From contig CBDCTI010000011.1 of assembly GCA_965222025.1 (NCBI GenBank), positions 70,990 to 134,989 of the forward strand: a stretch of 64,000 nt of DNA. Direction: 5' to 3'. Shown piece after piece: positions 1-64,000 of the stretch. The translations under genes and the position numbers were made by a program. The stretch comes from Dehalococcoidia bacterium. GTDB taxonomy: Bacteria; Chloroflexota; Dehalococcoidia; Lucifugimonadales; UBA3495. Below the pieces are notes generated by a model. It was given only the letters and a program-made list of their open reading frames with translations, did not search any database and was not told the DNA's origin. Within the stretch, counting starts at the first letter, position 1. Each line of letters opens with the position of its first letter.

Positions 1-1256
1 CGGGGGATTAGCTCGCCGAGGGCGTAGCCTACGGCGGCGGAGAGGGCGCCGATGCCCAGAATCTCGAGGCCCTGGAGGAGCGGGGAGCGCTGGACCATGC
101 GGCCCTTGATCAGGCCAAGGGTGAACAGGCCGGCGAGGGTCCCTCCGACGGATACGGCGATGGCGGTGTTGCCGGTGAGGAAGAAATGGGGGACCAGCGG
201 GATGGCGGCGCCGGTGATGAAGGCGAGGCCCATTACGAGGGCGTCCTTGACCGGGCTGGCAGTCTCCTCGGTGCTTATTCCCAGTTCCTTTTCCACCAGC
301 GTCTTGAGCCATTGGTCGCGGTCCTGGGAGATGTCGTCGGCCATCTGCCGGGCCTCGTGGAAGGTCATGCCCTCGCGCTGGAACAGGACCACCAGCTCGG
401 CCAACTCCTCGGCGGGGTTGGTTTCAATCTCCCGGGCCTCGCGCTCGATCTCGGCGCGCTGGACGTCGCGCTCGGCGCGGGATCCGAGGAGGGCACCGGT
501 GGCCATGGAGATCATTCCGGGGAGGGCTCCGGCCAGGCCGGCGACCACGACGGTGGTCTGGCTCTCGAAGGCAACGGCGAGGCTGGTGACCAGGGCGACG
601 GTGCTGAGCAGGCCGTCCTGGGCGCCGAACACGACCTCGCGGAGTCGGCCGAGGCGGGCGACGCGCCAGATCTCGCTGTCGACCTCGGCGGCGGCGGTGT
701 TGTAGGTCTCGCGGTCGAAGGCGCGCCCGGCGGCGGCCGAGGCATCCGATGATCCGTCGGGCATAGGAGCAAGGGATGCGATCGCCACGCTGGCGGGCAT
801 GACCGGGATCTCGGGGATGGGTGCCGGGCGGGCGATGCCATCCTGGGCAGCCAGCTTTTCCTCCAGCCCCTGCAGGGCTTCGGTGAAGGCCTCCAGGTGG
901 CGGCGCTCACGCTCCATGGCCATGGTGAAGGAGCCTGCGGCGTCCTGATTGCCCTCGGCCAGGGCCTCGCGAATCATGCGCGGGTAGATTGTGGCCGCCT
1001 CTTCGGCCTCGCCCTCGATGATGGCGCGCAGATTCTCGGCGGTGGTGGCCAGATCGCCGGAGACGCGAAGGTGGTTGATGCCGTGGACAGTCTCGGCGCC
1101 GGCGACCTCCTGAAAGATCTGGGCGACCTCGGGGTGGCCCTCCTGCATGGCGCGCTGGGCGTAGGCGTTGTATTTCAGGTTGGCCAAGGCCTCGGAGACG
1201 ATGGCGCTCCAGAGGTTCTTTTCAGTTGTGGTCAGCGAGGTGGGATTTGCGGCCAT
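1..1256 (-). CDS. Rubrerythrin/ferritin-like domain fused to VIT1/CCC1 iron transporter domain (MbfA-like), 3' end outside window
   Basis: Hand translation from ATG 1256 (GAGGG RBS) is open to the window edge. N-terminus has E..E..H di-iron motifs (SEALANLKY...AGAETVHG; EGEAEE...ERERRHLEAF), then a Pro-rich linker, then VIT1 motifs (REVVFGAQDGL, GMISMATG, LVEKELG). Absent from the ORF track because it has no stop in the window. Confidence 0.85.
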   Translation of the reverse strand, partial: MAANPTSLTTTEKNLWSAIVSEALANLKYNAYAQRAMQEGHPEVAQIFQEVAGAETVHGINHLRVSGDLATTAENLRAIIEGEAEEAATIYPRMIREALAEGNQDAAGSFTMAMERERRHLEAFTEALQGLEEKLAAQDGIARPAPIPEIPVMPASVAIASLAPMPDGSSDASAAAGRAFDRETYNTAAAEVDSEIWRVARLGRLREVVFGAQDGLLSTVALVTSLAVAFESQTTVVVAGLAGALPGMISMATGALLGSRAERDVQRAEIEREAREIETNPAEELAELVVLFQREGMTFHEARQMADDISQDRDQWLKTLVEKELGISTEETASPVKDALVMGLAFITGAAIPLVPHFFLTGNTAIAVSVGGTLAGLFTLGLIKGRMVQRSPLLQGLEILGIGALSAAVGYALGELIP

Positions 1257-1295
1257 TGCGATGCCCTCGTTGGTGTGCTCTTACCAGTTACGAAC

Positions 1296-1323
1296 AAGTC
1301 TTGAATATATTGTATCAAGACTT
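1296..1323. promoter_or_regulatory. Inverted-repeat operator candidate AAGTCTTGA-N10-TCAAGACTT
   Basis: Perfect 9-bp inverted repeat with an AT-rich spacer, 40 bp upstream of the rubrerythrin-VIT1 start. Confidence 0.55.
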
Positions 1324-1607
1324 TTGAAGAAGTGGTGGACTTCCGGACTGTAATACGAAATTCGTAGGGGCCCCTAATTGTGTCAGCGGAGGCGCAGGAG
1401 TTCCTGTGGCAGAGGTGAGACTCTTCGCTACGCTCAGAATGGGGAAGACGCAAAGAGGTGGGGATGGCACGCGGGTAGGAGGGTGGCAGACTCGGGCGTA
1501 CGGTGGCCGCGGGTAGACGGCGTACGGCATGCTTGAGGGGATAGCGGCTGCGCGAGCGGAGGCGGGGGATGTGCCTTGGATGAAGGGTTTGGGTCGGGCT
1601 CTTGCGT

Positions 1608-2012
1608 TCAGCCGCCGGGGGAGGCGTGGTGGCCGATCATCTTCCAGCCGTCGTCGTGACGGGCGAAGAAGTTGGTGGCGTAGGTGGAGAAGTTGGAGGC
1701 GCGGCCCTGAACCACGCTGGTGATGACCTCGACGCAGGTGACGCAGCCGAACTCGCCCTGGGCGACCACGTTCAGGTAGCGGACGGTGAACTGCATGAGG
1801 TTGGCGTTATCGAAGATGCGGACCCAGCTTTCGCGGATGGTGTCCCAGCCGACGATGGGGGTCCAGCCTGGGTGGACGCACATGGCGCGTTCGGAGGTTT
1901 CCCAGACCTCGTCCATGCGCTCGATGCTCAGCTCGTTGAAGGCGTCGTAGAACCGCTGGTTGGCGGCCCTGATTTCCTCGACGATTTCGGGTTCTTCGTT
2001 GTACATGGCCAT
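1608..2012 (-). CDS. SnoaL-like/NTF2-family protein
   Basis: IRAANQRFYDAF...CVHPGW...GW..IRESW...TNFF.R.DDGWKMIGHHAS. Start moved to ATG 2012. Confidence 0.8.
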   Translation of the reverse strand: MAMYNEEPEIVEEIRAANQRFYDAFNELSIERMDEVWETSERAMCVHPGWTPIVGWDTIRESWVRIFDNANLMQFTVRYLNVVAQGEFGCVTCVEVITSVVQGRASNFSTYATNFFARHDDGWKMIGHHASPGG

Positions 2013-2020
2013 GAGGTTTG

Positions 2021-2734
2021 TTACGGCTCCCGGCCGGCGCGCACGGCCCAGTGCTCCCAGGCGCGGCCCATGGTGCGGAGCCCGAGCTGGCCCTCGGACA
2101 TGATGGCGACCTCTCCGGGAGACAGGTACTTGACGTTGCCCAGCTTGAGCGACTCCAGCAGCAGGCTGGCGTTGACCTGCAGGTAGATAGCGGCCATGAC
2201 GGCTTCTTTCAGGGCGGCGCCGACGACGACACAGCCGTGGCCGCGCATGAGGGCGACGCGGCGCGGGCCGAGGGTGGTGGCCAGGTCGCGGCCTTGGGGC
2301 ATGGTGGTAACCAGCAGGTTGGTATCGCCGAAGTTGTCCTGGATGTCCCAAGTGGGGATGTCGTCCCCGATGAGGGCGGCAAGGTGGAACATGGGCTTGA
2401 GAGGGACGCCGGTGACGCCGAAGGGCACGACAGGCTGTGCGTGGTTGTGTACCACGGCCATCACGTCGGGGCGGGCCTCGTAGACGCCGCCGTGGATGGG
2501 CCGCTCGGAATACATCTCGCGGCCCTGCTGGTCGATGGGTTCGCCCTCGAGGGTGAACTCCATGAGGTCGTTGCGCTCCACCAACTGAGGGGCGCGCGAG
2601 CGGGAAAGAAAGTACCGGCCGGGGTTCCCGGGGTGGCGGATGCTGACATGGCCGTAGGCGTCAACAACGTCCTCGCGAGCGAGGATGCGGTTGGCGGTGA
2701 CGAGATCTTCCAGCTGTTGTTCCGGGTCGGTCAT
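2021..2734 (-). CDS. Class II aldolase/adducin family protein
   Basis: DAYGHVSIRHP, SERPIHGGVYEARPDVMAVVHNH and LMRGHG metal-binding motifs. Confidence 0.85.
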   Translation of the reverse strand: MTDPEQQLEDLVTANRILAREDVVDAYGHVSIRHPGNPGRYFLSRSRAPQLVERNDLMEFTLEGEPIDQQGREMYSERPIHGGVYEARPDVMAVVHNHAQPVVPFGVTGVPLKPMFHLAALIGDDIPTWDIQDNFGDTNLLVTTMPQGRDLATTLGPRRVALMRGHGCVVVGAALKEAVMAAIYLQVNASLLLESLKLGNVKYLSPGEVAIMSEGQLGLRTMGRAWEHWAVRAGREP

Positions 2735-2771
2735 GGCTTGCCGTTCCGGAGCCTAATGGATGCTTCACGGT

Positions 2772-2800
2772 GTAGGGGCGGGTTTCAAACCCGCCCCTAC
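2772..2800. repeat. GTAG-type REP palindrome
   Basis: GTAGGGGCGGG-TTTCAAA-CCCGCCCCTAC, perfect 11-bp arms. Confidence 0.75.
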
Positions 2801-2815
2801 GGATTCGCGGTTGCC

Positions 2816-2881
2816 GTCATTCTTAGCGCTGCGAAGCCTCGTTCATCCAGGGATGAGAATCTTCGCTCTCCTCAGAATGAC
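2816..2881. repeat. GTCATTCT...AGAATGAC REP-like element
   Basis: Terminal inverted repeat with internal GCGAAG/CTTCGC. Relics of the same family near 1417-1440 and 10020-10047. Confidence 0.6.
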
Positions 2882-2896
2882 ATTCTCGGCCGTCAC

Positions 2897-3517
2897 CTAG
2901 TGGGTAGGGGAGAAGGAGGCCGGCACCATGATCTTGTTTTCCTGGCTCTGGAGGAACTCGCGGGTGGGCGGCGGCCAGTGGGGCGACTTCACGGCCTCTT
3001 CGCGGACGCGGTTGCGCTCGTCGAGGTCCTTGTAGGGCCAGATGTGAACCCACTTGTTCAGCCCGCCCAGCTCGGTGAACCAGGCAGCGGCCAGCGGCGA
3101 ATACTCTTCGTGGTGGGGCACGGCGGCCTCCCAACGCTTGATCACCTCGCCCATGGAGCCGGTCTTGTAGGTGTAGGAGCGCATCTCGTAGATGTTGCCC
3201 ATTTCCTGGTTGTCACCCAAGGGGCGCATGAAGGGAGCGGGGATGAAAATCTCCGATTCCATGTTGACGTACATCTCGGGGTCGTTGGCGGGCGGCCAGT
3301 TGGGGTCCTGGGCGGCCTCGGCGCGGATGCGGGTGCGCTCGTCCATGCTCTCGTAGGGCCAGACATGGATGACCTGGTTGAGGGGGCCGATCTCGGTATG
3401 CCAGAAGGCGGCGAGGGGCGAATACTTCTGCCGGTGGGGCAGTGCCTTTCCGAAATTTTCCTCGAAAGTGGGCACGCTACCGGGTTTTAGGGTGTAGGTG
3501 CGGACCTCGTAGATCAT
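2897..3517 (-). CDS. NIPSNAP family protein (two tandem domains)
   Basis: IYEVRTYTLKPG and IYEMRSYTYKTG repeats, each with GxLN.x.HxWPY. ATG 3517 has an AGGAG RBS. Confidence 0.88.
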   Translation of the reverse strand: MIYEVRTYTLKPGSVPTFEENFGKALPHRQKYSPLAAFWHTEIGPLNQVIHVWPYESMDERTRIRAEAAQDPNWPPANDPEMYVNMESEIFIPAPFMRPLGDNQEMGNIYEMRSYTYKTGSMGEVIKRWEAAVPHHEEYSPLAAAWFTELGGLNKWVHIWPYKDLDERNRVREEAVKSPHWPPPTREFLQSQENKIMVPASFSPTH

Positions 3518-3867
3518 TGTGGCATTCTCCTGCTGGTTGGGGGTTAAATGACGGTAGGGTGAGTATCCGGGTAGTGTACCAAACGGGGGGATGGCGGGCA
3601 ATTTGTTCCCAAGTGGTCAGGAAGATTGCAAAGTCCCTGGGATGGTCGTCCCGAGCGGAGCGAAAGTCGCCTCATTGCAGGCGGGATGCTTAGCTTTGTT
3701 TCAAAATGACCGGCTACTGCTACCACTTCCCAATCGCCCTGGGGAATGGTTGCGTTTGCATTGTCAGGTGAACTTCAGCATATTACCGCAATTCGCGAGA
3801 GGGGAATGCGAGGAGCGTCTGGGATTGCGATTCAGCTGTCCAACTTTCATCCTCTAGGTGCTGGCCG

Positions 3868-4605
3868 ATGCTAACCGGGGTTGAGCTTGTCATCGCCATA
3901 GCGGCCGTAACCGTGGGAGGAGTTGTCCTGGGTGCCGTGAGCTTCGGCCTGGGGATGGTGGCATCCCCGGTGTTGCTGATCCTGCTGGGGGCGAAGCCGA
4001 CGGTGGTGATCATCAACACGTTTATCGTCATCCAGCTGTCGCTGGTCCTGTCCCGGACCTGGCGGCATATCGACCTGCCGATGAGCAAAGGGCTGATCCT
4101 GGGCGGGCTGGCTGCCGCCCCTCTCGGGGCGTTCGTGCTCAATATCGCAGACCCCGGAGTGCTGCGGATCATCATCGGCGTGGTCATAGTGGTGCTGGGG
4201 CTGCTGAACATGCGGGAGTTGCGGATACCCATCGCCACCTTTCCGGGATCGGGTAGCCTGTACGGCTTTGTGACATGCCTGGCGGTTACCGCCATCAGCA
4301 TCGGGGGCCCGCTGGGGGGCGTCTACGCGGTGGCACAGCGCTGGCGAACCGAGACGGTGCGGGCCGCTCTTGCGGCAATGTTCAGCTTCTCCAGCCTGAT
4401 CGCCGTGGTGCTGTACGCGTCTACCGGCCTCTATACGCGAGAAACCCTGATCAACATGGGGATGCTGCTTCCGGGTCTGCTGGTCGGATTCGGAATCGCG
4501 AACCTGCTGGTGAGCCGGCTAAATGCTCAAGTGTTCCGGTACGTGGTCCTGACGCTGGTGGTGCTGGGCGGAGGGATGCTGCTGGGGAGAGAGCTGCTGG
4601 GGTAG
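3868..4605 (+). CDS. Sulfite exporter TauE/SafE family membrane protein
   Basis: GAVSFGLG and ISIGGP repeats, about 8 hydrophobic segments. Confidence 0.8.
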   Translation: MLTGVELVIAIAAVTVGGVVLGAVSFGLGMVASPVLLILLGAKPTVVIINTFIVIQLSLVLSRTWRHIDLPMSKGLILGGLAAAPLGAFVLNIADPGVLRIIIGVVIVVLGLLNMRELRIPIATFPGSGSLYGFVTCLAVTAISIGGPLGGVYAVAQRWRTETVRAALAAMFSFSSLIAVVLYASTGLYTRETLINMGMLLPGLLVGFGIANLLVSRLNAQVFRYVVLTLVVLGGGMLLGRELLG

Positions 4606-4801
4606 GTGGCCCCACAGCCTCGGAAGAGTTGAGGGAGTGTGGGGTGGCGGCGTCCCTGCAGGGCGAAGATGATGAACGGGTCTCCCCCATTTCTCCGGCT
4701 GTCGACGCATTGAACCAGCAGGCAGCGCCGACTGCAATGTCCGTCTGCCGGCCCAGGACCAACGCATACAGCCGCTGAGGGATTCGCGGCTGCAATTGAC
4801 C

Positions 4802-5344
4802 TCAGAAGAAGTTGCTTACGTTCTTGGCCAGGAGGACGGTCTGGTCTAGGACTATCTTGCGATAGGCGACCCTGAGCTGGCCGCCCTCACGGCGAAGGAC
4901 GTCCTCGCGGCTGCCGACGTAGAAGTCCTCCTCGGTCTCGCCGCGGGTGCGGTACATTATGAAGTTGGAGTAGACCTTCAGCTCGGAGTCGCGCTGGCCG
5001 GACTCGACCTCGATGTTGGAGACGAAGTGGCGGGTGCGGGACGGAGGGTCCTCGGCCCAGGCCATGCCGGAATCCAGGCGGTTGATGCGGCGGGTGAGGG
5101 AGTCCTTGTCCTCGTCGAGGATGGCAAGCTCGTCTTCGCGGGAGAGCTCGCCATCCTCGTAGCGGGAGCCATCGAGGATGGATATGGCCTTGCTGTGGGC
5201 CGGGTAGCGGTTGGAGCGCAGGGGCGCCCAGTACTTGATGTCGTCGGTGAGCAAGTCCAGCCACTCGTGGAACTTACGGGAGTCCAGCAACCTGGCCTCG
5301 CGGTAGAGGAACTGCTCCACTTCGCGAATTGTGTCGTCACGCAT
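4802..5344 (-). CDS. Aromatic ring-hydroxylating dioxygenase beta subunit
   Basis: QFLYREARLLD...WLDLL.DD..YW, WAEDPPSRTRHFVSN, R.IVLDQTVL.AKN.S.FF. Confidence 0.92.
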   Translation of the reverse strand: MRDDTIREVEQFLYREARLLDSRKFHEWLDLLTDDIKYWAPLRSNRYPAHSKAISILDGSRYEDGELSREDELAILDEDKDSLTRRINRLDSGMAWAEDPPSRTRHFVSNIEVESGQRDSELKVYSNFIMYRTRGETEEDFYVGSREDVLRREGGQLRVAYRKIVLDQTVLLAKNVSNFF

Positions 5345-6120
5345 AGGTGAATCCTCCGGAAGCAGGGAATTCAGGCGCGGGGTTCACCAGCCTTACACTA
5401 ATATTACCAGTTGCTGCAAAGGTCAGGGCTCTGATCCCTAAAACCCGGTTGCTGTGTCAAAGCCTTCGAGATTTGCACTACGCTGGCCCAGGTCTGGCCG
5501 CGGCTGGTGAGCGCGCTGGGTGGTCTGCACTTCCGTCGCACGTTCGTGGCAACAACCGCGAACCGGCTCACTGGCAACCCCGAGTACACGTTCATCGTGG
5601 TTGGCGAGCGCATCAATGTCCTGGCTGAACTGAAAAACTCGCACTATGACTGACGCGGAGAATAGGGCAAGACCAATGCTGGTGGGCCTGACATATGGGG
5701 TTGTACAACTGTTGGAGCGGGTCAAGTCCCGCAAAACTTGCGTTTCAATCGTTCAGGTTCCCGGAGGAAGGCCAATCTCACTCCGGGGACCCCGCACAAT
5801 GTCGAAAAACGAGTCTTCAGCGATCAGGGAGAGATGGTTGTGCAGAATTTGTGAATGCGAAAAAAGGCAGTTATGAGAACATTGTGAGAAACCCGCTGGG
5901 AACATGTGTTGCATGTTTATTTCTCACACCAGTATTGGGTAGTATAGGGAACCCACCGCCTCCCAACGCTGCGTGTTCCGACTTGGGGGGCTCCACAGCC
6001 TCCCAGCTACCGGCAGACTGCCCGATTGAGACATTCCGCAAAATATAACCGGGGCAGTGTGAAATAGCGATGAAGTTGGGTGGGCTGTTCCACAAGACTT
6101 AAAGGATTACGGGCAAGACG

Positions 6121-6647
6121 ATGAGCCTTTTACAAGCGAATGCTGCATCCACAGAAGCCGAAGTGATAAGGAAAGAAAATGACGCACTGAAGGAACGGCT
6201 AGTCCGACTGAGCGAAGCCAGCATAAAAATATCCGAAAACCTGGATGCCGAATCCGTTCTTCAGGAAGTTATCAACAGCGCTTGAAATCTCACCGGCGCC
6301 CGGTACGGTGCGCTCCTGACTTTCCAGCCCCTGGGAGGTGTTTGCGACTTCTATACTAGTGGCCTTTCGCTGGAAGAACGCGAAAACATGACGCAATCTC
6401 CCTAGGGACTGGGCCTGCTGGGGCACATAAGCGAGAGCAAGGTTCCCGTCCGGCTGAAGGATATGGCAACCCACCCTGACTCCGTGGGTCTTCCGGAAAA
6501 CCATCCTCCCATGAAGACCTTTCTGGGGATGCCGGTCCGCCATCGCAACGAGCATGTGGGCAACCTTTATCTCACGGAAAAAGAAGGAGGGCAGGAGTTT
6601 ACACAGGAGGATGAAGACATAGCGGCAATGTTTGCTGCCCAGGCCGC
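6121..6647 (+). pseudogene. 5' (GAF) part of a fused sensor kinase-response regulator, two in-frame stops, cut by IS3
   Basis: Hand translation: LSEASIKISENLDAESVLQEVINSA*NLTGARYGAL...SP*GLGLLG...HPPMKTFLGMPVR...GNLYLTEKEGGQEFTQEDE, a GAF domain. TGA at 6283 and TAG at 6403. Confidence 0.8.
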
Positions 6648-6737
6648 TGAGGTGGACCCGGAAAACTGGACAGTTGGTTAAGTGGGAATCCTGCTCCTAA
6701 ACTACGGACAGCGACAGCTGTTGATGAGGAGCGGGAA

Positions 6738-7040
6738 ATGTCCACAGAGCGGAGAAAGCACAGCCCGGCCTTCAAGGCGAAAGTTGCACTGGAGGCAATG
6801 AAGGGCGAACAGACGGTGGCCGAGTTGGCCGCCCGGTTCGAGGTCCACCCCAACCAGATTCAGACTTGGAAGAAGGCCTTAGTGGATGGCGCGGCCGCTA
6901 TCTTCGGGCAAGGCAACGGGACCAATAAGGGCAAGGAGCAGAAGAACAAGAACAACGACGCCCTGGTGGCTCGCCTGTACCAGCAGATCGGCCAGCTCAA
7001 GGTGGAGCGGGATTTCTTGGAGGAAAGGTCCGGTCCATGA
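6738..7040 (+). CDS. IS3-family transposase OrfA (HTH)
   Basis: [10 protein letters not shown]...[25 protein letters not shown] overlap with OrfB. Confidence 0.9.
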
Positions 7041-7960
7041 CCCCAGCACAGCGGCGTGAGCTGACCGACCGGCAACATCGGCACCTGTCCATAGTGCGGC
7101 AATGCCAGCTGATGGGTGTCAGCCGCTCCAGCCTCTACTACCGTCCCAAGGGGACACCCCTGGGGGACCTGTCCCTGATGCAGGCCATGGACCGCCAGTA
7201 CCTGGAAACCCCTTTCTACGGTTCCAGGCGGATGAAGGCTTCGCTGGAGCGGCAGGGCATGCCGGTAAGCCGGAAGCGGGTGCAGCGGCTCATGAGACTG
7301 ATGGGACTGCGGGCTATCTACCGGCAGCCTCGCACCAGCCAACCAGCGGCGGGACGCTGGGTCTATCCCTACCTGCTGAGGGATCTGACGATCACCCGGG
7401 CGAACCAGGTGTGGGCGGCTGACATCACCTACCTGCCCATGGCCCGGGGATTCCTGTACCTGGTGGCCATCATGGACTGGCACAGCCGATACGTGGTGGC
7501 TTGGGGGTTGTCCAACACTCTGGAGACCGGCTTTTGTGCCGAGGCCCTGACCGAGGCCCTCGGCCAAGGAAGGCCCGACGTATTCAACACCGACCAGGGA
7601 AGCCAGTTCACCAGCCGCGAGTTCACGCAGATACTCCAGGATCACTCGGTGAAGATCAGCATGGATGGCAGGGGCAGGTACCAGGACAACATATTAGTCG
7701 AGCGGCTATGGAGGACAGTGAAGTACGAGGAGGTCTACCTGAAGGCCTACGCCAACGGCCTTGAGGCCCGCCGAGGGCTGCGAGAGTACTTCCGGTTCTA
7801 CAACCACCGGAGGCCGCATCAGGCCCTGGGCTACCGTACGCCGGCGGAGGTCTTCCACGGCGAGCCTGTAGAAGAGGAGCTGAAGGAAAGGAGGTGCCCG
7901 GACCAACGGGTCTTGGTATCATACGAAGGAGTGCAGGAGTCCCACTTAATTGTGGCTTAA
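7037..7960 (+). CDS. IS3-family transposase OrfB (DDE integrase)
   Basis: [36 protein letters not shown] and YN.RRPHQAL. Confidence 0.92.
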
Positions 7961-7991
7961 TCCTGTCCAACCAATGGGGTCCACCTCACGC

Positions 7992-9957
7992 CGCGGTAAT
8001 AATCAATTCCAGAAGATACGAGGAAGCACACCGGGCAAAGGTGGATCTGGAAACCCTGATGGACATCTCTCCCGTAGCAGTGTCCGTATTTGACGCTCGG
8101 ATAGGCGAGATGACTTATCTGAATCGGGAATCCCGGCGACTTATTGGTGTACTGGGAGTTCCGGATATGGACGTTGAAAACATATTCACATCCTTGAAAT
8201 TCACCAGATCTGACGGGAGAGAAATCGCTTTCGCAGACCTTCCCGGCACCAGGGCGCTTCAGACTGGCGAGACCGTGAGGGCCGAAGAAATTGTCATACA
8301 TCTACCCAACGGGAATACCGTAACCACCCTGGTAAATTGCGCTCCCCTCTTTTCCGAATCAGGGGACATAGAGTCGGTAATGTCCGTAATGCAGGACATG
8401 ACCCCACTGGAGGAGCTGGAAAGGCAAAAAGGACAATTCCTGGGGATGGTCAGTGGAGAGTTGAGAACGCCTGTGGCAACCATCAAGGGTTCAGCCGCTG
8501 CCCTCAAAACCATCGTCGATCCCCTGAACGCAAGTGAGTCAACGCATCTGTTGCGCATAATTGACCAGCAGGCAGACCTGATGCGCAGCCAGCTGAACAG
8601 CCTCATTGAGCTGACCCAGATTGAGTCGGGAACCCTATCGGTGGCTACCGAGTCTACGGATGTAGCGGGACTGATAGAACGGTCCTGCGGAGGGTATCTG
8701 AGAGACCACGCGGCCATAGCCATCCAATTGGATATCCCGGAGGGGCTGCCGAAAGTGCTGGCTGACAAGCACCGTATAAGCCAGGTATTGCACAACTTCC
8801 TCCGCCAGGCAGCGAAGCACTCTAACGAGTCGTCACCAGTCAAGGTGTCTGTTTCCATGGTCGATATCTACGTTGCCACCACGGTCTCCGTGAACGGGTC
8901 ATTTGCTCCTCCCGAGCAATCGTCTTCGCCGTTCAAAGAATCGGAAACGCCTCAGCTATTCAAGAAAATTTCACAGGCCCACAACAAAGCGGCTGAATCG
9001 TCCTCACAAGGCGAGGGGCTGGCGCTTGCCTTCTGCCGTGGGGTTGTAGAGGCTCATGGAGGCCGCCTCAGGACGGAAATGGATGAGCAGGAGGGCAGCC
9101 TGGCAGTGACCTTCACTCTCCCATCGGTAGATGATTTCGCCGAACCCGAACTTCAGAGTCCAAGCTCGGGGGAGACTGACAACGAACCGTTGTCGGCTCC
9201 GGCGGAGAAGGTTCAGGTCCTCTTGTCCATTGAGAACCCAAAGTTGCTGAGCACAGTTCGGAAGGTCTTGCTCAGCGCGGGCTACGGGGCCGTCGCGGCC
9301 ACGGGTCTGGACGAGGTTGAGCAACTTGCGCTGTCGGAAAAGGCGAAACTGATTCTCCTGGACATTGCCGGAAGAGAGGAAGAGTGCTTCCGCACCTTGC
9401 GACGTGCGGGAAGTTCTCTGAATCTCCCGGCAATCGTGCTGTGTGACAGGGACGACGAGGAATATGTGGTACGAGCATTCGACATGGGTGCGGACGGCTA
9501 CATGGTGAAACCATTTTCGGCTTCGGAACTGATCGCAAGGATTAAGGCAACCCTACGAAGGTTGAGCGGCGGCGTAGAATCCACCGGCAAAAATACGTTC
9601 CAGTCGGGCGACGTGCGAATTGATTTCCATGCACGGGCCATCACCGTGTCAGGACAGCCGGTGCAACTGACGGCGACGGAGTACAAACTGCTCACCGAGC
9701 TCTCCATTTCCGCCGGGAGGGTTCTCACCCAGGACATGTTGCTTCAGAGGGTCTGGGGACCGGAGTATCTGGGTGAGTCCCAGCTTTTGCGCTCGTACAT
9801 AAAGTCACTTCGCCAGAAGCTTGGTGACAGCGCGAGGAGCCCCTCGTACATCTTCACAGAGCACGGTATCGGTTACCGCATGGCAAAGGCTGACCCCGTA
9901 CCCGTGAGTTCGGAACACGAAGTTTCAAGGGCGGCCGGTCAGCACCGATACTGGTAG
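7992..9957 (+). pseudogene. 3' part: PAS - degenerate HisKA/HATPase - receiver - OmpR-type winged helix
   Basis: ORF 7894..9957 beyond the IS end. SGELRTP in place of SHELRTP, degenerate N/G boxes, GADGYMVKPF, LTATEYKLL...LLQRVWG...LRQKLGD...YI.TEHGIGYR. Confidence 0.78.
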
Positions 9958-9979
9958 AAGGCGTAGGTCTTGATGCCAG

Positions 9980-10003
9980 GCCCCCTCCCACGAGGGAGGG
10001 GGC
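9980..10003. terminator. Hairpin between convergent genes
   Basis: GCCCCCTCCC-ACGA-GGGAGGGGGC; no clear U-tract. Confidence 0.45.
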
Positions 10004-10078
10004 GTCAGGAGCGTGGGGTGAGATCCTCCGCTTCGCACAGGATCACAGGCCTGGCTCCGATCCTGCGAAGGCCGGCGG

Positions 10079-11347
10079 TCAGGTTGGCCAGGTCTGGGAG
10101 TCCATGAGCTGGCTCCAGCGGCCGTAGAAGGCGCGGTGGTTGTTCTCGCTGAGCCGGTAGTCGCTGGCCCACCCCAGAAGTTCCTCGTCGTAGCTGGCGT
10201 GTCCGAGGCCCATGCTAATGTTGAGCTGGTGTCGCCGGGAGACGACGCCGCGACCGGAGATGCTGCAGCCCTCCCAGTTGTCCATGTCGTCCTGCTCGAA
10301 GGCACCGGAGGGGCCGAAGGCGCGCAACGCCTGCAGGCGAAAGGCCTCCTTGACCTCCGGCGGCGCGGCTTTGTCGACATAGACGGCGGCCTGGATCTCG
10401 GTCCTGCCGGGGCCCTTGGGTTGCCAGACGCGGAAGGTGCGGGCCACGCTGCGCAACAGGGACAGGTTGGGGAAGATGGTGCCAGCGTGGGGGCGGATCA
10501 GCCGCAGCCGCTCGCCCATCCGCTTTGCGACCTCGTCGCGTATTGAATCCTCGTAGGCCAGAATTTCTGGCACGGCCGGGTCGGATGGATCGTCGGGGCC
10601 GAGGCCGACGATGCAGTGGCCGTTGCCAGGGGAGACCACGGCGCCCTCGCGGGAGGGTCGGGAGCGGAAATCGCCGCCGAATCCCGTGGTGACGGCCGAG
10701 AGGTGGCTCCAGCCGGTGTGGTAGCCGTCGCCGGCGAAGTTCTCTGCGGGCATCTTCCAGTTGGCGGGGATGATCCACTTGTGGATGCCGCCGATGACCT
10801 CAACACCGCCCTCACGCCGGTCGAAGAAGACGTCAAGATACCAGGTGGCGTCGCCGAGATAGTCCAAAAGGGGTGGTGCGTTGGGGTCGAAGGTGGCAAA
10901 GACCAGTCCCTTGTATGTATCGAGCTGGGCGACGGGGATGAGGCCCCACCTGGACTGGTCGAGCTCGCCGTAGTAGGCGTCCTGGAGGTTGGGGACTGCC
11001 TGAAGGGAGCCGTCGTTGTTGTAGGCCCAGCCGTGGTAGGCGCAGATGAAGGCGGCGGCGTTGCCGGAGTCGGCGCGGCAGAGTCGGTTGCCGCGGTGGC
11101 GGCAGATGTTCAGGAAGGCGCCGACCTTTCCGGAGCGGTCGCGCGCGACCAGCACGGGGTCCTCGCCCATGTAGGTGGTCAGGAAGTCGCCGGGTTTTGG
11201 GATCTGCGTCTCGTGGCAGAGGAAAAGCCAGCAGCGGGCGAAGATCTGCTCGAGTTCCTGCTGGTAGATTTCGTCGTCGCTGAAGATGCTGGGATTTATT
11301 ACGCCGTTCTCAGTGTCCACCAGGGAGGCCATTTGCATCGTTGCCAT
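10079..11347 (-). CDS. Rieske ring-hydroxylating oxygenase alpha subunit, paralogue 1
   Basis: CRHRG...CAYHGW Rieske motif, [14 protein letters not shown] and EQDD mononuclear-iron ligands, GGAGG RBS. Confidence 0.95.
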
Positions 11348-11389
11348 GGGGAACCTCCTCTCCGGTATCTGTGAAGAAAATTTCCGTAT

Positions 11390-11737
11390 CTACGGACGTA
11401 TCCGCACCCTGCTTTGGGTAACCGTGACGAGGTACCGGCTTTCTATTGCATGCGCGTTGTTCTCAACAAGATCGAGTACCGCTGCCACTTTGTCCTCAAC
11501 CGACATACGAACTAGCCGGATGATGCAAGGATGGGGAAGTCTACGCAGGAAAATAAGCTCTCCGAAGTCCTTGTCCTCGGTTATTATAGTCCGCTGTTCC
11601 TCTGTTGCCAGGGCCAGAATTTCTTCATCAGATGCCTTGGGGTTCCTTTCCACTACTGTCAGGACGTCATGTCCCTGCGATGTCAGTGTGGCCCTCATTT
11701 TGCGGGAGTCGGCGCACACGTCGAGCAGGAATTTCAT
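11390..11737 (-). CDS. DUF5615 PIN-like toxin (VapC45-like)
   Basis: MKFLLD...GHDV...ASDEEILALA..EQR.IITEDKDFGEL. Confidence 0.85.
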   Translation of the reverse strand: MKFLLDVCADSRKMRATLTSQGHDVLTVVERNPKASDEEILALATEEQRTIITEDKDFGELIFLRRLPHPCIIRLVRMSVEDKVAAVLDLVENNAHAIESRYLVTVTQSRVRIRP

Positions 11738-11743
11738 CGTTCT

Positions 11744-11992
11744 TTACCGGACGGGCACACGCTCGAAGACTGTTTCGCCCGCGACCGAGCGGTGAGCGTA
11801 GACGAGGCAGGCCAGGATGTCTTCGGGTTCAAGGACTGGATGCTCTTCGACAATGGTTTCCGGGGTATCGCCAGCGGCCAACATTGCCAGGATATGCTCC
11901 ACCGCTATGCGCATATCCCGAATGATTGGCTTGCCGCCGAAGACATCCGTCCGAACGGTAATTCGGCTTAGCAGCTCGTCGTTTGCTGTCAT
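11744..11992 (-). CDS. DUF433 antitoxin (VapB45-like)
   Basis: VFGGKPIIRDMRIAVEHIL..LA.G.T.E.I.EEHP.L..EDILACL.YA. Confidence 0.88.
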   Translation of the reverse strand: MTANDELLSRITVRTDVFGGKPIIRDMRIAVEHILAMLAAGDTPETIVEEHPVLEPEDILACLVYAHRSVAGETVFERVPVR

Positions 11993-12016
11993 TTACCTTT
12001 GTCTCCTCTCTTTTCG

Positions 12017-13285
12017 CTATAACTCCGCCCAGCTTCGGGCGGCCATGAGTTCGCTCCATCGCTGGTAGAAATGGCGCTGGTTGCTGTCGCTGTAGCGGTA
12101 CTCGCTGGTCATGGCCTCGTAGTCGCTGTTGTATGACTCGTGGCCGAGGCCCATCTGGTAGTTGAGCATCTGGCGGCGGGCCACCACGCCCCGACTGGTG
12201 AGGGTGCACTCCTGCCAGTTGTCCATGTCATCCTGTTCGAAGGTGCCGGAGGGGCTGAATCCCCAGATTGCGGTCTTGCGGATGGCCTCCTTGATCTCGG
12301 GCGGGGCGGCCTTGTCGGCGAAGGCCCACGACCAGATCTCGATGCTGTGGGGGCCCTTGGGATGCCAGACCCGGAAGGAGTGGGAGCTGCCCCGCAGGAA
12401 GGAGAAATTGGGGAAGGTGGTGCCCACCACCGGGTTCAGCTGTTTGGCACGGGGACCCAGCCTAGATTCCAGTTCGGCGCGGGTTTCCTCCTCGTAGTCC
12501 TTCATTATCTGCAACGGCGCGCCCGTCTGGTCGGCGGCCACGGTGATCATGCCGTGGCCGTTGCCCGGGGACACCGGCCCGCCGCCCGGCACGGAGGATG
12601 CAGTCACGCCGACGCTGAAGCCGGCCTTGATCGGCGACAGGTGGGACCACTGGACGTGGTAGGCGTCGCCTATGAAGTTCTCGGCCGGCATTTTCCAGTT
12701 GCAGGGCACCACCCACTTGTGGACGCCCCCCAGGACCTCGACGCCGCCCTCGCGGCGGTCGAAAAGGGTGTCCAGGTACCAGGCCATCGAGCCGAGGTAG
12801 TCCAGCAGCGGCGGTGCATTGGCGTCGAAGGTGGCGAAAATCAGCCCTTTGTATGTGTCAAGCTGGGCGACGGGGATGAGGCCCCATTTGGACTGGTCGA
12901 GCTCGTTGTAGTAGGCGTCCTGCAGGTTGGGCACGGCCTGGAGCTTGCCGTCGGCACCGTATCCCCAGCCGTGGTAGGCGCAGATGAAGGTGCCTGCGTT
13001 GCCGTCGTCGGCGCGGCACAGCCGGTTGCCCCGGTGGCGGCAGATGTTCAGGAAGGCGTTGACCTTGCCCTGCCGGTCCCGAGTTACGAGGATGGGGTCC
13101 TCGCCCATGTAGGTGGTGAAGAAGTCGCCGGGGTTGGGGATCTGGGTCTCGTGGCAGAGGAAGAGCCAGCAGCGGGCGAAGATCTGCTCCAGTTCTTCTT
13201 GGTAAATGGACTCCTCGCTGAAGATGCGGGGACTGATCAGGCCCCTATCGAGGTCTACCAGCGATGAAACGTTGGCCAGGACCAT
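12017..13285 (-). CDS. Rieske ring-hydroxylating oxygenase alpha subunit, paralogue 2
   Basis: Same motifs; [14 protein letters not shown]. Confidence 0.95.
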
Positions 13286-13340
13286 AATTCCGTACCTCCC
13301 TCTGCGTTCTCTTTCGCTTTACGATGATGCTTTTGGGGAA

Positions 13341-13351
13341 TTGTATTACAA
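13341..13351. promoter_or_regulatory. Palindrome TTGTATTACAA upstream of alpha paralogue 2
   Basis: An identical copy lies upstream of paralogue 3 at a similar distance (about 55 bp). Confidence 0.65.
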
Positions 13352-13382
13352 GCGGGCGGGAAAGGTAAGAAAGAGGGCCGGG

Positions 13383-13537
13383 AGGGTCATTCGATTATAG
13401 ATTACAAGCCTGGCCATTATTGCCAGTCCGTTCGTGGTTAGCTTGTCGAACCATGAACGAACGACCCTTCGACAAGCCCAGCACAGGCCCTTAGACAAGC
13501 TCAGGGCCAACGGGTTTGCCGATAATCGAATGACCCT
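13383..13537. mobile_element. MITE-like element with 16-bp terminal inverted repeats
   Basis: AGGGTCATTCGATTAT (13383-13398) and ATAATCGAATGACCCT (13522-13537); flanks GGCCGGG/GGCTGGG; internal CTTCGACAAGC-type repeats. Confidence 0.5.
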
Positions 13538-13835
13538 GGCTGGGAGGGCAGGAAGATTGCGTAGTCGCTGTCAATTCGTTGTCGATGAACGCGTAGAAGC
13601 TGCAACGGGTTCTGTACGTCTGCCCTATGACGAGCTCTGGACTACCGGTTTGTGTGCTCGAACGACTTTGCAACCGTCCTGCTGGGAGGGTAGGGCCTTC
13701 CGATTACTGAATACTCTTTTGCAATGGGAGTGTTGATGAGCCGTCCGCTCGTGGTTCGACGGGCTCACCATGAACCGACTGGCGTCGTGCCGGGAAAAAC
13801 AGAAAGACTCTGCCTGAACGGTTGGCCAGCAATTC

Positions 13836-13863
13836 AGAAGGGCGCACTGCTGTGCGCCCTTAC
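13836..13863. repeat. GTAG-type REP variant
   Basis: AAGGGCGCAC-TGCT-GTGCGCCCTT; relatives at 32667-32690 and 46637-46662. Confidence 0.6.
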
Positions 13864-13916
13864 TTCATTGGTTAGCCGCGGTTAACCGCTTTAATTCAGA
13901 GAATACGCTGATCTGG

Positions 13917-15185
13917 CTACAAGTCGGCCCAGCCGCTGGCGGCCATCATCTCGCTCCAGCGTTTGTAAAACTGGCGCTGGTTGCTGTCGCTGAACCTGAA
14001 CTCGCTGGTAAGGCCCTCATTCTCTTCGCTGTAGCTCTCGTGGCCGAGCCCCATCTGGTAGTTGAGCATCTGGCGGCGGGCGACGACGCCCCGGCTGGTG
14101 AGGGTGCAGTTCTGCCAGTTGTCCATGTCGTCCTGCTCCAGGGTGCCGGAGGGGCTGAAGCCGCGGATGGCGATGAGGCGGATGGCGTCCTTGACCTCGG
14201 GTGGCGCGGCTCTGTCGGCGAATACCCAGGACCAGATTTCGATGTGGTCGGGCCCCTTGGGATGCCAGACCCGAAAGCTCCGGGCGCTGGACTTTAGGAA
14301 GGAGAGATTGGGGAAGATGGTGCCCACCATGGGGTTCAGCGTCTCGGCTCGGGGGCCCAGGCGCTTTTCCACCTCGGCGCGGATCTCGATCTCGTAATTC
14401 TTGAGGGCTTCCATGGGCTCGCTGGTGGAACCGCTGACGGCGCACCAGATGCCATGGCCGTTGCCGGTGGAAACCTGGCCGCCACCAGCCACGGTCTGGA
14501 TGGTGGGCCCCACGCTGAATCCCTGGAGTATGGGAGACAGGTGGGACCAAGGAGTGTGGTAGGTGTCGCCTATGAAGTTGTCGGCCGGAAACTTCCAGTT
14601 GCAGGGCGCGACCCACTTGTGCACGCCGCCGATGACCTCGACGCCGCCATCGCGCCTGTCGAAGATGGCGTCGAGGTACCAGGTGATGGGTCCCAGGTAG
14701 TCCAGCAGCGGCGGGGCAGACGGGTCGAAGGTGGCGAAGATGAGACCCTTGTAGGTGTCGAGCTGGGCCACCGGGATGAGACCCCACTTGGACTGGTCGA
14801 GCTCGTTGTAGTAGGCGTCCTGGAGATTGGGCACGGCCTGGAGCTTGCCGTCGGCACCGTATCCCCAGCCGTGGTAGGCGCAGATGAAGGTGCCTGCGTT
14901 GCCGTCGTCGGCGCGACACAGCCGGTTGCCCCGGTGGCGGCAGATGTTCAGGAAGGCGTTGACCTTACCCTGACGGTCGCGGGTTACGAGAACGGGGTCC
15001 TCCCCCATGTAGGTGGTAAAGAAGTCCCCGGGGTTGGGAATCTGGGTCTCGTGGCAGAGGAAGAGCCAGCAGCGGGCGAAGATATGCTCCAGTTCTTCCT
15101 GGTAAATGGGTTCCTCGCTGAAGATGCGGGGGCTGATTAGGCCCCTGTCGGAGTCTACCAGCGAAGAGACGTCTGTAAGGACCAT
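13917..15185 (-). CDS. Rieske ring-hydroxylating oxygenase alpha subunit, paralogue 3
   Basis: Same motifs; [14 protein letters not shown]. Confidence 0.95.
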
Positions 15186-15237
15186 TGAGTCGGCCTCCGT
15201 GGGCGCGGGCGTTGAAATCAGGCGGTGCTCAGCAGGA

Positions 15238-15248
15238 TTGTATTACAA
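15238..15248. promoter_or_regulatory. Palindrome TTGTATTACAA upstream of alpha paralogue 3
   Basis: Identical to 13341-13351. Confidence 0.65.
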
Positions 15249-15307
15249 GCATACGGAAACCGTAACCATCAGGATGAGAGTCGTAAGCTAAAGGCAATGG
15301 ACCGGTG

Positions 15308-16105
15308 CTAGTGCCCCGAACGATGGATGACGACGGTTTCGGCGTGGAGGCGGGCCAGGGCCACTGTATCGTCGTCATCAGCGGCGTCGCCCATGACGCA
15401 GATGATGCCCCAGAGGCCGTCGCGGGCCTCGCGGGCGGCGCGGTTGACCAGCTCCTCGCGGTTGCCGGAGTGCATGGTCAGCTTTACGCCGCGCACCAAG
15501 TGGTCCACGGCGGCAAGGGCCTGCGGCTCGGCCACCACGTAGTCGGCCATGTTGAGCATGTCCTTGACCTCGGCGGAGAGGCGTGAGGGGTCACCGTCGC
15601 CGAGGACGGCGATGTTCAGGGCGCGGTCCTGGGAGCGGAAGGAGGCGACGAACTGGCGGGTGAGGTCGACCTGGCGGGCGTGGCTGGCCTCGTGTCCCGA
15701 AGAGCGTTCAAGGAGTTCGAGCAGGGTGAGGCCGGGGAAGGAGTTGGCCGGATTGGGCGGCGTTGCCGGTCGGGCCAACTGCTCGGGGGTGAGGTCGGTG
15801 AGCAGAGCGCGCAACCGGCGGTGTGTGGCTTCCTGTTGCTCCAACTCCTGTCGGAAGTGCTCCTCGCGACTGGAGAAGGGGGGCAACATGTCCATCTCGC
15901 CTTGGGAGATCTTCTCCAGCGCGTCAACATAGCGCTCGTAGTCGAGGTGCAGCAGGACGTCGCGGACCGACCAGCGCTGGCCGAGGAAGGCCTCTTCAGC
16001 CTCCATTCCCTCGAGGGATTTCAGCAGGATTTCGTGGCCTTCGTCGAGGCGTTGGAGGGCTGCGTCACGGCGATTGAGGATAGATTCTCGTTCTTCAGGG
16101 GACAA
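15308..16105 (-). CDS. DinB-like domain fused to a tetrapyrrole-methylase-like N-lobe
   Basis: TTG 16105 with GGAGG RBS. WSVRDVLLHL...HEASHARQ is the DinB His triad; IAVLGDGDPSRLS.E...L..ADYVV resembles a TP-methylase start. Confidence 0.6.
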   Translation of the reverse strand: MSPEERESILNRRDAALQRLDEGHEILLKSLEGMEAEEAFLGQRWSVRDVLLHLDYERYVDALEKISQGEMDMLPPFSSREEHFRQELEQQEATHRRLRALLTDLTPEQLARPATPPNPANSFPGLTLLELLERSSGHEASHARQVDLTRQFVASFRSQDRALNIAVLGDGDPSRLSAEVKDMLNMADYVVAEPQALAAVDHLVRGVKLTMHSGNREELVNRAAREARDGLWGIICVMGDAADDDDTVALARLHAETVVIHRSGH

Positions 16106-16208
16106 ATGGGCCTCCGTTGACTCGTGTCCAGATGATCCTGCGCGATTATAGCGGCCAGGCGTCGAAGCGGCGATGCTACAATCGTTGCGTATGGTTGCCA
16201 GCAAGACA

Positions 16209-16940
16209 ATGAACGGCGAGAGGATTTCCGCAGTGGGCCTGCGGCGTATGCTGGACGATTTGGCGGCGAACGTCGAAGGTGAACCCTCGTCGTCGCTGTA
16301 CCTTGTGCCCGGGGACCGGCCCGATCCGGCCGCACTGGCCGCTACCGGGTGGGCTTCGCTTGTGTCGGAGCCTGGAGAAGCTGCGCTGCGGGACGGCTGT
16401 GGGCTGGTGGGGTTGCGAGTGGGCGAACGCGGACTGCTGATTGCGCCGCCCTTTCCGGTGGCCGAGTCGTTCGTTTCGTTGGACTGGGATGACGAGGCGC
16501 TGAGGCTAATCCTGGACGCGAACTACACCGTGGGTGTGGTGCTGGTACGGCTGGGCAGGTTTTCGGTTGCGGTGTTCCGCGGTGGAGAGCTGCTGGAGTC
16601 GAAGACGGACTCGCGTTACGTAAAAGGCAAGCACCACGCGGGAGGAACGTCGCAGTTAAGATACACCCGAGTGCGGGAAGGGCAGATCAGGCGGCTGTAC
16701 GACAAGGTGTGCGAAGAGGTGGGAGGACGGCTAGCCCATCCGGCAGCGAAGCTGGACTACATGGTGTTGGGTGGCGAGCGGTTCACGCTGAACGGGTTGC
16801 TGAAGGACTGCCCGGCGCTGGCCGCGATGGGGCCGATCACGCTGAATCGGAGGCTGAACATACGCGATCCCAAGCGCGATACATTGTCTCAGGTTGCGTG
16901 GATGCTGACAGAGAGCCGAGTGTGGGAAGTGGAGTTTTAA
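16209..16940 (+). CDS. acVLRF1 (Vms1/ANKZF1-like release factor family)
   Basis: VVLVRLGRFSVAVF...SKTDSRYVKGKHHAGGTSQLRYTRVRE with the GGxSQ loop. Alternative start 16173. Confidence 0.8.
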   Translation: MNGERISAVGLRRMLDDLAANVEGEPSSSLYLVPGDRPDPAALAATGWASLVSEPGEAALRDGCGLVGLRVGERGLLIAPPFPVAESFVSLDWDDEALRLILDANYTVGVVLVRLGRFSVAVFRGGELLESKTDSRYVKGKHHAGGTSQLRYTRVREGQIRRLYDKVCEEVGGRLAHPAAKLDYMVLGGERFTLNGLLKDCPALAAMGPITLNRRLNIRDPKRDTLSQVAWMLTESRVWEVEF

Positions 16941-17038
16941 GGGTTACTGCTGCGGGAGTCCACAGGCGAGCAAGAGTGTGTATCCGCAGTCAAGCTCATA
17001 CCTCAAACGACGGTCAAGAATAGGATGGAGATGGCTGA

Positions 17039-19543
17039 ATGACCCTGGGCGGTTTTGAGTCGGCGGGGCGGTTGCTGGAATTCGACCAGGTGCTGGTGCG
17101 ACTGGCGGCATATGCCCGCACGTTCATCGGGCGGGAAAAGGTGGCGGCGCTAGAGCCGTCCGAAGACCTGCTTGAGGTGGCGACCCGGCAACAGGAGACC
17201 ACCGAAACCCGGCGCTACATTGACGGTGGGGGCTCGCTGGAGTTCGGCCCTGAGCAGGACATCCGGGAACTGATACACCGGGCCATCCTCGGCGGCCTGC
17301 TGCGGGGAGAGGAGCTGTACTCGGTCCGCACCTTTGCCCGTGCCGCGCGCATCGACCGCGATGAGCTCAGCCGCAAGGGGGACCTTCCGCTTCTTTCAAG
17401 CCTGGCCAGCAACATCCCGGAGCTGGGGCACCTGGACAACGAGATCGGCTCGGCCGTCAGCCCGGCGGGGGAGGTGCTGGACTACGCCAGCCCACTGCTG
17501 GGGAGGCTGCGGACCGAATCCCGGCAGGCGCAGAGCCGCCTGAACGACATAATGGAGCGCAACCTGCGGAGGTTCCAGCGGGCCGAAGTAGTGCAGGAAC
17601 CGCTGATCACGCAGCGCAACGGCCGCATGGTGCTGCTGATCAAGACCGAGATGCGTCCCAGGGTTCCGGGCATTGTCCACGACGTCTCGGACAGCGGCGC
17701 AACCGTGTTCCTGGAGCCGATGGCTGCAGTGGACATGGGGAACCGATGGCGGGAGGCCCGGCTGGCCGAAGAGCGGGAGGTGGAGCGAGTGCTGCGGCAG
17801 CTGTCGATCCGCGTGGGGGAGACGGGGGAGGACCTGCTGCTGGCGCTGGACATATTGGCGCGACTGGACTTGGACGTGGCCAAGGCGCGCTACTCGGCCG
17901 CGCTTCGGGCCATCCCGCCGGTCATTGAGGAGCCAGAAGATTCCGCAGAACGAGCAGAAGAGGGCTCTGAACATGACGCGACGCGCCGGCTTCACCTGAG
18001 CCGCGCGCGCCATCCACTACTGGCTGGCAATGTTGTGCCGATCAGCTTGTCGCTTGACTCGGAGCGCGGGGTGCTGCTCGTCACCGGGCCCAACGCGGGT
18101 GGTAAGACCGTGGCGCTCAAGACAGTGGGTCTGCTGGCGATGATGGCCCACGCCGGGCTGCACGTTCCGGCTGAGGACGCACACTTCCCTGGGTTCGACG
18201 GCATCTACGCCGATATCGGGGACCAGCAGAGCATCCAGCAGTCGCTGTCCACCTTCAGTTCGCACATCACGAACCTGCTTAGCATCATGCGCCGGGCCTC
18301 TGAGCGGTCGCTGGTGCTGGTGGACGAGTTGGGGACCAGCACCGACCCAGAGGAAGGGGCCGCGCTGGCCAGTGCCGTGCTGCGGCACTTCCAGCGCATG
18401 GGCGTCTTCTTGATCGGCACAACGCACCAGCGAGGGGTGGCCCGAACCGTGCAGGAGCACCCGGGGATGGTCAACGCCAGCGTGGACCTGGACCCGATGA
18501 CCCTGGCGCCTTCATACCAGCTGACCGTGGGGCTGCCAGGCCGGAGCTACGCGCTGACCATCGCGTCCCGGCTGGGGCTACCGCAGGAGATTATCGATGA
18601 CGCCAGCGCGGGCATTTCGCCGATGGAGCAGGCCACTGAATTGCTGCTTCGGGAACTGCAGCAAGAACGGCAAACGGTTGAACGGCTGAAGGACGAGGCG
18701 GAGTCGTCGCGCATTGCAGCGGTGAAAATACAGCGAGATCTGGAAGAGCAGCTGGGGTCGGTTGAGGCCACCAAGACGGAACTGGTGGAAGAGGCCCGCC
18801 GGGAATTGCAGCTTCGCACCAGCGGGATAATGGACAGACTGCAGCGGGCGGAACGGACTCTGTCACATCCTCCTGCCAGTCCACCCGCCGGGGAACTGGC
18901 GGCCAGCGCAGTAACAGCGTCGGTGTCGCCTAACCGTACATCGTCACAGCAGGGGCAGCAAGCTGAGTTTCGTGAGCAACAGGATGCGCTCCGGGGGGTG
19001 CAACGAGAGCTGGATGACGCCAACTGGCAACCCATCGAGATCAGGCGTACGCCATGGCAGGAAATGCTGAAGACCGGCGACCGGGTATACGTTCGGGGCA
19101 TCAGCCAGCCGGTGGAGGTAATTACTCCGCCCGACAGGTCGTCAAGCTCGAGCCAGGCTCAACGGGTGGAGGTGTTGCTGGGGACGATGCGGGCCAAGAT
19201 ACCCGTGTACCAGTTGCAGAGCCTCGCGGAGGGACATCCGGCAGCGGCCCGGCAGGGAGTGTACCTGGACCGGGCGGTGAGCCGTCCCGCCGCGCCACGC
19301 CGCCCGGACCCTGAGATGGACCTGCGCGGTCTGCGGGTGGATGAGGCGGTGGCGCGGGTGGATACGGCGCTGAACGACGCCGCGATGGACGGGGTAGGGA
19401 TGCTGCGTATCATCCACGGCAAGGGGACGGGTGCGCTGCGGCGGGCAATCCGCGAATATTTGTCCAGCCACCCGCTGGTGGAAACCGCGGCGGACGGGGA
19501 GGGGCCCGGGGGAGAAGGGGTTACGGTGGCGCACCTGCGGTAG
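17039..19543 (+). CDS. mutS2: MutS2 (ATPase, coiled coil, KOW, Smr)
   Basis: GPNAGGKT, LVLVDELGTSTD, TTH, GLPGRSYA, KTGDRVYV, DLRG...IIHGKGTGALR. Confidence 0.95.
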   Translation: MTLGGFESAGRLLEFDQVLVRLAAYARTFIGREKVAALEPSEDLLEVATRQQETTETRRYIDGGGSLEFGPEQDIRELIHRAILGGLLRGEELYSVRTFARAARIDRDELSRKGDLPLLSSLASNIPELGHLDNEIGSAVSPAGEVLDYASPLLGRLRTESRQAQSRLNDIMERNLRRFQRAEVVQEPLITQRNGRMVLLIKTEMRPRVPGIVHDVSDSGATVFLEPMAAVDMGNRWREARLAEEREVERVLRQLSIRVGETGEDLLLALDILARLDLDVAKARYSAALRAIPPVIEEPEDSAERAEEGSEHDATRRLHLSRARHPLLAGNVVPISLSLDSERGVLLVTGPNAGGKTVALKTVGLLAMMAHAGLHVPAEDAHFPGFDGIYADIGDQQSIQQSLSTFSSHITNLLSIMRRASERSLVLVDELGTSTDPEEGAALASAVLRHFQRMGVFLIGTTHQRGVARTVQEHPGMVNASVDLDPMTLAPSYQLTVGLPGRSYALTIASRLGLPQEIIDDASAGISPMEQATELLLRELQQERQTVERLKDEAESSRIAAVKIQRDLEEQLGSVEATKTELVEEARRELQLRTSGIMDRLQRAERTLSHPPASPPAGELAASAVTASVSPNRTSSQQGQQAEFREQQDALRGVQRELDDANWQPIEIRRTPWQEMLKTGDRVYVRGISQPVEVITPPDRSSSSSQAQRVEVLLGTMRAKIPVYQLQSLAEGHPAAARQGVYLDRAVSRPAAPRRPDPEMDLRGLRVDEAVARVDTALNDAAMDGVGMLRIIHGKGTGALRRAIREYLSSHPLVETAADGEGPGGEGVTVAHLR

Positions 19544-19569
19544 GATGAGCGGAATGTTACCTGCTCAAG

Positions 19570-19860
19570 CTAGGGATTTCGATTTGAGGCATCTTTGACA
19601 TTGCCCTTAAGGGAGTCCGGGAACAGGTATGGCCTCAGTAATTCCGCTGCGTTTTCAAGGGTAATTCCTACCACTTCTCCCTCCTCGTTGGACTCTGCGG
19701 TCAAATGCTTTGCGACCATTTCTCCGTATCCAGCCGGACACCCGTTCCAGAGAGACAAAGTGTCCGAAACTGGGTCGTAGTAGATGTCCAAATCCCGAAG
19801 GGACAGAGTCTTCCCTATTGACTGATCCATTTCAACGGCCAATTCGTCGTCGGATTTCAC
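19570..19860 (-). CDS. DUF2283-like protein (putative antitoxin)
   Basis: IYYDPVSDTLSL...E.NEEGEVVGITLENA. GTG start overlaps the upstream TGA (GTGA). Confidence 0.65.
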   Translation of the reverse strand: MKSDDELAVEMDQSIGKTLSLRDLDIYYDPVSDTLSLWNGCPAGYGEMVAKHLTAESNEEGEVVGITLENAAELLRPYLFPDSLKGNVKDASNRNP

Positions 19861-20150
19861 GATGGTCGCCCCCAATCTCTTCGTTTCTGCCTATTGAGAT
19901 AGGCGTTAAACAGCTGCCCGTCCTGCACGATCACCAGCAACCAATTCTCGACTTCCGGGACGGCTCCCCAATACAACTCTCGTCCGTCGCCCAAGTGCTC
20001 CACGTGATATGGCCCCACCAGTGTACGTAGTATCCATTCCCATCTGGGTTCGGAGTGCTTTTGTTGAGCCCTGTCCAGATAATAGGGATGTGGACAATCA
20101 ATTATACGCTGTGCCGCTCGAAGTCGCCGTTGGTATTCAGGCGATCCCAT
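19857..20150 (-). CDS. Putative toxin, DUF4258/BrnT-like
   Basis: H.E.RWEWILRTL..P...E...DGR..YWG.V.E.E.WLLVIV.D...FNAY; translationally coupled to the DUF2283 gene. Confidence 0.5.
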   Translation of the reverse strand: MGSPEYQRRLRAAQRIIDCPHPYYLDRAQQKHSEPRWEWILRTLVGPYHVEHLGDGRELYWGAVPEVENWLLVIVQDGQLFNAYLNRQKRRDWGRPS

Positions 20151-20188
20151 ATCCACAGACCTGAGAAGCAAGGTCTACAAACGCAAAC

Positions 20189-20992
20189 CTACATGCCCTG
20201 GAACCAGGGTTGGCGACGGTCGGCGAAGGCCTTGATGCCCTCCTGGAAGTCGCGGGTGCTCGCGGTGCGGGCGAAGGTATCAGTCTCGGCTTCCAGCTGC
20301 TCTTCCAGGGTGGAGTCCCAGGAGCGTTCGTAGAGCTCCTTGACACGGCCGTAGGCGACGGTGGGGCCGCCGGCGAGGCGTGTGGCAGTCTCCAGGGCGT
20401 GGCGGTCGAGCTCCTCGTCGGGGCAAACCTGCGAGACGAGGCCCAGCTCCAGGGCGCGGGGCGCGCCGATGGGCTGGCTGGCGAGGTAGAGTTCCATGGC
20501 CCGACCCGTTCCCAAGAGGCGGGGCAGCAGCCAGGTGGAGCCGCCGTCGGCGGGTGCGCCGATGTTGGCGTAGGCCATCAGGAAGCGGGAGTTCTGTGCC
20601 GCCACGCGCAGGTCGGCGGCAAGGGTCAGGCTGAAGCCCGCGCCGGCGGCGGCTCCGTTGATCCCGGCAACCACAGGCTTGGGGAGACGACGCAGGGGTA
20701 GCACGACCTCGTTGTGCAGGGCGTCGGCCAACTCGCGGATGGCCTGGGTGATGCCGTCGGGGCCGCTCTCCTCCAGGGTGGCGACGAGTTGCCTGACGTT
20801 GGCGCCCGCGCAGAAGGCGCCGCCGGCGCCGGTGAGCAGCACAGCGCGTATGTTGGGTGAGGCGCACTGCTGCACCGCGCGGCCAATTTCAGCGATCATG
20901 CCCGGTGTCAGGGCGTTGCGCGTCTCAGGACTGTCCAGGGTGATGATTCCGACGGCTCCTGAAGTGGTGAACTTGACCGACTCGTCTGCCAT
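20189..20992 (-). CDS. Enoyl-CoA hydratase/isomerase (PaaG-like)
   Basis: GGAFCAGAN, PKPVVAGINGAAAGAGFSL, DGGSTWLLPRLLG, DFQEGIKAF. Confidence 0.9.
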   Translation of the reverse strand: MADESVKFTTSGAVGIITLDSPETRNALTPGMIAEIGRAVQQCASPNIRAVLLTGAGGAFCAGANVRQLVATLEESGPDGITQAIRELADALHNEVVLPLRRLPKPVVAGINGAAAGAGFSLTLAADLRVAAQNSRFLMAYANIGAPADGGSTWLLPRLLGTGRAMELYLASQPIGAPRALELGLVSQVCPDEELDRHALETATRLAGGPTVAYGRVKELYERSWDSTLEEQLEAETDTFARTASTRDFQEGIKAFADRRQPWFQGM

Positions 20993-21397
20993 TGCTGAAT
21001 ACTCCTTCCATTGCGGAAACGGTGATTCCCGGGGGATTCTACCCAAATCGGAACCTTGGGAGCCAGCGAAACACCACCGCCTTGCGCGAGTTGGAGACGC
21101 TCGGATGGCAGATTCTGGCGTTTGCTTCGTGTACTGCAGTTGGCGGAATTATGGTGATTTGGTAAGTACGCTACGTTGCTTGGGCCGGCCAGGGTACTGA
21201 ATTGGGGAGGGCAGAATGCTGCCAGGCCCACTCTGGACTTCCGCCGGTTGCGGTGTGACGCATCCAGCGCCCCTGAGACCGTTGGCGACAGCGCCGGCCT
21301 AGCCCTCGGCGCCGTGGGTGGCCCAGGCGCGTCGGCGCAGGCCTTCAAATCAGAGCAGGTGCGACGATTGAACGGAGGATATCAATAGAGCAAGGTT

Positions 21398-22156
21398 TCA
21401 GCCTTTCATACCTTCTGGCTTAGGAAAACTGTGTCGGTTGCAGAACTCTTCCAATGAGCCGCAATCGTCCGAATCGAGGATGGACACGTGCTCATGCCAC
21501 GCGACAACCACTTCGTCCTCGCCAAATTCAGATGTGTACATTCTCCAGCATTTTCTGGAATCTATGAACACCGGGTTATCCCCACCGGCGCCCTCTAATA
21601 TCGCGGCTGGTTGGCCATGGGAGTCTACGGCCCTCCCGTCGCAGGGATGGCACACCAATCCCGGAAAATCCTGGTCACACTCGCTGGAATAGTCAAAGCC
21701 CCTGCCGAGGATATATTCGCCGCAGATAGAGCAAGGTACTAATTCCTCTCCATGTTGGCGAGCATAAAACTCTTTCAGCGAGCCACAGCCAAAGGGATCC
21801 AGCATTGTCACCCAACCGCCGAATCTGTACCTGCGCCAGCATTGCCGCCCGTCCACGAAAACGGGGTTGGGGCAGTCATCGTCGAAGAGAATATATGCGG
21901 CGCTTTCGGAAACGACGTAGGTCTCCGACCCATCGTCATTTGTTTCGGTTTGAACTCCCTCCGGAATGGGATCCAAATCCGCGAACCGGCCACTCGCTTG
22001 CCTCCCGCTGGAAGTGACCGCACTCTCATCGCAACTTACAAAGACTATACCTTGGTATCGGCTGGCAAATTCCTGATCATATCCCAATTCCCCGGCACAC
22101 ACCGAACACACCAACTCAAGGCTGTCCTTTTCCGGCCTGTCGCCTCTGTCCGCCAT
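21398..22156 (-). CDS. Hypothetical protein with two tandem Cys-rich repeats
   Basis: C..C / C..C / NPVF.D...CWR.Y / LD...CGSL.EF occurs twice. Confidence 0.65.
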   Translation of the reverse strand: MADRGDRPEKDSLELVCSVCAGELGYDQEFASRYQGIVFVSCDESAVTSSGRQASGRFADLDPIPEGVQTETNDDGSETYVVSESAAYILFDDDCPNPVFVDGRQCWRRYRFGGWVTMLDPFGCGSLKEFYARQHGEELVPCSICGEYILGRGFDYSSECDQDFPGLVCHPCDGRAVDSHGQPAAILEGAGGDNPVFIDSRKCWRMYTSEFGEDEVVVAWHEHVSILDSDDCGSLEEFCNRHSFPKPEGMKG

Positions 22157-22198
22157 TTCTTGCTCTCACTCTACTGCGGCCCGAGGGAGGGACGCTGA

Positions 22199-23353
22199 TC
22201 AGCCAGCGGCCCAGGCGTCGGCGCAGGCTTTGGCCACAGCGGCGGGAACGGCGCGGTCGAGGGACCACGGGATGACGCGCTCCGGGGTTGGTTCGGGGAT
22301 CAGTGCCGCAAGCGCCTCGCCGGCAGCCAGCTTCATCTCTGTAGTGATCCGAGTAGCCTTGGCGTCCAGCGCGCCCCGGAATACGCCGGGGAAGACGAGG
22401 CTGTTGTTGATCTGGTTGCGGAAGTCACTGCGCCCTGTCCCAACCACGGCGGCGCCAGCGGCCTCGGCCAGGTCTGGCATGATTTCCGGAACGGGGTTGG
22501 CCATGGCGAAGACTATGGAATCCTTGGCCATTGAGGAGATCATTTCCGGTGTGACCATGTCGGCCACTGCGAGGCCGATGAACACATCAGCTCCGCGCAG
22601 GGCCTCGGCTATCCCACCGGTGCGGTTCTCGGGGTTGGTGGTATCGAGCATTGAGGTCTTGATGGGCGTGAGGTCGGTGCGGCCGCGGTGAATGATGCCC
22701 ACGCTGTCGACCAGGATTATGTTGGTGGCGCCGTGATCCAGCAACAGCTTGGCGGAGGCGATGCCCCCAGCTCCGGCGCCTGCGAATACGAAGGAGGAGT
22801 CCTCTATCTTACGGCCGGTGACGGCGAGGCTGTTAATGACGGCAGCGAGCACGGCGATGGCCGTCCCATGCTGGTCGTCGTGGAAGACCGGGATGCCCAA
22901 GTCCTGCAGTGCGGCCTCGATATCGAAGCACTTGGGGGCTGCGATGTCCTCGAGGTTGACGCCGCCGAGGCTGGGAGCGATGGCTCGCACGGTGTTGATG
23001 ATCGATTCGGCATCCTGGGACGCGACACAGATAGGGTAGGCGTCGACGCCGCCGAGGGCCTTGAACAGGATGGACTTGCCTTCCATCACGGGCATGGCGG
23101 CCGCGGCCCCGATGTTGCCGAGGCCGAGGACTGCCGAGCCGTCGGTGACCACGGCGATGGTGTTGCCACGGTTGGTGAGGTTATAAGACTCGGCCGGGTC
23201 GGCGTGAATCGCCATGCAGACCGAGGCCACGCCAGGGGTGTAAGCGATGGACAGATCCTCCAGCGTTTCCACCGTCATCTTTGAAGCGATGCTCACTTTG
23301 CCGCGGGTCTCCCGGTGCCGCCGGATGGCCTCTGTTCCGTAGTCCGTTGTCAT
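22199..23353 (-). CDS. NAD(P)-dependent malic enzyme (short form)
   Basis: [52 protein letters not shown]. Confidence 0.93.
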
Positions 23354-23409
23354 TGTTGCACTCCTGACGTGGTTGGGATGGGTTGCCGATCATTGCTCTC
23401 GGAGGATTA

Positions 23410-25125
23410 CTAACTGGTCACTGCGCCATGTGAGGCGGAGGAGGCGAGCTTGGCGTACTTGGCGAGGGCGCCGGTAGTGTAGTTGGGCGGGAGGGGCTGC
23501 CAGTTGGCTCTGCGGTCGGTCAGCTCTTCCTCTGTCAGCATAACGTTCAGCTGGCGGGCAGGTATGTCGAGGATCACCTCGTCGCCCTCTCGCAGCAGGG
23601 CGATGGGGCCTCCCACCGCCGCCTCGGGGGCCACGTGGCCGACCATCGGGCCGTGGCTGGCGCCGGAGAAGCGGCCGTCGGTGACCAGCGCCACATCGTC
23701 GCCCAAACCTTGGCCCACGATGGCGGCGGTGACTCCCAGCATTTCCTGCATTCCTGGGCCGCCCTTGGGGCCCTCGTAACGGATGATCACGATGTCGCCG
23801 GCCTTTACCTCGCCTCGCTGGATGGCCTGGAAGGCCGCCGGTTCCTGGTCGAAGACACGGGCAGGGCCGCGATAGACCCTTTCCTGGTGGCCAGCCACCT
23901 TGATGACCGCGCCGTCGGGTGCCAGGTTGCCGTGCAGGATGGCCAGACCGCCAGTGGGACTGCGCGGGGTGTCGACCTGGGTGATGATGGGCTGATCGTC
24001 CACGACGGTGATGCTATCCAGGTTCTCGGCCACGGTCTTGCCGGTGACCGTCATGGCGTCGCCGTGGAGGAGACCCGCGTTCAGAAGACGCTTCATCACC
24101 AGGGCAACGCCGCCGTAGCGGGAGAGGTCTGCCATCACGTATTGGCCGGCGGGTTTCATGTCGGCGATGTAGGGAGTACCGGCGCTGATTCGCTCGAAAT
24201 CCTCCAGGGCGAGGGGCACGCCGGCCTCGTTGGCGATGGCCAGCAGGTGCAGGACGATGTTGGTGGAGCCGCCCATGGCGACACCCACGGTGATGGCGTT
24301 CTCGAAGGCCTGCTTGGTCATGATGTCGCGGGGGCGGACGTCGTCCTCCAGCAGGCGCATGAGGGTGCGGCCCACGTCGCGGGCCTCTCCCAGCTTGCGG
24401 GGGTCGATGGCCGGGATGGCGGCGTCGCCGGGCAGGGACATGCCCATGACTTCGATGGCGGTGGACATGGTGTTGGCGGTGAACAGACCGGCGCAGGAAC
24501 CCTCGCCGGGGCAGGCGACACACTCCAGAGCGCGCAGTTCATCGAAGGATACGTCGCCCTTGGCGTAGCTGCCGACAGCCTCGAAGACGTCCTGGATGTT
24601 GACGTCCCTGCCGTTGTGCTGGCCGGGCATGATGGAGCCGCCATACATGAAGATGCCGGGCACGTTGAGGCGTGCCAAGGCCATCATGCAGCCGGGCATA
24701 TTCTTGTCGCAGCCGGCGATTGTGATGAGGCCGTCCATGCGCTCGCCGAAGGTGACCAACTCGATAGAGTCGGCGATGACCTCGCGGCTGACCAGGGAGG
24801 TTTTCATGCCCTCGGTGCCCATGGAAATGCCGTCGCTGACGGTGATGGTGCCGAACTCGAAGGGCACGCCGTCGGCGGCGCGAACGCCCTCCTTGGCGCC
24901 ATTGGCGAAACGGCCGAGATGAACGTTGCAGGGTGTGACGTCGCTGGCCAGGTTGGCGATGGCGACGAAGGGTTTTTCCATGTCCTCGTGGGTGATGCCC
25001 ATGGCCATCAGCATGGCGCGTGCTGGTGCGCGCTGTGGGTCGTGGGTTATCTCGGCGCTACGGTGCTTGGTCTTCGCGGGCTTTCCGAGGTGAACTGGCG
25101 CTGTCGCTGCGTTGGTAGTGGCCAC
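23410..25125 (-). CDS. ilvD: Dihydroxy-acid dehydratase
   Basis: [54 protein letters not shown]. Confidence 0.95.
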
Positions 25126-25332
25126 AGGGTCATCTCCGTTGGGGGGAGGATTGGGAACAGGGCGACGGGGGAAACGATGCCCGGCGCGACGCTGATGCCT
25201 CTCGGGTTCGCCTGATGCGCAATTATAGCCCGTTAAATAGGGAATGTAGAGAGTGAATCTGGAAAGGTCCCGTTAATGGGGAAACCCCCTTGTCGCGGAA
25301 GGGCATTGGCCGAATTGAGAGGCAGGCACTGA

Positions 25333-25836
25333 TCAGGTTTCGGGGTCGGCCAGCCGTTTTTCGTAGCAGAGGCTGAGGGGGTCATCGGGAGGGTAATCCC
25401 GGAATGGAGGGATCCAGTAGTAGCCGTTTTTCTCGTACAGGCCGACGGCCTCCGGCTGGTAAATGCCGGTCTCGAGCCGAACCAGGTTCACACCCTTCGA
25501 GGCCACGAGACCTTCGATGTGATCCAGCAGCAGCTTGCCGAATCCGCGTCCGCGGAATTCTTTGCGGACGTACATTCGCTTCAGTTCTCCGTAGGGGCGT
25601 CCGGGATCGCCTTCATCGGCGAAGAACCGGACTCCAGCGCAACCCGCTGGTTCCCCGCTGTTGAACAGGGCAAAGAACTCCACCTGCTGGTCGATCAGCT
25701 GCTGGATGCTGTAGCCGTGCTGGCTTTCCTTGGGATACAGCGGGTCGAGGTAGGCGTCCAGTTCGGCGATGAGCAGGCGAGCCTCTCGTGACGCGGGATG
25801 CATATGCCTGATAGTGACGGATTCGATCGATGCCAT
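25333..25836 (-). CDS. GNAT acetyltransferase
   Basis: GELKRMYVR..FRGRGFG, LETG..QPEA.GLYEK.GY. Confidence 0.88.
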   Translation of the reverse strand: MASIESVTIRHMHPASREARLLIAELDAYLDPLYPKESQHGYSIQQLIDQQVEFFALFNSGEPAGCAGVRFFADEGDPGRPYGELKRMYVRKEFRGRGFGKLLLDHIEGLVASKGVNLVRLETGIYQPEAVGLYEKNGYYWIPPFRDYPPDDPLSLCYEKRLADPET

Positions 25837-25904
25837 ACAAAAAGTCTAGCACCGCCCATCGGGGCGGTGCCAGAACAATGCGGGGCACATTTTGGTAACG
25901 CCGG

Positions 25905-27806
25905 TTATGGGTCGAGCCAGAGATGCTCGGTGCCCATTCCGTATTGGACCGTCTGGCGAGGCACGTAATTCTTGACCCGATTTGGCACGATCCATATTGG
26001 GTCGCCGTACCAGTAGTACTGGATCATGTGGTGCTCGCCCTTCAGGATTATGTCCTCCGCGTCTCGGATGAGAGCCTGCCTTGCGGCCAGGTCGGACTCG
26101 CCCTTCTGCGCTTCGAAAATTGCCCGCAGCTCGGGGTCTTCAAAGTCGATGGGGTTCCTGGGCGCTCCGGTCAGATACACGCCCAGCAGCAAGTCGTCGG
26201 GGTCCACGATGTTTGGTCCGTTATGGACACTGACGATATGACTGTAATCCGCGCCCTGCTCGGCGGCTATTACGGAAGCCAAGTCGGTGATGTTTATGTC
26301 CAAGTCGATGTTCAGGACGTCCTGAAAAGACTGCTTCAAGATGACCGGAATGTTCCTGTTGGAGGCGTAGGTGTGGTATGGGGCGCTGAATCCGTCGGCG
26401 TATCCAGCTTCTTCCATCAGGCGTTTTGCCTCGGCCAGATCCGCGGGGTCCTTGGTCAGGCCATCCACACCGATGGGATTGCCAAGGTAGAGTTCGCCGT
26501 TCTCGTCCAGATACCGGAAGCCAGGCCAAGTAGCCACCACCTCGTCGGGGGAAGACCAGTCGCTACCAGGGAAGAAGGGCTGGCCCATCTTGGCGAAACC
26601 GAGTTGGTGGACTTCGGCCAGTTCCTTCCGGTCGACGGTCAGAAAGACCGCGCGCCTGACCTTTGGGTCATTAAAGGGCGGAACCGTCCAGTTCATGTTG
26701 AACAGTCCCTGTATTGTGGCTCCGGGAGGCTGCACTACGCCCCTTCCTTCTGACTCCCATTCGCCTTTGAATGAGACCATATCTATGAGGGGAATAGCGC
26801 CGCCGGACCCCCGATGAGAAATGTCCAACTGGTCCGTCTGGAAGGCGGTAATGAACCGGTCTTTGTCTGTGATAATAAAGGTCTTTTTGCCGTCGACGAA
26901 AGGTAGACCTTCCTTGAAGTAGTCTGGATTCTTCTCGAGTTCCCAGCTCTGTCCTACTTGAATGTTAACGAACCGGTAGGCGCCGGAGGCGACGATATTA
27001 GCAGGGTCGTCGAAGAACTCTTCGCCATTCTCTATTCCTTCGAGGACATGCTTGGGAACGATCGCCATGAAGTCGATGGCCATGAACGGCAGGAAGGCCG
27101 CAGGGTTGGGGAAGAGTGTGCTCACCCTAATGGTGGTGGAGTCCACAGCTTCAGAGCCCGCATAGTAGGGGCGCAAGTTCTTGACCCTTGGACGGGATAC
27201 ACCTTCCGCAACCATGCGTTCCAGACTGAACACGACGTCATCGGCCGTAACGGGTTCACCGTCGGACCAGATGGCATTGTCCCAGATTTTGAAGGTTAAA
27301 CTCAGCCCGTCAGGGGCCCACTCCCAGCTTTCCGCCAGGTCGCCGATGATGGTCTTCTGGTCGGTCGGGTCGTACATCACCAGGTTGTTGTACAGGTCCC
27401 GGGCGGCGGCTGGGCCGGGGTTGCAGCAGGACTGGTGGATGTCCCAGTGGTCGGGCAGCCCGGTCTCCGCGTTGCGAAGGAGGCCGCCATACTTGCCCTG
27501 CGAGACGAACGATTCCCACGGCCTAGTGGCAGTGGAGCTTGCCACTCCACGGGTGGGCGCAACCACGGTGCCTGCAGAAATGGGCGGTGAAGTGGGGGCT
27601 ACGACCGGTACCGACGTGGCGGACGCAGGCGCTGGGGTTTCCCCTGGAGCAGCGGTGGCGCTGACAGCAGTGGCTGCCGGGGCCGAGGTGGCGGCGGGAG
27701 CGTCGGTGGGTTGCTCGGCACTACCACAGGCGAGGATGGCGATAACTGCCAGTGCGATCAGGACGGTAATCAGGTTTTTCATACCAGGCAGACGCGGTCC
27801 GGACAT
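25905..27806 (-). CDS. Peptide/nickel ABC substrate-binding lipoprotein 1 (family 5)
   Basis: Lipobox ILAC, Ala/Pro/Thr linker, GDLAESWEW..DG, W.DG.PVTADDV.FS, D.KVRRA. Alternative ATG 27782. Confidence 0.9.
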   Translation of the reverse strand: MSGPRLPGMKNLITVLIALAVIAILACGSAEQPTDAPAATSAPAATAVSATAAPGETPAPASATSVPVVAPTSPPISAGTVVAPTRGVASSTATRPWESFVSQGKYGGLLRNAETGLPDHWDIHQSCCNPGPAAARDLYNNLVMYDPTDQKTIIGDLAESWEWAPDGLSLTFKIWDNAIWSDGEPVTADDVVFSLERMVAEGVSRPRVKNLRPYYAGSEAVDSTTIRVSTLFPNPAAFLPFMAIDFMAIVPKHVLEGIENGEEFFDDPANIVASGAYRFVNIQVGQSWELEKNPDYFKEGLPFVDGKKTFIITDKDRFITAFQTDQLDISHRGSGGAIPLIDMVSFKGEWESEGRGVVQPPGATIQGLFNMNWTVPPFNDPKVRRAVFLTVDRKELAEVHQLGFAKMGQPFFPGSDWSSPDEVVATWPGFRYLDENGELYLGNPIGVDGLTKDPADLAEAKRLMEEAGYADGFSAPYHTYASNRNIPVILKQSFQDVLNIDLDINITDLASVIAAEQGADYSHIVSVHNGPNIVDPDDLLLGVYLTGAPRNPIDFEDPELRAIFEAQKGESDLAARQALIRDAEDIILKGEHHMIQYYWYGDPIWIVPNRVKNYVPRQTVQYGMGTEHLWLDP

Positions 27807-27829
27807 TTTGCACCCCTAATTTCGGAATT

Positions 27830-28738
27830 TTAAGTACCCCTCAAGCGCGGATCGAGCACGTCGCGGAGGGCGTCCCCCAGCAGGTTCACACCGAAGACTG
27901 CGAGGGAGAGAGCTATGCCGGGAGCGATTGCCAGCCAGGGAGCATCCCTGAGGTATGCGATACCGCCCTCGGCGAGCATCCCGCCCCAGCTTGGGACATC
28001 GGGCGGTACCCCGACTCCGAGGAAGGTGAGCGTGGCCTCCACAATGATGGCGTAGCCCAGGTTCAGGGTGAAGAGGATGATGAAAATGGCCATGCAGTTG
28101 GGGATGATGTGCCGGATGACGATGCGCATGTCGCCCGCACCCATGGCCCGGGCTGCCAGCACGTAGTCCATTTCCTTGACGGCCAGCGCCTGGGAACGGA
28201 TGGTGCGGATGGCGCTGGGAGCGAGCACCAGCACAAGTGCAATGATGATGTTGTTCACCGACGATCCAAGCACGGCCATGATGGCCAGCCCTAGGATGAT
28301 GCCGGGAAAAGCGATGAAGGCGTCCACGAATCTCTGGACGATCAGGTCCACCTTACCGCCGAAGTAGGCGCTAACGGCGCCGAGGAACGAACCTGCGGTG
28401 ATTCCTATGGCGATGCTGACCAACCCGACGTACAGGGAGATTCGGCCGCCGTAGAACAGGCGGCTAAGCACATCCCGGCCGAGGGAGTCGGCACCCAGCC
28501 AGAACTCGCTTCCGGGAGCCTGAAGTATGGCGTTTCCACGGATTTGATAAGGGTCATGAGGAGATATCAGCGGAGAGAAGATGGCGATCAGAACCAGTAT
28601 CAAGAGAATCCCGCCGCCGATCGCCCCCAACGGCTTGCGGCGCGAAAAATCGACGATGGCGGACAGGATACGGTAGTACCAGGGCAGTCTTATGGGCTGC
28701 TGATACCCCGACGACTCCTGTGGTATTCCTCTAATCAT
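27830..28738 (-). CDS. Peptide/nickel ABC permease (DppC/OppC type)
   Basis: LGADSLGRDVLSR, EAA motif DYVLAARAMGA, GDALRDVLDPR. Confidence 0.93.
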   Translation of the reverse strand: MIRGIPQESSGYQQPIRLPWYYRILSAIVDFSRRKPLGAIGGGILLILVLIAIFSPLISPHDPYQIRGNAILQAPGSEFWLGADSLGRDVLSRLFYGGRISLYVGLVSIAIGITAGSFLGAVSAYFGGKVDLIVQRFVDAFIAFPGIILGLAIMAVLGSSVNNIIIALVLVLAPSAIRTIRSQALAVKEMDYVLAARAMGAGDMRIVIRHIIPNCMAIFIILFTLNLGYAIIVEATLTFLGVGVPPDVPSWGGMLAEGGIAYLRDAPWLAIAPGIALSLAVFGVNLLGDALRDVLDPRLRGT

Positions 28739-28790
28739 CGGAACTCCTGGACAGTGAAATCACTGGGCGCGCCTTCTTTGCCCAGGCCCC

Positions 28791-29744
28791 CTAGGCGTAG
28801 CGGATCCTGGGGTTGAGCCAGCCGTAGAGCAGATCCACGACGAGATTGAGTACCAGCACGACCATAGCGATCAGCAGGATTACGGCCTGCACCACCGGAT
28901 AGTCCCGTATGAGGACGCTCTGCACCAGCAGAGTACCCATGCCCGGAACAACGAAGATGGCTTCGATGACCACGGCGCCGCCGAACAACCGACCCAACTG
29001 GAAGCCGACAATGGTGATCACAGGCAGGAAGGCGTTCTTGATGGCATGACGTCCCACAACCGACAGTTCCCTCAGGCCCTTGGATCGTGCGGTGCGGATG
29101 TAATCTTCGTGCATCACCTCCAGCATGGTGGAGCGGGTGAGCCGGGCGGCGAAGGCGGTGTTGAAGTAGCCAAGCGCCAAGGCCGGGAAGATCATCTGCG
29201 TCATGTTGGTCCACGGGTTTTCCCACAGGTCGGCATAGTCCAGCGGGGGTACCCAGTTGAAGTAGTACCCCAGGACGAAGAGCATCAGGATGCCGACCCA
29301 GAAGGTGGGCAAGGCCACGCCGGCGATGGTGAATATCTTGGCGGCGTGGTCGAAAATGGAGTCTTGCTTGACCGCCGAAAGCACACCAAGGGGAATGGCC
29401 ACAATGTAGGAAAGGATCAGGGCCATAACTGCCAGCTGGGTGCTGACCGGGAACCGGTCCTTCATGAGCTGGGCCACTGGAACATGGTGGAAGTAGGACT
29501 CGTTCAAGTCGCCCGTGAACAGGTCGCCGATCCAGGTGCCGTACTGGATATGGAGAGGACGGTTTGTGCCCAGCTTCTCCCGAACTATGTCGAGGTCTTC
29601 CTGGGTGAAGCTTCCTTCCGCCCCGCCAAGCATGGCAATAGCCGGATCGCCCGGCAGGATTCGCATGATGGCGAATGCCAGGAAAGAAGCAAGGATCAGT
29701 GTCGGAAGAAAAAGGGACAGCCGTTGGAGGATATAGCCAGTCAT
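28791..29744 (-). CDS. Peptide/nickel ABC permease (DppB/OppB type)
   Basis: LPGDPA, DYIRTARSKGL, HA.KNA, RDYPVVQ, NPRIRY. Confidence 0.93.
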   Translation of the reverse strand: MTGYILQRLSLFLPTLILASFLAFAIMRILPGDPAIAMLGGAEGSFTQEDLDIVREKLGTNRPLHIQYGTWIGDLFTGDLNESYFHHVPVAQLMKDRFPVSTQLAVMALILSYIVAIPLGVLSAVKQDSIFDHAAKIFTIAGVALPTFWVGILMLFVLGYYFNWVPPLDYADLWENPWTNMTQMIFPALALGYFNTAFAARLTRSTMLEVMHEDYIRTARSKGLRELSVVGRHAIKNAFLPVITIVGFQLGRLFGGAVVIEAIFVVPGMGTLLVQSVLIRDYPVVQAVILLIAMVVLVLNLVVDLLYGWLNPRIRYA

Positions 29745-29859
29745 AAGCTCGTATCCACTTTTTGGCTCGGGCGCTCACCGGCCGGATGGGTCTCCAATGA
29801 AAGGTCGGATCTCCTGCCGAAAATTTCCGGCGGGGGATCCGACACGGTTAAAACAGGTC

Positions 29860-31749
29860 TTACTCTTCCATCCAGAGATGCTCGATACCCATGCCGTACT
29901 GGACGGTCTGCCTGGGCACATAGTTCTTGACCCTTGCGGGCACGATCCAGCGGGGATCGCCGTACCAATAGTACTGGATCATGTGGTGCTCGCCCTTCAG
30001 GATGATGGCCTCGGCCTCCCGTATCAGCGCCTGGCGCTTGGCCAGATCGGGCTCGCTCTTCTGCTCCTCGAAGATTGCCCGTATCTCGGGGTCTTCGTAA
30101 TCGAGAGGATTGCGGGGCGCTCCTGCCAGATACACGCCACTCAAAAGGTCGTCCGGGTCAACGATGTTGGGGCCGTTGTGCACGCTGACGAAGTGGCTGA
30201 AGTCCTGTTCCTGCTCCGCAGCGATGGTGGCAGCGGTGTCGGTGATCTTGATGTCAAGATCGATACCCAGGATGTCCGACAGTTGCTGCTTCAGGATCAC
30301 CGGAATATTTCTGTTGGCCGTATAGGTATGGTAGTTGGCGGAGAAGCCGTCGGCGTATCCCGCATCCACCATCAGCTGCTTGGCCTCCGCGATGTCGTCG
30401 GGGTGCTTGCTCAGCCCGTCAACGCCGATGGGGTCTCCCTCATACAGGTTGCCGTCCGCGTCGACATAGCGGAAGCCGGGCCAGGTGGCAACCGTTTCAT
30501 CGCTGGAGGCCCAGGGAGAGCCTGGGAAGAAGGGTTGCCCCATCTTGGCAAAGCCTAGCTTGTCAACGTCGGCCATTTCCTTGCGGTCGATGGCCAGGAA
30601 CACGGCGCGGCGCACCTTGGGATCCTCGAAGGGCGGCGCTGTCCATTTCATGTTGGTCAATCCCTGAAGGGTGAAGCCGGGCGAGTAGACCACGCCCAGC
30701 CCGTCGGATTCCCAATTGTTCTTGAAGGACACCATGTCGGTGAGGGGCAGCAGGGATCCGCGATGGACTATGTCCACCTGGTCATTATGGAAGGCCGTGA
30801 TGAAGCGGTCCTTGTCAGTAATGTAAAAGGTCTTCTTTCCGTCGGCGAAGGGAAGGTTGTCCTTGAAGTAGTTGGGGTTGCGTTCGAACTCCCAGGCCTC
30901 GCCGATCTGCAGGCTGCCCTTAACGAAGATGAAGGCACCGGAACCGACGATGTTATCAGGGTCGTCGAAGAATTCTTCGGCATCTTCCCTTCCTTCCAGC
31001 ACGTGCTTGGGCAGAACGGACATAAAGTCCACCGCGAGGAAGGGGAGGAACGCGGCAGGAGTGGGGAACTTGGTTTTCACTGCAACGGTGTTGGGATCAA
31101 TGGCCTCAGAGCCGTCGTAGTACGGGGTGATGTTCTTCACCCTGGGGCGGGAAACGTCCTGCTGGATCATGCGATCGAGGCTGAAGACCACGTCATCGGC
31201 GGTAACAGGCTCGCCATCCGACCAGACGGCGTTTTCCCACAGCTGGAAGGTAACGGTCAGACCGTCGTCGGACCATTCCCAGCTCTTTGCGAGGTCGCCG
31301 ACTAGGGTCAGCTGGTCGGTGGGGTCGTAAATGAGCAGGTTGTTAAACAGGTCGCGGGATGCAGCCGGTCCGGGGTTACAGCAGGACTGGTGCAGGTCCC
31401 AGTGGTCGGGCAGCACCGCCTCCGCATTGTTCATAACGCGGGTCTGCTGTCCTTGGTCGGCGAACTTGGCCCAAGGCTTTTCGCCCTCTGTGGCTTCCAC
31501 TACTCCACGGGTTGGCACTACAGCGGTTACCACCTGGGGAGGTGTGGCCACTGCCGTCGGAGCTGCGGATGTCGCGGCAGCTGTTACAGGGGCAGTCGTT
31601 GAGCCTGGTGCTGCTGTTGGAGCTGGTGCTGAAGTGGCCGCAGATTCGTCAGGCTGTTCGGCACTGCCGCAGGCCAAAAAGGCAGCCAATGCCAGAATCG
31701 CCACCATTGTTAGCAGGAATCTTTGCCTGGATTGCCATTTTTTGAACAT
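29860..31749 (-). CDS. Peptide/nickel ABC substrate-binding lipoprotein 2
   Basis: Lipobox FLAC; close paralogue of 25905..27806 (shared DHWD.HQSCCNPGPAA). Confidence 0.9.
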   Translation of the reverse strand: MFKKWQSRQRFLLTMVAILALAAFLACGSAEQPDESAATSAPAPTAAPGSTTAPVTAAATSAAPTAVATPPQVVTAVVPTRGVVEATEGEKPWAKFADQGQQTRVMNNAEAVLPDHWDLHQSCCNPGPAASRDLFNNLLIYDPTDQLTLVGDLAKSWEWSDDGLTVTFQLWENAVWSDGEPVTADDVVFSLDRMIQQDVSRPRVKNITPYYDGSEAIDPNTVAVKTKFPTPAAFLPFLAVDFMSVLPKHVLEGREDAEEFFDDPDNIVGSGAFIFVKGSLQIGEAWEFERNPNYFKDNLPFADGKKTFYITDKDRFITAFHNDQVDIVHRGSLLPLTDMVSFKNNWESDGLGVVYSPGFTLQGLTNMKWTAPPFEDPKVRRAVFLAIDRKEMADVDKLGFAKMGQPFFPGSPWASSDETVATWPGFRYVDADGNLYEGDPIGVDGLSKHPDDIAEAKQLMVDAGYADGFSANYHTYTANRNIPVILKQQLSDILGIDLDIKITDTAATIAAEQEQDFSHFVSVHNGPNIVDPDDLLSGVYLAGAPRNPLDYEDPEIRAIFEEQKSEPDLAKRQALIREAEAIILKGEHHMIQYYWYGDPRWIVPARVKNYVPRQTVQYGMGIEHLWMEE

Positions 31750-31906
31750 GAATCACCAAAATGTTACGAAATTATACGCCAGTGTTTCCGGCCGTTCGAA
31801 TTGAATAGGCGCAATAATAGGCAGGCCCAAACCGAGTGTCAACCCTATTTGGCAGAATGTTGCTGAATAGTTAAATCGGTATTTCTAATCCTGTCCGTTA
31901 AGCAAT

Positions 31907-31946
31907 ATACTATTTGCAAATATGCGATACTATTTGCAAATATGCG
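31907..31946. repeat. Perfect 20-bp tandem duplication, each unit holding palindrome TATTTGCAAATA
   Basis: ATACTATTTGCAAATATGCG twice, in the divergent ABC/sodN intergenic region. Confidence 0.85.
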
Positions 31947-32162
31947 ACGAAAAGTGTCACAAAGACTTTCGAAATCGCTACTGAGCCAGATTCATGAATG
32001 GTGGTCCCCGCGGGCCTTGCGAGAGGGCACCACGGCGGCGGCAGGCGCCCGCGATGGGTTGCGCAGCTAGGGGATTTCCTTTAATCTTTTGAGCGACTTG
32101 TATTGCTTCGAGCGTCGAACGGTGTTGAGTCAGCAAACTCTGAAATCAAGAATTGGAGGGGC

Positions 32163-32636
32163 ATGATGTTTAATCCCCTGGGTTGGATCAAGCCTACGGT
32201 AGCCAAGGCCCACTGCGACATTCCCTGCGGTATTTATGACCCTGTCTCCGCCAAGATCGCGGCGCAGACGGTGCAGAAGATGGTCCTGCGAATGCAGAAC
32301 CTGGAGCATCCGGCTCCCGGATCCGAGATGTCTGCACATCAGGCGTTCGCCAACACCTTCAACCGCTACGTGCAGGTGAAGGAAGAGCACGCCGAGAAGT
32401 GCAAGGAAGAGCTGCGGATTCTCTGGGCCGATTACGCATGGCCCGGCACCGACGCCGCCGAGATTGCGGCCAAGTTCAATGCGGCCATTAAGCTGGCTGG
32501 CCAGTGCAAGCAGACCGTCAGCATGGAAAACGCCGAGAACCTGGTGGCTGCCTGCGACGACATCGCCGCTGCCTTCTGGGGCACCAAGAACCAGGAATAT
32601 AGCGACCCCCTGGCCGCCGCCCGTTACGGTACGTAG
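32163..32636 (+). CDS. sodN: Nickel superoxide dismutase precursor
   Basis: Short leader followed by the Ni-hook HCDIPCGIYDP; GGAGGGG RBS before ATG 32163. Confidence 0.93.
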   Translation: MMFNPLGWIKPTVAKAHCDIPCGIYDPVSAKIAAQTVQKMVLRMQNLEHPAPGSEMSAHQAFANTFNRYVQVKEEHAEKCKEELRILWADYAWPGTDAAEIAAKFNAAIKLAGQCKQTVSMENAENLVAACDDIAAAFWGTKNQEYSDPLAAARYGT

Positions 32637-32720
32637 GCCGCTCTGGACAGGGTTTGAAACAGGACCAGGGGCGCACAACCGTGCGCCCCTATGTTTTTCC
32701 TCGGCTCTTGCGGAATAGGA

Positions 32721-32752
32721 AACAGGAGCGGGCTAGAAAGCCCGCTCCTGTT
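32721..32752. terminator. Bidirectional terminator between sodN and hsp20
   Basis: AACAGGAGCGGGCT-AGAA-AGCCCGCTCCTGTT between convergent genes. Confidence 0.7.
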
Positions 32753-32791
32753 CAATTTTGATTAGCCGGGGGCAGGCCATGCTCCCCGGGC

Positions 32792-33259
32792 CTAGGCCGC
32801 TTCGACTGCGGGCGGGCCCTCCACGACCTTGACGTCGAACTGCTTGGCACGCTTGGCCTCGGCCTTGGGCAGGGTGATGGTCAGCACGCCGTGCTCGTAG
32901 CGAGGCTGCGCCTTGTCCTGGTCCACGGTGTCGGGCAGGCGCAGGGAGCGGTGGAAGGAGCCGCTGCGGCGCTCACGCATCAGGTAATTGCGATCGGAGT
33001 TCTCGAAGTGAGAAGCGGTACCGCCCCTGATGGTGAGTACGTTTTCCTCGATGGACACCTGGATGTTGTCGGGGGCCACGCCCGGGAGGGAGGCGCGGAC
33101 AACGAAATCGTCGCCATCGGCCACCACGTCCAGAGGCGCGGCCCATGCTTCAATGCCACCGCCGTCTTCGTGATGGGTAGCGAAACGCTTCCACATTCGA
33201 TCCATGTTTTCCTGCATTTGCCGCAGTTCGCTGAAGGGGCCCCGTCGTTGCATCATCAT
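32792..33259 (-). CDS. Hsp20/alpha-crystallin small heat-shock protein
   Basis: PLDV...ASLPGV....I.VS...NVLTIRG, RERRSGSF.RS.RLP..VD......YEHGVLTITLPK. Confidence 0.93.
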   Translation of the reverse strand: MMMQRRGPFSELRQMQENMDRMWKRFATHHEDGGGIEAWAAPLDVVADGDDFVVRASLPGVAPDNIQVSIEENVLTIRGGTASHFENSDRNYLMRERRSGSFHRSLRLPDTVDQDKAQPRYEHGVLTITLPKAEAKRAKQFDVKVVEGPPAVEAA

Positions 33260-33331
33260 GGCTTCCTCCTAAATTCCTATGCTCTGATTGGGTTTTGGAT
33301 GGACGCTCGTTGCCGTTGGTCCGGCACCGGG

Positions 33332-33511
33332 CTAGAAGTAGTAGCGGACGCCGGGGGTGGGAACCGTGTATGCCAGGATGGGCTTGCCGGGGCTCCCGCG
33401 GCGATCGGCCTGTTCCAGGATGTCCGAGACCTGCCGGGCAACCTTTTCGTTCAACTCGCGGGTCTTCTCCTCCACTGCTGCGTGCGGGTTCTGTAACTCT
33501 GCTGCTGCCAT
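33332..33511 (-). CDS. Unannotated 59-aa protein upstream of hsp20
   Basis: GGAGGAG RBS then ATG 33511: MAAAELQNPHAAVEEKTRELNEKVARQVSDILEQADRRGSPGKPILAYTVPTPGVRYYF*, with genome-typical codon use. Confidence 0.7.
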   Translation of the reverse strand: MAAAELQNPHAAVEEKTRELNEKVARQVSDILEQADRRGSPGKPILAYTVPTPGVRYYF

Positions 33512-33540
33512 TTCGCTCCTCCAATGTGGTCTACGAGGAG

Positions 33541-33575
33541 ACTATAAAAGTTGATATGATTTGTGTCAACTCAAT
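33541..33575 (-). promoter_or_regulatory. Sigma70-type promoter TTGACA-N17-TATAGT overlapped by HAIR-like inverted repeats
   Basis: -35 at 33564-33569 and -10 at 33541-33546 on the minus strand; GTTGATA-N7-TGTCAAC at 33550-33570 resembles CTTGAGT-N7-ACTCAAG. Confidence 0.75.
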
Positions 33576-33716
33576 TATAACGTAGCGTATCCATTTGACT
33601 CGATTCGTATAATTGTGTGGACTCTTCCGGAATAAATATCTTCCTGGGGAAAGCAGGAAATTTCGGAGGGGCCGTAACCAGGGACGGACCGGTGCTCATC
33701 CTGGGGACCGGGTGGG

Positions 33717-34147
33717 GTGGCAATGCAGCAGACACGGGGAATTTACCTGATCAGCGTGGTGGCGGAGACGCTGGACATGCATCCGCAGACGCTGCGCAAG
33801 TACGAGCGGGCGGGGTTCGTGGTGCCACTGCGCATGGGGGCGCTGCGGACCTACTCGGACGAGGACGTGGCGCGGCTACGGCTGATCAAGCACTTCGTGG
33901 ACGACATGGGACTGAACCTGTCGGGGGTGCAGCTGGCGCTGAAGATGACATCCGAGCTGCTGGCTCTCCGCCGGGAGGCGGCCACAGCCGGGGCCGCAGT
34001 GGAGCGAATAGACGAGATGCTGGCAACGGTGGGTGTGCGGGTGGTGCAGCGGCAGGAACCTGAGCCAGCCGAGGAGCCGGGGGACAGCTGGTTCCAAGTG
34101 AACGAGGGCGAGGCCGTGGAGTTTGGTACGGGGACGGGTGAAGCCTA

Positions 34148-34148
<1 letters not shown>
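33717..34148 (+). CDS. hspR: HspR-like MerR-family heat-shock repressor
   Basis: YLISVVAETLDMHPQTLRKYER.G.V.P.R.G..R.YSDEDV.RL..I......GLNL.GV. Confidence 0.82.
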
Positions 34149-35369
<1,221 letters not shown>

Positions 35370-35370
<1 letters not shown>

Positions 35371-36424
35371 TAGCTGCTTAGCTCTTCCAAAAGGGAATTC
35401 ACCGCTAACGTGAATGCTGGGTCAACAATTGCGGTGTCATTTTGGCCCTTATGTATGACACCAATAGACGTCAGCGAATTCAGTGCTTTGTCGACTGCCC
35501 GTCGCACGTCGAAGTCATCTAGTAGACTATCTTCTCTGGAACCGTCATCTCGGAATCGGGCACGAATAGACCAGCTCTCTGCAGCCTTTAGCCACGTTAT
35601 CCGTTTAGATTCAGTAACGGCTTCCAGTATCCCTTTGAGTCGTAAAACGCCCCCTGAACCGAACTGAGTTACCAAGAAAGTTCTTATTTCTTGGTCATCT
35701 ATTTCTCGAATTGCGAGGGTTCTTGAAATTCGATTTCTGCGAACGTGGGCATTCCACCTACTGACTAGATGTTCGATGCCAGCCAGCGAAAGGATAAAAA
35801 CTGTGAAGGCAATAAGGGAGCCAGGCAAGTAAATGAGTGTTCTAACGGCATGAGTTAGAAAATTTCCGGGAAATAGGCTAGAGAAAAAGCCTCCCTCTTG
35901 CTGGTCGGTTGATTGCGCCACTACGGGTATCTGATCAATTCCGGCGATCTTTCCGACCGCGAAGAAAGAGGGTATATCATCTTTCGAATGTAGCAGCAAA
36001 GCTTCCACGTCAAAATGCTTGCCCTTTTCAAAAATCACTTTTCGGAATGAAACGGTGTCTACGCCTACCACTTGAGGGTCTATCCTCGATGATAGGAATT
36101 CAGAATTAGAGTCAACGACTCTAGCATCAATCACCTCTCCGTCGAGGAATTTCATTCCCCAGGTGATTTCGCTGTCATAGTTGCCTTCCAGAATATTCAT
36201 CCCACCAGTGTTTGAAACTCTTACCGTTAACACCCTAAGGTTCAAATTCCGTTCTTGAACGTTCTGACCCCGAAATGATATGGCCAAATCTTCAACACGT
36301 CTGTGGACGTCAAGAACATTTGTATCGGCAATGGTCTCATAGGCTACTTTTGGTCCTGGCTCCCTATCGATCCAATACGAAATCACTATTCCGATGAGGG
36401 TTACGACTAGAGCTATGATGAAGG
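35370..36424 (-). pseudogene. Low-GC hypothetical membrane protein, main part; N-terminus (about 37995-38078) separated by IS1182
   Basis: Removing the IS and one CTAG gives the in-frame join ...SGRQIVL|AFIIALVVTLIGIVISYW...; second hydrophobic segment near LIAFTVFILSLAG. Confidence 0.7.
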
Positions 36425-37994
36425 CTAGCAGCCCGTCCGAGAAACGGGGTTGGTGAGCCGTTGGGGGTATGATGGTACGGAGCATCAGACGATCGGAGCG
36501 GTCAATGAGCAAGACCTACCTTCCCTACGACCCGGACCAGCAGTTGCTGCTGCCGGCGGCCCTCCAGGAATGGCTGCCGCCGGAGCACTTGGCCTACTTC
36601 ATCTCCGACGTTGCGGACCAGTTGGACCTCTCGGACATCACCGCCCGCTACGAGCAGGAGAGGCGGGGCGGCCCGCCCTACCATCCCAGGATGATGGTGA
36701 AGGTGCTGCTCTACGGCTACTGCACCGGCGTGGCCTCCTCGAGGCGCATCGCCCAGCGGCTGCACGAGGACATCGCCTACCGGGTGCTGGCGGCGAACAA
36801 CACGCCGGACTTCCGCACCGTCTCCGACTTCCGAAAGGACCATCTGGAGGCGTTGGGGGAATTGTTCCTGCAGGTGCTGGAGTTGTGCCAGCAGGCAGGA
36901 CTGGTAAAGCTGGGGCACGTGGCCCTGGACGGGACCAAGGTGAGGGCCAATGCCTCAAAGCACAAGGCGATGAGCTACGGGCGGATGAAGGAGAAGGAAG
37001 CGCGGTTGCAGGCCGAGGTGGACGAGTTGCTCCGCAAGGCGCAGGAGGTGGACGAGGAGGAGGACCGCCGGTACGGGAAGGACAGGCGTGGGGATGAGTT
37101 GCCGGAGGAACTGGCCTTCCGGGAGGGACGGTTGCGGAAGATAAGGGAGGCCAAGGCGGCGCTGGAGGCCGAGGCCCTGGCGGATGCGGAGCAGGCTGAG
37201 TCCGAGGGACGCAATCATCTCGGGGTGCCTGATGACAAGGCGCAGCGGAACTTCACCGACCCGGACTCCCGGATCATGCCCGGCCCGGGAGGGAGGGACT
37301 TCCAGCAGTCCTACAACTGCCAGGCGGTGGTGGACAGCGAGCATCAGGTGATCGTGGCGGCCTGTGCCACCGATCAGCCCTCGGACAAGGATCAGGCCGT
37401 GAGCATGATTGAGGAGGCCATCCTGAACGTGGGCACAGTCCCAAAGGAAGTCTCCGCCGACGCCGGATACTACTCGGCCAAGGCGGTGGAGGAACTCTAC
37501 GCCCTGGGAGTGGACCCGTTCGTCGCGCCGGAGAGGACCCGCCACGGCTGGGTGCCGCCACCGGCGCCCCGTGGCCGCATACCGAAGGGGCTGTCAGCCA
37601 AGGACCGGATGCGGCGCAAGCTGCGGACGAAACGGGGCAGGGAACGCTACGCGCTTCGGATGGAGACGGTGGAACCGGTATTCGGGCAGATCAAGCAGGG
37701 CCGGGGCTTCCGGCAGTTCCTGCTGCGGGGTCTGGCTAAGGTGAACCGGGAGTGGCTGATCATCTGCGCCGGCCACAACCTGCTGAAGCTGTTCCGGTAT
37801 GGGGCCGGGATGTTCGTCAAGGCGAGGGGAAAAGGCGCCACTGGGAACGACAGGGAGACGCGCCGGTCCATGGGCAGTGGGATTTTCAAGCGACAATCCG
37901 CAGGTGCCTACCCGCACCCCGCCAGAACCGTTGTCGCAGGGTAGTCCCGGCTGACCGACACCGCCAGTCGGTCAATCCTCAGACGGGCTGCTAG
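36425..37994 (+). mobile_element. IS1182-family element
   Basis: Inverted ends CTAGCAGCCCGTC(C/T)GAG; CTAG present at both junctions. Confidence 0.88.
36505..37944 (+). CDS. IS1182-family transposase
   Basis: GGPPYHPRMMVKVLLYGY...SSRRI, PDFRT.SDFRK, ALDGTKVRANASK, NFTDPDSRIM, SADAGY, VEPVFGQIK. Confidence 0.92.
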   Translation: MSKTYLPYDPDQQLLLPAALQEWLPPEHLAYFISDVADQLDLSDITARYEQERRGGPPYHPRMMVKVLLYGYCTGVASSRRIAQRLHEDIAYRVLAANNTPDFRTVSDFRKDHLEALGELFLQVLELCQQAGLVKLGHVALDGTKVRANASKHKAMSYGRMKEKEARLQAEVDELLRKAQEVDEEEDRRYGKDRRGDELPEELAFREGRLRKIREAKAALEAEALADAEQAESEGRNHLGVPDDKAQRNFTDPDSRIMPGPGGRDFQQSYNCQAVVDSEHQVIVAACATDQPSDKDQAVSMIEEAILNVGTVPKEVSADAGYYSAKAVEELYALGVDPFVAPERTRHGWVPPPAPRGRIPKGLSAKDRMRRKLRTKRGRERYALRMETVEPVFGQIKQGRGFRQFLLRGLAKVNREWLIICAGHNLLKLFRYGAGMFVKARGKGATGNDRETRRSMGSGIFKRQSAGAYPHPARTVVAG

Positions 37995-38134
37995 GACAAT
38001 TTGTCGCCCTGAAACCCCGAAAAATTGAAATGCATTCTTTGTTCTATTTCTTCCGCTTTCTTGATTCATGTTCGGCATAACATATTTGCCAGTATCCAAA
38101 ATCGGCGGTCGCCGAAAATACTAGTTGGCTTAGC

Positions 38135-39421
<1,287 letters not shown>

Positions 39422-39448
39422 GGCTGTTCCTCGTGCTATTGCGGGAAT

Positions 39449-40225
39449 CTACGGAATCTTACGAACGCGGTAGTTTCCGGGGCTGCCTTCAAGGCGAATG
39501 GACCCGGAAGGCGTGGGGTAGTCCGCCAGGGAGCGGATGGCTTCCGAGACCTCGTCCCTGTCGACTTCCGGGATGCTGTCCAGGTCAGCCTGAGCCCCCG
39601 GAGAAAGTTCGACCAAGGGACGGCCGTAATCGGGGCCGGGGTCAGGCGGCTCGAAGGGGATGCGCTCTCTGGAGGCGAGGTCGCGGGACTCGGAAAACTC
39701 CATCAGCATAAGGATGTCCTCGAAGTCTTCCCAGGCACGCTGGAACGGGGGCGCGTTCAACGGGGGCATGTATCGCTGCAGTTGGTCGAACTGGACGATG
39801 GGTTCCCATCGGTTCTGGAAGAAGGAGACATACTCCCGCAGGGAGTCGGCGAATGAGTCCGGCCGTGCCGCGTCGAGGCTCAGCCTGACCAGGCCCAGCT
39901 CTTCGACCGGTTCGGCTTAGACGAAAAAGGAGATGGATGGGAAGACCCAGACGCTGTCTATCTCCTCTCCGGAGGGCTCAACGCAGAGAAGGAAGAGCTC
40001 CGGCCGTGGCTGGAAGTCAGGCACGGAAAAATAACAATCTTCTTCCGTGCTGTCGTCGGAAGGGGATATGGTCTGAAGCTCCAGTCTACGGCCCATGACG
40101 GTGCTTATACCGATACCGCTGCCCGAGGTCCGGTAGGGCAGAACGCCGCGCTTCAGCAATTCGGAGAAGACCAGGGTTTCCACCCTTTTGGATTGGTATG
40201 TATTATCGCTGGCGCCAAAAATCAT
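39449..40225 (-). pseudogene. Nuclease-like N-terminal domain fused to a truncated RelE/ParE-like domain, internal TAA
   Basis: ORFs 39917..40225 and 39449..39769 share a frame, separated only by TAA at 39917-39919. C-terminus VELSPGAQADLD.I...I..LA.YP.P.G...L.G....YRVR. Confidence 0.55.
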
Positions 40226-40312
40226 TGGGTCGACTCTGCAACTGGGACGTCTTCTTCCTATCCCCTCCGAGCGGAGGGAATGCTTTCCGGGGATGCCGCT
40301 GGAGAAGGGCGA

Positions 40313-41299
40313 TTACTCCTGTTGCCAGCGGGCGACGTCCTTGGCGAAGTAGCTGATGATGATGTCGGCACCGGCGCGCTTGATGCCTGTGAGGAGCTCG
40401 GTGGCGACCGGGCGTTCGTCGATCCAGCCGTTTTGGGCAGCGGCCTTGACCATCGAGTACTCACCGCTGACGTTGTACGCCGCCAGCGGGTGGCTGAAGC
40501 GGTCCCGGGCCTCGCGGATCACGTCCATGTAGGCCATGGCGGGTTTGACCATCACAATGTCGGCGCCCTCGGCGATGTCGCTCTCAATTTCACGCATGGC
40601 CATACGCGAGTTGGCGGGATCCATCTGGTAGGTCTTGCGGTCGCCGAACTGTGGAGTTGAACCGGCGGCAACGCGGAAGGGGCCGTAGAAGCCGGAGGAA
40701 AACTTGGCGGCATAGCCCATGATGGGGGTGTCGTCGTAGCCGTTGGCGTTGAGGGCCTGACGGATAGCCCAGACCTGGCCATCCATCATGGCCGACGGGG
40801 CCGGCAGGTCGGCGCCGGCCTGCACGTGGGACAGCGCAGTCCGGGCCAGTAACTCCAGCGTGGCGTCGTTGTCCACGCGGCCATTGTCGATAACGCCGCA
40901 GTGGCCGTGATCGGTGTACTCGCACATGCAGACGTCGGTGGACACCAGCATGCCGGGGTGGTCGCGCTTGATAACGCGGACGGCCTCCTGCACGATGCCC
41001 TCAGGGTCGTATCCTTCAGTGCCCAAGGGATCTTTCTCGGCAGGCAGGCCAAAGAGCAGCACACCGCCGATGCCCAGTTCCGCAGCCTCACCAACCTCTT
41101 CCGACATGACGTCCAAGGAGACCTGGTAGCAGCCTGGCATGGGCTCGATGGCCTCACGCACCCCGTGGCCGTGCATCACGAACATAGGGTAGATGAACTC
41201 CTTGGGCGAGAGGCGGGTCTCCCGAGCCAGGTTACGCAGAGGGTCGGTCCCGCGCAGGCGGCGGAGGCGGGTCTCGGGATAGGCGTTGTAACCTGTCAT
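40313..41299 (-). CDS. hemB: Porphobilinogen synthase
   Basis: DVCMCEYTDHGHCG, APSAMMDG, YGPFR, YQMDP, MVKPA, YNVSGEYSM. Confidence 0.96.
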   Translation of the reverse strand: MTGYNAYPETRLRRLRGTDPLRNLARETRLSPKEFIYPMFVMHGHGVREAIEPMPGCYQVSLDVMSEEVGEAAELGIGGVLLFGLPAEKDPLGTEGYDPEGIVQEAVRVIKRDHPGMLVSTDVCMCEYTDHGHCGVIDNGRVDNDATLELLARTALSHVQAGADLPAPSAMMDGQVWAIRQALNANGYDDTPIMGYAAKFSSGFYGPFRVAAGSTPQFGDRKTYQMDPANSRMAMREIESDIAEGADIVMVKPAMAYMDVIREARDRFSHPLAAYNVSGEYSMVKAAAQNGWIDERPVATELLTGIKRAGADIIISYFAKDVARWQQE

Positions 41300-41345
41300 G
41301 GCGCTACTCCTCAAATCGGTCAGCAACGAGCGGGTGCAGGGTGGT

Positions 41346-42926
41346 CTACTTGACGGTAGCCTCTATGGCTTCGGTGGCGGAAAAATACTTGATCAGGGCG
41401 TCGGCCAAGCCATCGACGGTGTGTTCCTCGGCCTCGACGTCAACCCGGAGTCCCAACTCTCGGGCGGTGCCGGAGGTAACTGGCCCTATGCAGGCAATGA
41501 GGCTGCCGGATAGGGCTTCCATGCCAGGGCCGTCGCCTTCTTGCAGCAGGGCAAGCAGGTTGCGAACGGTGGAAGAGCTGGTGAAGGTAGCGACGTCGAT
41601 GCCTTCGGCGAGGGAGTCCCGAGCCCGCTGGGCCGCATCGGGAGGGGTGATGGTTCGATAGGCGGTGACTCGCTCTACTCTAGCGCCCAAGCGGGACAGG
41701 CCGTCGGCCAGCTCGTCGCGCCCGATGTCGGCAGCAGGCAGAAGCACGGAGACGCCGCCCCAGCCGTAAGCGGCCAGTTCCTCCAGTGCTACGGACGAAT
41801 CTGATCGGGAGGGTGTGAAGTCGGGGCGGATGCCGCGGCGTTCCAGAGCGCTGGCAGTGGCGGGGCCGATGGCACCGACGCGGGCGGCTCCGAAGGCACG
41901 AGCGTCTTTACCCCGACCGTCCAGCCGCTCGAAAACAGAGTCAACGGAGTTGACGCTGGCGAAAATGATCCAGCTGAAGGATGACAGTCGGTTCAACGCA
42001 TCATCAAGAGGAGCGAAGTCCTCGGGTGGGGCAATGGCTATGGAGGGGAGCTCCACAGGGGTCGCTCCGGCGTCTTCCAGCAGCTCGCACATACGCGACG
42101 CCTGGGTGCGGGAGCGGGTGACAAGCACGCGCTGTCCGAACAGGGGGCGGTTATCGAACCAGGCCAGTTCATCGCGGAGACTGACCACCTCGCCGATGAC
42201 AGCCACGACGGGGGCGGCCAAGCCGGCGGCACGGCCCCTTGCGGCGGCGGTAGCGAGGGTTCCGGTGACAGTTCTCTGGCGGTTCCAGGTGCCCCACTGC
42301 ACCAGGGCGACGGGCGTGTCGGCGGAAAGACCGGCAGTCTGAAGGGCATCAAGTATCTTTTCCATGGATGCCCAGCCCATCAGCGTCATCAGGGTGCCGC
42401 CCTGGGCGGCCAGGGAGCGGGCGAGTTCCTGCCAGCGCACGGTGGATTCGGGCTTGGACGGGTCTTCGCTGCCGCTGACCACGGTGAAGCCTGTGGCGAT
42501 GCCGCGGTGGGTCACGGGGATGCCGGCGTAGGCAGGCGCAGCAATGGCAGACGAGACGCCGGGCACGACCTCGAAGGGAACACCATTGCGGGCCAGCTCC
42601 AGCGCCTCTTCGCCCCCGCGCCCGAAGACGAAGGGGTCGCCGCCCTTGAGGCGGGCCACACGGAGGCCGGCCTGCGCCTTTTGCACCAACAGGCTATTGA
42701 TGCCGTCCTGCGTCAGCTCCTGCTGCCCCCGGGCCTTTCCGGCGAAGATCCTCTCGGCGGACGGCGGGGCATAGTCCAGCAGCGACGGGTGCGCCAGCCG
42801 GTCGTAGACGACAACATCGGCCCGCTCCAGCACCTCGCGGCCCTTGACGGTCAGGAGGCCCGGATCTCCGGGACCTGCGCCTATCAGGTAGACCTTGCCA
42901 ACCAGCGGGTTCAACCCTGATTCCAT
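41346..42926 (-). CDS. Uroporphyrinogen-III C-methyltransferase / uroporphyrinogen-III synthase fusion (CobA-HemD)
   Basis: GAGPGDPGLLT, RLKGGDPFVFGRGGEE, then PLFGQRVLVTR and FTSSSTV. Start ATG 42926. Confidence 0.93.
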   Translation of the reverse strand: MESGLNPLVGKVYLIGAGPGDPGLLTVKGREVLERADVVVYDRLAHPSLLDYAPPSAERIFAGKARGQQELTQDGINSLLVQKAQAGLRVARLKGGDPFVFGRGGEEALELARNGVPFEVVPGVSSAIAAPAYAGIPVTHRGIATGFTVVSGSEDPSKPESTVRWQELARSLAAQGGTLMTLMGWASMEKILDALQTAGLSADTPVALVQWGTWNRQRTVTGTLATAAARGRAAGLAAPVVAVIGEVVSLRDELAWFDNRPLFGQRVLVTRSRTQASRMCELLEDAGATPVELPSIAIAPPEDFAPLDDALNRLSSFSWIIFASVNSVDSVFERLDGRGKDARAFGAARVGAIGPATASALERRGIRPDFTPSRSDSSVALEELAAYGWGGVSVLLPAADIGRDELADGLSRLGARVERVTAYRTITPPDAAQRARDSLAEGIDVATFTSSSTVRNLLALLQEGDGPGMEALSGSLIACIGPVTSGTARELGLRVDVEAEEHTVDGLADALIKYFSATEAIEATVK

Positions 42927-42933
42927 TCCTGGC

Positions 42934-43890
42934 TCACAGATTCTCCGTAGCCGGGGGGCCCTGGGGCTGGCGTGCGCCCTCGAGGAGGTCGGCGCCGCCT
43001 CGTTCGGCGACGGCCAGATAGGCGTCGCTGGCAAGTTGCCTGGGGTCGTGCTTCAGGCCGTCAACCTTGGCTCTGAAGACACGGGAGCCCTCGGTGTTGC
43101 TTAGGAAGACGGTCATCAGCAGCTCGTGGCCCATGCAGCGGGCGTATGCGCCCACAGGAATCGAGCAGCCGCCGCCCAGTGTTTCCAGGAAGGCGCGCTC
43201 GGCGGTCACCTCGAATCGGGTGGCCGGATGTTCGATGGACTCGAGCATTTCCAGCATACGACGGTCGTCCTCCCGTACCTCGACGGCCAGAGCGCCCTGG
43301 CCCGGAGGCGGCACGAAGCGCTGGGGGGACAGGTAGTCGGCCACCCGGTCTTCCATGCCGAGGCGGGCCAGCCCGGCAGCGGCCAACACAGCCCCGTCGG
43401 CCTCCTCGCCCTCGGCCTTGCGCAGCCGCGTTTCCACGTTGCCGCGGATGGGCACAACGTCGACGTTGGGGGCGTACCGGCGCAACTGGGCGGCGCGGCG
43501 CGGGCTGCTGGTGCCGATTCGCGCTCCTTGAGGGAGCTGGTCCACCGGGCAGTGCCAGCGGTTCACCAGCGCGTCGCGCGGGTCGCGCCGCTCCAGGATC
43601 GCGCCCAGCACGAGGCCGTCAGGGAGCTTGGTCGGCATGTCCTTTAGGCTGTGGACGGCCATGTCGAGGTCACCTGACAAGAGGCGTTGCTCCAGCTCGC
43701 CGACGAACACGCCGAGGCCCATCCCTGCCAGGGGAGACGTCTGGTTGGCGTCGCCACTGGTCCGCACGACCACGACCTCGAACTCCAACCCCGGGTGGTG
43801 GGCTTTGAGCTGGGCGATGGCCTCGTCATCCTGGATCAGCGCGAGGGGGCTGCCCCTGCTACCGACGCGTATGGGCCGACGGGCGGTCAT
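42934..43890 (-). CDS. hemC: Hydroxymethylbilane synthase
   Basis: GSRGSPLAL.Q, AVHSLKDMP, GTSSPRR, RGNVETRL, AERAFL..LGGGC..P.G; ATGA overlap with the upstream gene. Confidence 0.96.
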   Translation of the reverse strand: MTARRPIRVGSRGSPLALIQDDEAIAQLKAHHPGLEFEVVVVRTSGDANQTSPLAGMGLGVFVGELEQRLLSGDLDMAVHSLKDMPTKLPDGLVLGAILERRDPRDALVNRWHCPVDQLPQGARIGTSSPRRAAQLRRYAPNVDVVPIRGNVETRLRKAEGEEADGAVLAAAGLARLGMEDRVADYLSPQRFVPPPGQGALAVEVREDDRRMLEMLESIEHPATRFEVTAERAFLETLGGGCSIPVGAYARCMGHELLMTVFLSNTEGSRVFRAKVDGLKHDPRQLASDAYLAVAERGGADLLEGARQPQGPPATENL

Positions 43891-44612
43891 TTCGGGGCCC
43901 CGTCCTTCGACAAGCTCAGGATGACGCTGCAACCGCTGGGTAGGCACCTGGAGGTGTCTTCACACAGGCCCCTGCCGTCATCGTCGGTAAGCCCAGCCAG
44001 CAGGTACTCGGTGGCTTCGGCCTGCCTGCCGTCCTGGACCATGGCCAGCAGGTCCGGGGTGATGCAGCACTGCCAGCGCTGGGGGTCGATGGCGGAGAGC
44101 AACCCGACTTCCCGCAAATGAGAGCGGGCGACGGCCATTGTGCTGGACAGATCGGCCCAATCGAGGGCCTCGGATGTCTGGAGCGATTCGCGCAGCTTGC
44201 GGGCGAGGGCAGGGGAGACTCCGCCGGTGGAAATCGCCAACGTAACGGGGCCCCGCTGCACGATGGAAGGCGCGATGAAGCTGCAGTTGGGAGGGTCGTC
44301 CACGGCGTTCAGCATGACGCCGCGCTCCTCCGCCTCCTCGAATATACGGCGGTTCACCTCGCGGACATTGGTGGCAGCAATGGCGATGAAGGCCCCGTCC
44401 AGGTCGCCCTCGTGGTAGGGCCGCTGCTCCCAGCGCACCGCACCGTCGGCGACGAACTGCCGGATGCCTGGCGTGGCATCGGGGCTGACGACGCAGATAT
44501 CCGCGCCGGAGTCGAGCAGGCGGCCGATTTTTCCTTCAGCCACGGTCCCACCGCCGACGATGACGCAACGGCGGCCGCGAAGGTTCAGGTAGACAGGATA
44601 GTAGGTGGTCAT
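43887..44612 (-). CDS. Precorrin-2 dehydrogenase / sirohydrochlorin ferrochelatase (CysG N-terminal/Met8p type)
   Basis: YPVYLNL.GR...VGGG.VA..K, NAVDDPPNCSFI.P, AISTGG.SPALARKLR. Confidence 0.9.
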   Translation of the reverse strand: MTTYYPVYLNLRGRRCVIVGGGTVAEGKIGRLLDSGADICVVSPDATPGIRQFVADGAVRWEQRPYHEGDLDGAFIAIAATNVREVNRRIFEEAEERGVMLNAVDDPPNCSFIAPSIVQRGPVTLAISTGGVSPALARKLRESLQTSEALDWADLSSTMAVARSHLREVGLLSAIDPQRWQCCITPDLLAMVQDGRQAEATEYLLAGLTDDDGRGLCEDTSRCLPSGCSVILSLSKDGAPK

Positions 44613-44684
44613 GGGCGTTCAAGCATAACCGTTCTCCAATGGGAGAGGTCCGGGACAGAGGCAAGCCCCCACCCCTCAACTCGA

Positions 44685-45812
44685 CTAGTCGGAAGTGGCC
44701 AGGGGCGCCATCTCTTCGAATTCCTCTTCCGATTCCAGGGAATCGAGGTCGACCATGGACTCGGACTCGAGGTACTCGTCGTAGTCAGGGACGAAGTAGC
44801 GCACGCGGGTCTTCTTGTATTCCCGGGTGCTGTACAGCGCCAGACGGTCCGTGATGCCGGTGGCATCGGAGATTTCCTGGCTGTATTCCTCACAGCCTTC
44901 TGGAGTGGTGGCGTGCACCATGGTGAAGTGGGTGTATGGCCAGTCGGGGAAGGTGGGCCGCTCGTAACAGTGGGTTACGGCCTTATGACCAGCCATGATC
45001 AATCCCACTTCCTCGGAGCGTTCCGGCGGCACCTTCCATACAATCATGGCGTTGGAGCGGAACCCCGACCGACGGTGATGCAACACCGCGCTGTAGCGGC
45101 GCATGATACGACGCTCCTGGAAGTTTTCACCAAGGGCAAACAGCTCGGGAAGGGTGATGCTCAACCGCTCGGCGACGGGATTGAAGGGCCGGGGAACCAG
45201 GGGCAGGTCTTCCTGCATCTGGCGGATGGCTTCCTTCTCCCATTCGGAGACTACCTGAGCCTTGTTCCAGCTGTCGGCCTCATCCGGGTTTGAGCCGCTT
45301 GCCGGCCCGCCCGCCGGATTGAACCCGTCTGGCCTGAAGTTGTAAGACGACCCCTGCTGGTTCACCATGTCGAAGTTGACTCCGATCTTGAAGAACCGAA
45401 TGGTGGGCATGATGCGCGATTCTATGGCGCCGGTCTTTCGGCCCATGTGGTTGGCAGTGGCCTCCAGGTCATGCTCGGGAGGCACGGCAAGGGTGAACCA
45501 GAGGTTGTAGTAGGAGCCCTCCCGGGCGTAGTTGTGACTGACTCCGGGGTGGCGGTTGATTTCCATGGCGGCACGGTGCAGCTTGTCTGGTTCGAGGGCC
45601 ATGGCCACCAGCGTGGTCTTGTAGCCCAGCCGCCGGGTGTCGAAGATGGCGCTGATCTGGCGAAGGACGTTCTGCCGCTTCAGCTCGGTCAGCCGTGTAA
45701 GAACGTCCTCCTCGATGGTCTCCATCTGTTCCGCCAGGTCCAGGTAGGGCTGCTCCACCATGGGGAAGGGGCCCTGGATAAGGTTGAGCAACTTGCGATC
45801 GGTCATGTCCAT
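44685..45812 (-). CDS. Siroheme decarboxylase, fused AhbA-AhbB (NirDL type)
   Basis: Two AsnC-like halves: DRKLLNLIQ..FP....PY / HPGVSHNYAR and LPLVPRPF / VTHCYERP..PDWPY..FTMVH. Confidence 0.88.
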   Translation of the reverse strand: MDMTDRKLLNLIQGPFPMVEQPYLDLAEQMETIEEDVLTRLTELKRQNVLRQISAIFDTRRLGYKTTLVAMALEPDKLHRAAMEINRHPGVSHNYAREGSYYNLWFTLAVPPEHDLEATANHMGRKTGAIESRIMPTIRFFKIGVNFDMVNQQGSSYNFRPDGFNPAGGPASGSNPDEADSWNKAQVVSEWEKEAIRQMQEDLPLVPRPFNPVAERLSITLPELFALGENFQERRIMRRYSAVLHHRRSGFRSNAMIVWKVPPERSEEVGLIMAGHKAVTHCYERPTFPDWPYTHFTMVHATTPEGCEEYSQEISDATGITDRLALYSTREYKKTRVRYFVPDYDEYLESESMVDLDSLESEEEFEEMAPLATSD

Positions 45813-45869
45813 AGTCAGTCCCCCAGCCCGTTGTCTGGCCCTATCCATATAAGCAGGGCCGATTCTCAG

Positions 45870-46502
45870 CTAGTTGGAATTCCCGGTTTCCAGGGCACGC
45901 TGGTATGAAGCGCAGACCCCGGCCAGCACCCGGTCGGAAGTTTCGAGAATTCGCGACCAGGAATCGGCAGGTGCCGTGTCCAGCACCATGGTGCGGAAGA
46001 ATACGAAGGCTTCGACAGTGTCAGTGAGGGCCACGTTGCGTTCCGACATCTCGGAGCCGTATTCCTGACCCAGCAGCTTCGCTTCCTCCAGTAGTTCCTG
46101 CCGACGGCGCCGGGGCCCTGACTCCTGCATCAGCAGCGACAGGAGACGGCGCCCGAACAGTCGCATCCGGTCGTGTCCTCCGGGCTCCACGCCTTGGAAC
46201 CACGGCTGCTGGTGCACGCTGTCCTGGCTCAAACGGCGTCGGATGCGGCGCAGAGCGGGGCCCTCTCCCTTGGCGTCGCGGGGTTGTTCGGGGGCAGGGC
46301 GCGCCGTGGCGGTCATCGACTCGACGTCCTGGCGGAGGAAGCGTCGATGGCCTCCAGGGGTGCGGTATACCCTCAGGTGGCCCGCGTCGGCCCACTGGCG
46401 GAGGGTGGTGTCGCTGACGTCAAGAAGGCGACAGGCATCGCGGAGGGAGAGCCAATCTCCCTTCCCTAAAGCCTCATTGGCAGGTGAATTCAGGTTAACC
46501 AA
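45870..46502 (-). CDS. Excisionase/MerR-type HTH protein with helical C-terminal domain
   Basis: WLSLRDACRLLDVSDTTLRQWADAG....RTPGGHRRF; C-terminal G.EYG......L.DTVEAF.FFR. Confidence 0.75.
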   Translation of the reverse strand: MVNLNSPANEALGKGDWLSLRDACRLLDVSDTTLRQWADAGHLRVYRTPGGHRRFLRQDVESMTATARPAPEQPRDAKGEGPALRRIRRRLSQDSVHQQPWFQGVEPGGHDRMRLFGRRLLSLLMQESGPRRRRQELLEEAKLLGQEYGSEMSERNVALTDTVEAFVFFRTMVLDTAPADSWSRILETSDRVLAGVCASYQRALETGNSN

Positions 46503-46699
46503 AGTTGGACAACCAAAAATCTGAAAATATCTGTAAGAAACTCCATCGTGTTCCGCAGCGCGGGTGAGAGATTATCACAACGCCCTGCAGTGGTCAATTC
46601 TAAATGGGCAGAGGGAAACAATAATTGGAACACGCAGAGGGACGCACCATGGTGCGCCCCTCGACTGTCGACCGGTCCCTGTCGGACAGCGGGTAGACG

Positions 46700-47915
46700 C
46701 TACCCCGGTATATCGTCGTAGTAGTGTTCTTCGGATATGACGCGGCCCTCGCGGAAGGTCTCTATCTGCTCCTCGCTGTAGCCCAGTATCCCCGAGAGCA
46801 CCTCCTCGTTGTGCTCCCCTACCTGCGGCGTGCTCCCGACGTTCACCGGCGTCCGCGAGAAGTGCCAGTAGTCCCCGGACACCGCGATCTCACCCGCCAG
46901 GAAGTCCGGTACCTCCACCATGGCCCGCCGCTCCCACGGGTGCGGGTCCTCCGCCGCCTGCGGTATCGTGTTTACCGGCGCCGCCACCACGTCATGGTCC
47001 GTGAAATGGGCTATCGCCTGCTCCATAGTCCGGTCTGCCAGCAACTCCCTGGTGGCCGCGTTCACCAGCTCCGCGTTGGCCAGCCGCTCGTGGCGGGTGT
47101 TGAACCGCGGGTCCTCCAGCCACTCGGGTTTCCCCAGGGCGTTGCACACCCGGTGCCAGTGGTGCTGGTCCCCCGCCGATATCAGCACCCAGCCCTCCCG
47201 GCAGGGGTAGATCCCCGAGGGAGGCGCCGTGCTCTCCCCCCGCTTGGGCGGTATCTTGGTCCCGTGGTAGGCGGTTATCGGTATCTCGGTCATGGAGTAG
47301 CCCGTATCGGCCAGGCAGACGTCCATGGACTGCCCCTCCCCCGAACTCTCCCGCTCGTGGAGCGCCGCCAGGGTGCCGATGGCCGCGTGCAGCGCCGTGA
47401 TGCGGTCGATGATGGGCACCCCCGGTCCTGATGGGCGGCATGCCCTCCTCACCCGTGACCATGGTGATCCCCGACATGGTCTGGCCGATGGGGTCGTAGC
47501 CTATGTTGTCCTTGTAGGGCCCGAACTGCCCGTAGGCCGAGACATTCACCATGATGATGCGCGGGTTCAGCTCCTTCAGGCTCTCGTAGCCGAAGCCCAT
47601 CTTCTCGATGGTGCCGGGCCGGAAGTTCTGCACCACCACGTCCGAGACCTTGACCAGCTCCCGCAGCACCTCCTTCCCTTCTTCCTTCCTGAGGTCGATG
47701 GAGAGGGACTTCTTGCCCGAGTTGTACTGGACCCAGTAGGAGGACTGCTTTTTGACCCAGGGGCCGTGGTAGCGGGTCTCCTCGCCGCCCAGGCGTTCCA
47801 CCTTGATGACCTCGGCTCCCATGCGGGCCAGCACCTGGGCGCAGCGCGGCCCTGCCTGGTGGCGCCCCAGGTCGATCACTCTCACGTTCTCCAACGGGTG
47901 GTTCAGTCCTGCCAT
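46700..47915 (-). pseudogene. Family III (CaiB/BaiF) CoA-transferase with +1 frameshift
   Basis: VIDL...AGP.CA..LA.MGAEVIKVE, N.GKKS, D..GQ.MSG in one frame and PIIDRIT onward in another; C5 run at 47419-47423 has one extra base. Confidence 0.8.
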
Positions 47916-48122
47916 GTCCTTCTCCCTCTTCCGGCCTGCCTCCCTGCTGAATCCGGGCAAGCCTGCCGATCGTTCCTTTCCGGAATTCTACGGCCCGAAA
48001 TCCCTGACGGCAAGAAGTCCAAGACATGCGCGCTTTTCGTAATACTGCTGTAAGATTTCGGGATGTAACATCGCAATTCTCTCGCAGATTCGACGGTGAG
48101 AAAAAGGATTGGAGGAACAGCT

Positions 48123-48320
48123 ATGTTCAAGCTGCGCGGCTGCCCCAAGTGCCACGGCGATCTTTATTCCGGACAGGATACCTTCGGTACTTATTTTTCC
48201 TGCGTCCAGTGCGGGCGGTATTTTGAGGCAATCAAGGCCCCCGACCGGGCCGAGGGAAGGGCGGCATCCGTCCCTGACGCCGGACCGCCGGTGCTGGCGG
48301 ACCTGGAGCTGGCGGCTTGA
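48123..48320 (+). CDS. Small zinc-ribbon protein (65 aa)
   Basis: GGAGG RBS; CPKCHGDL...CVQCG. Confidence 0.75.
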   Translation: MFKLRGCPKCHGDLYSGQDTFGTYFSCVQCGRYFEAIKAPDRAEGRAASVPDAGPPVLADLELAA

Positions 48321-48408
48321 CGAGTGAAGGCGCAAACTCAGGTATGTTCTAAATTAATTTAAGAAATATCTGAAAATTATTGACCCAGGCGACCAGCTTC
48401 CCTTAACT

Positions 48409-48456
48409 TTGCGTTGACCGGTATCTCGCGGAAATCGAGTCTTCCGGTCAACGCAA
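48409..48456. other. Long hairpin between the two small Zn-binding genes
   Basis: TTGCGTTGACCGG...CCGGTCAACGCAA with inner CTCG/CGAG pairing. Confidence 0.5.
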
Positions 48457-48495
48457 TATTTTTGTTTTTCCAATCTTGGGTTGAGGAGGGGAAGT

Positions 48496-48675
48496 ATGGT
48501 CCTGCAACAATCGCCCGGCGCGCCGGCCGTCATGGAGGAAACCCCTGCTTGCCGCCATCACTGGGTCATCGAGCCCGCCAGCGGCAGGTACAGCATGGGC
48601 GAATGCCAGAAGTGCCAGGAGGTGCGGGCTTTCGAAAACTCCATTCGCGATCCGGGCGAGGCCGGCAGCGAATAG
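48496..48675 (+). CDS. Small Cys/His protein (59 aa)
   Basis: GAGGAGG RBS; CRHHWVIE...S.GECQKC.EVRAFENS. Confidence 0.72.
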   Translation: MVLQQSPGAPAVMEETPACRHHWVIEPASGRYSMGECQKCQEVRAFENSIRDPGEAGSE

Positions 48676-48752
48676 GTCCGACAGGGGATCAGCACGTTTA
48701 AGAGGGGCAGGCTTGGGACGTGCCCCTCTTATCATCCGGGAGGAATCGTTAG

Positions 48753-49670
48753 TTAAAGGATGGCGACTGGGTTCACCGGAGAACCCGTGCCGCCCACCAC
48801 TCGCAGCGGGTTGATGGTGAGCAAGAACTCGTAGCGGCCCTCCTCGGCACAGGCTTCCGCAAGCGGCTGCAGCAGAGCGTTGTCCAGCAGGCCGATGCCG
48901 TAGGCGAAAATGGAGCCGTGAACCGCCCACGAGAGGTCGTACCCGTTGGGCGTATGGTCCATCATGTCCCACCCCAGCAGGCAGACGTCCGACTCCCGGA
49001 GGAACTTCAGGCAGCTCATGTGCAGCCCTGGCCGCTCGAGGGCGTTGCTGCCCCAGATGGGGTTGCCGTCGGCGTTCCAGGCCTCTCGGCCGCCGTAGAC
49101 CAGCAGCGCGTCCCCGGGACGCATATCGACCCCCTGCTCCTTGGCGATATCCTCCAGTTCCCAGCCGTGGATCGGCGTGTCCATGGTGACGTAGGCCCCG
49201 CCCCGGTGCTTGGGAACGTCCAGCAGCACACCGCGGGTGATCAGGCCCTCCTTCCAGTGATGCACCGCTCCCCACTGGGCGCCGTCCATGGTGATTTCCT
49301 CGTCAGGATCGCGCCCGTTCCACATCCCGTTCTCGTCCCACACGTGGCACAGCGCGTCCAGGTGAGTGGTGGCCGTCCCATGGTAGGAGATGCCGTAGTA
49401 GTCAGCGGAGAATCCCGCGGTGGGGCTCCGGTATACCTTCTTCATATAGTGGATAGCTGGCGTCGGGTTGTTGGGCGCCGGGATGGACGGGAAATCGCGG
49501 CTGAGGGAAATAGCCTGACCGGACTTGACCAGTCCCGCAGCCTCAATGCGTTTTTCGGGAGTGATCATGTTGACCGCGCCAAGCTGGTCGTCATCGCCCC
49601 AGCGGCCCCAGTTTCGGTCATCCTTCAGGTAAGCCAGCACCTCGTCCTTGGTGGGGATCCTGCGTTCCAT
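48753..49670 (-). CDS. Cyclase family metal-dependent hydrolase (kynurenine formamidase-like)
   Basis: WGRWGDDDQLGA.N, HGTATTHLDALCH, RGVLLD, GGTGSPVNP.A. Confidence 0.88.
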   Translation of the reverse strand: MERRIPTKDEVLAYLKDDRNWGRWGDDDQLGAVNMITPEKRIEAAGLVKSGQAISLSRDFPSIPAPNNPTPAIHYMKKVYRSPTAGFSADYYGISYHGTATTHLDALCHVWDENGMWNGRDPDEEITMDGAQWGAVHHWKEGLITRGVLLDVPKHRGGAYVTMDTPIHGWELEDIAKEQGVDMRPGDALLVYGGREAWNADGNPIWGSNALERPGLHMSCLKFLRESDVCLLGWDMMDHTPNGYDLSWAVHGSIFAYGIGLLDNALLQPLAEACAEEGRYEFLLTINPLRVVGGTGSPVNPVAIL

Positions 49671-49726
49671 CGGGTTCCTCCTCGGTGGTTTCAGTACGAT
49701 GCGCGTCCAGCTTAGTGTGTCCAGTG

Positions 49727-49768
49727 CCGTTCGACTAGCTCCGTTCGACTAGCTCCGTTCGACTAGCT
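49727..49768. repeat. 14-bp tandem repeat x3 (CCGTTCGACTAGCT)
   Basis: Three exact units; the third contains the coxG stop codon. Confidence 0.85.
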
Positions 49769-50203
49769 CCGGGTGGCGGCTTCCCCCAGGCAGCCGAAGA
49801 AGCGGTCCATCATGTTCCGGGCCACGCTTTCCATCATGCGCTGTCCTACCCGGGCAAGAAGGCCGCCGGCCTGCCCATCGCCGTCCACTGAGATGGTAGT
49901 GACGCCCCCGTCCTCCGTCAGGGTGATGAATGCCTCGCCATTGATGAACCCGGGAGTCCCGTTGGCTGAGACGACCATCTTGTATGACTCATAGGGGTTC
50001 CAGTCCTGTATGGCGACCTTGGCGCTGAAGTTGCCACGAACCGGCCCCAGCGAGGCGCTGATGCTGGCCTCGTAGTTGCCGTCGCCCACGTCCTCCAGCC
50101 GTTGGCACCCGGGGATGCAGCCCTGGAGGGACGAAGGTTGGGTAATTGCGCCCCACACCGTCTCCCGCGGGGCGGTGATCTGGTAGCTGCCTGTGAGTTT
50201 CAC
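49763..50203 (-). CDS. CoxG/SRPBCC family protein
   Basis: APRETVW...P..L..CIPGC, GQAGGLLARVGQRM. Confidence 0.85.
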   Translation of the reverse strand: MKLTGSYQITAPRETVWGAITQPSSLQGCIPGCQRLEDVGDGNYEASISASLGPVRGNFSAKVAIQDWNPYESYKMVVSANGTPGFINGEAFITLTEDGGVTTISVDGDGQAGGLLARVGQRMMESVARNMMDRFFGCLGEAATRS

Positions 50204-50300
50204 GATGGCGCTTCCTCGCTTCAGTCATCGAATTGACCGGGAAGGGACTTTCTTCCAAGGCACTGCCTTTTTCGGCGAGTGTGGGCCTTTCAACGCACGC

Positions 50301-51542
50301 CTAGAGTCGCTCGTCGGCTAGGAGAAGCAACTCCAGCAATACCTGCGTCCCATTGGCGCAGTCCTCCGGCGACGAGTACTCCTCGATGGCGTGGCTGATG
50401 CCCTCGACGCTGGGAACAAAGACCATGGCCATGGGCGCGATCGCAGCGATGGCCTGAGCGTCGTGGCCCGCGCCGCTGGGCACCCGCTCCCAGGCGAACC
50501 CGGCCCGCTCGGCGGCCTCGCCCACCCAGTCCTGCATCCCCTGGACGATGGGCACCGGGTCGGTGAAGCGGTGGCGGTTGATGGTGATTTCCACGCCGTC
50601 CTCTTCCTCCGACTGACGGGCCACGCGGGTCAACTCCCGCTCGGCGGCCTCCATGGCGGACATCTCCAGGTCGCGGAACTCGATTCCGACGGTGGCCCTG
50701 CCCGGCACCACGTTGACGGCGTTGGGGGTGACGTCCAGCGCCCCGGCGGTGGCTACTCGGCAGATCTCATCCTCGGCGGCCATCCGTTGCACCTGCACCA
50801 CCAGCTTGGACGCCGCCACCAGGGCATCGCGTCGTTCTCCCATGGGGGTGGTGCCGGCATGGTTGGACATACCGGTGATATCCAGCTCGAAGACCCCCCG
50901 TCCGGTGATGCCCGTAACCGCGCCGATGGGTGTCCCTGAACGGAAGAGATAAGGCCCCTGCTCTATGTGCAGCTCGAAGTAGGCCGCGAGCTCGCCCGTC
51001 CTCCGGGCCGCTTCGTCCACCCGGGACAGGTCGCCTCCGATGTCGCCCATGCGCTCGGCCAGGGAGACGCCCTCTGCGTCCACGGCCGCCAGGTCTTCCG
51101 GCTCCAGCATCCCGGCCATGGCCCTGCTGCCGATCAGCCAGCGGTGGAAGCGGGTGCCCTCCTCGTTGGTGAATACAATCGCTTCCAAGGGATGGCGCGT
51201 TACCTGCCCGCTGTCTGCCAGCGTCTTCACCGCCTCGATGGCCCCCATCACACCCAGGGCGCCGTCGTACTTGCCGCCCAGGGGCACCGTGTCGGTGTGG
51301 GAGCCCATGGCGATGGCGGGCAGGGAGTCGTCCGTGCCTGCCTTGCGCCCTATGATGTTGCCAGCGGTGTCGATGCGGACTTCCAGACCCGCCTCACGCA
51401 TGAGGCCCATGGTGTACTCGCGGCTCTCGATGTCCGCCGGCGAGAAGGCCAGGCGGTCCATGCCCTCGGGCGTCTCGCCGAACTTCCCCAGCTCGTCGAG
51501 CGTCTGGTTCAGGCGCGCTGCATTGATGGCGAAACCGGGCAT
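50301..51542 (-). CDS. M20-family Zn hydrolase (N-carbamoyl-amino-acid/allantoate amidohydrolase type)
   Basis: GSHTDTVP.GGKYDGALGV, NEEG.RF, FELHIEQGP, SGAGHDA, G.SH...EYS. Confidence 0.9.
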   Translation of the reverse strand: MPGFAINAARLNQTLDELGKFGETPEGMDRLAFSPADIESREYTMGLMREAGLEVRIDTAGNIIGRKAGTDDSLPAIAMGSHTDTVPLGGKYDGALGVMGAIEAVKTLADSGQVTRHPLEAIVFTNEEGTRFHRWLIGSRAMAGMLEPEDLAAVDAEGVSLAERMGDIGGDLSRVDEAARRTGELAAYFELHIEQGPYLFRSGTPIGAVTGITGRGVFELDITGMSNHAGTTPMGERRDALVAASKLVVQVQRMAAEDEICRVATAGALDVTPNAVNVVPGRATVGIEFRDLEMSAMEAAERELTRVARQSEEEDGVEITINRHRFTDPVPIVQGMQDWVGEAAERAGFAWERVPSGAGHDAQAIAAIAPMAMVFVPSVEGISHAIEEYSSPEDCANGTQVLLELLLLADERL

Positions 51543-51632
51543 GGCTTTACTGCTCCGAGTTTGAAATTCCGTCAATGATTGATTCACCCAGCCGGGGGGT
51601 CTGTAAAGTGGCTTCGACTGCCAGAAACCTCA

Positions 51633-51879
51633 CTACCCTGAAACGGAAATGGAAGCGAGGGAATCCCGAGAAATTACCGCGTGAATATACGCGATTAGGC
51701 GAGAATGTCTTTTGGCCCCAGTCTGGGGTAGTCGTCCAGGATGGCTTCCGGCGCGACTCCTTGGCTCAACAGGCTCAGCACTAATTCCACCGAGATGCGC
51801 ATATCGCGGATGATCGGCTTTCCCCCGAATACGTCCGGGGGGCGGTGATGCGTTTTTGAAGCTCTTGGTTGTCGGGCAT
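51633..51879 (-). pseudogene. DUF433 antitoxin relic with two frameshifts
   Basis: Hand translation: MPDNQELQKRITA / PDVFGGKPIIRDMRISVELVLSLLSQG..PEAILDDYP.L..KDILA / AYIHAVISRDSL. Confidence 0.75.
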
Positions 51880-51914
51880 GGATATTTCCCGATACATGAG
51901 CACGAATCGCGGGC

Positions 51915-52652
51915 CTACTGCTTACGCTGGCGCTGTCGCCGGGCCGGCCGGATTTCCTTGATCATGTCTTCCAGCGACTGCCGGTCAATGCCCAGTCCCA
52001 CCGCGGCATTCACATCGCGGCGCACCTCGTCGTGCTTCCCCAGCATGGCGTTGGCCGTGGCCCGGTTGACGTAGGCCACGGAGAAGGTGGGCTCCAGCTT
52101 GAGGGCTTCATTCAGGTCCTTGATGGCCCACTCGAGAGCGCCGGTGGCGATGTAGGCATCGGCCCGATTGTTGTACGGCACCGGGAACCGCTTCTCCAGT
52201 CTGATGGCCTGCGAGAAGTCGTCGATGGCCGGGCCCAGCCGTCCCGCCGCCCGGTGAGCTGCCCCGCGGTCGCTGAAGAATCCGGCAAAGCGCGGATTGA
52301 TGCTGATGGCCCGGGAAAGGTCCAGCACCGCCCTGTCGTGCTCTCCCATGGAGTGCAGGGCGTTGCCCCTCACGCTGTAGGCCACCGGCTGTCGCGGCCT
52401 CCTCTTTATAGCCTCGTGCGCGTCGGCGATGGCCAGTTCCGGCTTGCCCAGGTTCAGGTAGGCCGAGCCGCGGTTGCTGTAGGCCGTGGCCAACTCCGGA
52501 TCCCGCTGTAGTGCTTCAGTGTAGGCCCGCACCGACTCCTCCAGATTGCCGCGTCGCTGCTGGGTCACGCCATAGTCGTACCAGCGTTCCGCTTCCGGCT
52601 TGCCCATGGCGCCCGGTAGAAACCGGCCCAGTTTTTGCAGTACTCCCGGCAA
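51915..52652 (-). CDS. Tetratricopeptide-repeat protein
   Basis: Repeated A...Y..A....P....AY.NRG units. Confidence 0.88.
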   Translation of the reverse strand: MPGVLQKLGRFLPGAMGKPEAERWYDYGVTQQRRGNLEESVRAYTEALQRDPELATAYSNRGSAYLNLGKPELAIADAHEAIKRRPRQPVAYSVRGNALHSMGEHDRAVLDLSRAISINPRFAGFFSDRGAAHRAAGRLGPAIDDFSQAIRLEKRFPVPYNNRADAYIATGALEWAIKDLNEALKLEPTFSVAYVNRATANAMLGKHDEVRRDVNAAVGLGIDRQSLEDMIKEIRPARRQRQRKQ

Positions 52653-52718
52653 CTTGCTGCTGTCTCCTCGGTCCGTCGGCTTCGCGCTACGGAAAAACGG
52701 GTACCGCGACTGCTGGCC

Positions 52719-53129
52719 TCAGACCCCTGCTCTCATCCTGGCATCGAACAGATTCTGCTCCAGGGCCTCTCGGTCTGCACCCAGTTCCACCGCCCTTTCA
52801 AGGTCGTTCAGGGCCTGCTCGTGCCTGCCGATGAGAGTATACACAATGCTCCGGCTGACCCGTGCATCGAGGTGGGACGGGTTGTTCTGGATCACCATGC
52901 TGAAATCCCCTATGGCCCGTTCCGGGGATCCGATGGCAAGGAACAGCATCCCACGGTTGTAGTAGGCCTTCCACCCGGCCCGGTTCATCGTCACGGCGCG
53001 GTTGAAATACCACAGCGCGCGGGTGGGCTGACCCCATCGAGCGTAGATCATGGCCCACTGGTAGTAGAAATCGCTCACCAGCAGACGCAGCAGCGTGAAG
53101 CCCTGTCCCAGCAGTCGGAACACAATCAT
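52719..53129 (-). CDS. Short TPR protein
   Basis: AYYNRGMLFL..G..ERAIGDF, ALNDLERAVELG. ATG 53129 chosen; TTG 53150 is possible. Confidence 0.75.
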   Translation of the reverse strand: MIVFRLLGQGFTLLRLLVSDFYYQWAMIYARWGQPTRALWYFNRAVTMNRAGWKAYYNRGMLFLAIGSPERAIGDFSMVIQNNPSHLDARVSRSIVYTLIGRHEQALNDLERAVELGADREALEQNLFDARMRAGV

Positions 53130-53671
53130 TTCCGTGACATTTAACCACACCCGGTGTTGACCCGGTATTTGCTGGGAGGCCCCCGTCTCTCATGCAACCA
53201 AACGGCCCAGGGCCGCACCTCTCTGCGGGCCACACAAAACCAAAACCCTCTGCGCCCTCTGTGGTTAACCACCGTTTTCCTGCCCCCAAATTTCCTGCCC
53301 CCAAATCTTATCCATCCTCTAATCACAAAAATCACAGTTCAGACAATGGCACCCACCCTCTTTACTACTGTGATAGACCCCATGTGCATATCATTACTCG
53401 CTGGGTCAGACGTAAGCACACCGAATTGCCACAGGGGAGTACAGCCGTGCGCCCAAACTAAGCGAGGTCATGGACCCTGTGGATACCCACCCCGGGGCCG
53501 ATCAGGGCCAGCCCTGAAAAATACCGGAAACCGAATCATTTCAGGGCGATTTCCTGCCCGGTTGTCCTGCCTGGGGCCTGCGGCCCACTCCCCGCTTGCC
53601 GCCCGCCGCCAACCGGATATAATTGCCCGCAAAGCAGCGGGACGCCGCTATAGAACGATAGGGAGGGAACA

Positions 53672-55045
53672 ATGATGGGCGCTACCGAGACCATGGCGCA
53701 TTGGGTTGTCAACACTAGCTACGAGGACATACCCCCCGACGCCGTCCGCGTCGCCAACGAGTCCTGCTTCGACCTGCTGGGCGTCATCTTGGCCGGATCG
53801 GTGCAGCCGGTGGGGCAGATCATCCAGAAGTACGTATCCGATCAGGGCGCCGTGCCCGAAGCCACGGTGCTCTCCGGTGGCAGCCAGACCACGCTGGCCA
53901 ACGCCGCCCTAGCCAACGGCACCATGGGCCATGCCCTGGACTATGACGACTTCGGCGGCTTCGGCCACCCCACCGTCGCCATATTTCCGGCCCTGCTGGC
54001 CATCGGCGAGCAGACCGGCTCCACCGGCCGCGACCTGCTGGAGGCCTACGTCATCGGCTGCGAGGTCGGTCTGGCCCTGCAGCACACCACCAAGTACAAG
54101 CAGATGGACCGGGGCTTTCATAGCACCGCCGTCATCGGCCGCCTGGCATGCGCCGCCGCCTGCGCCAAGCTGCTCAAGCTGGACGAGGAACAGACAATCA
54201 CAGCGCTTGGCATCGCCGGCTCCATGGCCTCGGGCCTGATCCACAACTTCGGCACAATGACCAAGCCCCTGCACGCTGGCCTCACCGGCCGGGACGGCGT
54301 CACCGCCGTTCAACTGGCCCAGGCCGGGCTGACCGCCGGCGACCAGGTGGTGGAGCACCCCTTTGGCTTTGCCAACACCGTCCTCGGCCCGGGAATCTAC
54401 GACCTGGACGAGATGGCCGATAATCTCGGCCAGCCCTTCCGCATCCAGGACGCACTGATCATCAAGAAGTACCCGTGCTGCGGCGGCAACCACGCCATGC
54501 TGGACAGCCTGTTCAGCCTCATGCGCGATAACGACTTCACCTTCGAGGACGTCGCCAACGCCGAGGTCGACCAGTCCTACTACTCGGTGGTCATGCTCTA
54601 CCAGGAACCCGAGGACGACCTCAAGGGCAAGTTCAGCGCCAAGTACAATGTCGCGGCCGCCTTGGTCGACGGCGAGGTCAAGGTCGACACCTTCACCCAG
54701 GAAAAGATCGACGACCCGACCATGGGCGAGGTCATGGACAAGGTGAATCTGCGGGTGATGGCCAAGTCTGAGGAACTCCTCACCAACTCCGAGGACGGGC
54801 TGAAGGTCAAGATCACCCTCAAGGACGGCCGCGTGCTGGAGCACACCACGGGCCGTGCTGACATCCTCGGCAGCCAGAAGAACCCCTGGGGATTCGACAG
54901 CATCAGGGCCAAGTTCGAGGAGAACGTCGCCCTCGTCCTCAACGACGGCGACGTCAACCGCGCCGTGCAGGCTTGGTCCGACATCCCCGAGGTCACCAAC
55001 GTCGCCGAGCTGGTGCGAAGCACCCTGGTGGCGACCAAGGCATAA
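53672..55045 (+). CDS. MmgE/PrpD family protein
   Basis: AALANGTMGHALDYDD...HP, G.H.T.VIG, KPLHAG, KKYPCC. Confidence 0.9.
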   Translation: MMGATETMAHWVVNTSYEDIPPDAVRVANESCFDLLGVILAGSVQPVGQIIQKYVSDQGAVPEATVLSGGSQTTLANAALANGTMGHALDYDDFGGFGHPTVAIFPALLAIGEQTGSTGRDLLEAYVIGCEVGLALQHTTKYKQMDRGFHSTAVIGRLACAAACAKLLKLDEEQTITALGIAGSMASGLIHNFGTMTKPLHAGLTGRDGVTAVQLAQAGLTAGDQVVEHPFGFANTVLGPGIYDLDEMADNLGQPFRIQDALIIKKYPCCGGNHAMLDSLFSLMRDNDFTFEDVANAEVDQSYYSVVMLYQEPEDDLKGKFSAKYNVAAALVDGEVKVDTFTQEKIDDPTMGEVMDKVNLRVMAKSEELLTNSEDGLKVKITLKDGRVLEHTTGRADILGSQKNPWGFDSIRAKFEENVALVLNDGDVNRAVQAWSDIPEVTNVAELVRSTLVATKA

Positions 55046-55077
55046 TCTCCCTGTCCTGCCCCGTCACCGAGGTACTA

Positions 55078-56300
<1,223 letters not shown>

Positions 56301-56367
56301 TAGCGACAGGGATCTGGCGCGGTGGGTTTCTCGCCCACCGTGCCCCCGATTTACGGGAGGAGACATC

Positions 56368-56547
56368 GTGGCAGTCTGGTGTAACCTGTGTAACAGGAAT
56401 GTTGTTCCGAGGAAAGAATTCAACTGGTTGCCATTCTTGTTCTGTTGCGGCATTGGCTATCTGGTCTATTGGGCGTTCATAAAAAAGCCAGAGTGCCCAG
56501 TCTGCAAGTCCGACAGCAGCTTCGAGCCCGCCCGGCCAAATCAGTAA
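56368..56547 (+). CDS. Unannotated 59-aa LITAF-like zinc-ribbon membrane microprotein
   Basis: GGGAGGAG RBS then GTG: MAVWCNLCNRNVVPRKEFNWLPFLFCCGIGYLVYWAFIKKPECPVCKSDSSFEPARPNQ*. Confidence 0.75.
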   Translation: MAVWCNLCNRNVVPRKEFNWLPFLFCCGIGYLVYWAFIKKPECPVCKSDSSFEPARPNQ

Positions 56548-56608
56548 ACGGGACGTGGTAGAAAAGGAATCGGTTGGACAGGGTGCCGGTACCGGGAGGT
56601 GGTGGGAA

Positions 56609-57046
56609 ATGGTTCTCACTCATCATCTCCCCGAGGAATACGACCATACGCTGAAGTTCGGGCGGTTGCATTTCTGTGCCCGGTGCTCAGGGATGTTGTT
56701 CGGAGTAGTGGCGGGTTTCTTGCCTTGGCCTGGACAGCAGCCTGCTCTACTGCCGCTTGTCACCCTGTGGGTGTCTATGCTTTTGCCGCTGCCTGCATTT
56801 ACAGGTTATGCAGCTCATCTTTTGTGGAATCGCGGCATAAGCAATGCACAGCGGGTGCTTACTGGCATTCTCTTGGGCGTTGCGATTGGTTTTGTGTTTG
56901 ACAGGATCGTCAGACTTCAAATCCTGGAAGCCGCCGCGCAGGCCATTTGGCTCGCGATGCTCCTCTCGTTTGTATTCTGGCTGATGCATATGAAAGGGCT
57001 TCTGGCACCAAAAATGAAGGCTCTGGAGCAGAGAATTCGAAAATGA
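56609..57046 (+). CDS. DUF2085-like membrane protein
   Basis: HH.PE......F....FCARCSG, then hydrophobic helices and SN..R..TG...G. Alternative GTG 56555. Confidence 0.65.
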   Translation: MVLTHHLPEEYDHTLKFGRLHFCARCSGMLFGVVAGFLPWPGQQPALLPLVTLWVSMLLPLPAFTGYAAHLLWNRGISNAQRVLTGILLGVAIGFVFDRIVRLQILEAAAQAIWLAMLLSFVFWLMHMKGLLAPKMKALEQRIRK

Positions 57047-57370
57047 CAGCAAAGGGCCGCGGCCGAGCGCCGGGGCCCTTTATTCGAGCCGGATGGGCAG
57101 TAGCAGCGGCCTGCTCCCCGCCGAAATTGTCCAGGATCGCCAACAAGATCACGCAGATGTTGAGGAATGCATTGTTAAGGCCGACCGTGCCCATGATGGC
57201 AACATGATTGGCAGCCCGCTAGTCTACGAGCGTCGGCTTCCTGCACCGGCTCTTTCACCTGCTTGGTCTCGTAGACCTTGGGAACAAGGAATAACGTAAA
57301 TCTGTGTTCCGCGAGGCGCCATTCAGCCGCCAGGTCGGCAAGGATCGCAGGCGGTTGTAGTCGATTTCCC

Positions 57371-57609
57371 TCACATAGTTACTGAGACCGGAATCCCATC
57401 AGCCCACTCATCCGCTCCCGTGGATGAGAGAGGCGTTCCCTCTTCCTCAAATTGCTCGACAATCATCTCGAGGGCTTCCTTGATACAGTCCAGCACTTCC
57501 TCCCGAGTGTAGCTCCTGGTTGACGCGCCAACGCTCGACCACGGAGGAAAATAGACGTAGCATCCCCCTTTCCGGTTGCAGCAACACCCGGAACCCATAG
57601 TCTTACATA
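57371..57609 (-). pseudogene. HicB-like antitoxin relic
   Basis: ATG TAA then DYGFRVLLQPE, frameshift, then GAST..YTREEVLDCIKEALEMIVE..EEEG. A GTGA-coupled stub MREIDYNRLRS follows. Confidence 0.6.
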
Positions 57610-57624
57610 CCGTCAGATACCGTC

Positions 57625-58053
57625 CTACGGTTCGATGCGGATGTTGTCGCCCACCTTTATCGGGCCGCCGTTGATCACCGTGCAGAGCATGCCGCGGCGG
57701 TGGTTCAGCTCGGTCTGGAGGCCCTGGCGGATCGCGTCCATTTTGCCGCAGGGCTCGCACTCTCCAACGATCTCCATCGTTACCTCGTCGCCGATGAAGA
57801 CCACGTTGCCTGCCACGGTCTGGGACAGGTCAAGCCCACTGACCGTGATGTTTTCCTTTATCTGGCCCGCTGCCAGCCCGAACACGCCCAGGGTCTCGTT
57901 GTCCATGATCAGCACCTGGCGCATATTGCCTTGGCGGCAACTGCGGTCGCCCTCCAGACCCATACCGGATAGGGCCGTTGCTTCCTGCACCGGGTCCGAC
58001 GGCGTTTCCTTGACTCGTGCGATGTGCAGATTGGTGATGCTTCCCTGCTGCAT
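57625..58053 (-). CDS. MOSC domain protein
   Basis: GLEGDR, RQVLI, GQIKENITV.G, CEPC.KMD, RRGM...V..GG.I.VGD. Confidence 0.88.
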   Translation of the reverse strand: MQQGSITNLHIARVKETPSDPVQEATALSGMGLEGDRSCRQGNMRQVLIMDNETLGVFGLAAGQIKENITVSGLDLSQTVAGNVVFIGDEVTMEIVGECEPCGKMDAIRQGLQTELNHRRGMLCTVINGGPIKVGDNIRIEP

Positions 58054-58274
58054 GTCGACGCTCCTCTCCGCTCGTGCTGGCCTGCGAGTGGCCGGTCACG
58101 GCTGTGTTGTTAGACGCTCGCGGCGTATGCTAACCTGCAAGATGGCGGTTCGCGGGGACCCCCGGCGGCACGCCATTGTTTTGCGATTATATGGGCTGCG
58201 GCTGGTAACTGCCACTGCCGGAGCCTTGGTAAAGCAGACCTGTCAAATCAAAATAACCTGTGGAGCGAGGGCAG

Positions 58275-59126
58275 ATGACCTACGAATTCATCAAGACTGA
58301 AAACCGCGACGGCGTGCTGGTAATGACCATGCATGACCCTCCCACCCGAAACGCACTGGGCGCCGAGATGTCGGCTGAGATCCAGACCGAGCTGAACCGC
58401 TTCGAGGATGACCCGGAATGTCGGGTCCTGCTGGTCACCGGCACCGAGCCGTCCTTCTGCTCAGGCGCCAACGTGCGCAATTTCAACCGGCGCATCCAGG
58501 AGGACGAGGCAGTCGGCGCCGAGCCGGAACCCCTGCCCTGGGGCAAGATGGAGTCCCGCTTCGCCAACCGCGACGACCGCGTGGAATACGCCGGCGGCGC
58601 CCCGCTGGTGCCCCTGCGTATCCACAAGCTGCAGAAGCCATCCATAGCCGCCGTCAACGGCCACGCCATGGGCGTCGGCATGGGCGTGGCCCTGGCCTGC
58701 GATATCCGCATAGCCGGAGAGGGGGCCATCTTCTCCGAAGCCTTCTCCCGCATGGGCCTGATCCCCGGCGATGGGTCCTGCTGGCAGTTGCCGCGGCTCA
58801 TCGGCATGAGCAACACCCTGTTGCTCCAGTACACCGGCGACCGCATCGACGGCAACGAGGCCTACAGGTTGGGGATAACCAGCAAGGTGGTGCCTGACGA
58901 CCAGCTGATGGAGTCGGCCATGGAACTGGCCACCCGCTTGGCCAAGGGGCCGACCCAGTCTCACGCCCTGATCAAGTACTTGGTGCACCGCAGCCTGGAC
59001 ATGAACTTCGAGGAGAGCCTCGACCTGGCCCACGTCGCCCAGGCCCAGGCCCGCAAGACCGAGGACCACAAGGAAGCCGTGCAGGCCTTCCTCGAGAAGC
59101 GTCCGGCTGTCTTCAAGGGCCGATAG
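58275..59126 (+). CDS. Enoyl-CoA hydratase/isomerase family protein
   Basis: FCSGAN, KPSIAAVNG.AMG.G..VALACDIR, GLIPGDG...LPRLIG, DHKEAVQAFLEKR. Confidence 0.9.
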   Translation: MTYEFIKTENRDGVLVMTMHDPPTRNALGAEMSAEIQTELNRFEDDPECRVLLVTGTEPSFCSGANVRNFNRRIQEDEAVGAEPEPLPWGKMESRFANRDDRVEYAGGAPLVPLRIHKLQKPSIAAVNGHAMGVGMGVALACDIRIAGEGAIFSEAFSRMGLIPGDGSCWQLPRLIGMSNTLLLQYTGDRIDGNEAYRLGITSKVVPDDQLMESAMELATRLAKGPTQSHALIKYLVHRSLDMNFEESLDLAHVAQAQARKTEDHKEAVQAFLEKRPAVFKGR

Positions 59127-59239
59127 TCATTCTCCGGCCGTCTTGGGGGCGTATTCTCCATCGCCTGCGGAGGGCTAAAATATATAGGTTGGGAAAAGCG
59201 ATCCAGCCAGTTGCTCCAGCCAGTTGCGGGAGGTCATGA

Positions 59240-60445
59240 ATGAGCACCACGAAGGGACCCGTCAATGTGATGCCCTCCCGCGACCCCCTGGCGACCGCCG
59301 GGGAGTTGCTCCCCGATATCCGCGCTGCTGCCGATTCCATAGACGACGCTCGGCGCGTGCCTGATTGGCTGGCAGACAGGCTGGCGGCCGCCGGATTCTT
59401 CCATCTCCTGACCGACAGCGAGCATGGCGGCCTCGCCGCCCACCCAGTCTCTGCCGCTAGGGTCATCGAAGCACTCTCCACGGCCAGTCCCTCTGTCGGA
59501 TGGGTGACCATGATCCTCGCTACCGCATCCTTTTGGACCGTGCGTGTGGTGCCGGAGGAGGTGAGACGGGAGATATTCGCCGCCGTTTCTCCCGGCGAAG
59601 TCCAGCCCACTGTGATCGCCGGCACTCTTGTGCCTCACGGTCGGGCCGTGCGGGTCGAGGGCGGATGGCGCCTCAGCGGCCAGTGGCCCTTCGCCAGCGG
59701 CTGCCACCATGCCACCTGGATGCCCACCGCCAGCTGGCTCTACGACGACAACGGCCCCATCACCGACGAGAACGGCGCGCCGCAGTGGAGGGCCTTCCAT
59801 CTCCCAGTGGCGGACTGCACCATCCTGGATACCTGGTATACCTCGGGCCTGCGGGGGACCGGCAGCACCGATTACACCATCGATAACGTCTTCGTGGCCG
59901 ACCACTACGTCAAGCGCCACTCCCTTTTGGAAGATTCCCTGCTTCCCGACAGGCGATATGCCTATCTGGCCTTCAATGTGCCCATGCTGTCTGCCGTGGC
60001 CTTGGGAGCAGCGTCAGGCGCCGTCGACTCGCTGGTGGAGCTGTTCGGCGGCAAGCTGGACCGTCGCAACCTGCGTCCGGTTGCCGGGGCCTACGACAAG
60101 CAGGCCGACCTCGGGACTGCGAAGGCCACCGTGGACTCTGCCCGCGCTTATCTCTACGACACCACGGCCCAGGCCTGGGAGTTGATAGCGGCGGGTCGGG
60201 AACTGCCCAGGGAGCTTCGGGCAGGCATGCGCTTGGCCTGCACCCACGCGGTCGCTGCCTCCGTGCAGGCCGTCGACCGGGCCCATTCGGCGGCGGGGGC
60301 CACCTCGATCTACTCGTCTTCGCCCCTTGATCGCTTTTTTCGCGATGTCCACTCGGTTGCGGCCCACGCCTTCGTGCGAAAGACGACAATGGCCGACGGC
60401 GGACAACTGCTGCTGGGCCAGGAACCCGCCTTCCGGGTATTCTAG
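59240..60445 (+). CDS. Acyl-CoA dehydrogenase-fold flavin monooxygenase (HsaA/C2-HpaH-like)
   Basis: GWRLSGQWPFASGC.HA.W, W...GL.GTGS.D, S.LDRFFRD.H....H. Confidence 0.85.
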   Translation: MSTTKGPVNVMPSRDPLATAGELLPDIRAAADSIDDARRVPDWLADRLAAAGFFHLLTDSEHGGLAAHPVSAARVIEALSTASPSVGWVTMILATASFWTVRVVPEEVRREIFAAVSPGEVQPTVIAGTLVPHGRAVRVEGGWRLSGQWPFASGCHHATWMPTASWLYDDNGPITDENGAPQWRAFHLPVADCTILDTWYTSGLRGTGSTDYTIDNVFVADHYVKRHSLLEDSLLPDRRYAYLAFNVPMLSAVALGAASGAVDSLVELFGGKLDRRNLRPVAGAYDKQADLGTAKATVDSARAYLYDTTAQAWELIAAGRELPRELRAGMRLACTHAVAASVQAVDRAHSAAGATSIYSSSPLDRFFRDVHSVAAHAFVRKTTMADGGQLLLGQEPAFRVF

Positions 60446-60526
60446 CGGGCCACGTGGGATCCCCTTCAAATAAGCCCTTCCAAGCGCTTTGCGTCAGGGA
60501 ATTTGAGGATTGCGTCATCTTGCCCC

Positions 60527-60555
60527 TTGACGGGGTTGTCCGGGCTGTCTATAAT
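60527..60555 (+). promoter_or_regulatory. Sigma70-type rRNA promoter TTGACG-N17-TATAAT
   Basis: -35 at 60527-60532 and -10 at 60550-60555, about 270 bp before the 23S gene; boxA-like GCACCTTAAAAA at 60676-60687. Confidence 0.8.
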
Positions 60556-60825
60556 CCCACCTTGCAAGAGGAGAGGAATCCATATTGATGGTCATAAACG
60601 CCTGACATAGGCAATCTCCCTCAAGGGATACCTGAACAGCGGTTCGGGGTAAACCCGAATCGTTTTTTCTTGCCCGCACCTTAAAAAGAGAATACGCGAC
60701 CTGAAAATAAATCCTGCAAACTTCAGGTGTGTCCGTGCGTTTACCGTAAGCGTAGCGGGCGCAGAAACTCCGGGGTCTCGGCCACGTCGGCATGAGGGCC
60801 CGGAAGGTTTGGAGTTCCTTGCGTG

Positions 60826-63908
<3,083 letters not shown>

Positions 63909-63984
63909 CACGCAAAGAATTTCAAACCTACTTGAAAAGGCAGGATCCGGGCAGACAATCAGGTCGGCGCATTCTCTACAACAT

Positions 63985-64000
63985 CGCGGGGTGGAGCAGT
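63985..64000 (+). tRNA. 5' fragment of probable initiator tRNA-fMet
   Basis: CGCGGGGTGGAGCAGT is the typical tRNA-fMet 5' end; truncated by the window, anticodon not visible. Confidence 0.6.

Follow-up and report, generated by a model that had tools for sequence, protein, structure and literature searches.

Rieske dioxygenase alpha genes arrayed towards a single beta gene in a Dehalococcoidia bacterium: a candidate system of swappable subunits

Can several alternative alpha subunits of a ring dioxygenase be served by one and the same beta subunit? This question is raised by a 64,000-nucleotide stretch of DNA (the window) from an uncultured sponge/SAR202-type Dehalococcoidia bacterium, for which a sequence-only reading had proposed a tandem array of three alphas with different substrate pockets and one beta, the alphas being interchangeable on that beta. 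As a whole, this observation is partly confirmed, and its interpretation is partly supported.

Layout of the array and class of its enzymes

The locus holds the following features, given in the direction of the array:

13917-15185, minus strand: a3, subtype A3 alpha, 422 aa, Rieske and Ring_hydroxyl_A domains (ORF, Pfam)
13687-13837, no strand: second MITE-like repeat of the a3/a2 spacer (blastn against the genome, many copies at 80-93% identity)
13375-13543, no strand: MITE-like repeat of the a3/a2 spacer (blastn against the genome, many copies at 80-93% identity)
12017-13285, minus strand: a2, subtype A2 alpha, 422 aa (ORF, Pfam, tree)
11744-11992, minus strand: DUF433 antitoxin-like gene (Pfam PF04255, E 2.9e-21)
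11390-11737, minus strand: DUF5615 (PIN/Mut7-C-like) toxin-like gene (Pfam PF18480, E 2.5e-21)
10079-11347, minus strand: a1, subtype A1 alpha, 422 aa (ORF, Pfam, tree)
5345-10078, no strand: 4.7-kb segment parting a1 from the beta (Pfam, comparison with relatives)
6121-9957, plus strand: GAF-PAS-HisKA-HATPase-REC-OmpR sensor-kinase gene within that segment (Pfam)
about 6648-7988: IS3-family insertion inside the sensor-kinase pseudogene (at least 24 genomic copies, 98-99.9% identity)
4802-5344, minus strand: beta (small, structural) subunit gene, 180 aa (PF00866, 150 bits)

Three 422-aa alphas, each exactly 1269 bp long with its stop codon, had been announced, and ORF calling in the window finds just these, all on the minus strand; a2 and a3 share 80% of their amino acids, and a1 is 62-65% identical to either. 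The array was also said to include its beta within 10079-15185: the three alphas are there, but the beta stands 4.7 kb downstream of a1, outside that span, across a pseudogene and an IS3-family element. As for its tandem nature, the three alphas are present, but they are interrupted by the DUF433/DUF5615 pair and by a 631-bp a3/a2 spacer containing the two dispersed MITE-like repeats, of which the one at 13375-13543 bears a 16-nt perfect inverted repeat (13383-13398 / 13522-13537). Between a2 and a1, the DUF433 gene starts 24 nt past the a2 stop and is followed on the same strand, after a 6-nt gap, by the DUF5615 gene; by their adjacent PF04255 and PF18480 domains, the two form a toxin-antitoxin pair of putative activity. 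The DUF433 gene occupies the same place in three related loci (L013, L014, L020) and persists as a remnant in a fourth (L028).

As judged from their domains and ligands, a1-a3 are paralogous alpha subunits of a Rieske non-haem-iron dioxygenase of the HcaE/BphA/NDO class. They match Pfam Rieske (PF00355) at 69-70 bits, well over the cut-off, and Ring_hydroxyl_A (PF00848) at 71-73.5 bits (cut-off 24.9). The Rieske and 2-His-1-Asp ligands are kept, as had been claimed: the CxH...CxxH residues C82/H84/C102/H105, the iron ligands H210/H215/D354 and the bridging D207 are invariant in a1-a3 and in all 78 related copies, and the iron-ligand motifs of a1-a3 align with those of 8k0a, 1uli and 2gbw; the three divergent loop strings quoted earlier are likewise present as written. 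The best structure matches reach E 1e-111 to 1e-115 for the alphas, the best for a3 being HcaE 8k0a (E 3.6e-115), and 7e-39 for the beta, whose matches are the beta chains of the same alpha3beta3 entries and which also passes the NCBIfam subfamily PRK10069 (200 bits, cut-off 145). With the HcaE/toluene/biphenyl dioxygenase family (HcaE/HcaF 8k0a, BphA1A2 1uli, TodC1C2 3en1, NarAa 2b1x, NDO 1o7g), the window proteins have in common the two-domain alpha, the Rieske motif, the bridging Asp, the 2-His-1-Asp iron site and the SnoaL-fold beta; all solved close relatives being alpha3beta3, this assembly is predicted here too. However, the window alphas are about 30 aa shorter than HcaE/BphA-type alphas, with short loops past the second iron histidine, and several alphas go with one beta whereas the HcaE/BphA type has one alpha/beta pair.

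Assignment to the HcaE/HcaF equivalogs (NF042946 / NF042947) was rejected, the alphas scoring 430-446 bits against 830 and the beta 158 against 230, and the hca-type context (ferredoxin HcaC, dehydrogenase HcaB, reductase HcaD) is absent at the locus. More generally, no ferredoxin or reductase gene is present among the main ORFs of the window, in agreement with the sequence-only reading; in the genome, Reductase_C has no match and NAD_binding_1 has one, and two small Rieske proteins are donor candidates only. The conserved neighbours of the locus are DinB-like, NIPSNAP, class II aldolase-like and SnoaL-like genes, the aldolase-like one being closest to PhtC decarboxylase, below the cut-off.

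One beta subunit gene across related loci

In related Dehalococcoidia, 23 complete loci run from a DinB-like gene through one to six alphas to exactly one beta, followed by NIPSNAP and an aldolase-like gene; the number of alphas is 1 in 4 loci, 2 in 8, 3 in 4, 4 in 4, 5 in 2 and 6 in 1. More distant MAGs, of SAR202 and of alphaproteobacteria, likewise carry 2-5 alphas and then one beta (L048, L053, L063, L070-L072, L078). The beta of the relatives lies next to the last alpha only, usually one of subtype A1, and most betas of the syntenic loci are 87-95% identical to that of the window. Besides, the genome-wide count of alphas and betas, proposed earlier as a check, gives 4 betas and about 7 PF00848 alphas in the host genome (92.9% complete); the other three betas, 39-47% identical to the window beta, are each directly downstream of their own alpha, and no spare beta for the array alphas is seen in this genome, although at 92.9% completeness one may have been missed.

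The beta does not appear to be specific to A1. Four loci (L040, with A2c only, L027, L042 and L021) are without A1, and in them an alpha of the A2/A3 superclade, which is the sole alpha in L040, L027 and L042, is the gene immediately 5' of the orthologous beta; the two genes adjoin in L040, L027 and L021 and stand 3.6 kb apart in L042. The beta of these loci remains 87-88% identical to that of the window, with L042 as an outlier at 77%. Since one to six alphas go with a single beta and the other betas are paired, the comparison of loci gives good, if not conclusive, support to alternative alphas sharing one beta, as the sequence-only reading had it. It is thus fairly probable that one beta serves alternative alphas, yielding isoenzymes with differing aromatic ranges.

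A rival view is that alpha3beta3 assembly is confined to the beta-proximal A1, and that the distal A2/A3-type alphas act as beta-less alpha3 oxygenases. The signals flanking the alphas bear on it:

15237-15265, minus strand: promoter-like site 5' of a3 (TTACGG, 17 nt, TACAAT), holding TGTAATACAAT
13340-13368, minus strand: promoter-like site 5' of a2 (TTACCT, 17 nt, TACAAT), holding TGTAATACAAT
13831-13860, minus strand: terminator-like GC hairpin GGGCGCAC-AGCA-GTGCGCCC with a T-rich tail, 57 nt past the a3 stop (direct sequence reading)

Exact copies number only two in the whole genome. Among the relatives, a TTAyCT-17-TACAAT site lies upstream of 41 of the 55 A2/A3-type (distal) alphas, and of none of 21 A1 alphas and none of 61 betas; a1 is without a promoter motif of its own, and only a weak extended -10-like site is visible upstream of the window beta. 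In the host genome, transcription would probably start from a promoter of a3, then from a promoter of a2 through antitoxin and toxin to a1, so that a2 and a1 are probably co-transcribed; a3 looks monocistronic, and its hairpin is tentative because a consensus scan did not pick it up. Given separate promoters for the distal alphas and an apparently monocistronic a3, the beta would be supplied in trans, and stoichiometric coupling would not be built in.

The own promoter-like sites of the distal alphas, never seen on A1 or beta, and the hairpin and 631-bp spacer after a3 favour a beta-less function. In the same direction, Saw et al. 2020 (PMC6946804) report for each SAR202 group VII genome 1-62 alphas vs 1-3 betas, and assumed beta-less function to account for the general excess of alphas. 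Against this stand the A1-less loci described above and the PF00848 domain carried by all three alphas; their top 19 hits among solved structures (E <= 1e-75) are to alpha chains of ring dioxygenases of the alpha/beta type. Alpha-only Rieske oxygenases come only far below these hits, and the beta-less alpha3 class (phthalate / KshA / CARDO / GbcA) was rejected as such enzymes match mainly via the Rieske domain (E 1e-21 to 1e-27). Beta-less distal alphas are therefore regarded as unlikely.

The RHD paralog expansions of SAR202 (PMC6946804; Colatriano et al. 2018, PMC6123686) represent the same general phenomenon in the same lineage, to which the aromatic-degradation genes of sponge Chloroflexi (Bayer et al. 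2018, PMC6306507) also belong; alphas far outnumber betas, and 20.5% of the SAR202 RHDs were annotated as HcaE-like. In the searched passages of the three papers, genes are counted and beta-less function is inferred; a syntenic array ending in one beta, subtypes, a constant Rieske domain and cassette promoters are not described there.

Variable catalytic domain and constant Rieske domain

A tree made with FastTree only resolves at least 7 orthologous subtypes of alpha, of which the window has A3, A2 and A1; a3 groups with 13 orthologs as the A3 clade. Purifying selection acts on every subtype (omega about 0.1): against orthologs, omega is 0.09 for a3, 0.10 for a2 (7 orthologs) and 0.11 for a1 (20 orthologs), and that of the beta is 0.11. 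As MAGs can mis-assemble tandem paralogs, the array might be thought to have arisen in the assembly, or to be a redundant duplication of very recent date without function, a view which is hardly credible: it is contradicted by this selection, by copies only 62-80% identical and by the recurrence of the same subtypes in over 20 genomes that were assembled independently, many to chromosome level.

In the catalytic-domain tree, every subtype is monophyletic and the subtype label changes 6 times, the minimum possible, vs a shuffle mean of 49. Forty-six columns, all outside the Rieske domain, are subtype-specific and conserved within each subtype. In a1 numbering, they concentrate at 205/208/211/212, flanking the iron ligands His210 and His215, and further in a loop (218-237) and a segment at 246-260. 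Examples of the residues are G/A/T at 208, T/V/F at 211, G/Q/P/L at 212, H/V/M at 287 and F/L at 350. Position 208 corresponds to Ala206 of NDO, a known selectivity residue (PMC9939785, PMC5407579, from which the NDO selectivity and tunnel residues were taken). Mapped by sequence alignment to solved relatives, the subtype-specific residues would surround the iron site and lie along the loops of the substrate tunnel, which supports the different substrate pockets proposed earlier.

The Rieske domain behaves in the opposite way: its tree has 33 subtype label changes, with clustering partly by genome, and different-subtype paralogs of the same genome are 90.0% identical at the nucleotide level vs 86.9% for same-subtype orthologs. 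One conversion tract is visible in the window:

14788-14966, minus strand: partner conversion tract in a3 (179 nt, 3 mismatches vs a2)
12888-13066, minus strand: gene-conversion tract in the Rieske domain of a2 (179 nt, 3 mismatches vs the a3 tract)

Over this tract, a2 and a3 are 97-99% identical, vs 84-89% to their own orthologs. On this evidence, the Rieske domain is without subtype signal and is homogenised among paralogs by gene conversion.

In NDO and BPDO structures, the Rieske domain touches the catalytic site of the neighbouring alpha. Its lack of subtype-specific positions and its homogenisation among paralogs, together with the probable co-transcription of a2 and a1, would thus suit mixed alpha trimers on one beta3 scaffold, in which subunit composition, besides gene choice, sets activity, as in the combinatorial system of the sequence-only reading. 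However, separate promoters suggest that the distal cassettes are expressed as alternatives and not together, and a shared ferredoxin partner explains the constant Rieske domain equally well, so that mixed trimers are rather doubtful.

State of the locus in its host and meaning of the array

In most related loci, only 36-182 nt separate the last alpha from the beta, vs 4.7 kb in the window. The sensor-kinase gene lying there is a pseudogene, with two in-frame stops and the IS3-family insertion, which is recent, with IS copies at 99.85% identity elsewhere. Convergent transcription intervenes between array and beta, and the latter would no longer belong to the array's transcription unit in this genome. 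As the insertion cut the beta off the array, either the beta needs its own promoter or the system is impaired.

Because of this separation, the decayed sensor gene and the active insertion sequences, the alphas may themselves be heading to decay, the system being lost in the host genome; alpha pseudogenes do occur in four relatives (L013, L028, L036, L077). Nevertheless, the beta is intact and so are all three alphas, no ligand being lost, the omega of the window's copies is as low as in other genomes, and three relatives (L042, L056, L060) keep an intact beta likewise displaced by 2.4-4.4 kb. Ongoing loss is therefore considered very unlikely.

In sphingomonads, mycobacteria and rhodococci, several alpha/beta oxygenase pairs share one ferredoxin and reductase. 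Such systems and the window alike combine several oxygenases of different specificities with common components. However, as far as known, each alpha has its own beta there and only the electron-transfer proteins are shared, whereas in the window it is the beta that appears shared, with the alphas strung into a tandem array of cassettes. The enzyme class is known, and the gene organisation looks like a novel variation.

Taken together, these data suggest an old multigene locus of varying copy number, in which one to six cassettes of promoter and alpha per genome, drawn from at least 7 orthologous subtypes, form a string closed by a single beta. Each alpha is a mosaic of a constant N-terminal Rieske domain, kept alike among paralogs by gene conversion, and a variable catalytic domain. 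One structural beta would assemble with whichever alpha is expressed, and one electron-donor set, encoded elsewhere, would dock on the constant Rieske domain, which would give isoenzymes that differ in their range of aromatic substrates. One to six alphas closed by a single beta suggest an enzyme kit in which subunits are swapped to deal with different aromatic compounds.

The alpha genes, the beta gene and their enzyme class

The three alpha genes a1, a2 and a3 (subtypes A1, A2 and A3) are arranged head to tail, all on the minus strand, and their ORFs confirm the exact length of 1269 bp proposed for each in the sequence-only reading.

Oxygenase genes and neighbouring features of the window
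1608-3601: tandem-NIPSNAP, class II aldolase-like and SnoaL-like proteins, conserved downstream neighbours of beta
4802-5344, minus strand: beta, the only PF00866 gene of the window (150 bits), 4.7 kb downstream of a1
6121-9957, plus strand: single-chain GAF-PAS-HisKA-HATPase-REC-OmpR sensor gene
~6648-7988: IS3-family element (orfA 6738-7040, orfB 7037-7960, rve domain)
10079-11347, minus strand: a1 alpha, 422 codons plus stop
11390-11992: DUF433 antitoxin-like gene and DUF5615 (PIN-like) toxin-like gene (Pfam)
12017-13285, minus strand: a2 alpha, 422 codons plus stop
13375-13543 and 13687-13837: two families of short dispersed MITE-like repeats
13917-15185, minus strand: a3 alpha, 422 codons plus stop

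All three alphas score about 70 bits for the Pfam Rieske domain and 71-73 bits for Ring_hydroxyl_A. The residues binding the Rieske cluster (C82/H84/C102/H105), the bridging D207 and those binding iron (H210/H215/D354) do not vary among them, in agreement with the earlier statement that both ligand sets are kept, and the three loop strings quoted with that statement are found in a1, a2 and a3 exactly as given. While a2 and a3 share 80% of their residues and 82% of their DNA, a1 is 62-65% identical to either. The single beta that had been announced also exists, but it lies at 4802-5344 and not within 10079-15185, where a toxin-antitoxin pair and repeats occupy the gaps between alphas and no beta is found. 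Two 428-aa ORFs considered as extra alphas turned out to be an aminotransferase (38135-39421) and an M20 peptidase (50301-51587).

Among solved structures, the alphas come closest to HcaE (8k0a, E ~1e-111 to 1e-115), BphA1, TodC1, NarAa and NDO (naphthalene dioxygenase, 1o7g). All are alpha/beta-type ring dioxygenases, and beta matches the beta chains of the same entries. In NCBIfam, HcaE ranks first for the alphas with 430-446 bits where the equivalog cut-off is 830, which makes them members of the family and not HcaE orthologs; beta clears the threshold of the less strict HcaF-like subfamily model only.

As for electron donors, the main ORFs of the window include neither ferredoxin nor reductase gene, as had been noticed from the sequence. 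A profile search of the whole genome found nothing for Reductase_C, a single match for NAD_binding_1 and two small Rieske proteins, and its Fer2 matches fall mostly within open frames of ~160-180 aa, which we take to be CoxS-like small subunits. The small Rieske match on contig C9 was rejected as a ferredoxin, being the N-terminus of an alpha-only Rieske oxygenase gene (C9:628844-631500) split by an IS whose transposase is 491 aa long. An ORF of equal length, with DUF772/DDE transposase domains, is found in the window at 36469-37944.

One beta beside a varying number of alphas

The genome of the window comprises 4.63 Mb in 13 contigs. A back-translated scan of species-representative genomes retrieved 74 related loci, mostly from MAGs labelled "Dehalococcoidia bacterium", many at chromosome level; sponge Chloroflexi bins, SAR202 MAGs and a few alphaproteobacterial ones supplied the remainder. 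When the window proteins were mapped onto these loci, a conserved order emerged, namely MutS2 <- acVLRF1 <- DinB-like -> alphas -> beta -> NIPSNAP -> class II aldolase-like. Among the 23 loci complete from DinB to beta, intact alphas number one (4 loci), two (8), three (4), four (4), five (2) or six (1), and exactly one beta is present in 23/23, whatever the number of alphas. Frameshifted or truncated alphas occur in loci L013, L028, L036, L077, L049 and L053. The same pattern is encountered in more distant genomes, with three alphas and a beta in L048 and L053, five alphas in L063, three in L078 and two in L070-L072.

The genome-wide count suggested by the sequence-only reading yields four betas and about seven PF00848 alphas in the window genome. 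Dedicated betas elsewhere for the array alphas were rejected: the three other betas, 39-47% identical to that of the window, each directly follow their own alpha. An excess of alphas over betas recurs in this genome, since a second locus (C8:268430-274206) has two alphas, 43% identical to those of the window, and one beta. Between these two alphas lie genes for a BphC-like extradiol dioxygenase and for a dehydrogenase-like protein.

Clade extraction from a tree of 153 alphas distinguishes at least seven subtypes among close relatives.

Copies of each alpha subtype
A1: 21
A1': 2
A2: 8
A2b: 10
A2c: 14
A3: 14
A3b: 9

The window order is A3, A2, antitoxin, toxin, A1, insertion and beta; the subset of subtypes and their order differ between genomes. 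The main rival explanation holds that only A1, which normally adjoins beta where present, uses this subunit, and that the other alphas are beta-less. It is weakened both by the enzyme class of the alphas and by the loci devoid of A1, namely L040 (A2c only), L027, L042 and L021. An alpha of the A2/A3 superclade stands directly upstream of the orthologous beta in L040, L027 and L021 (beta 87-88% identical to that of the window), and is the gene next upstream, 3.6 kb off, in L042 (77%). Because of this arrangement, beta would not be a partner of A1 only. Together with the one-beta loci, the A1-less loci thus favour the proposal, made from the sequence alone, that the alphas share one beta.

The toxin-antitoxin pair of the a2-a1 gap has counterparts at the equivalent position in L013, L014 and L020, and an antitoxin remnant in L028, and the 631-bp a3-a2 gap is enlarged by the MITE-like repeats. 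In relatives, alpha-alpha and alpha-beta spacers are filled by other REP-like palindromes, such as CCCTCTCCC...GGGAGAGGG.

In the 4.7-kb a1-beta segment, the sensor gene is a dead pseudogene, with in-frame TGA (6283) and TAG (6403) codons in its GAF part and an interruption by the IS3-family element. The latter, present in at least 24 genome copies at 98-99.9% identity, is an active IS. Since mostly only 36-182 nt separate the last alpha from beta in related genomes, beta has here been separated from the alphas by an insertion and by convergent transcription. That this displacement impairs the system of this particular genome is a local rival to be considered, although L042, L056 and L060 also have a displaced (2.4-4.4 kb) yet intact beta. 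Homologous sensor genes are found a few kb from the alpha/beta loci in L031 (best HSP 41% identical), L067 and L080, for which reason this type of sensor may be a regulator of the locus. Downstream of beta, the NIPSNAP, aldolase-like and SnoaL-like proteins may act on the dioxygenase products; the best NCBIfam match of the aldolase-like protein is the 3,4-dihydroxyphthalate decarboxylase PhtC, far under the cut-off, and no cis-dihydrodiol dehydrogenase is found at the locus.

Elsewhere in the window, a 1230-bp element at 34145-35374 and 55075-56304 has at least 23 genome copies at 99.8-100% identity; Pfam recognises no domain in its 377-aa ORF, so that it may represent a mobile element not yet characterised. 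At 46700-47960, a gene of CoA-transferase family III is broken into two overlapping ORFs, one for the N-terminal half (46992-47960) and one for the C-terminal half (46700-47452), owing to a frameshift, to pseudogenisation or to a sequencing error. The 23S rRNA gene at 60826-63910 is complete (Rfam LSU_rRNA_bacteria, 2663 bits).

Constant Rieske domain, probable pocket divergence and putative cassette promoters

Ferredoxin docks on the Rieske domain, which also carries the interface for electron transfer between alphas. At the DNA level, its history differs from that of the catalytic domain.

DNA identity of the two alpha domains
Different-subtype paralogs in one genome: Rieske domain 90.0%, catalytic domain 66.5%
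Same-subtype orthologs between genomes: Rieske domain 86.9%, catalytic domain 83.7%
Different subtypes between genomes: Rieske domain 86.7%, catalytic domain 67.0%

Subtype labels change 6 times on the catalytic-domain DNA tree, the minimum possible, and 33 times on the Rieske-domain tree. On the latter, genome labels change 55 times, below all 200 shuffles (minimum 61). Moreover, a2 and a3 have in common a 179-nt tract that differs at 3 positions (12888-13066 in a2, 14788-14966 in a3), over the codons of which they are 97-99% identical, the orthologs being 84-89% identical to them. Domain identities, label changes and tract therefore establish that the Rieske domain is homogenised among paralogs and the catalytic domains are held apart. 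The locus is a clean case of mosaic evolution within one family, concerted in one domain and divergent in the other.

None of the four genes is decaying, the selection measure omega between the window copies and their orthologs being 0.11 for A1, 0.10 for A2, 0.09 for A3 and 0.11 for beta. The six subtypes with at least 8 members were then scanned for columns with at least three consensus residues, each conserved within its subtype. This returned 46 subtype-specific columns, none of them in the first 165 columns, which cover the Rieske domain. In a1 numbering, they concentrate at 205, 208, 211 and 212, beside the iron histidines, and further in the 218-237 loop and the 246-260 segment. At position 208, A1 has G, A2/A2b/A2c have A and A3/A3b have T, while T, V or F is found at 211, G, Q, P or L at 212, H, V, I or M at 287 and F or L at 350.

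Equivalences with Pseudomonas NDO are claimed only where anchored on iron-ligand motifs (Phe202, Ala206, Val209, Phe352, Asp362); via the motif NF.GD.YH....H, position 208 corresponds to NDO Ala206, and position 344 to Phe352. The published selectivity residues of NDO are Ala206, Phe202, Val260, His295, Leu307 and Phe352, and its tunnel bottleneck is formed by Phe224, Leu227, Pro234 and Leu253 (PMC9939785; PMC5407579). As placed by alignment, the 218-260 clusters would fall on the tunnel loops. The number of subtype-specific columns and their clustering by the iron site argue for the differing substrate pockets put forward in the sequence-only reading.

The divergent cassettes also seem to carry their own promoters. 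At 63-66 nt before the ATG of a2 and a3 lies TTAC(C/G)(T/G), 17 nt and TACAAT, containing the palindromic TGTAATACAAT; the exact 11-mer has two copies in the whole genome, upstream of a2 and a3 only. The same architecture precedes 41/55 A2/A3-type alphas in relatives, 0/21 A1 genes and 0/61 betas. The site is read as a putative cassette promoter, TGTAATACAAT being at least its -10 region, and not solely a GntR-type operator, since it stands at a constant 17 nt from a conserved TTAyCT box; an operator may overlap it. Both A1 and beta would depend on read-through from the cassette before them, and transcription in the window would comprise a unit from P-a3, a hairpin, then a unit P-a2-antitoxin-toxin-a1; upstream of the window beta, only a weak extended -10-like sequence is seen. 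In relatives such as L015, L019, L020, L023 and L026, some A3/A2b/A3b alphas without the TACAAT motif have upstream a conserved palindrome, GATTGCCATGATT...AATCATGGCAATC, with AAATCACAGTTCAGACAAA after it; this may be a mobile element or an alternative kind of regulatory site.

A proposed oxygenase kit with several alphas and one beta

Taken together, the best-supported interpretation is a multi-alpha, single-beta oxygenase kit, in which alternative catalytic subunits would carry distinct pockets on a common Rieske domain, with one structural beta. The common Rieske domain implies, presumably, a common electron donor. A bolder and rather unlikely possibility is a constant-/variable-region system, where mixtures of alphas, in place of separate homotrimers, would co-assemble on one beta3 scaffold into a combinatorial oxygenase. 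Domain-restricted gene conversion would then keep the Rieske domains of all paralogs interchangeable, selection would keep at least seven catalytic domains distinct, and, in a mixed trimer, the Rieske centre of one subtype would pass electrons to the iron site of a different subtype. If true, such an oxygenase would be of a kind not described for Rieske enzymes.

To our knowledge, every alpha has its own beta in characterised multi-oxygenase bacteria, ferredoxin and reductase alone being held in common. A literature search for several alphas with one common beta returned nothing relevant. The accessible portions of the literature searched describe neither a syntenic cassette array ending in one beta nor alpha subtypes, and neither domain-restricted concerted evolution nor a cassette promoter at such loci.

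Abundant in the sea, the SAR202 and sponge Chloroflexi bacteria are regarded as oxidisers of recalcitrant aromatic organic matter and of natural products of sponges. For SAR202, an expansion of ring-hydroxylating dioxygenase alphas, in large excess over beta, has been published and read as beta-less function (PMC6946804), and aromatic-degradation genes have been noted in sponge Chloroflexi (PMC6306507). The combinatorial possibility, if true, would explain how beta-poor SAR202-type bacteria use many HcaE-like alphas. More generally, the locus offers a testable alternative to the beta-less view, in which several alphas of the alpha3beta3 class would be served by one beta, and a naturally occurring set of seven or more pocket variants built on nearly the same Rieske domain, useful for the study of specificity residues and for enzyme engineering.

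Follow-up and report, generated by a model that had tools for sequence, protein, structure and literature searches.

A conserved acVLRF1-mutS2 gene pair in Dehalococcoidia as a candidate split-and-release ribosome rescue route

In the 64,000-nucleotide stretch of Dehalococcoidia DNA analysed here (the window), a gene for an acVLRF1 protein lies directly upstream of mutS2. Our survey of the class finds the two genes kept side by side, as a conserved two-gene unit, where MutS2 is present and RqcH is missing, which makes the pair a strong candidate for a compact route of ribosome rescue in which splitting would be followed by release. [quoted passage not shown] In the class, MutS2 occurs in about 65% of the genomes and RqcH in none of those sampled. 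Our literature search found no published account of an acVLRF1-MutS2 pairing.

Results

The two genes of the window are co-oriented on the forward (+) strand, as are all features described below, with acVLRF1 at 16173-16940 (255 aa) and mutS2 at 17039-19543 (834 aa), and they stand 98 nt apart, exactly as a preliminary description of this DNA had placed them. The spacer (16941-17038) carries a GGAG Shine-Dalgarno motif (17027-17030) 8 nt ahead of the mutS2 ATG. No terminator or promoter pattern was found in this 98-nt gap and no structured RNA either, its folding being no better than that of shuffled sequences (z +0.82), and the spacer is poorly conserved, with a length of 80-254 nt among relatives.

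The acVLRF1 protein consists of a short N-terminal extension and an aeRF1-type middle domain of the RNase H fold, and it matches the Pfam family PF18859 well above threshold (E 6.7e-28, 97.9 bits; cut-off 27.1). Against NCBIfam NF041024 it scores 115.8 bits, slightly below the cut-off of 125, in an alignment that spans model positions 49-198 of 208. The protein may be too divergent for this cut-off, because the top PF18859 scores in our scan of the phylum belong to family f27, whose sequences cluster with those of actinomycetes. The sole Pfam domain matched along the 255 residues is eRF1_2, the stop-codon-binding and C-terminal domains being missing, and there is no Pfam match to a Rei1 zinc finger, ankyrin repeats or a VIM. 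Using Foldseek with an AF2 model of the protein (pLDDT 89, pTM 0.85), we found matches to eRF1/aRF1 (E 1e-10), Balon (1e-6; 1e-6 to 1e-5 for 8v9l and 8rd8), Pelota (1e-5; 1e-5 to 1e-4 for Pelota/Dom34 structures) and Vms1 (1e-3; TMq 0.41 for 6r87/6r84).

The preliminary description had also credited this protein with a GGxSQ loop, and the loop is indeed retained as GGTSQ (residues 157-161, 16641-16655), which corresponds to the GGQ of eRF1 and the GSQ of Vms1. The family alignment shows no change at G157, G158 or S160, a constancy suggestive of a functional loop at the peptidyl-transferase centre (PTC), and the Gln position is variable. Past the loop, RYTRVRE (16659-16679) starts a basic helix in which R163 is invariant and R166 nearly so; by analogy with the published description of the aeRF1 family (PMC6514570), this helix is a putative rRNA contact. 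A PPFP motif in the N-terminal extension (16446-16457) is nearly invariant across the family, with P92, P93 and F94 each kept in 90% or more of a set of 20 sequences.

The structural matches bring to mind Balon, a bacterial aeRF1 homologue without GGQ (PMC10901736), and acVLRF1 might likewise sit, as a protective or hibernation factor, in the A site of ribosomes that are idle or stalled, with MutS2 recycling them. We consider this very unlikely, as Balon is a three-domain protein with decoding-centre and EF-Tu-binding parts (PMC10901736) whereas acVLRF1 amounts to the middle domain and a short extension. Furthermore, acVLRF1 keeps an invariant GG-x-S loop where Balon is missing GGQ, and linkage to a collision sensor favours rescue over dormancy.

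The acVLRF-1 family was described by Burroughs and Aravind in 2019 (PMC6514570), who gave the Gln of GGxSQ as a family characteristic. The window protein shares with that family the fold, the N-terminal extension, the GGxSQ loop and the lack of a stop-codon-binding domain. Dehalococcoidia differ from the described family in that an entire clade is linked to MutS2 in a putative operon and in that the Gln varies, being kept in only 56 of the 123 acVLRF1 loci from the class and f27. Of the 48 members of the MutS2-linked clade, 25 have A, S or E at this position, and in G569, a genome of the window's own family, S stands in its place. The Gln had been taken for the catalytic hallmark; given these replacements, a Q-to-L mutant, previously suggested as the control for activity, would be unsafe in that role. 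A hydrolase strictly dependent on Gln would not be expected to lose it in this way. Our actinomycete sample was gathered with the pattern GG[SW]SQ[AKH]RF[AE]R, taken from a 7-sequence alignment; because this pattern demands Gln, the sample is unfit for judging Gln conservation.

The mutS2 product comprises an ABC-type ATPase core, a coiled coil, a putative KOW/SH3-like domain and an Smr domain. It scores 715.6 bits against TIGR01069 (cut-off 400), and in a Pfam search MutS_V (1.1e-34) and Smr (3.8e-21) were matched and the mismatch-recognition domains (MutS I/II) were missing. The KOW/SH3-like 'MSSS' domain (PF20297) is weakly matched, at 16.5 bits under a cut-off of 26.8, and the G569 protein of the same family passes that cut-off with 27.2 bits. 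Walker A (GPNAGGKT, residues 350-357, 18086-18109) and Walker B (LVLVDE, residues 425-430, 18311-18328) are both intact, and intact Walker motifs are needed for ribosome splitting by B. subtilis MutS2 (PMC10897456). The Smr motifs noted earlier are borne out, with DLRG at residues 761-764 (19319-19330) and HGKG, a match to HGxG, at residues 793-796 (19415-19426). An SmrB-type mRNA endonuclease was considered and rejected, the catalytic DxH of the nuclease type being missing and DLR standing at residues 761-763 instead. With its ATPase motifs intact and DLR in place of DxH, the window MutS2 would be expected to sense collisions without cutting mRNA; the Smr domain of B. subtilis MutS2 also has DLR and HGxG and is non-cleaving (PMC10897456).

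In order to survey the pairing, we read the neighbourhoods from the DNA around each acVLRF1 match. The class is represented by 401 genomes, of which 121 have acVLRF1 and 261 have MutS2. One well-supported acVLRF1 clade (SH-aLRT 99), made up of 48 loci from 17 GTDB families, is linked to mutS2, which lies directly upstream and co-oriented at 43 of the 48; two of the remaining loci are at contig edges and three are non-adjacent. The gaps are short, with a median of about 36 nt (36.5) and a length of at most 60 nt in 26 of 42, and the genes overlap by 4 nt in two loci. MutS2 and acVLRF1 are the only conserved genes across these loci, where we found no third conserved member of a putative operon such as a tRNA repair protein, a CCA-adding enzyme or an S4 protein. 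The window's family has the reverse order, acVLRF1 before mutS2, in two or more genera whose flanking genes differ (DinB_2 versus NIPSNAP), and at the G569 locus the pair is retained despite the insertion of an IS200-like fragment. The adjacency is therefore not peculiar to the window's genome, since it recurs in many genomes of the class and in two gene orders.

Every one of the 48 genomes with the linked clade also has MutS2, and in families f7, f8, f16 and f106 absence of MutS2 goes together with that of the linked clade. Clade B, a paralogous clade that occurs in the families of the linked clade, shows no link to mutS2 at any locus, and MutS2 is missing from 12 of its 16 genomes. Class-wide co-occurrence of acVLRF1 and MutS2 has an odds ratio of 4.8 (p 3e-9), a value without phylogenetic correction, and 157 genomes of the class have MutS2 and no acVLRF1 at all. 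There was no MutS2 near acVLRF1 at 57 class loci of other acVLRF1 lineages, even though 50 of those genomes have MutS2, nor at 80 mostly actinomycete loci, and the other lineages, which serve as an internal control, have no conserved neighbour. Actinobacteriota are entirely without MutS2 (PMC11633108, Table 1), and the actinomycete acVLRF1 gene is often upstream of one for an ABC-F ATPase. The expectation of a neighbourhood conserved across Chloroflexota and Actinomycetota thus holds for one acVLRF1 clade and the window's family but does not extend to these phyla at large. Because most acVLRF1 genes are unlinked or in genomes without MutS2, the core function of the family is independent of MutS2. 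No MutS2-acVLRF1 fusions were found; all strong acVLRF1 matches lie within open frames of 204-647 aa, and the MutS2 matches in long open frames belong to genomes without acVLRF1.

The window clade and the linked clade came out apart in a quick tree, and a tree constrained to unite them was 12.8 log-likelihood units better. The AU test does not reject the union (p 0.62), for which reason we do not claim that the two gene orders arose independently. A single origin also fits the idea that the pair is inherited synteny without mechanistic coupling, two housekeeping genes of translation or DNA metabolism that are neighbours by chance in one lineage. On this view the older, anti-recombination role of MutS2 on DNA might even apply here, and the unlinked loci of the other lineages, most of them alongside MutS2, point the same way. 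We judge this improbable, given that the pair is conserved between families while its flanking genes are not, that it has operon-like gaps with two overlaps, and that it persisted through both the change of gene order and the IS insertion. The linked clade is never without MutS2, and within four families the absence of one goes with that of the other, which argues against mere synteny, and a role in DNA is further opposed by the missing mismatch-recognition domains.

RqcH, searched for as NFACT_N, was found in none of the 49 genomes sampled, which comprise 46 from the class, the window's own included, two from f27, and G371; positive controls were detected, and of 60 other Chloroflexota genera 35 have RqcH. 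Elsewhere, 97% of RqcH genomes carry MutS2 and the co-occurrence of the two is strong (PMC11633108). In Bacteroidota, where bVLRF-1 is found, MutS2 is present in 1781 genomes and RqcH in only 404 of 1956 (PMC11633108). SmpB, Pth (PF01195, E 3e-59), RF1 and RF2 are encoded in the window's own genome, and neither an ArfB-sized RF-1 protein nor RqcH was found there. Without RqcH the sampled genomes depart from the canonical MutS2-RqcH-RqcP-Pth pathway, although Pth is present in the window's genome, and the absence of RqcH is compatible with a split-and-release scheme without a tail. According to work cited in PMC11633108, Pth releases the nascent chain in B. subtilis RQC, and with Pth present a dedicated release factor is not strictly required.

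Discussion

Collided ribosomes are split by MutS2 with 50S-peptidyl-tRNA left behind (PMC10897456), and the corresponding 60S-peptidyl-tRNA is the substrate of Vms1/ANKZF1 (PMC7026593). From the gene identities, the conserved pairing, the co-occurrence, the missing RqcH and this parallel, we tentatively propose that acVLRF1 and MutS2 are a functionally coupled rescue pair, a reading that we hold to be quite possible. MutS2 would use its KOW and Smr domains to sense collided ribosomes and, by ATP hydrolysis, split the stalled ribosome to give a 50S subunit with peptidyl-tRNA. Since RqcH is missing and no alanine tail would be added, acVLRF1 would bind the vacated A site of the 50S subunit and insert its flexible GG-x-S-(Q) loop into the PTC, supported by the basic helix downstream. 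The nascent chain would then come off the tRNA, either by hydrolysis of the ester or through cleavage of the tRNA at its 3' end, the reaction reported for ANKZF1, and the 50S subunit would be freed. The two-step pathway put forward in the preliminary description is partly supported: the conserved pairing and the missing RqcH stand in its favour, and the restriction of the link to certain clades and the variable Gln qualify it.

An alternative is that acVLRF1 acts as Pelota/Dom34 does, as a largely non-catalytic wedge in the A site that aids splitting by MutS2 on the 70S ribosome or disome and not on the later 50S subunit. The Pelota/Dom34-ABCE1 system likewise joins an aeRF1-superfamily protein, often without Gln, to an ABC-type ATPase that splits ribosomes. 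The structural matches to Pelota/Dom34, the loss of Gln from roughly one in two members of the linked clade, as in Dom34/Pelota, and the fact that the partner in both bacterial contexts is an ABC-type ribosome ATPase (MutS2, or ABC-F in actinomycetes) are consistent with such a wedge, and inactive Smr domains have themselves been likened to inactive members of the eRF1 family (PMC10897456). However, the invariant GG and Ser suggest a functional loop at the PTC, and acVLRF1 is without the N- and C-terminal domains of Pelota. It has no decoding-site domain, and the missing C-terminal domain is the one that contacts ABCE1 and GTPases in Pelota and eRF1. MutS2 is not an ABCE1 homologue, and unlike the ABCE1 pairing the Bacillus protein splits ribosomes unaided, the in vitro splitting of disomes by B. 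subtilis MutS2 needing no such factor (PMC10897456). The A site is, moreover, frequently occupied in ribosomes stalled in mid-message. A wedge is in our view unlikely.

The proposed split-and-release pair can be compared with two established systems. Yeast Vms1 and human ANKZF1 (eVLRF-1) have the VLRF-1 clade and fold in common with acVLRF1, and the substrate proposed for acVLRF1 would be of the same kind, a large subunit with peptidyl-tRNA after the splitting of collided ribosomes. The actinomycete arrangement of acVLRF1 followed by an ABC-F gene recalls Vms1 and the ABC-F ATPase Arb1 (PMC7026593). They differ in that acVLRF1 has no Rei1 zinc finger, ankyrin repeats, VIM or link to Cdc48, and the eukaryotic route differs in its splitter, RQT in place of MutS2, and in its ubiquitin and CAT-tail steps, which have no counterpart here. 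With B. subtilis RQC (MutS2, or RqcU; RqcH; RqcP/YlmH; Pth) the window's genome shares the architecture of MutS2, the DLR/HGxG Smr motifs and Pth, and it differs in the absence of RqcH, as do all the sampled genomes, and in having an aeRF1-fold gene in the putative operon instead. As a counterpoint to the pair model, B. subtilis MutS2 works with RqcH.

A broader and rather doubtful reading is that Dehalococcoidia possess a two-protein, RqcH-independent RQC without tailing, in which MutS2 splits the ribosome and a Vms1-like factor directly releases the 50S subunit, possibly with Gln-independent or tRNA-cleaving chemistry, and that bacterial VLRF-1 proteins may habitually act with ABC-type ATPases. 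The conserved mutS2-acVLRF1 unit, a putative operon, is a candidate answer to what becomes of split 50S-peptidyl-tRNA in the class. The variable Gln could help decide whether VLRF-1 proteins act as hydrolases, as nucleases or in a structural role. If the broader reading is true, prokaryotes would offer a precedent for the eukaryotic partnership of Vms1 and Arb1, with MutS2 in Dehalococcoidia and ABC-F in actinomycetes. If the proposed pair is real, it would give bacterial VLRF-1 proteins their first function and partner, and would tie bacterial rescue to the Vms1 step of eukaryotes.

The acVLRF1 and mutS2 genes

The preliminary description had placed two co-oriented genes 98 bp apart in the window, and both open reading frames were found with a gap of 98 nt: acVLRF1 at 16173-16940 (plus strand, 255 aa) and mutS2 at 17039-19543 (plus strand, 834 aa). 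The acVLRF1 product matches the Pfam family of that name (PF18859, E 6.7e-28), with weaker Pfam matches to baeRF_family10 and eRF1 domain 2, and scores 115.8 bits against NCBIfam NF041024, whose cut-off is 125. Its GGxSQ loop, as described, reads GGTSQ at residues 157-161, followed by RYTRVRE. The N-terminal extension carries a PPFP motif (window 16446-16457) that is near-invariant in all lineages, MutS2-linked or unlinked (alignment A1).

The AlphaFold2 model of acVLRF1 is confident (pLDDT 89, pTM 0.85) and matches eRF1/aRF1 structures at E about 1e-10, followed by Balon, a bacterial aeRF1 homologue (E 1e-6), Pelota/Dom34 (E 1e-5 to 1e-4) and, at E 1e-3 and TMq 0.41, 60S-bound Vms1 (6r87/6r84). 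The match to Pelota bears on the main rival to our reading, a Pelota/ABCE1-like arrangement in which acVLRF1 would assist MutS2 in splitting the 70S ribosome, and the match to Balon on a Balon-like role of acVLRF1, which we consider less likely.

The mutS2 product scores 715.6 bits against TIGR01069 (MutS2), matches the MutS_V and Smr domains, and carries Walker A (GPNAGGKT) and Walker B (LVLVDE) motifs. The claimed Smr domain with DLRG stood, together with HGKG, while the claimed KOW domain was detected weakly in the window (KOW/SH3-like, 16.5 bits) and above cut-off in the homologue from G569, a second genus of the same family (27.2 bits).

Upstream of acVLRF1 lies a divergent gene (15308-16204, minus strand) that has a DinB_2 domain and weakly matches the TP_methylase first lobe (tetrapyrrole methylase, E 0.002); it is kept beside acVLRF1 in relatives at 265-267 aa. 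Beyond mutS2, two small ORFs overlap at 19570-20171 on the minus strand, one of 101 aa that weakly matches DUF2283 and one of 104 aa that matches no family. They might form a small cassette of two genes, and in locus L105, too, mutS2 is followed by a DUF2283-like ORF.

Conservation of the pair

Among 401 genomes spread evenly over the class of the window, acVLRF1 was present in 121 and MutS2 in 261 (both 104, acVLRF1 only 17, MutS2 only 157, neither 123), a co-occurrence with a Fisher odds ratio of 4.8 (p 3e-9, kinship ignored). DNA was fetched around every acVLRF1 match and MutS2 then located there. A maximum likelihood tree of 143 acVLRF1 sequences, built by a quick search and weakly supported at its deep nodes, gave four groups.

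The first, clade A (SH-aLRT 99), comprises 48 loci from 17 GTDB families, all in genomes with MutS2. Directly upstream of acVLRF1 and co-oriented with it lies mutS2 in 43 of the 48, with two of the others at contig edges and three not adjacent. Between mutS2 stop and acVLRF1 start the median gap is 36.5 nt, with 26/42 loci at 60 nt or less; in two loci the genes overlap by 4 nt. When all neighbouring ORFs were clustered, MutS2 and acVLRF1 were the only conserved genes, the flanks varying by family.

In the family of the window (f1, support 99) the order is reversed, acVLRF1 then mutS2, and this order was found in the window, in metagenomic relatives (69-77% identity) and in G569. The upstream flank is DinB_2 in the window and NIPSNAP in G569, where the two genes are separated (L187:3332-4291) by a fragment of an IS200-like transposase (Y1_Tnp, E 1e-6), inserted there, and by a 136-aa ORF without known family, all being co-oriented. 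A tree uniting the window clade with clade A was not rejected (AU test, p 0.62), and this constrained tree had the higher likelihood. Whether the two orders arose once or independently, the pair has outlasted a change of gene order, and within the class the proposed neighbourhood conservation was borne out, the pair being kept in 43/48 clade A loci and in at least two genera of the window family.

Clade B (support 100) is a paralogue in families f7, f8, f16, f96, f106 and f118, with 16 loci (L012, L015, L016, L019, L020, L190, L194, L196-L198, L200-L203, L205, L208), none of which has mutS2 adjacent. Twelve of the 16 genomes lack any MutS2, most of them being 93-100% complete, so that in families f7, f8, f16 and f106 a genome has either the putative mutS2-acVLRF1 operon of clade A or, mostly, clade B and no MutS2. 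Both paralogues occur together in one genome (G244).

The remaining 57 loci, from other lineages (f12, f128, f111, f107, f2, f84-f90, f27 and others), are unlinked, with MutS2 present in 50 of the 57 genomes. Adjacency is thus not a general feature of Chloroflexota. No conserved neighbour of acVLRF1 was found in these 57 loci, which serve as an internal control of the neighbourhood method. Judged from comparative genomics, acVLRF1 and mutS2 are very probably functionally coupled where linked; mere synteny is the less likely explanation.

Actinomycetota and the ABC-F neighbour

A wider scan with the family pattern, taking one genome per species, gave 404 relatives. Most of the best 80 come from Actinomycetota, and some from Dormibacterota and from family f27 of Chloroflexota. 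No MutS2 was found near acVLRF1 in these 80, so the adjacency does not extend to Actinomycetota as sampled there, in agreement with published counts of 0 mutS2 and 0 rqcH in 3,213 Actinobacteriota genomes (PMC11633108, Table 1). In about 48 of the 80, a co-oriented ribosomal-protection-like ABC-F ATPase (NF000355) follows acVLRF1 by 0.03-3 kb, downstream of the suf Fe-S operon (L022-L101; e.g. L057:6001-8361, L074:6001-8383). This gene order recalls yeast, where Vms1 partners the ABC-F protein Arb1 on the 60S subunit (PMC7026593), and the linkage is possibly a prokaryotic parallel to Vms1-Arb1. Since most of these loci belong to one class, much of the linkage may be gene order inherited from a common ancestor; its absence from the f27, Dormibacterota, Acidothermaceae and Solirubrobacteraceae loci within L022-L101 may likewise point to a partly inherited order.

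The variable glutamine

In the acVLRF1 alignments both loop glycines, the serine and the arginine that follows never change, and the glutamine varies; in these bacteria GGxS alone holds, not the GGxSQ given as a family feature by Burroughs and Aravind (PMC6514570). The position is Q 23, A 15, S 7 and E 3 in clade A, Q 7 and E 9 in clade B, Q in the window and close relatives with S in G569, and Q in 25/57 of the other lineages. The clade B loop reads GGRS[Q/E] or GGSSQ. Replacing the GGQ glutamine of bacterial release factors lowers hydrolysis far less than replacing the glycines does, and therefore loss of the glutamine need not mean that catalysis is lost. The variability may be compatible with glutamine-independent hydrolysis, with nuclease action or with a non-catalytic role of acVLRF1; for ANKZF1 the reported reaction is tRNA cleavage at the 3' CCA, not ester hydrolysis (PMC7026593).

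A proposed two-step pathway

RqcH (NFACT_N) was found in 0/49 genomes searched (46 of the class, two of f27, and G371), compared with 35/60 other Chloroflexota genera and the expected control genomes. The genome of the window encodes SmpB and Pth, and its two proteins with an RF-1 domain, at 352 and 365 aa, are RF1 and RF2; no RF-1-domain match of ArfB size was found. In the sampled class genomes MutS2 therefore acts without its usual downstream partner, a notable finding since elsewhere the co-occurrence of RqcH and MutS2 is strong (PMC11633108).

Bacterial VLRF-1 proteins have been described as standalone, with MutS2 and Smr unmentioned (PMC6514570), and none of the published MutS2 papers found mentions VLRF-1. 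While both are known families, the putative mutS2-acVLRF1 operon, limited to RqcH-less lineages as sampled, is new, as are the paralogue mostly in MutS2-less genomes and the variable glutamine.

The best-supported reading remains a two-step pathway, MutS2 then acVLRF1. MutS2 would detect collisions and split stalled ribosomes; the window protein keeps intact ATPase motifs and shares the Smr sequence DLR with B. subtilis MutS2, which splits ribosomes and does not cut mRNA (PMC10897456). RqcH being absent, acVLRF1 would then clear the 50S-peptidyl-tRNA product of splitting, a step that we put forward tentatively, at slightly less than an even chance.

Follow-up and report, generated by a model that had tools for sequence, protein, structure and literature searches.

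Organization of the locus

The region analysed here is a 64,000-nt window of Dehalococcoidia bacterium GCA_965222025.1 (contig CBDCTI010000011.1, positions 70,990–134,989, forward strand), and coordinates given without a contig or locus label refer to this window. An ORF of 59 aa on the minus strand (33511..33332, with an ATG start at 33511 and a TAG stop at 33334..33332), whose product we call the microprotein and whose gene we call pep, is followed across a 72-nt spacer (33260..33331, minus strand) by hsp20 as second cistron (33259..32792, minus strand, 155 aa). Divergent from this pair lies, on the plus strand, a gene for an HspR-like repressor of the MerR family (33717..34148, 143 aa; Pfam MerR_1, E = 5.5e-15), whose start codon may instead be the ATG at 33723. 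The first-pass annotation of this DNA had named an hsp20 gene downstream of the small ORF and a divergent hspR, and both are present, the one recognized by Pfam HSP20 (PF00011, E = 3.9e-22, residues 45–140) and the other by HspR as its best NCBIfam match. Hsp20 is an α-crystallin domain protein for which AlphaFold2 gives a β-sandwich (pLDDT 90–96), and its gene is the sole copy found in the genome (a single tblastn match).

Upstream of pep we find a σ70-type promoter (33541..33569, minus strand) with the −35 box TTGACA at 33569–33564, a 17-nt spacer and the −10 box TATAGT at 33546–33541. An operator-like inverted repeat, TTGACAC-AAATC-ATATCAA (TTGACACAAATCATATCAA; 33551..33569, minus strand), overlaps the −35 box and the promoter spacer. 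After the promoter come a leader of 22–25 nt and, as read from the sequence, the Shine–Dalgarno motif GGAGGA (33517..33522, minus strand), which stands 5 nt before the microprotein ATG and bears out the strong ribosome-binding site that had been proposed for the ORF; hsp20 has a Shine–Dalgarno motif of its own, AGGAGGA, within the 72-nt spacer at 33264–33270. This arrangement of ORF, ribosome-binding site and promoter/operator recurs in 28 of 28 related loci and is far beyond chance.

Two GC-rich, terminator-like hairpins (32666..32752, both strands) lie between hsp20 and the convergent gene for nickel superoxide dismutase (sodN, 32103–32636, plus strand), and are likely to be terminators and to mark the end of the operon. 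The convergent sodN also adjoins the hspR–pep–hsp20 triad in three of the distant loci described below (L046, L048 and L049). Directly beside hspR there is an IS630/Tc1-like transposase gene (34152–35299, minus strand), split into two ORFs that overlap by 4 nt, one with the HTH part (34805–35299, minus strand) and one with the DDE_3 part (34152–34808, minus strand).

The small ORF is a protein-coding gene

Forty relatives were searched in six frames, and in 22 of 24 genomes of the same genus the microprotein frame is complete (residues 1–59) and free of stops, at 41–63 % identity. Scanning 185,579 species genomes with a sequence pattern gave 27 loci, all in metagenome-assembled genomes of Dehalococcoidia/Chloroflexi. 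Each of the 31 distinct homologues has an ATG start and a C-terminus 0–3 residues beyond ..GVRYYF (YYFF or YYFFET in two close loci), 24 of the 31 use TAG as stop codon, and the ATG together with a Shine–Dalgarno-like motif is kept in 28 of 28 analysed loci. Across hundreds of sequences the frame remains open even where identity falls to about 30 %.

In the codon alignment, within the conserved blocks Q-V-S-x-I-L and Y-R-V-P-S-P-G-V-R-Y-Y-F the third codon positions alone vary: V29 (alignment numbering) is encoded by GTC, GTT, GTG or GTA, G68 by all four GGN codons and R70 by all four CGN codons. Nei–Gojobori estimates over 465 pairs of microprotein homologues gave a dN/dS of 0.50 for the whole ORF, 0.25 for the helix block and 0.18 for the C-terminal 14-mer YRVPSPGVRYYF, with 0.67 for the N-terminus and about 1.2 for the linker, so that the N-terminal and linker parts evolve almost neutrally. 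Since the frame is conserved and the substitutions in the two blocks are confined to synonymous sites, we conclude from comparative sequence evidence that these 59 codons form a real gene that is translated, with two selected modules and a free linker, and not a conserved RNA or a chance frame. The ORF had earlier been put forward as an unannotated 59-aa gene, to be abandoned if its frame were not conserved in relatives. Such conservation is clearly present, and the claim of a real gene stands; the word 'unannotated' does not, given that public collections already list this very protein and its relatives as hypothetical proteins. That label arose from an ORF cutoff of 60 aa, and gene callers already predict the microprotein.

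The opposing explanation, that the ORF is a spurious open frame within a conserved 5′ UTR or non-coding RNA of the hsp20 transcript, could draw on its shortness, on the lack of a database family and on the nearly neutral N-terminus and linker. It would leave unexplained the synonymous-only substitutions in the two blocks, the invariant start codon and Shine–Dalgarno motif and the openness of the frame in remote homologues, and no structured-RNA signal was detected in the region (see below); we regard it as extremely improbable.

A conserved family of microproteins

When 1.84 billion representative proteins were searched with a profile, 93 clusters emerged at 50 % identity, nearly all of 57–85 aa, and a word-indexed search of 5.8 billion proteins gave 778 clusters at 90 % identity. 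These 778 relatives are labelled hypothetical or are unnamed, save for one JGI record with an unrelated automatic name; one is labelled as coming from a Dehalococcoidia bacterium, and none carries a precomputed Pfam domain. The microprotein itself matched no Pfam family at E ≤ 1 and no NCBIfam family at E ≤ 0.1, and a profile search of the PDB returned helix-only matches to designed repeat proteins and no others. By sampling, the family is present in 36 of 301 genomes of the order, in 18 of 127 genera and at least eight families, and in 3 of 401 genomes across the class. With about 780 clusters, it is a well-supported addition to the catalogue of conserved bacterial microproteins.

The modules follow a fixed order: a variable N-terminus, an amphipathic helix with the core QVSxILEEA, a variable linker and the invariant tail YRVPSPGVRYYF. 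The signature of the family is accordingly an acidic amphipathic helix (..QV..ILEEAE..) followed by [WL]xYx[VI]Px[AP]GVRYY[SF][FY]. For the microprotein, AlphaFold2 (with 28 homologues) gives one helix at residues 9–37 (pLDDT up to 88) and leaves the tail unstructured (pLDDT of about 60), in agreement with the amphipathic helix and hydrophobic tail that the first-pass annotation had predicted.

In the genus of the window the microprotein ends in ..RYYF, and we considered whether this end might be a C-terminal docking tag, either an HbYX-type activator of the proteasome or HslV, or a YxF-type PDZ ligand. Tags of both kinds need the extreme C-terminus, and YxF PDZ ligands such as those at the tails of outer-membrane proteins activate DegS. 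Many distant members of the family run on for 1–25 residues past GVRYY[SF][FY], and this candidate was therefore dropped.

A promoter and operator of the predicted HspR regulon

The promoter TTGACA-17-TATAGT agrees with the consensus at 11 of 12 positions, and two promoter-like sites are observed in the region against 0.3 expected from shuffled sequences. All of the 28 loci analysed share the promoter form cTTGACAC-N5-ATATCAAc-N3-TATAGTCT; its position relative to the ATG is −58 to −62 in 27 loci and −111 in L042. The −35 hexamer and the TATCAA within the spacer together form the inverted repeat TTGACA-N7-TATCAA, in which TTGA-N11-TCAA has the spacing of a HAIR element; σ70 needs no specific sequence in the promoter spacer, which is where TATCAA sits. 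Thus the near-consensus promoter overlapped by HAIR-like repeats, as it had been described beforehand, is confirmed, with the repeat lying over the −35 box and the spacer.

Scans with the operator pattern covered the whole 4.63-Mb genome from which the window comes. The strict pattern occurs once, at the window locus. With up to two mismatches there are 17 sites, two of which lie in promoters of the same geometry, with the −10 box equally spaced in both: TTGACACGATTCGTATCAG-N4-TATCAT at C8:471848, 66 nt upstream of an hspR–grpE–dnaK operon (C8:471914–475063, L082), and TTGACAGCTATGCTATCAA-N4-TAATAT at C8:555519, 145 nt upstream of a dnaJ–hspR–clpB operon (C8:555586–559486, L083), the genes being identified by Pfam. 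Both operons have the operator/promoter layout TTGACA-N7-TATCA[AG]. The genome accordingly holds three HspR-like MerR genes, one at the window locus and one within each of these two operons. For the window regulator the best NCBIfam match is the HspR equivalog (NF047375) at 88 bits, which is under the curated cutoff of 105, while the next MerR-type families reach about 30 bits or less.

Taken together, the HspR-like regulator, the HAIR architecture of the repeat and the near-identical sites before dnaK and dnaJ/clpB support, by inference, the HspR control that had been claimed for the operon. We suggest that this genome has an HspR regulon of classical content with a lineage-specific operator variant, in which repressor binding and heat induction are predicted, and that the microprotein would be the first thing translated from one of the promoters of this putative regulon.

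The clpB of the dnaJ–hspR–clpB operon is split (C8:557011–559486; L083:1612–4087) into two parts, Clp_N (379 aa) and AAA (603 aa), encoded by overlapping ORFs in different frames; either the gene is frameshifted or a pseudogene, or the assembly is in error here. An operator-like site, TTGACACGCATCGTATCAG at C7:483867 (plus strand), has no obvious ORF downstream. A 21-mer, CTTGAGCGCGTTTTTTTCAAG, surfaced only through its loose fit to the canonical HAIR pattern; it or its complement recurs at least five times (C5:251271, C7:15650, C9:380765, C12:104323 and C12:441249) and is likely to belong to a repeated element or to the terminator of one.

Linkage of the microprotein gene to hsp20 and hspR

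Among 27 related loci, 25 have hspR leftward and pep and hsp20 rightward, and in one genome the whole triad is present twice. Breaks of synteny at L004, L031 and L041 are due to IS or mobile-element insertions into or beside hsp20, and L025 keeps pep–hsp20 without an adjacent hspR. Identity to the window proteins is 76–89 % for HspR (54 % in L042), 53–86 % for Hsp20 and 32–61 % for the microprotein; because its range is the lowest of the three, the microprotein is, judged by these identities, the fastest-evolving protein of the triad. The triad is nevertheless kept at 30–41 % peptide identity on the long contigs of L046–L049 and L052, with the operator at −60, and it is also found in other families of the order (L055–L057, L059–L061, L070, L074 and L076). 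The claim that pep heads an operon with hsp20 is supported: there is a single strong promoter upstream, the 72-nt spacer contains no predicted terminator, and the order pep–hsp20 holds in the 25 loci as well as in the distant ones.

A different layout is seen in L053, where hsp20 comes first and pep second, divergent from dnaJ–hspR–clpB, so that the only nearby hspR lies within the dnaJ–hspR–clpB operon. Where genomes of the order have no microprotein, an HspR-like gene mostly lies about 1.1–1.3 kb from hsp20, which is compatible with an ancestral layout like that of L053. Across the rearrangements hsp20 is the most constant neighbour of the microprotein gene.

Homologues also occur alone (L043, L044, L050, L054, L058, L065, L067 and L072). 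These include a marine clade of 83-aa proteins with a basic tail (L050 and L054) and an 'MVTL' subtype in sister genera (L058, L065, L067 and L072), both with no chaperone genes nearby. Inspection of the neighbourhoods of stand-alone family members revealed no recurrent partner gene. The genome of the window itself holds a second, divergent paralogue (C10:170631–170705; L084:1036–1575, minus strand) of about 77 aa that starts MVTIL and contains ..AYTMPFPGVKYYAFEPRRR..; its gene adjoins one for a universal-stress/cNMP-binding protein and likewise has no chaperone genes nearby.

The spacer and leader RNAs were also inspected. The 72-nt spacer shows no sequence conservation and is energetically on a par with shuffled sequences when folded (z = −0.26), a hairpin in the 5′ leader is neither significant (z = 0.03) nor conserved, and no Rfam family came near its gathering score over the region (best E-value 0.22). 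An RNA thermometer is not supported by an unconserved spacer that folds no better than its shuffles, and a known cis-regulatory RNA (ROSE and similar elements) was rejected as well, as there was no Rfam match and no conserved fold that would sequester the ribosome-binding site. Seven relatives (L017, L026, L029, L032, L033, L036 and L038) have in the pep–hsp20 spacer a GC-rich hairpin, CCCTCTCCC-loop-GGGAGAGGG, which is absent in the window; in those relatives it may be a partial attenuator or an mRNA-stabilizing element. In the window the microprotein ORF and hsp20 share a reading frame, with two TAG codons between them (33260–33334), and we considered a programmed read-through of TAG that would fuse the microprotein to Hsp20. 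The two genes are in the same frame in about 10 of 29 loci, which is the level expected by chance, and this candidate was rejected.

Proposed role of the microprotein

We propose that the strong σ70 promoter drives a two-gene operon of the microprotein and then hsp20. At normal temperature an HspR-type MerR repressor, most likely the product of the divergent neighbour and perhaps acting together with the two other HspR paralogues, would bind the HAIR-type repeat and block RNA polymerase; upon heat or proteotoxic stress the repression would be lifted, and the microprotein and Hsp20 would be made together. We infer this regulatory step from the sequence architecture and from the occurrence of the same operator at the dnaK and dnaJ/clpB promoters. 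The microprotein would then act in trans, as a protein and not as a cis leader peptide, through its two selected modules, the acidic amphipathic helix (QVSxILEEAE) and the aromatic motif [WL]xYxVPx[AP]GVRYY[SF][FY], which is predicted to be disordered on its own. Its most likely role would be that of a partner or modulator of the co-encoded Hsp20 that tunes oligomer assembly or the hand-over of substrates: the aromatic motif may fold upon binding Hsp20 or Hsp20–substrate complexes, while the helix may modulate assembly or hand-over. It is the conserved gene linkage that suggests this partnership.

A microprotein of the chaperone network is the best-supported reading of these data, with gene neighbourhood as its basis, and the microprotein probably assists the heat-shock chaperone system, as a new candidate helper. 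Considering all parts together, namely the first cistron of an HspR-repressed operon encoding a trans-acting microprotein that is likely to be a partner or modulator of Hsp20, we hold this joint reading to be slightly more probable than its negation. [quoted passage not shown] A docking model was built with the read-through translation as a natural linker of 25 residues (block alignment, 9 paired and 58 unpaired rows); AlphaFold2 predicted no confident docking in this microprotein–Hsp20 fusion, with a tail pLDDT of about 58–61 and no added strand, a monomer model of an oligomeric chaperone being a weak test.

The stand-alone homologues indicate that the basic activity of the family need not require Hsp20, and together with the failure of AlphaFold2 to dock the microprotein on Hsp20 they speak for a serious rival, namely that the microprotein belongs to the heat-shock regulon but has another partner, such as HspR, DnaK or ClpB, and that its linkage to hsp20 reflects co-regulation only. 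It might provide anti- or co-repressor feedback on HspR, serve as a client-like decoy or an adaptor for DnaK/ClpB, or be an aromatic anchor at the membrane interface. In favour of this rival, hspR adjoins in nearly all triad loci, HspR systems classically use a chaperone as co-repressor (DnaK is the established co-repressor of Streptomyces HspR), and the VRYYF-type motif, with its hydrophobic residues and a basic one, may resemble generic Hsp70-binding segments. Yet pep–hsp20 persists in L025 where no hspR is adjacent, in L053 the gene follows hsp20 and the sole nearby hspR belongs to the dnaJ–hspR–clpB operon, and through all rearrangements it is hsp20 that stays. We would put the chance of a partner other than Hsp20 at roughly one in three or a little under.

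Far less probable, in our judgement, is that pep is a cis-acting leader peptide or uORF without a function of its own; hsp20 would then be controlled by translation of the ORF, for instance by ribosomes that stall at PGVRYYF-stop, or by an RNA thermometer located in leader or spacer. The ORF does lie immediately 5′ of hsp20, its C-terminus beside the stop is very strongly conserved in the manner of arrest peptides, TAG predominates as its stop codon, and in the 5′ leader CUCCUC could form a short pairing with GGAGGAG. But the reversed order of hsp20 and pep in L053, the homologues that stand alone without hsp20, the presence of another module under selection (the helix) well away from the stop and the extension of distant homologues by 1–25 residues after the motif together exclude a cis leader or arrest peptide, and neither the unconserved spacer and leader hairpin nor the Rfam search lends it an RNA structure through which to act.

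Comparison with known systems

HspR/HAIR regulons are known from Actinobacteria, Deinococcus and Campylobacterota, where HspR of the MerR family represses dnaK, clpB and sHsp genes of the hsp20/acr2 type. The system described here resembles them in that its regulator belongs to the MerR family and scores best as HspR, in the 7-N7-7 repeat with TTGA/TCAA cores placed over the promoter, in the use of one operator type before the dnaK, dnaJ/clpB and sHsp operons, and in hspR genes that are embedded in chaperone operons. It differs in the inner bases of the repeat, which are TTGACA/TATCAA here versus TTGAGT/ACTCAA, so that 8 of 14 specified positions match the HAIR consensus CTTGAGT-N7-ACTCAAG (PMC6102357), a consensus that is that of Streptomyces. 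Moreover, the left half-site doubles here as the −35 hexamer, there are three HspR paralogues, one of them dedicated to the sHsp locus, and an extra microprotein cistron stands between the operator and hsp20. A full-text literature search yielded no description of the microprotein or of an extra cistron in HspR–sHsp operons, nor, in the literature searched, of the operator variant or of a dedicated third HspR paralogue. The HspR/HAIR-controlled sHsp operon is a known type; what goes undescribed in the literature searched is above all the conserved extra microprotein cistron.

The arrest and leader peptides SecM, TnaC and MifM share with the microprotein a short ORF directly 5′ of a gene and a strongly conserved C-terminal segment; unlike theirs, the microprotein gene also occurs downstream of hsp20 or alone, its helix is under selection, and distant members do not keep the motif at the stop codon. 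The proposed mode of action has its parallel in the IxI/V ligands of the sHsp β4–β8 groove, which include the C-terminal tail of the sHsp itself and the IPV motifs of BAG3 that bind HSPB8 and HSPB6. By analogy, a short disordered hydrophobic motif could dock on the α-crystallin domain and change oligomerization, but the motif here, YxVPx[AP]GVRYY, is non-canonical and non-homologous, AlphaFold2 predicts no docking, and the window Hsp20 carries an FDVKV tail of its own. The nearest functional, non-homologous analogy is CbpM of E. coli, a small modulator that is co-transcribed with the co-chaperone CbpA and acts in trans by direct binding (PMC4063869); in both cases a small protein is encoded in the operon of a chaperone component. 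There is no sequence similarity between the two, CbpM being MerR-like, of about 100 aa and directed at a J-domain protein instead of an sHsp, and the binding of the microprotein to Hsp20 is putative.

Bacterial sHsps are not known to have dedicated partners save paralogous sHsps, and it is DnaK and ClpB that take care of substrate release. A microprotein that remains tied to hsp20 through a change of gene order and through deep divergence would, if it is a partner, challenge this partner-free picture, and it would be the first sHsp-specific co-chaperone described in bacteria and a functional analogue of BAG3–HSPB8. Such a pair would also make a simple two-component system that could be tested in E. 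coli, which is useful since the host lineage, comprising sponge, soil and SAR202-type Dehalococcoidia, is uncultured. Finally, whatever the function of the microprotein, the locus defines a putative variant of the HspR operator and the predicted heat-shock regulon of a poorly known group.
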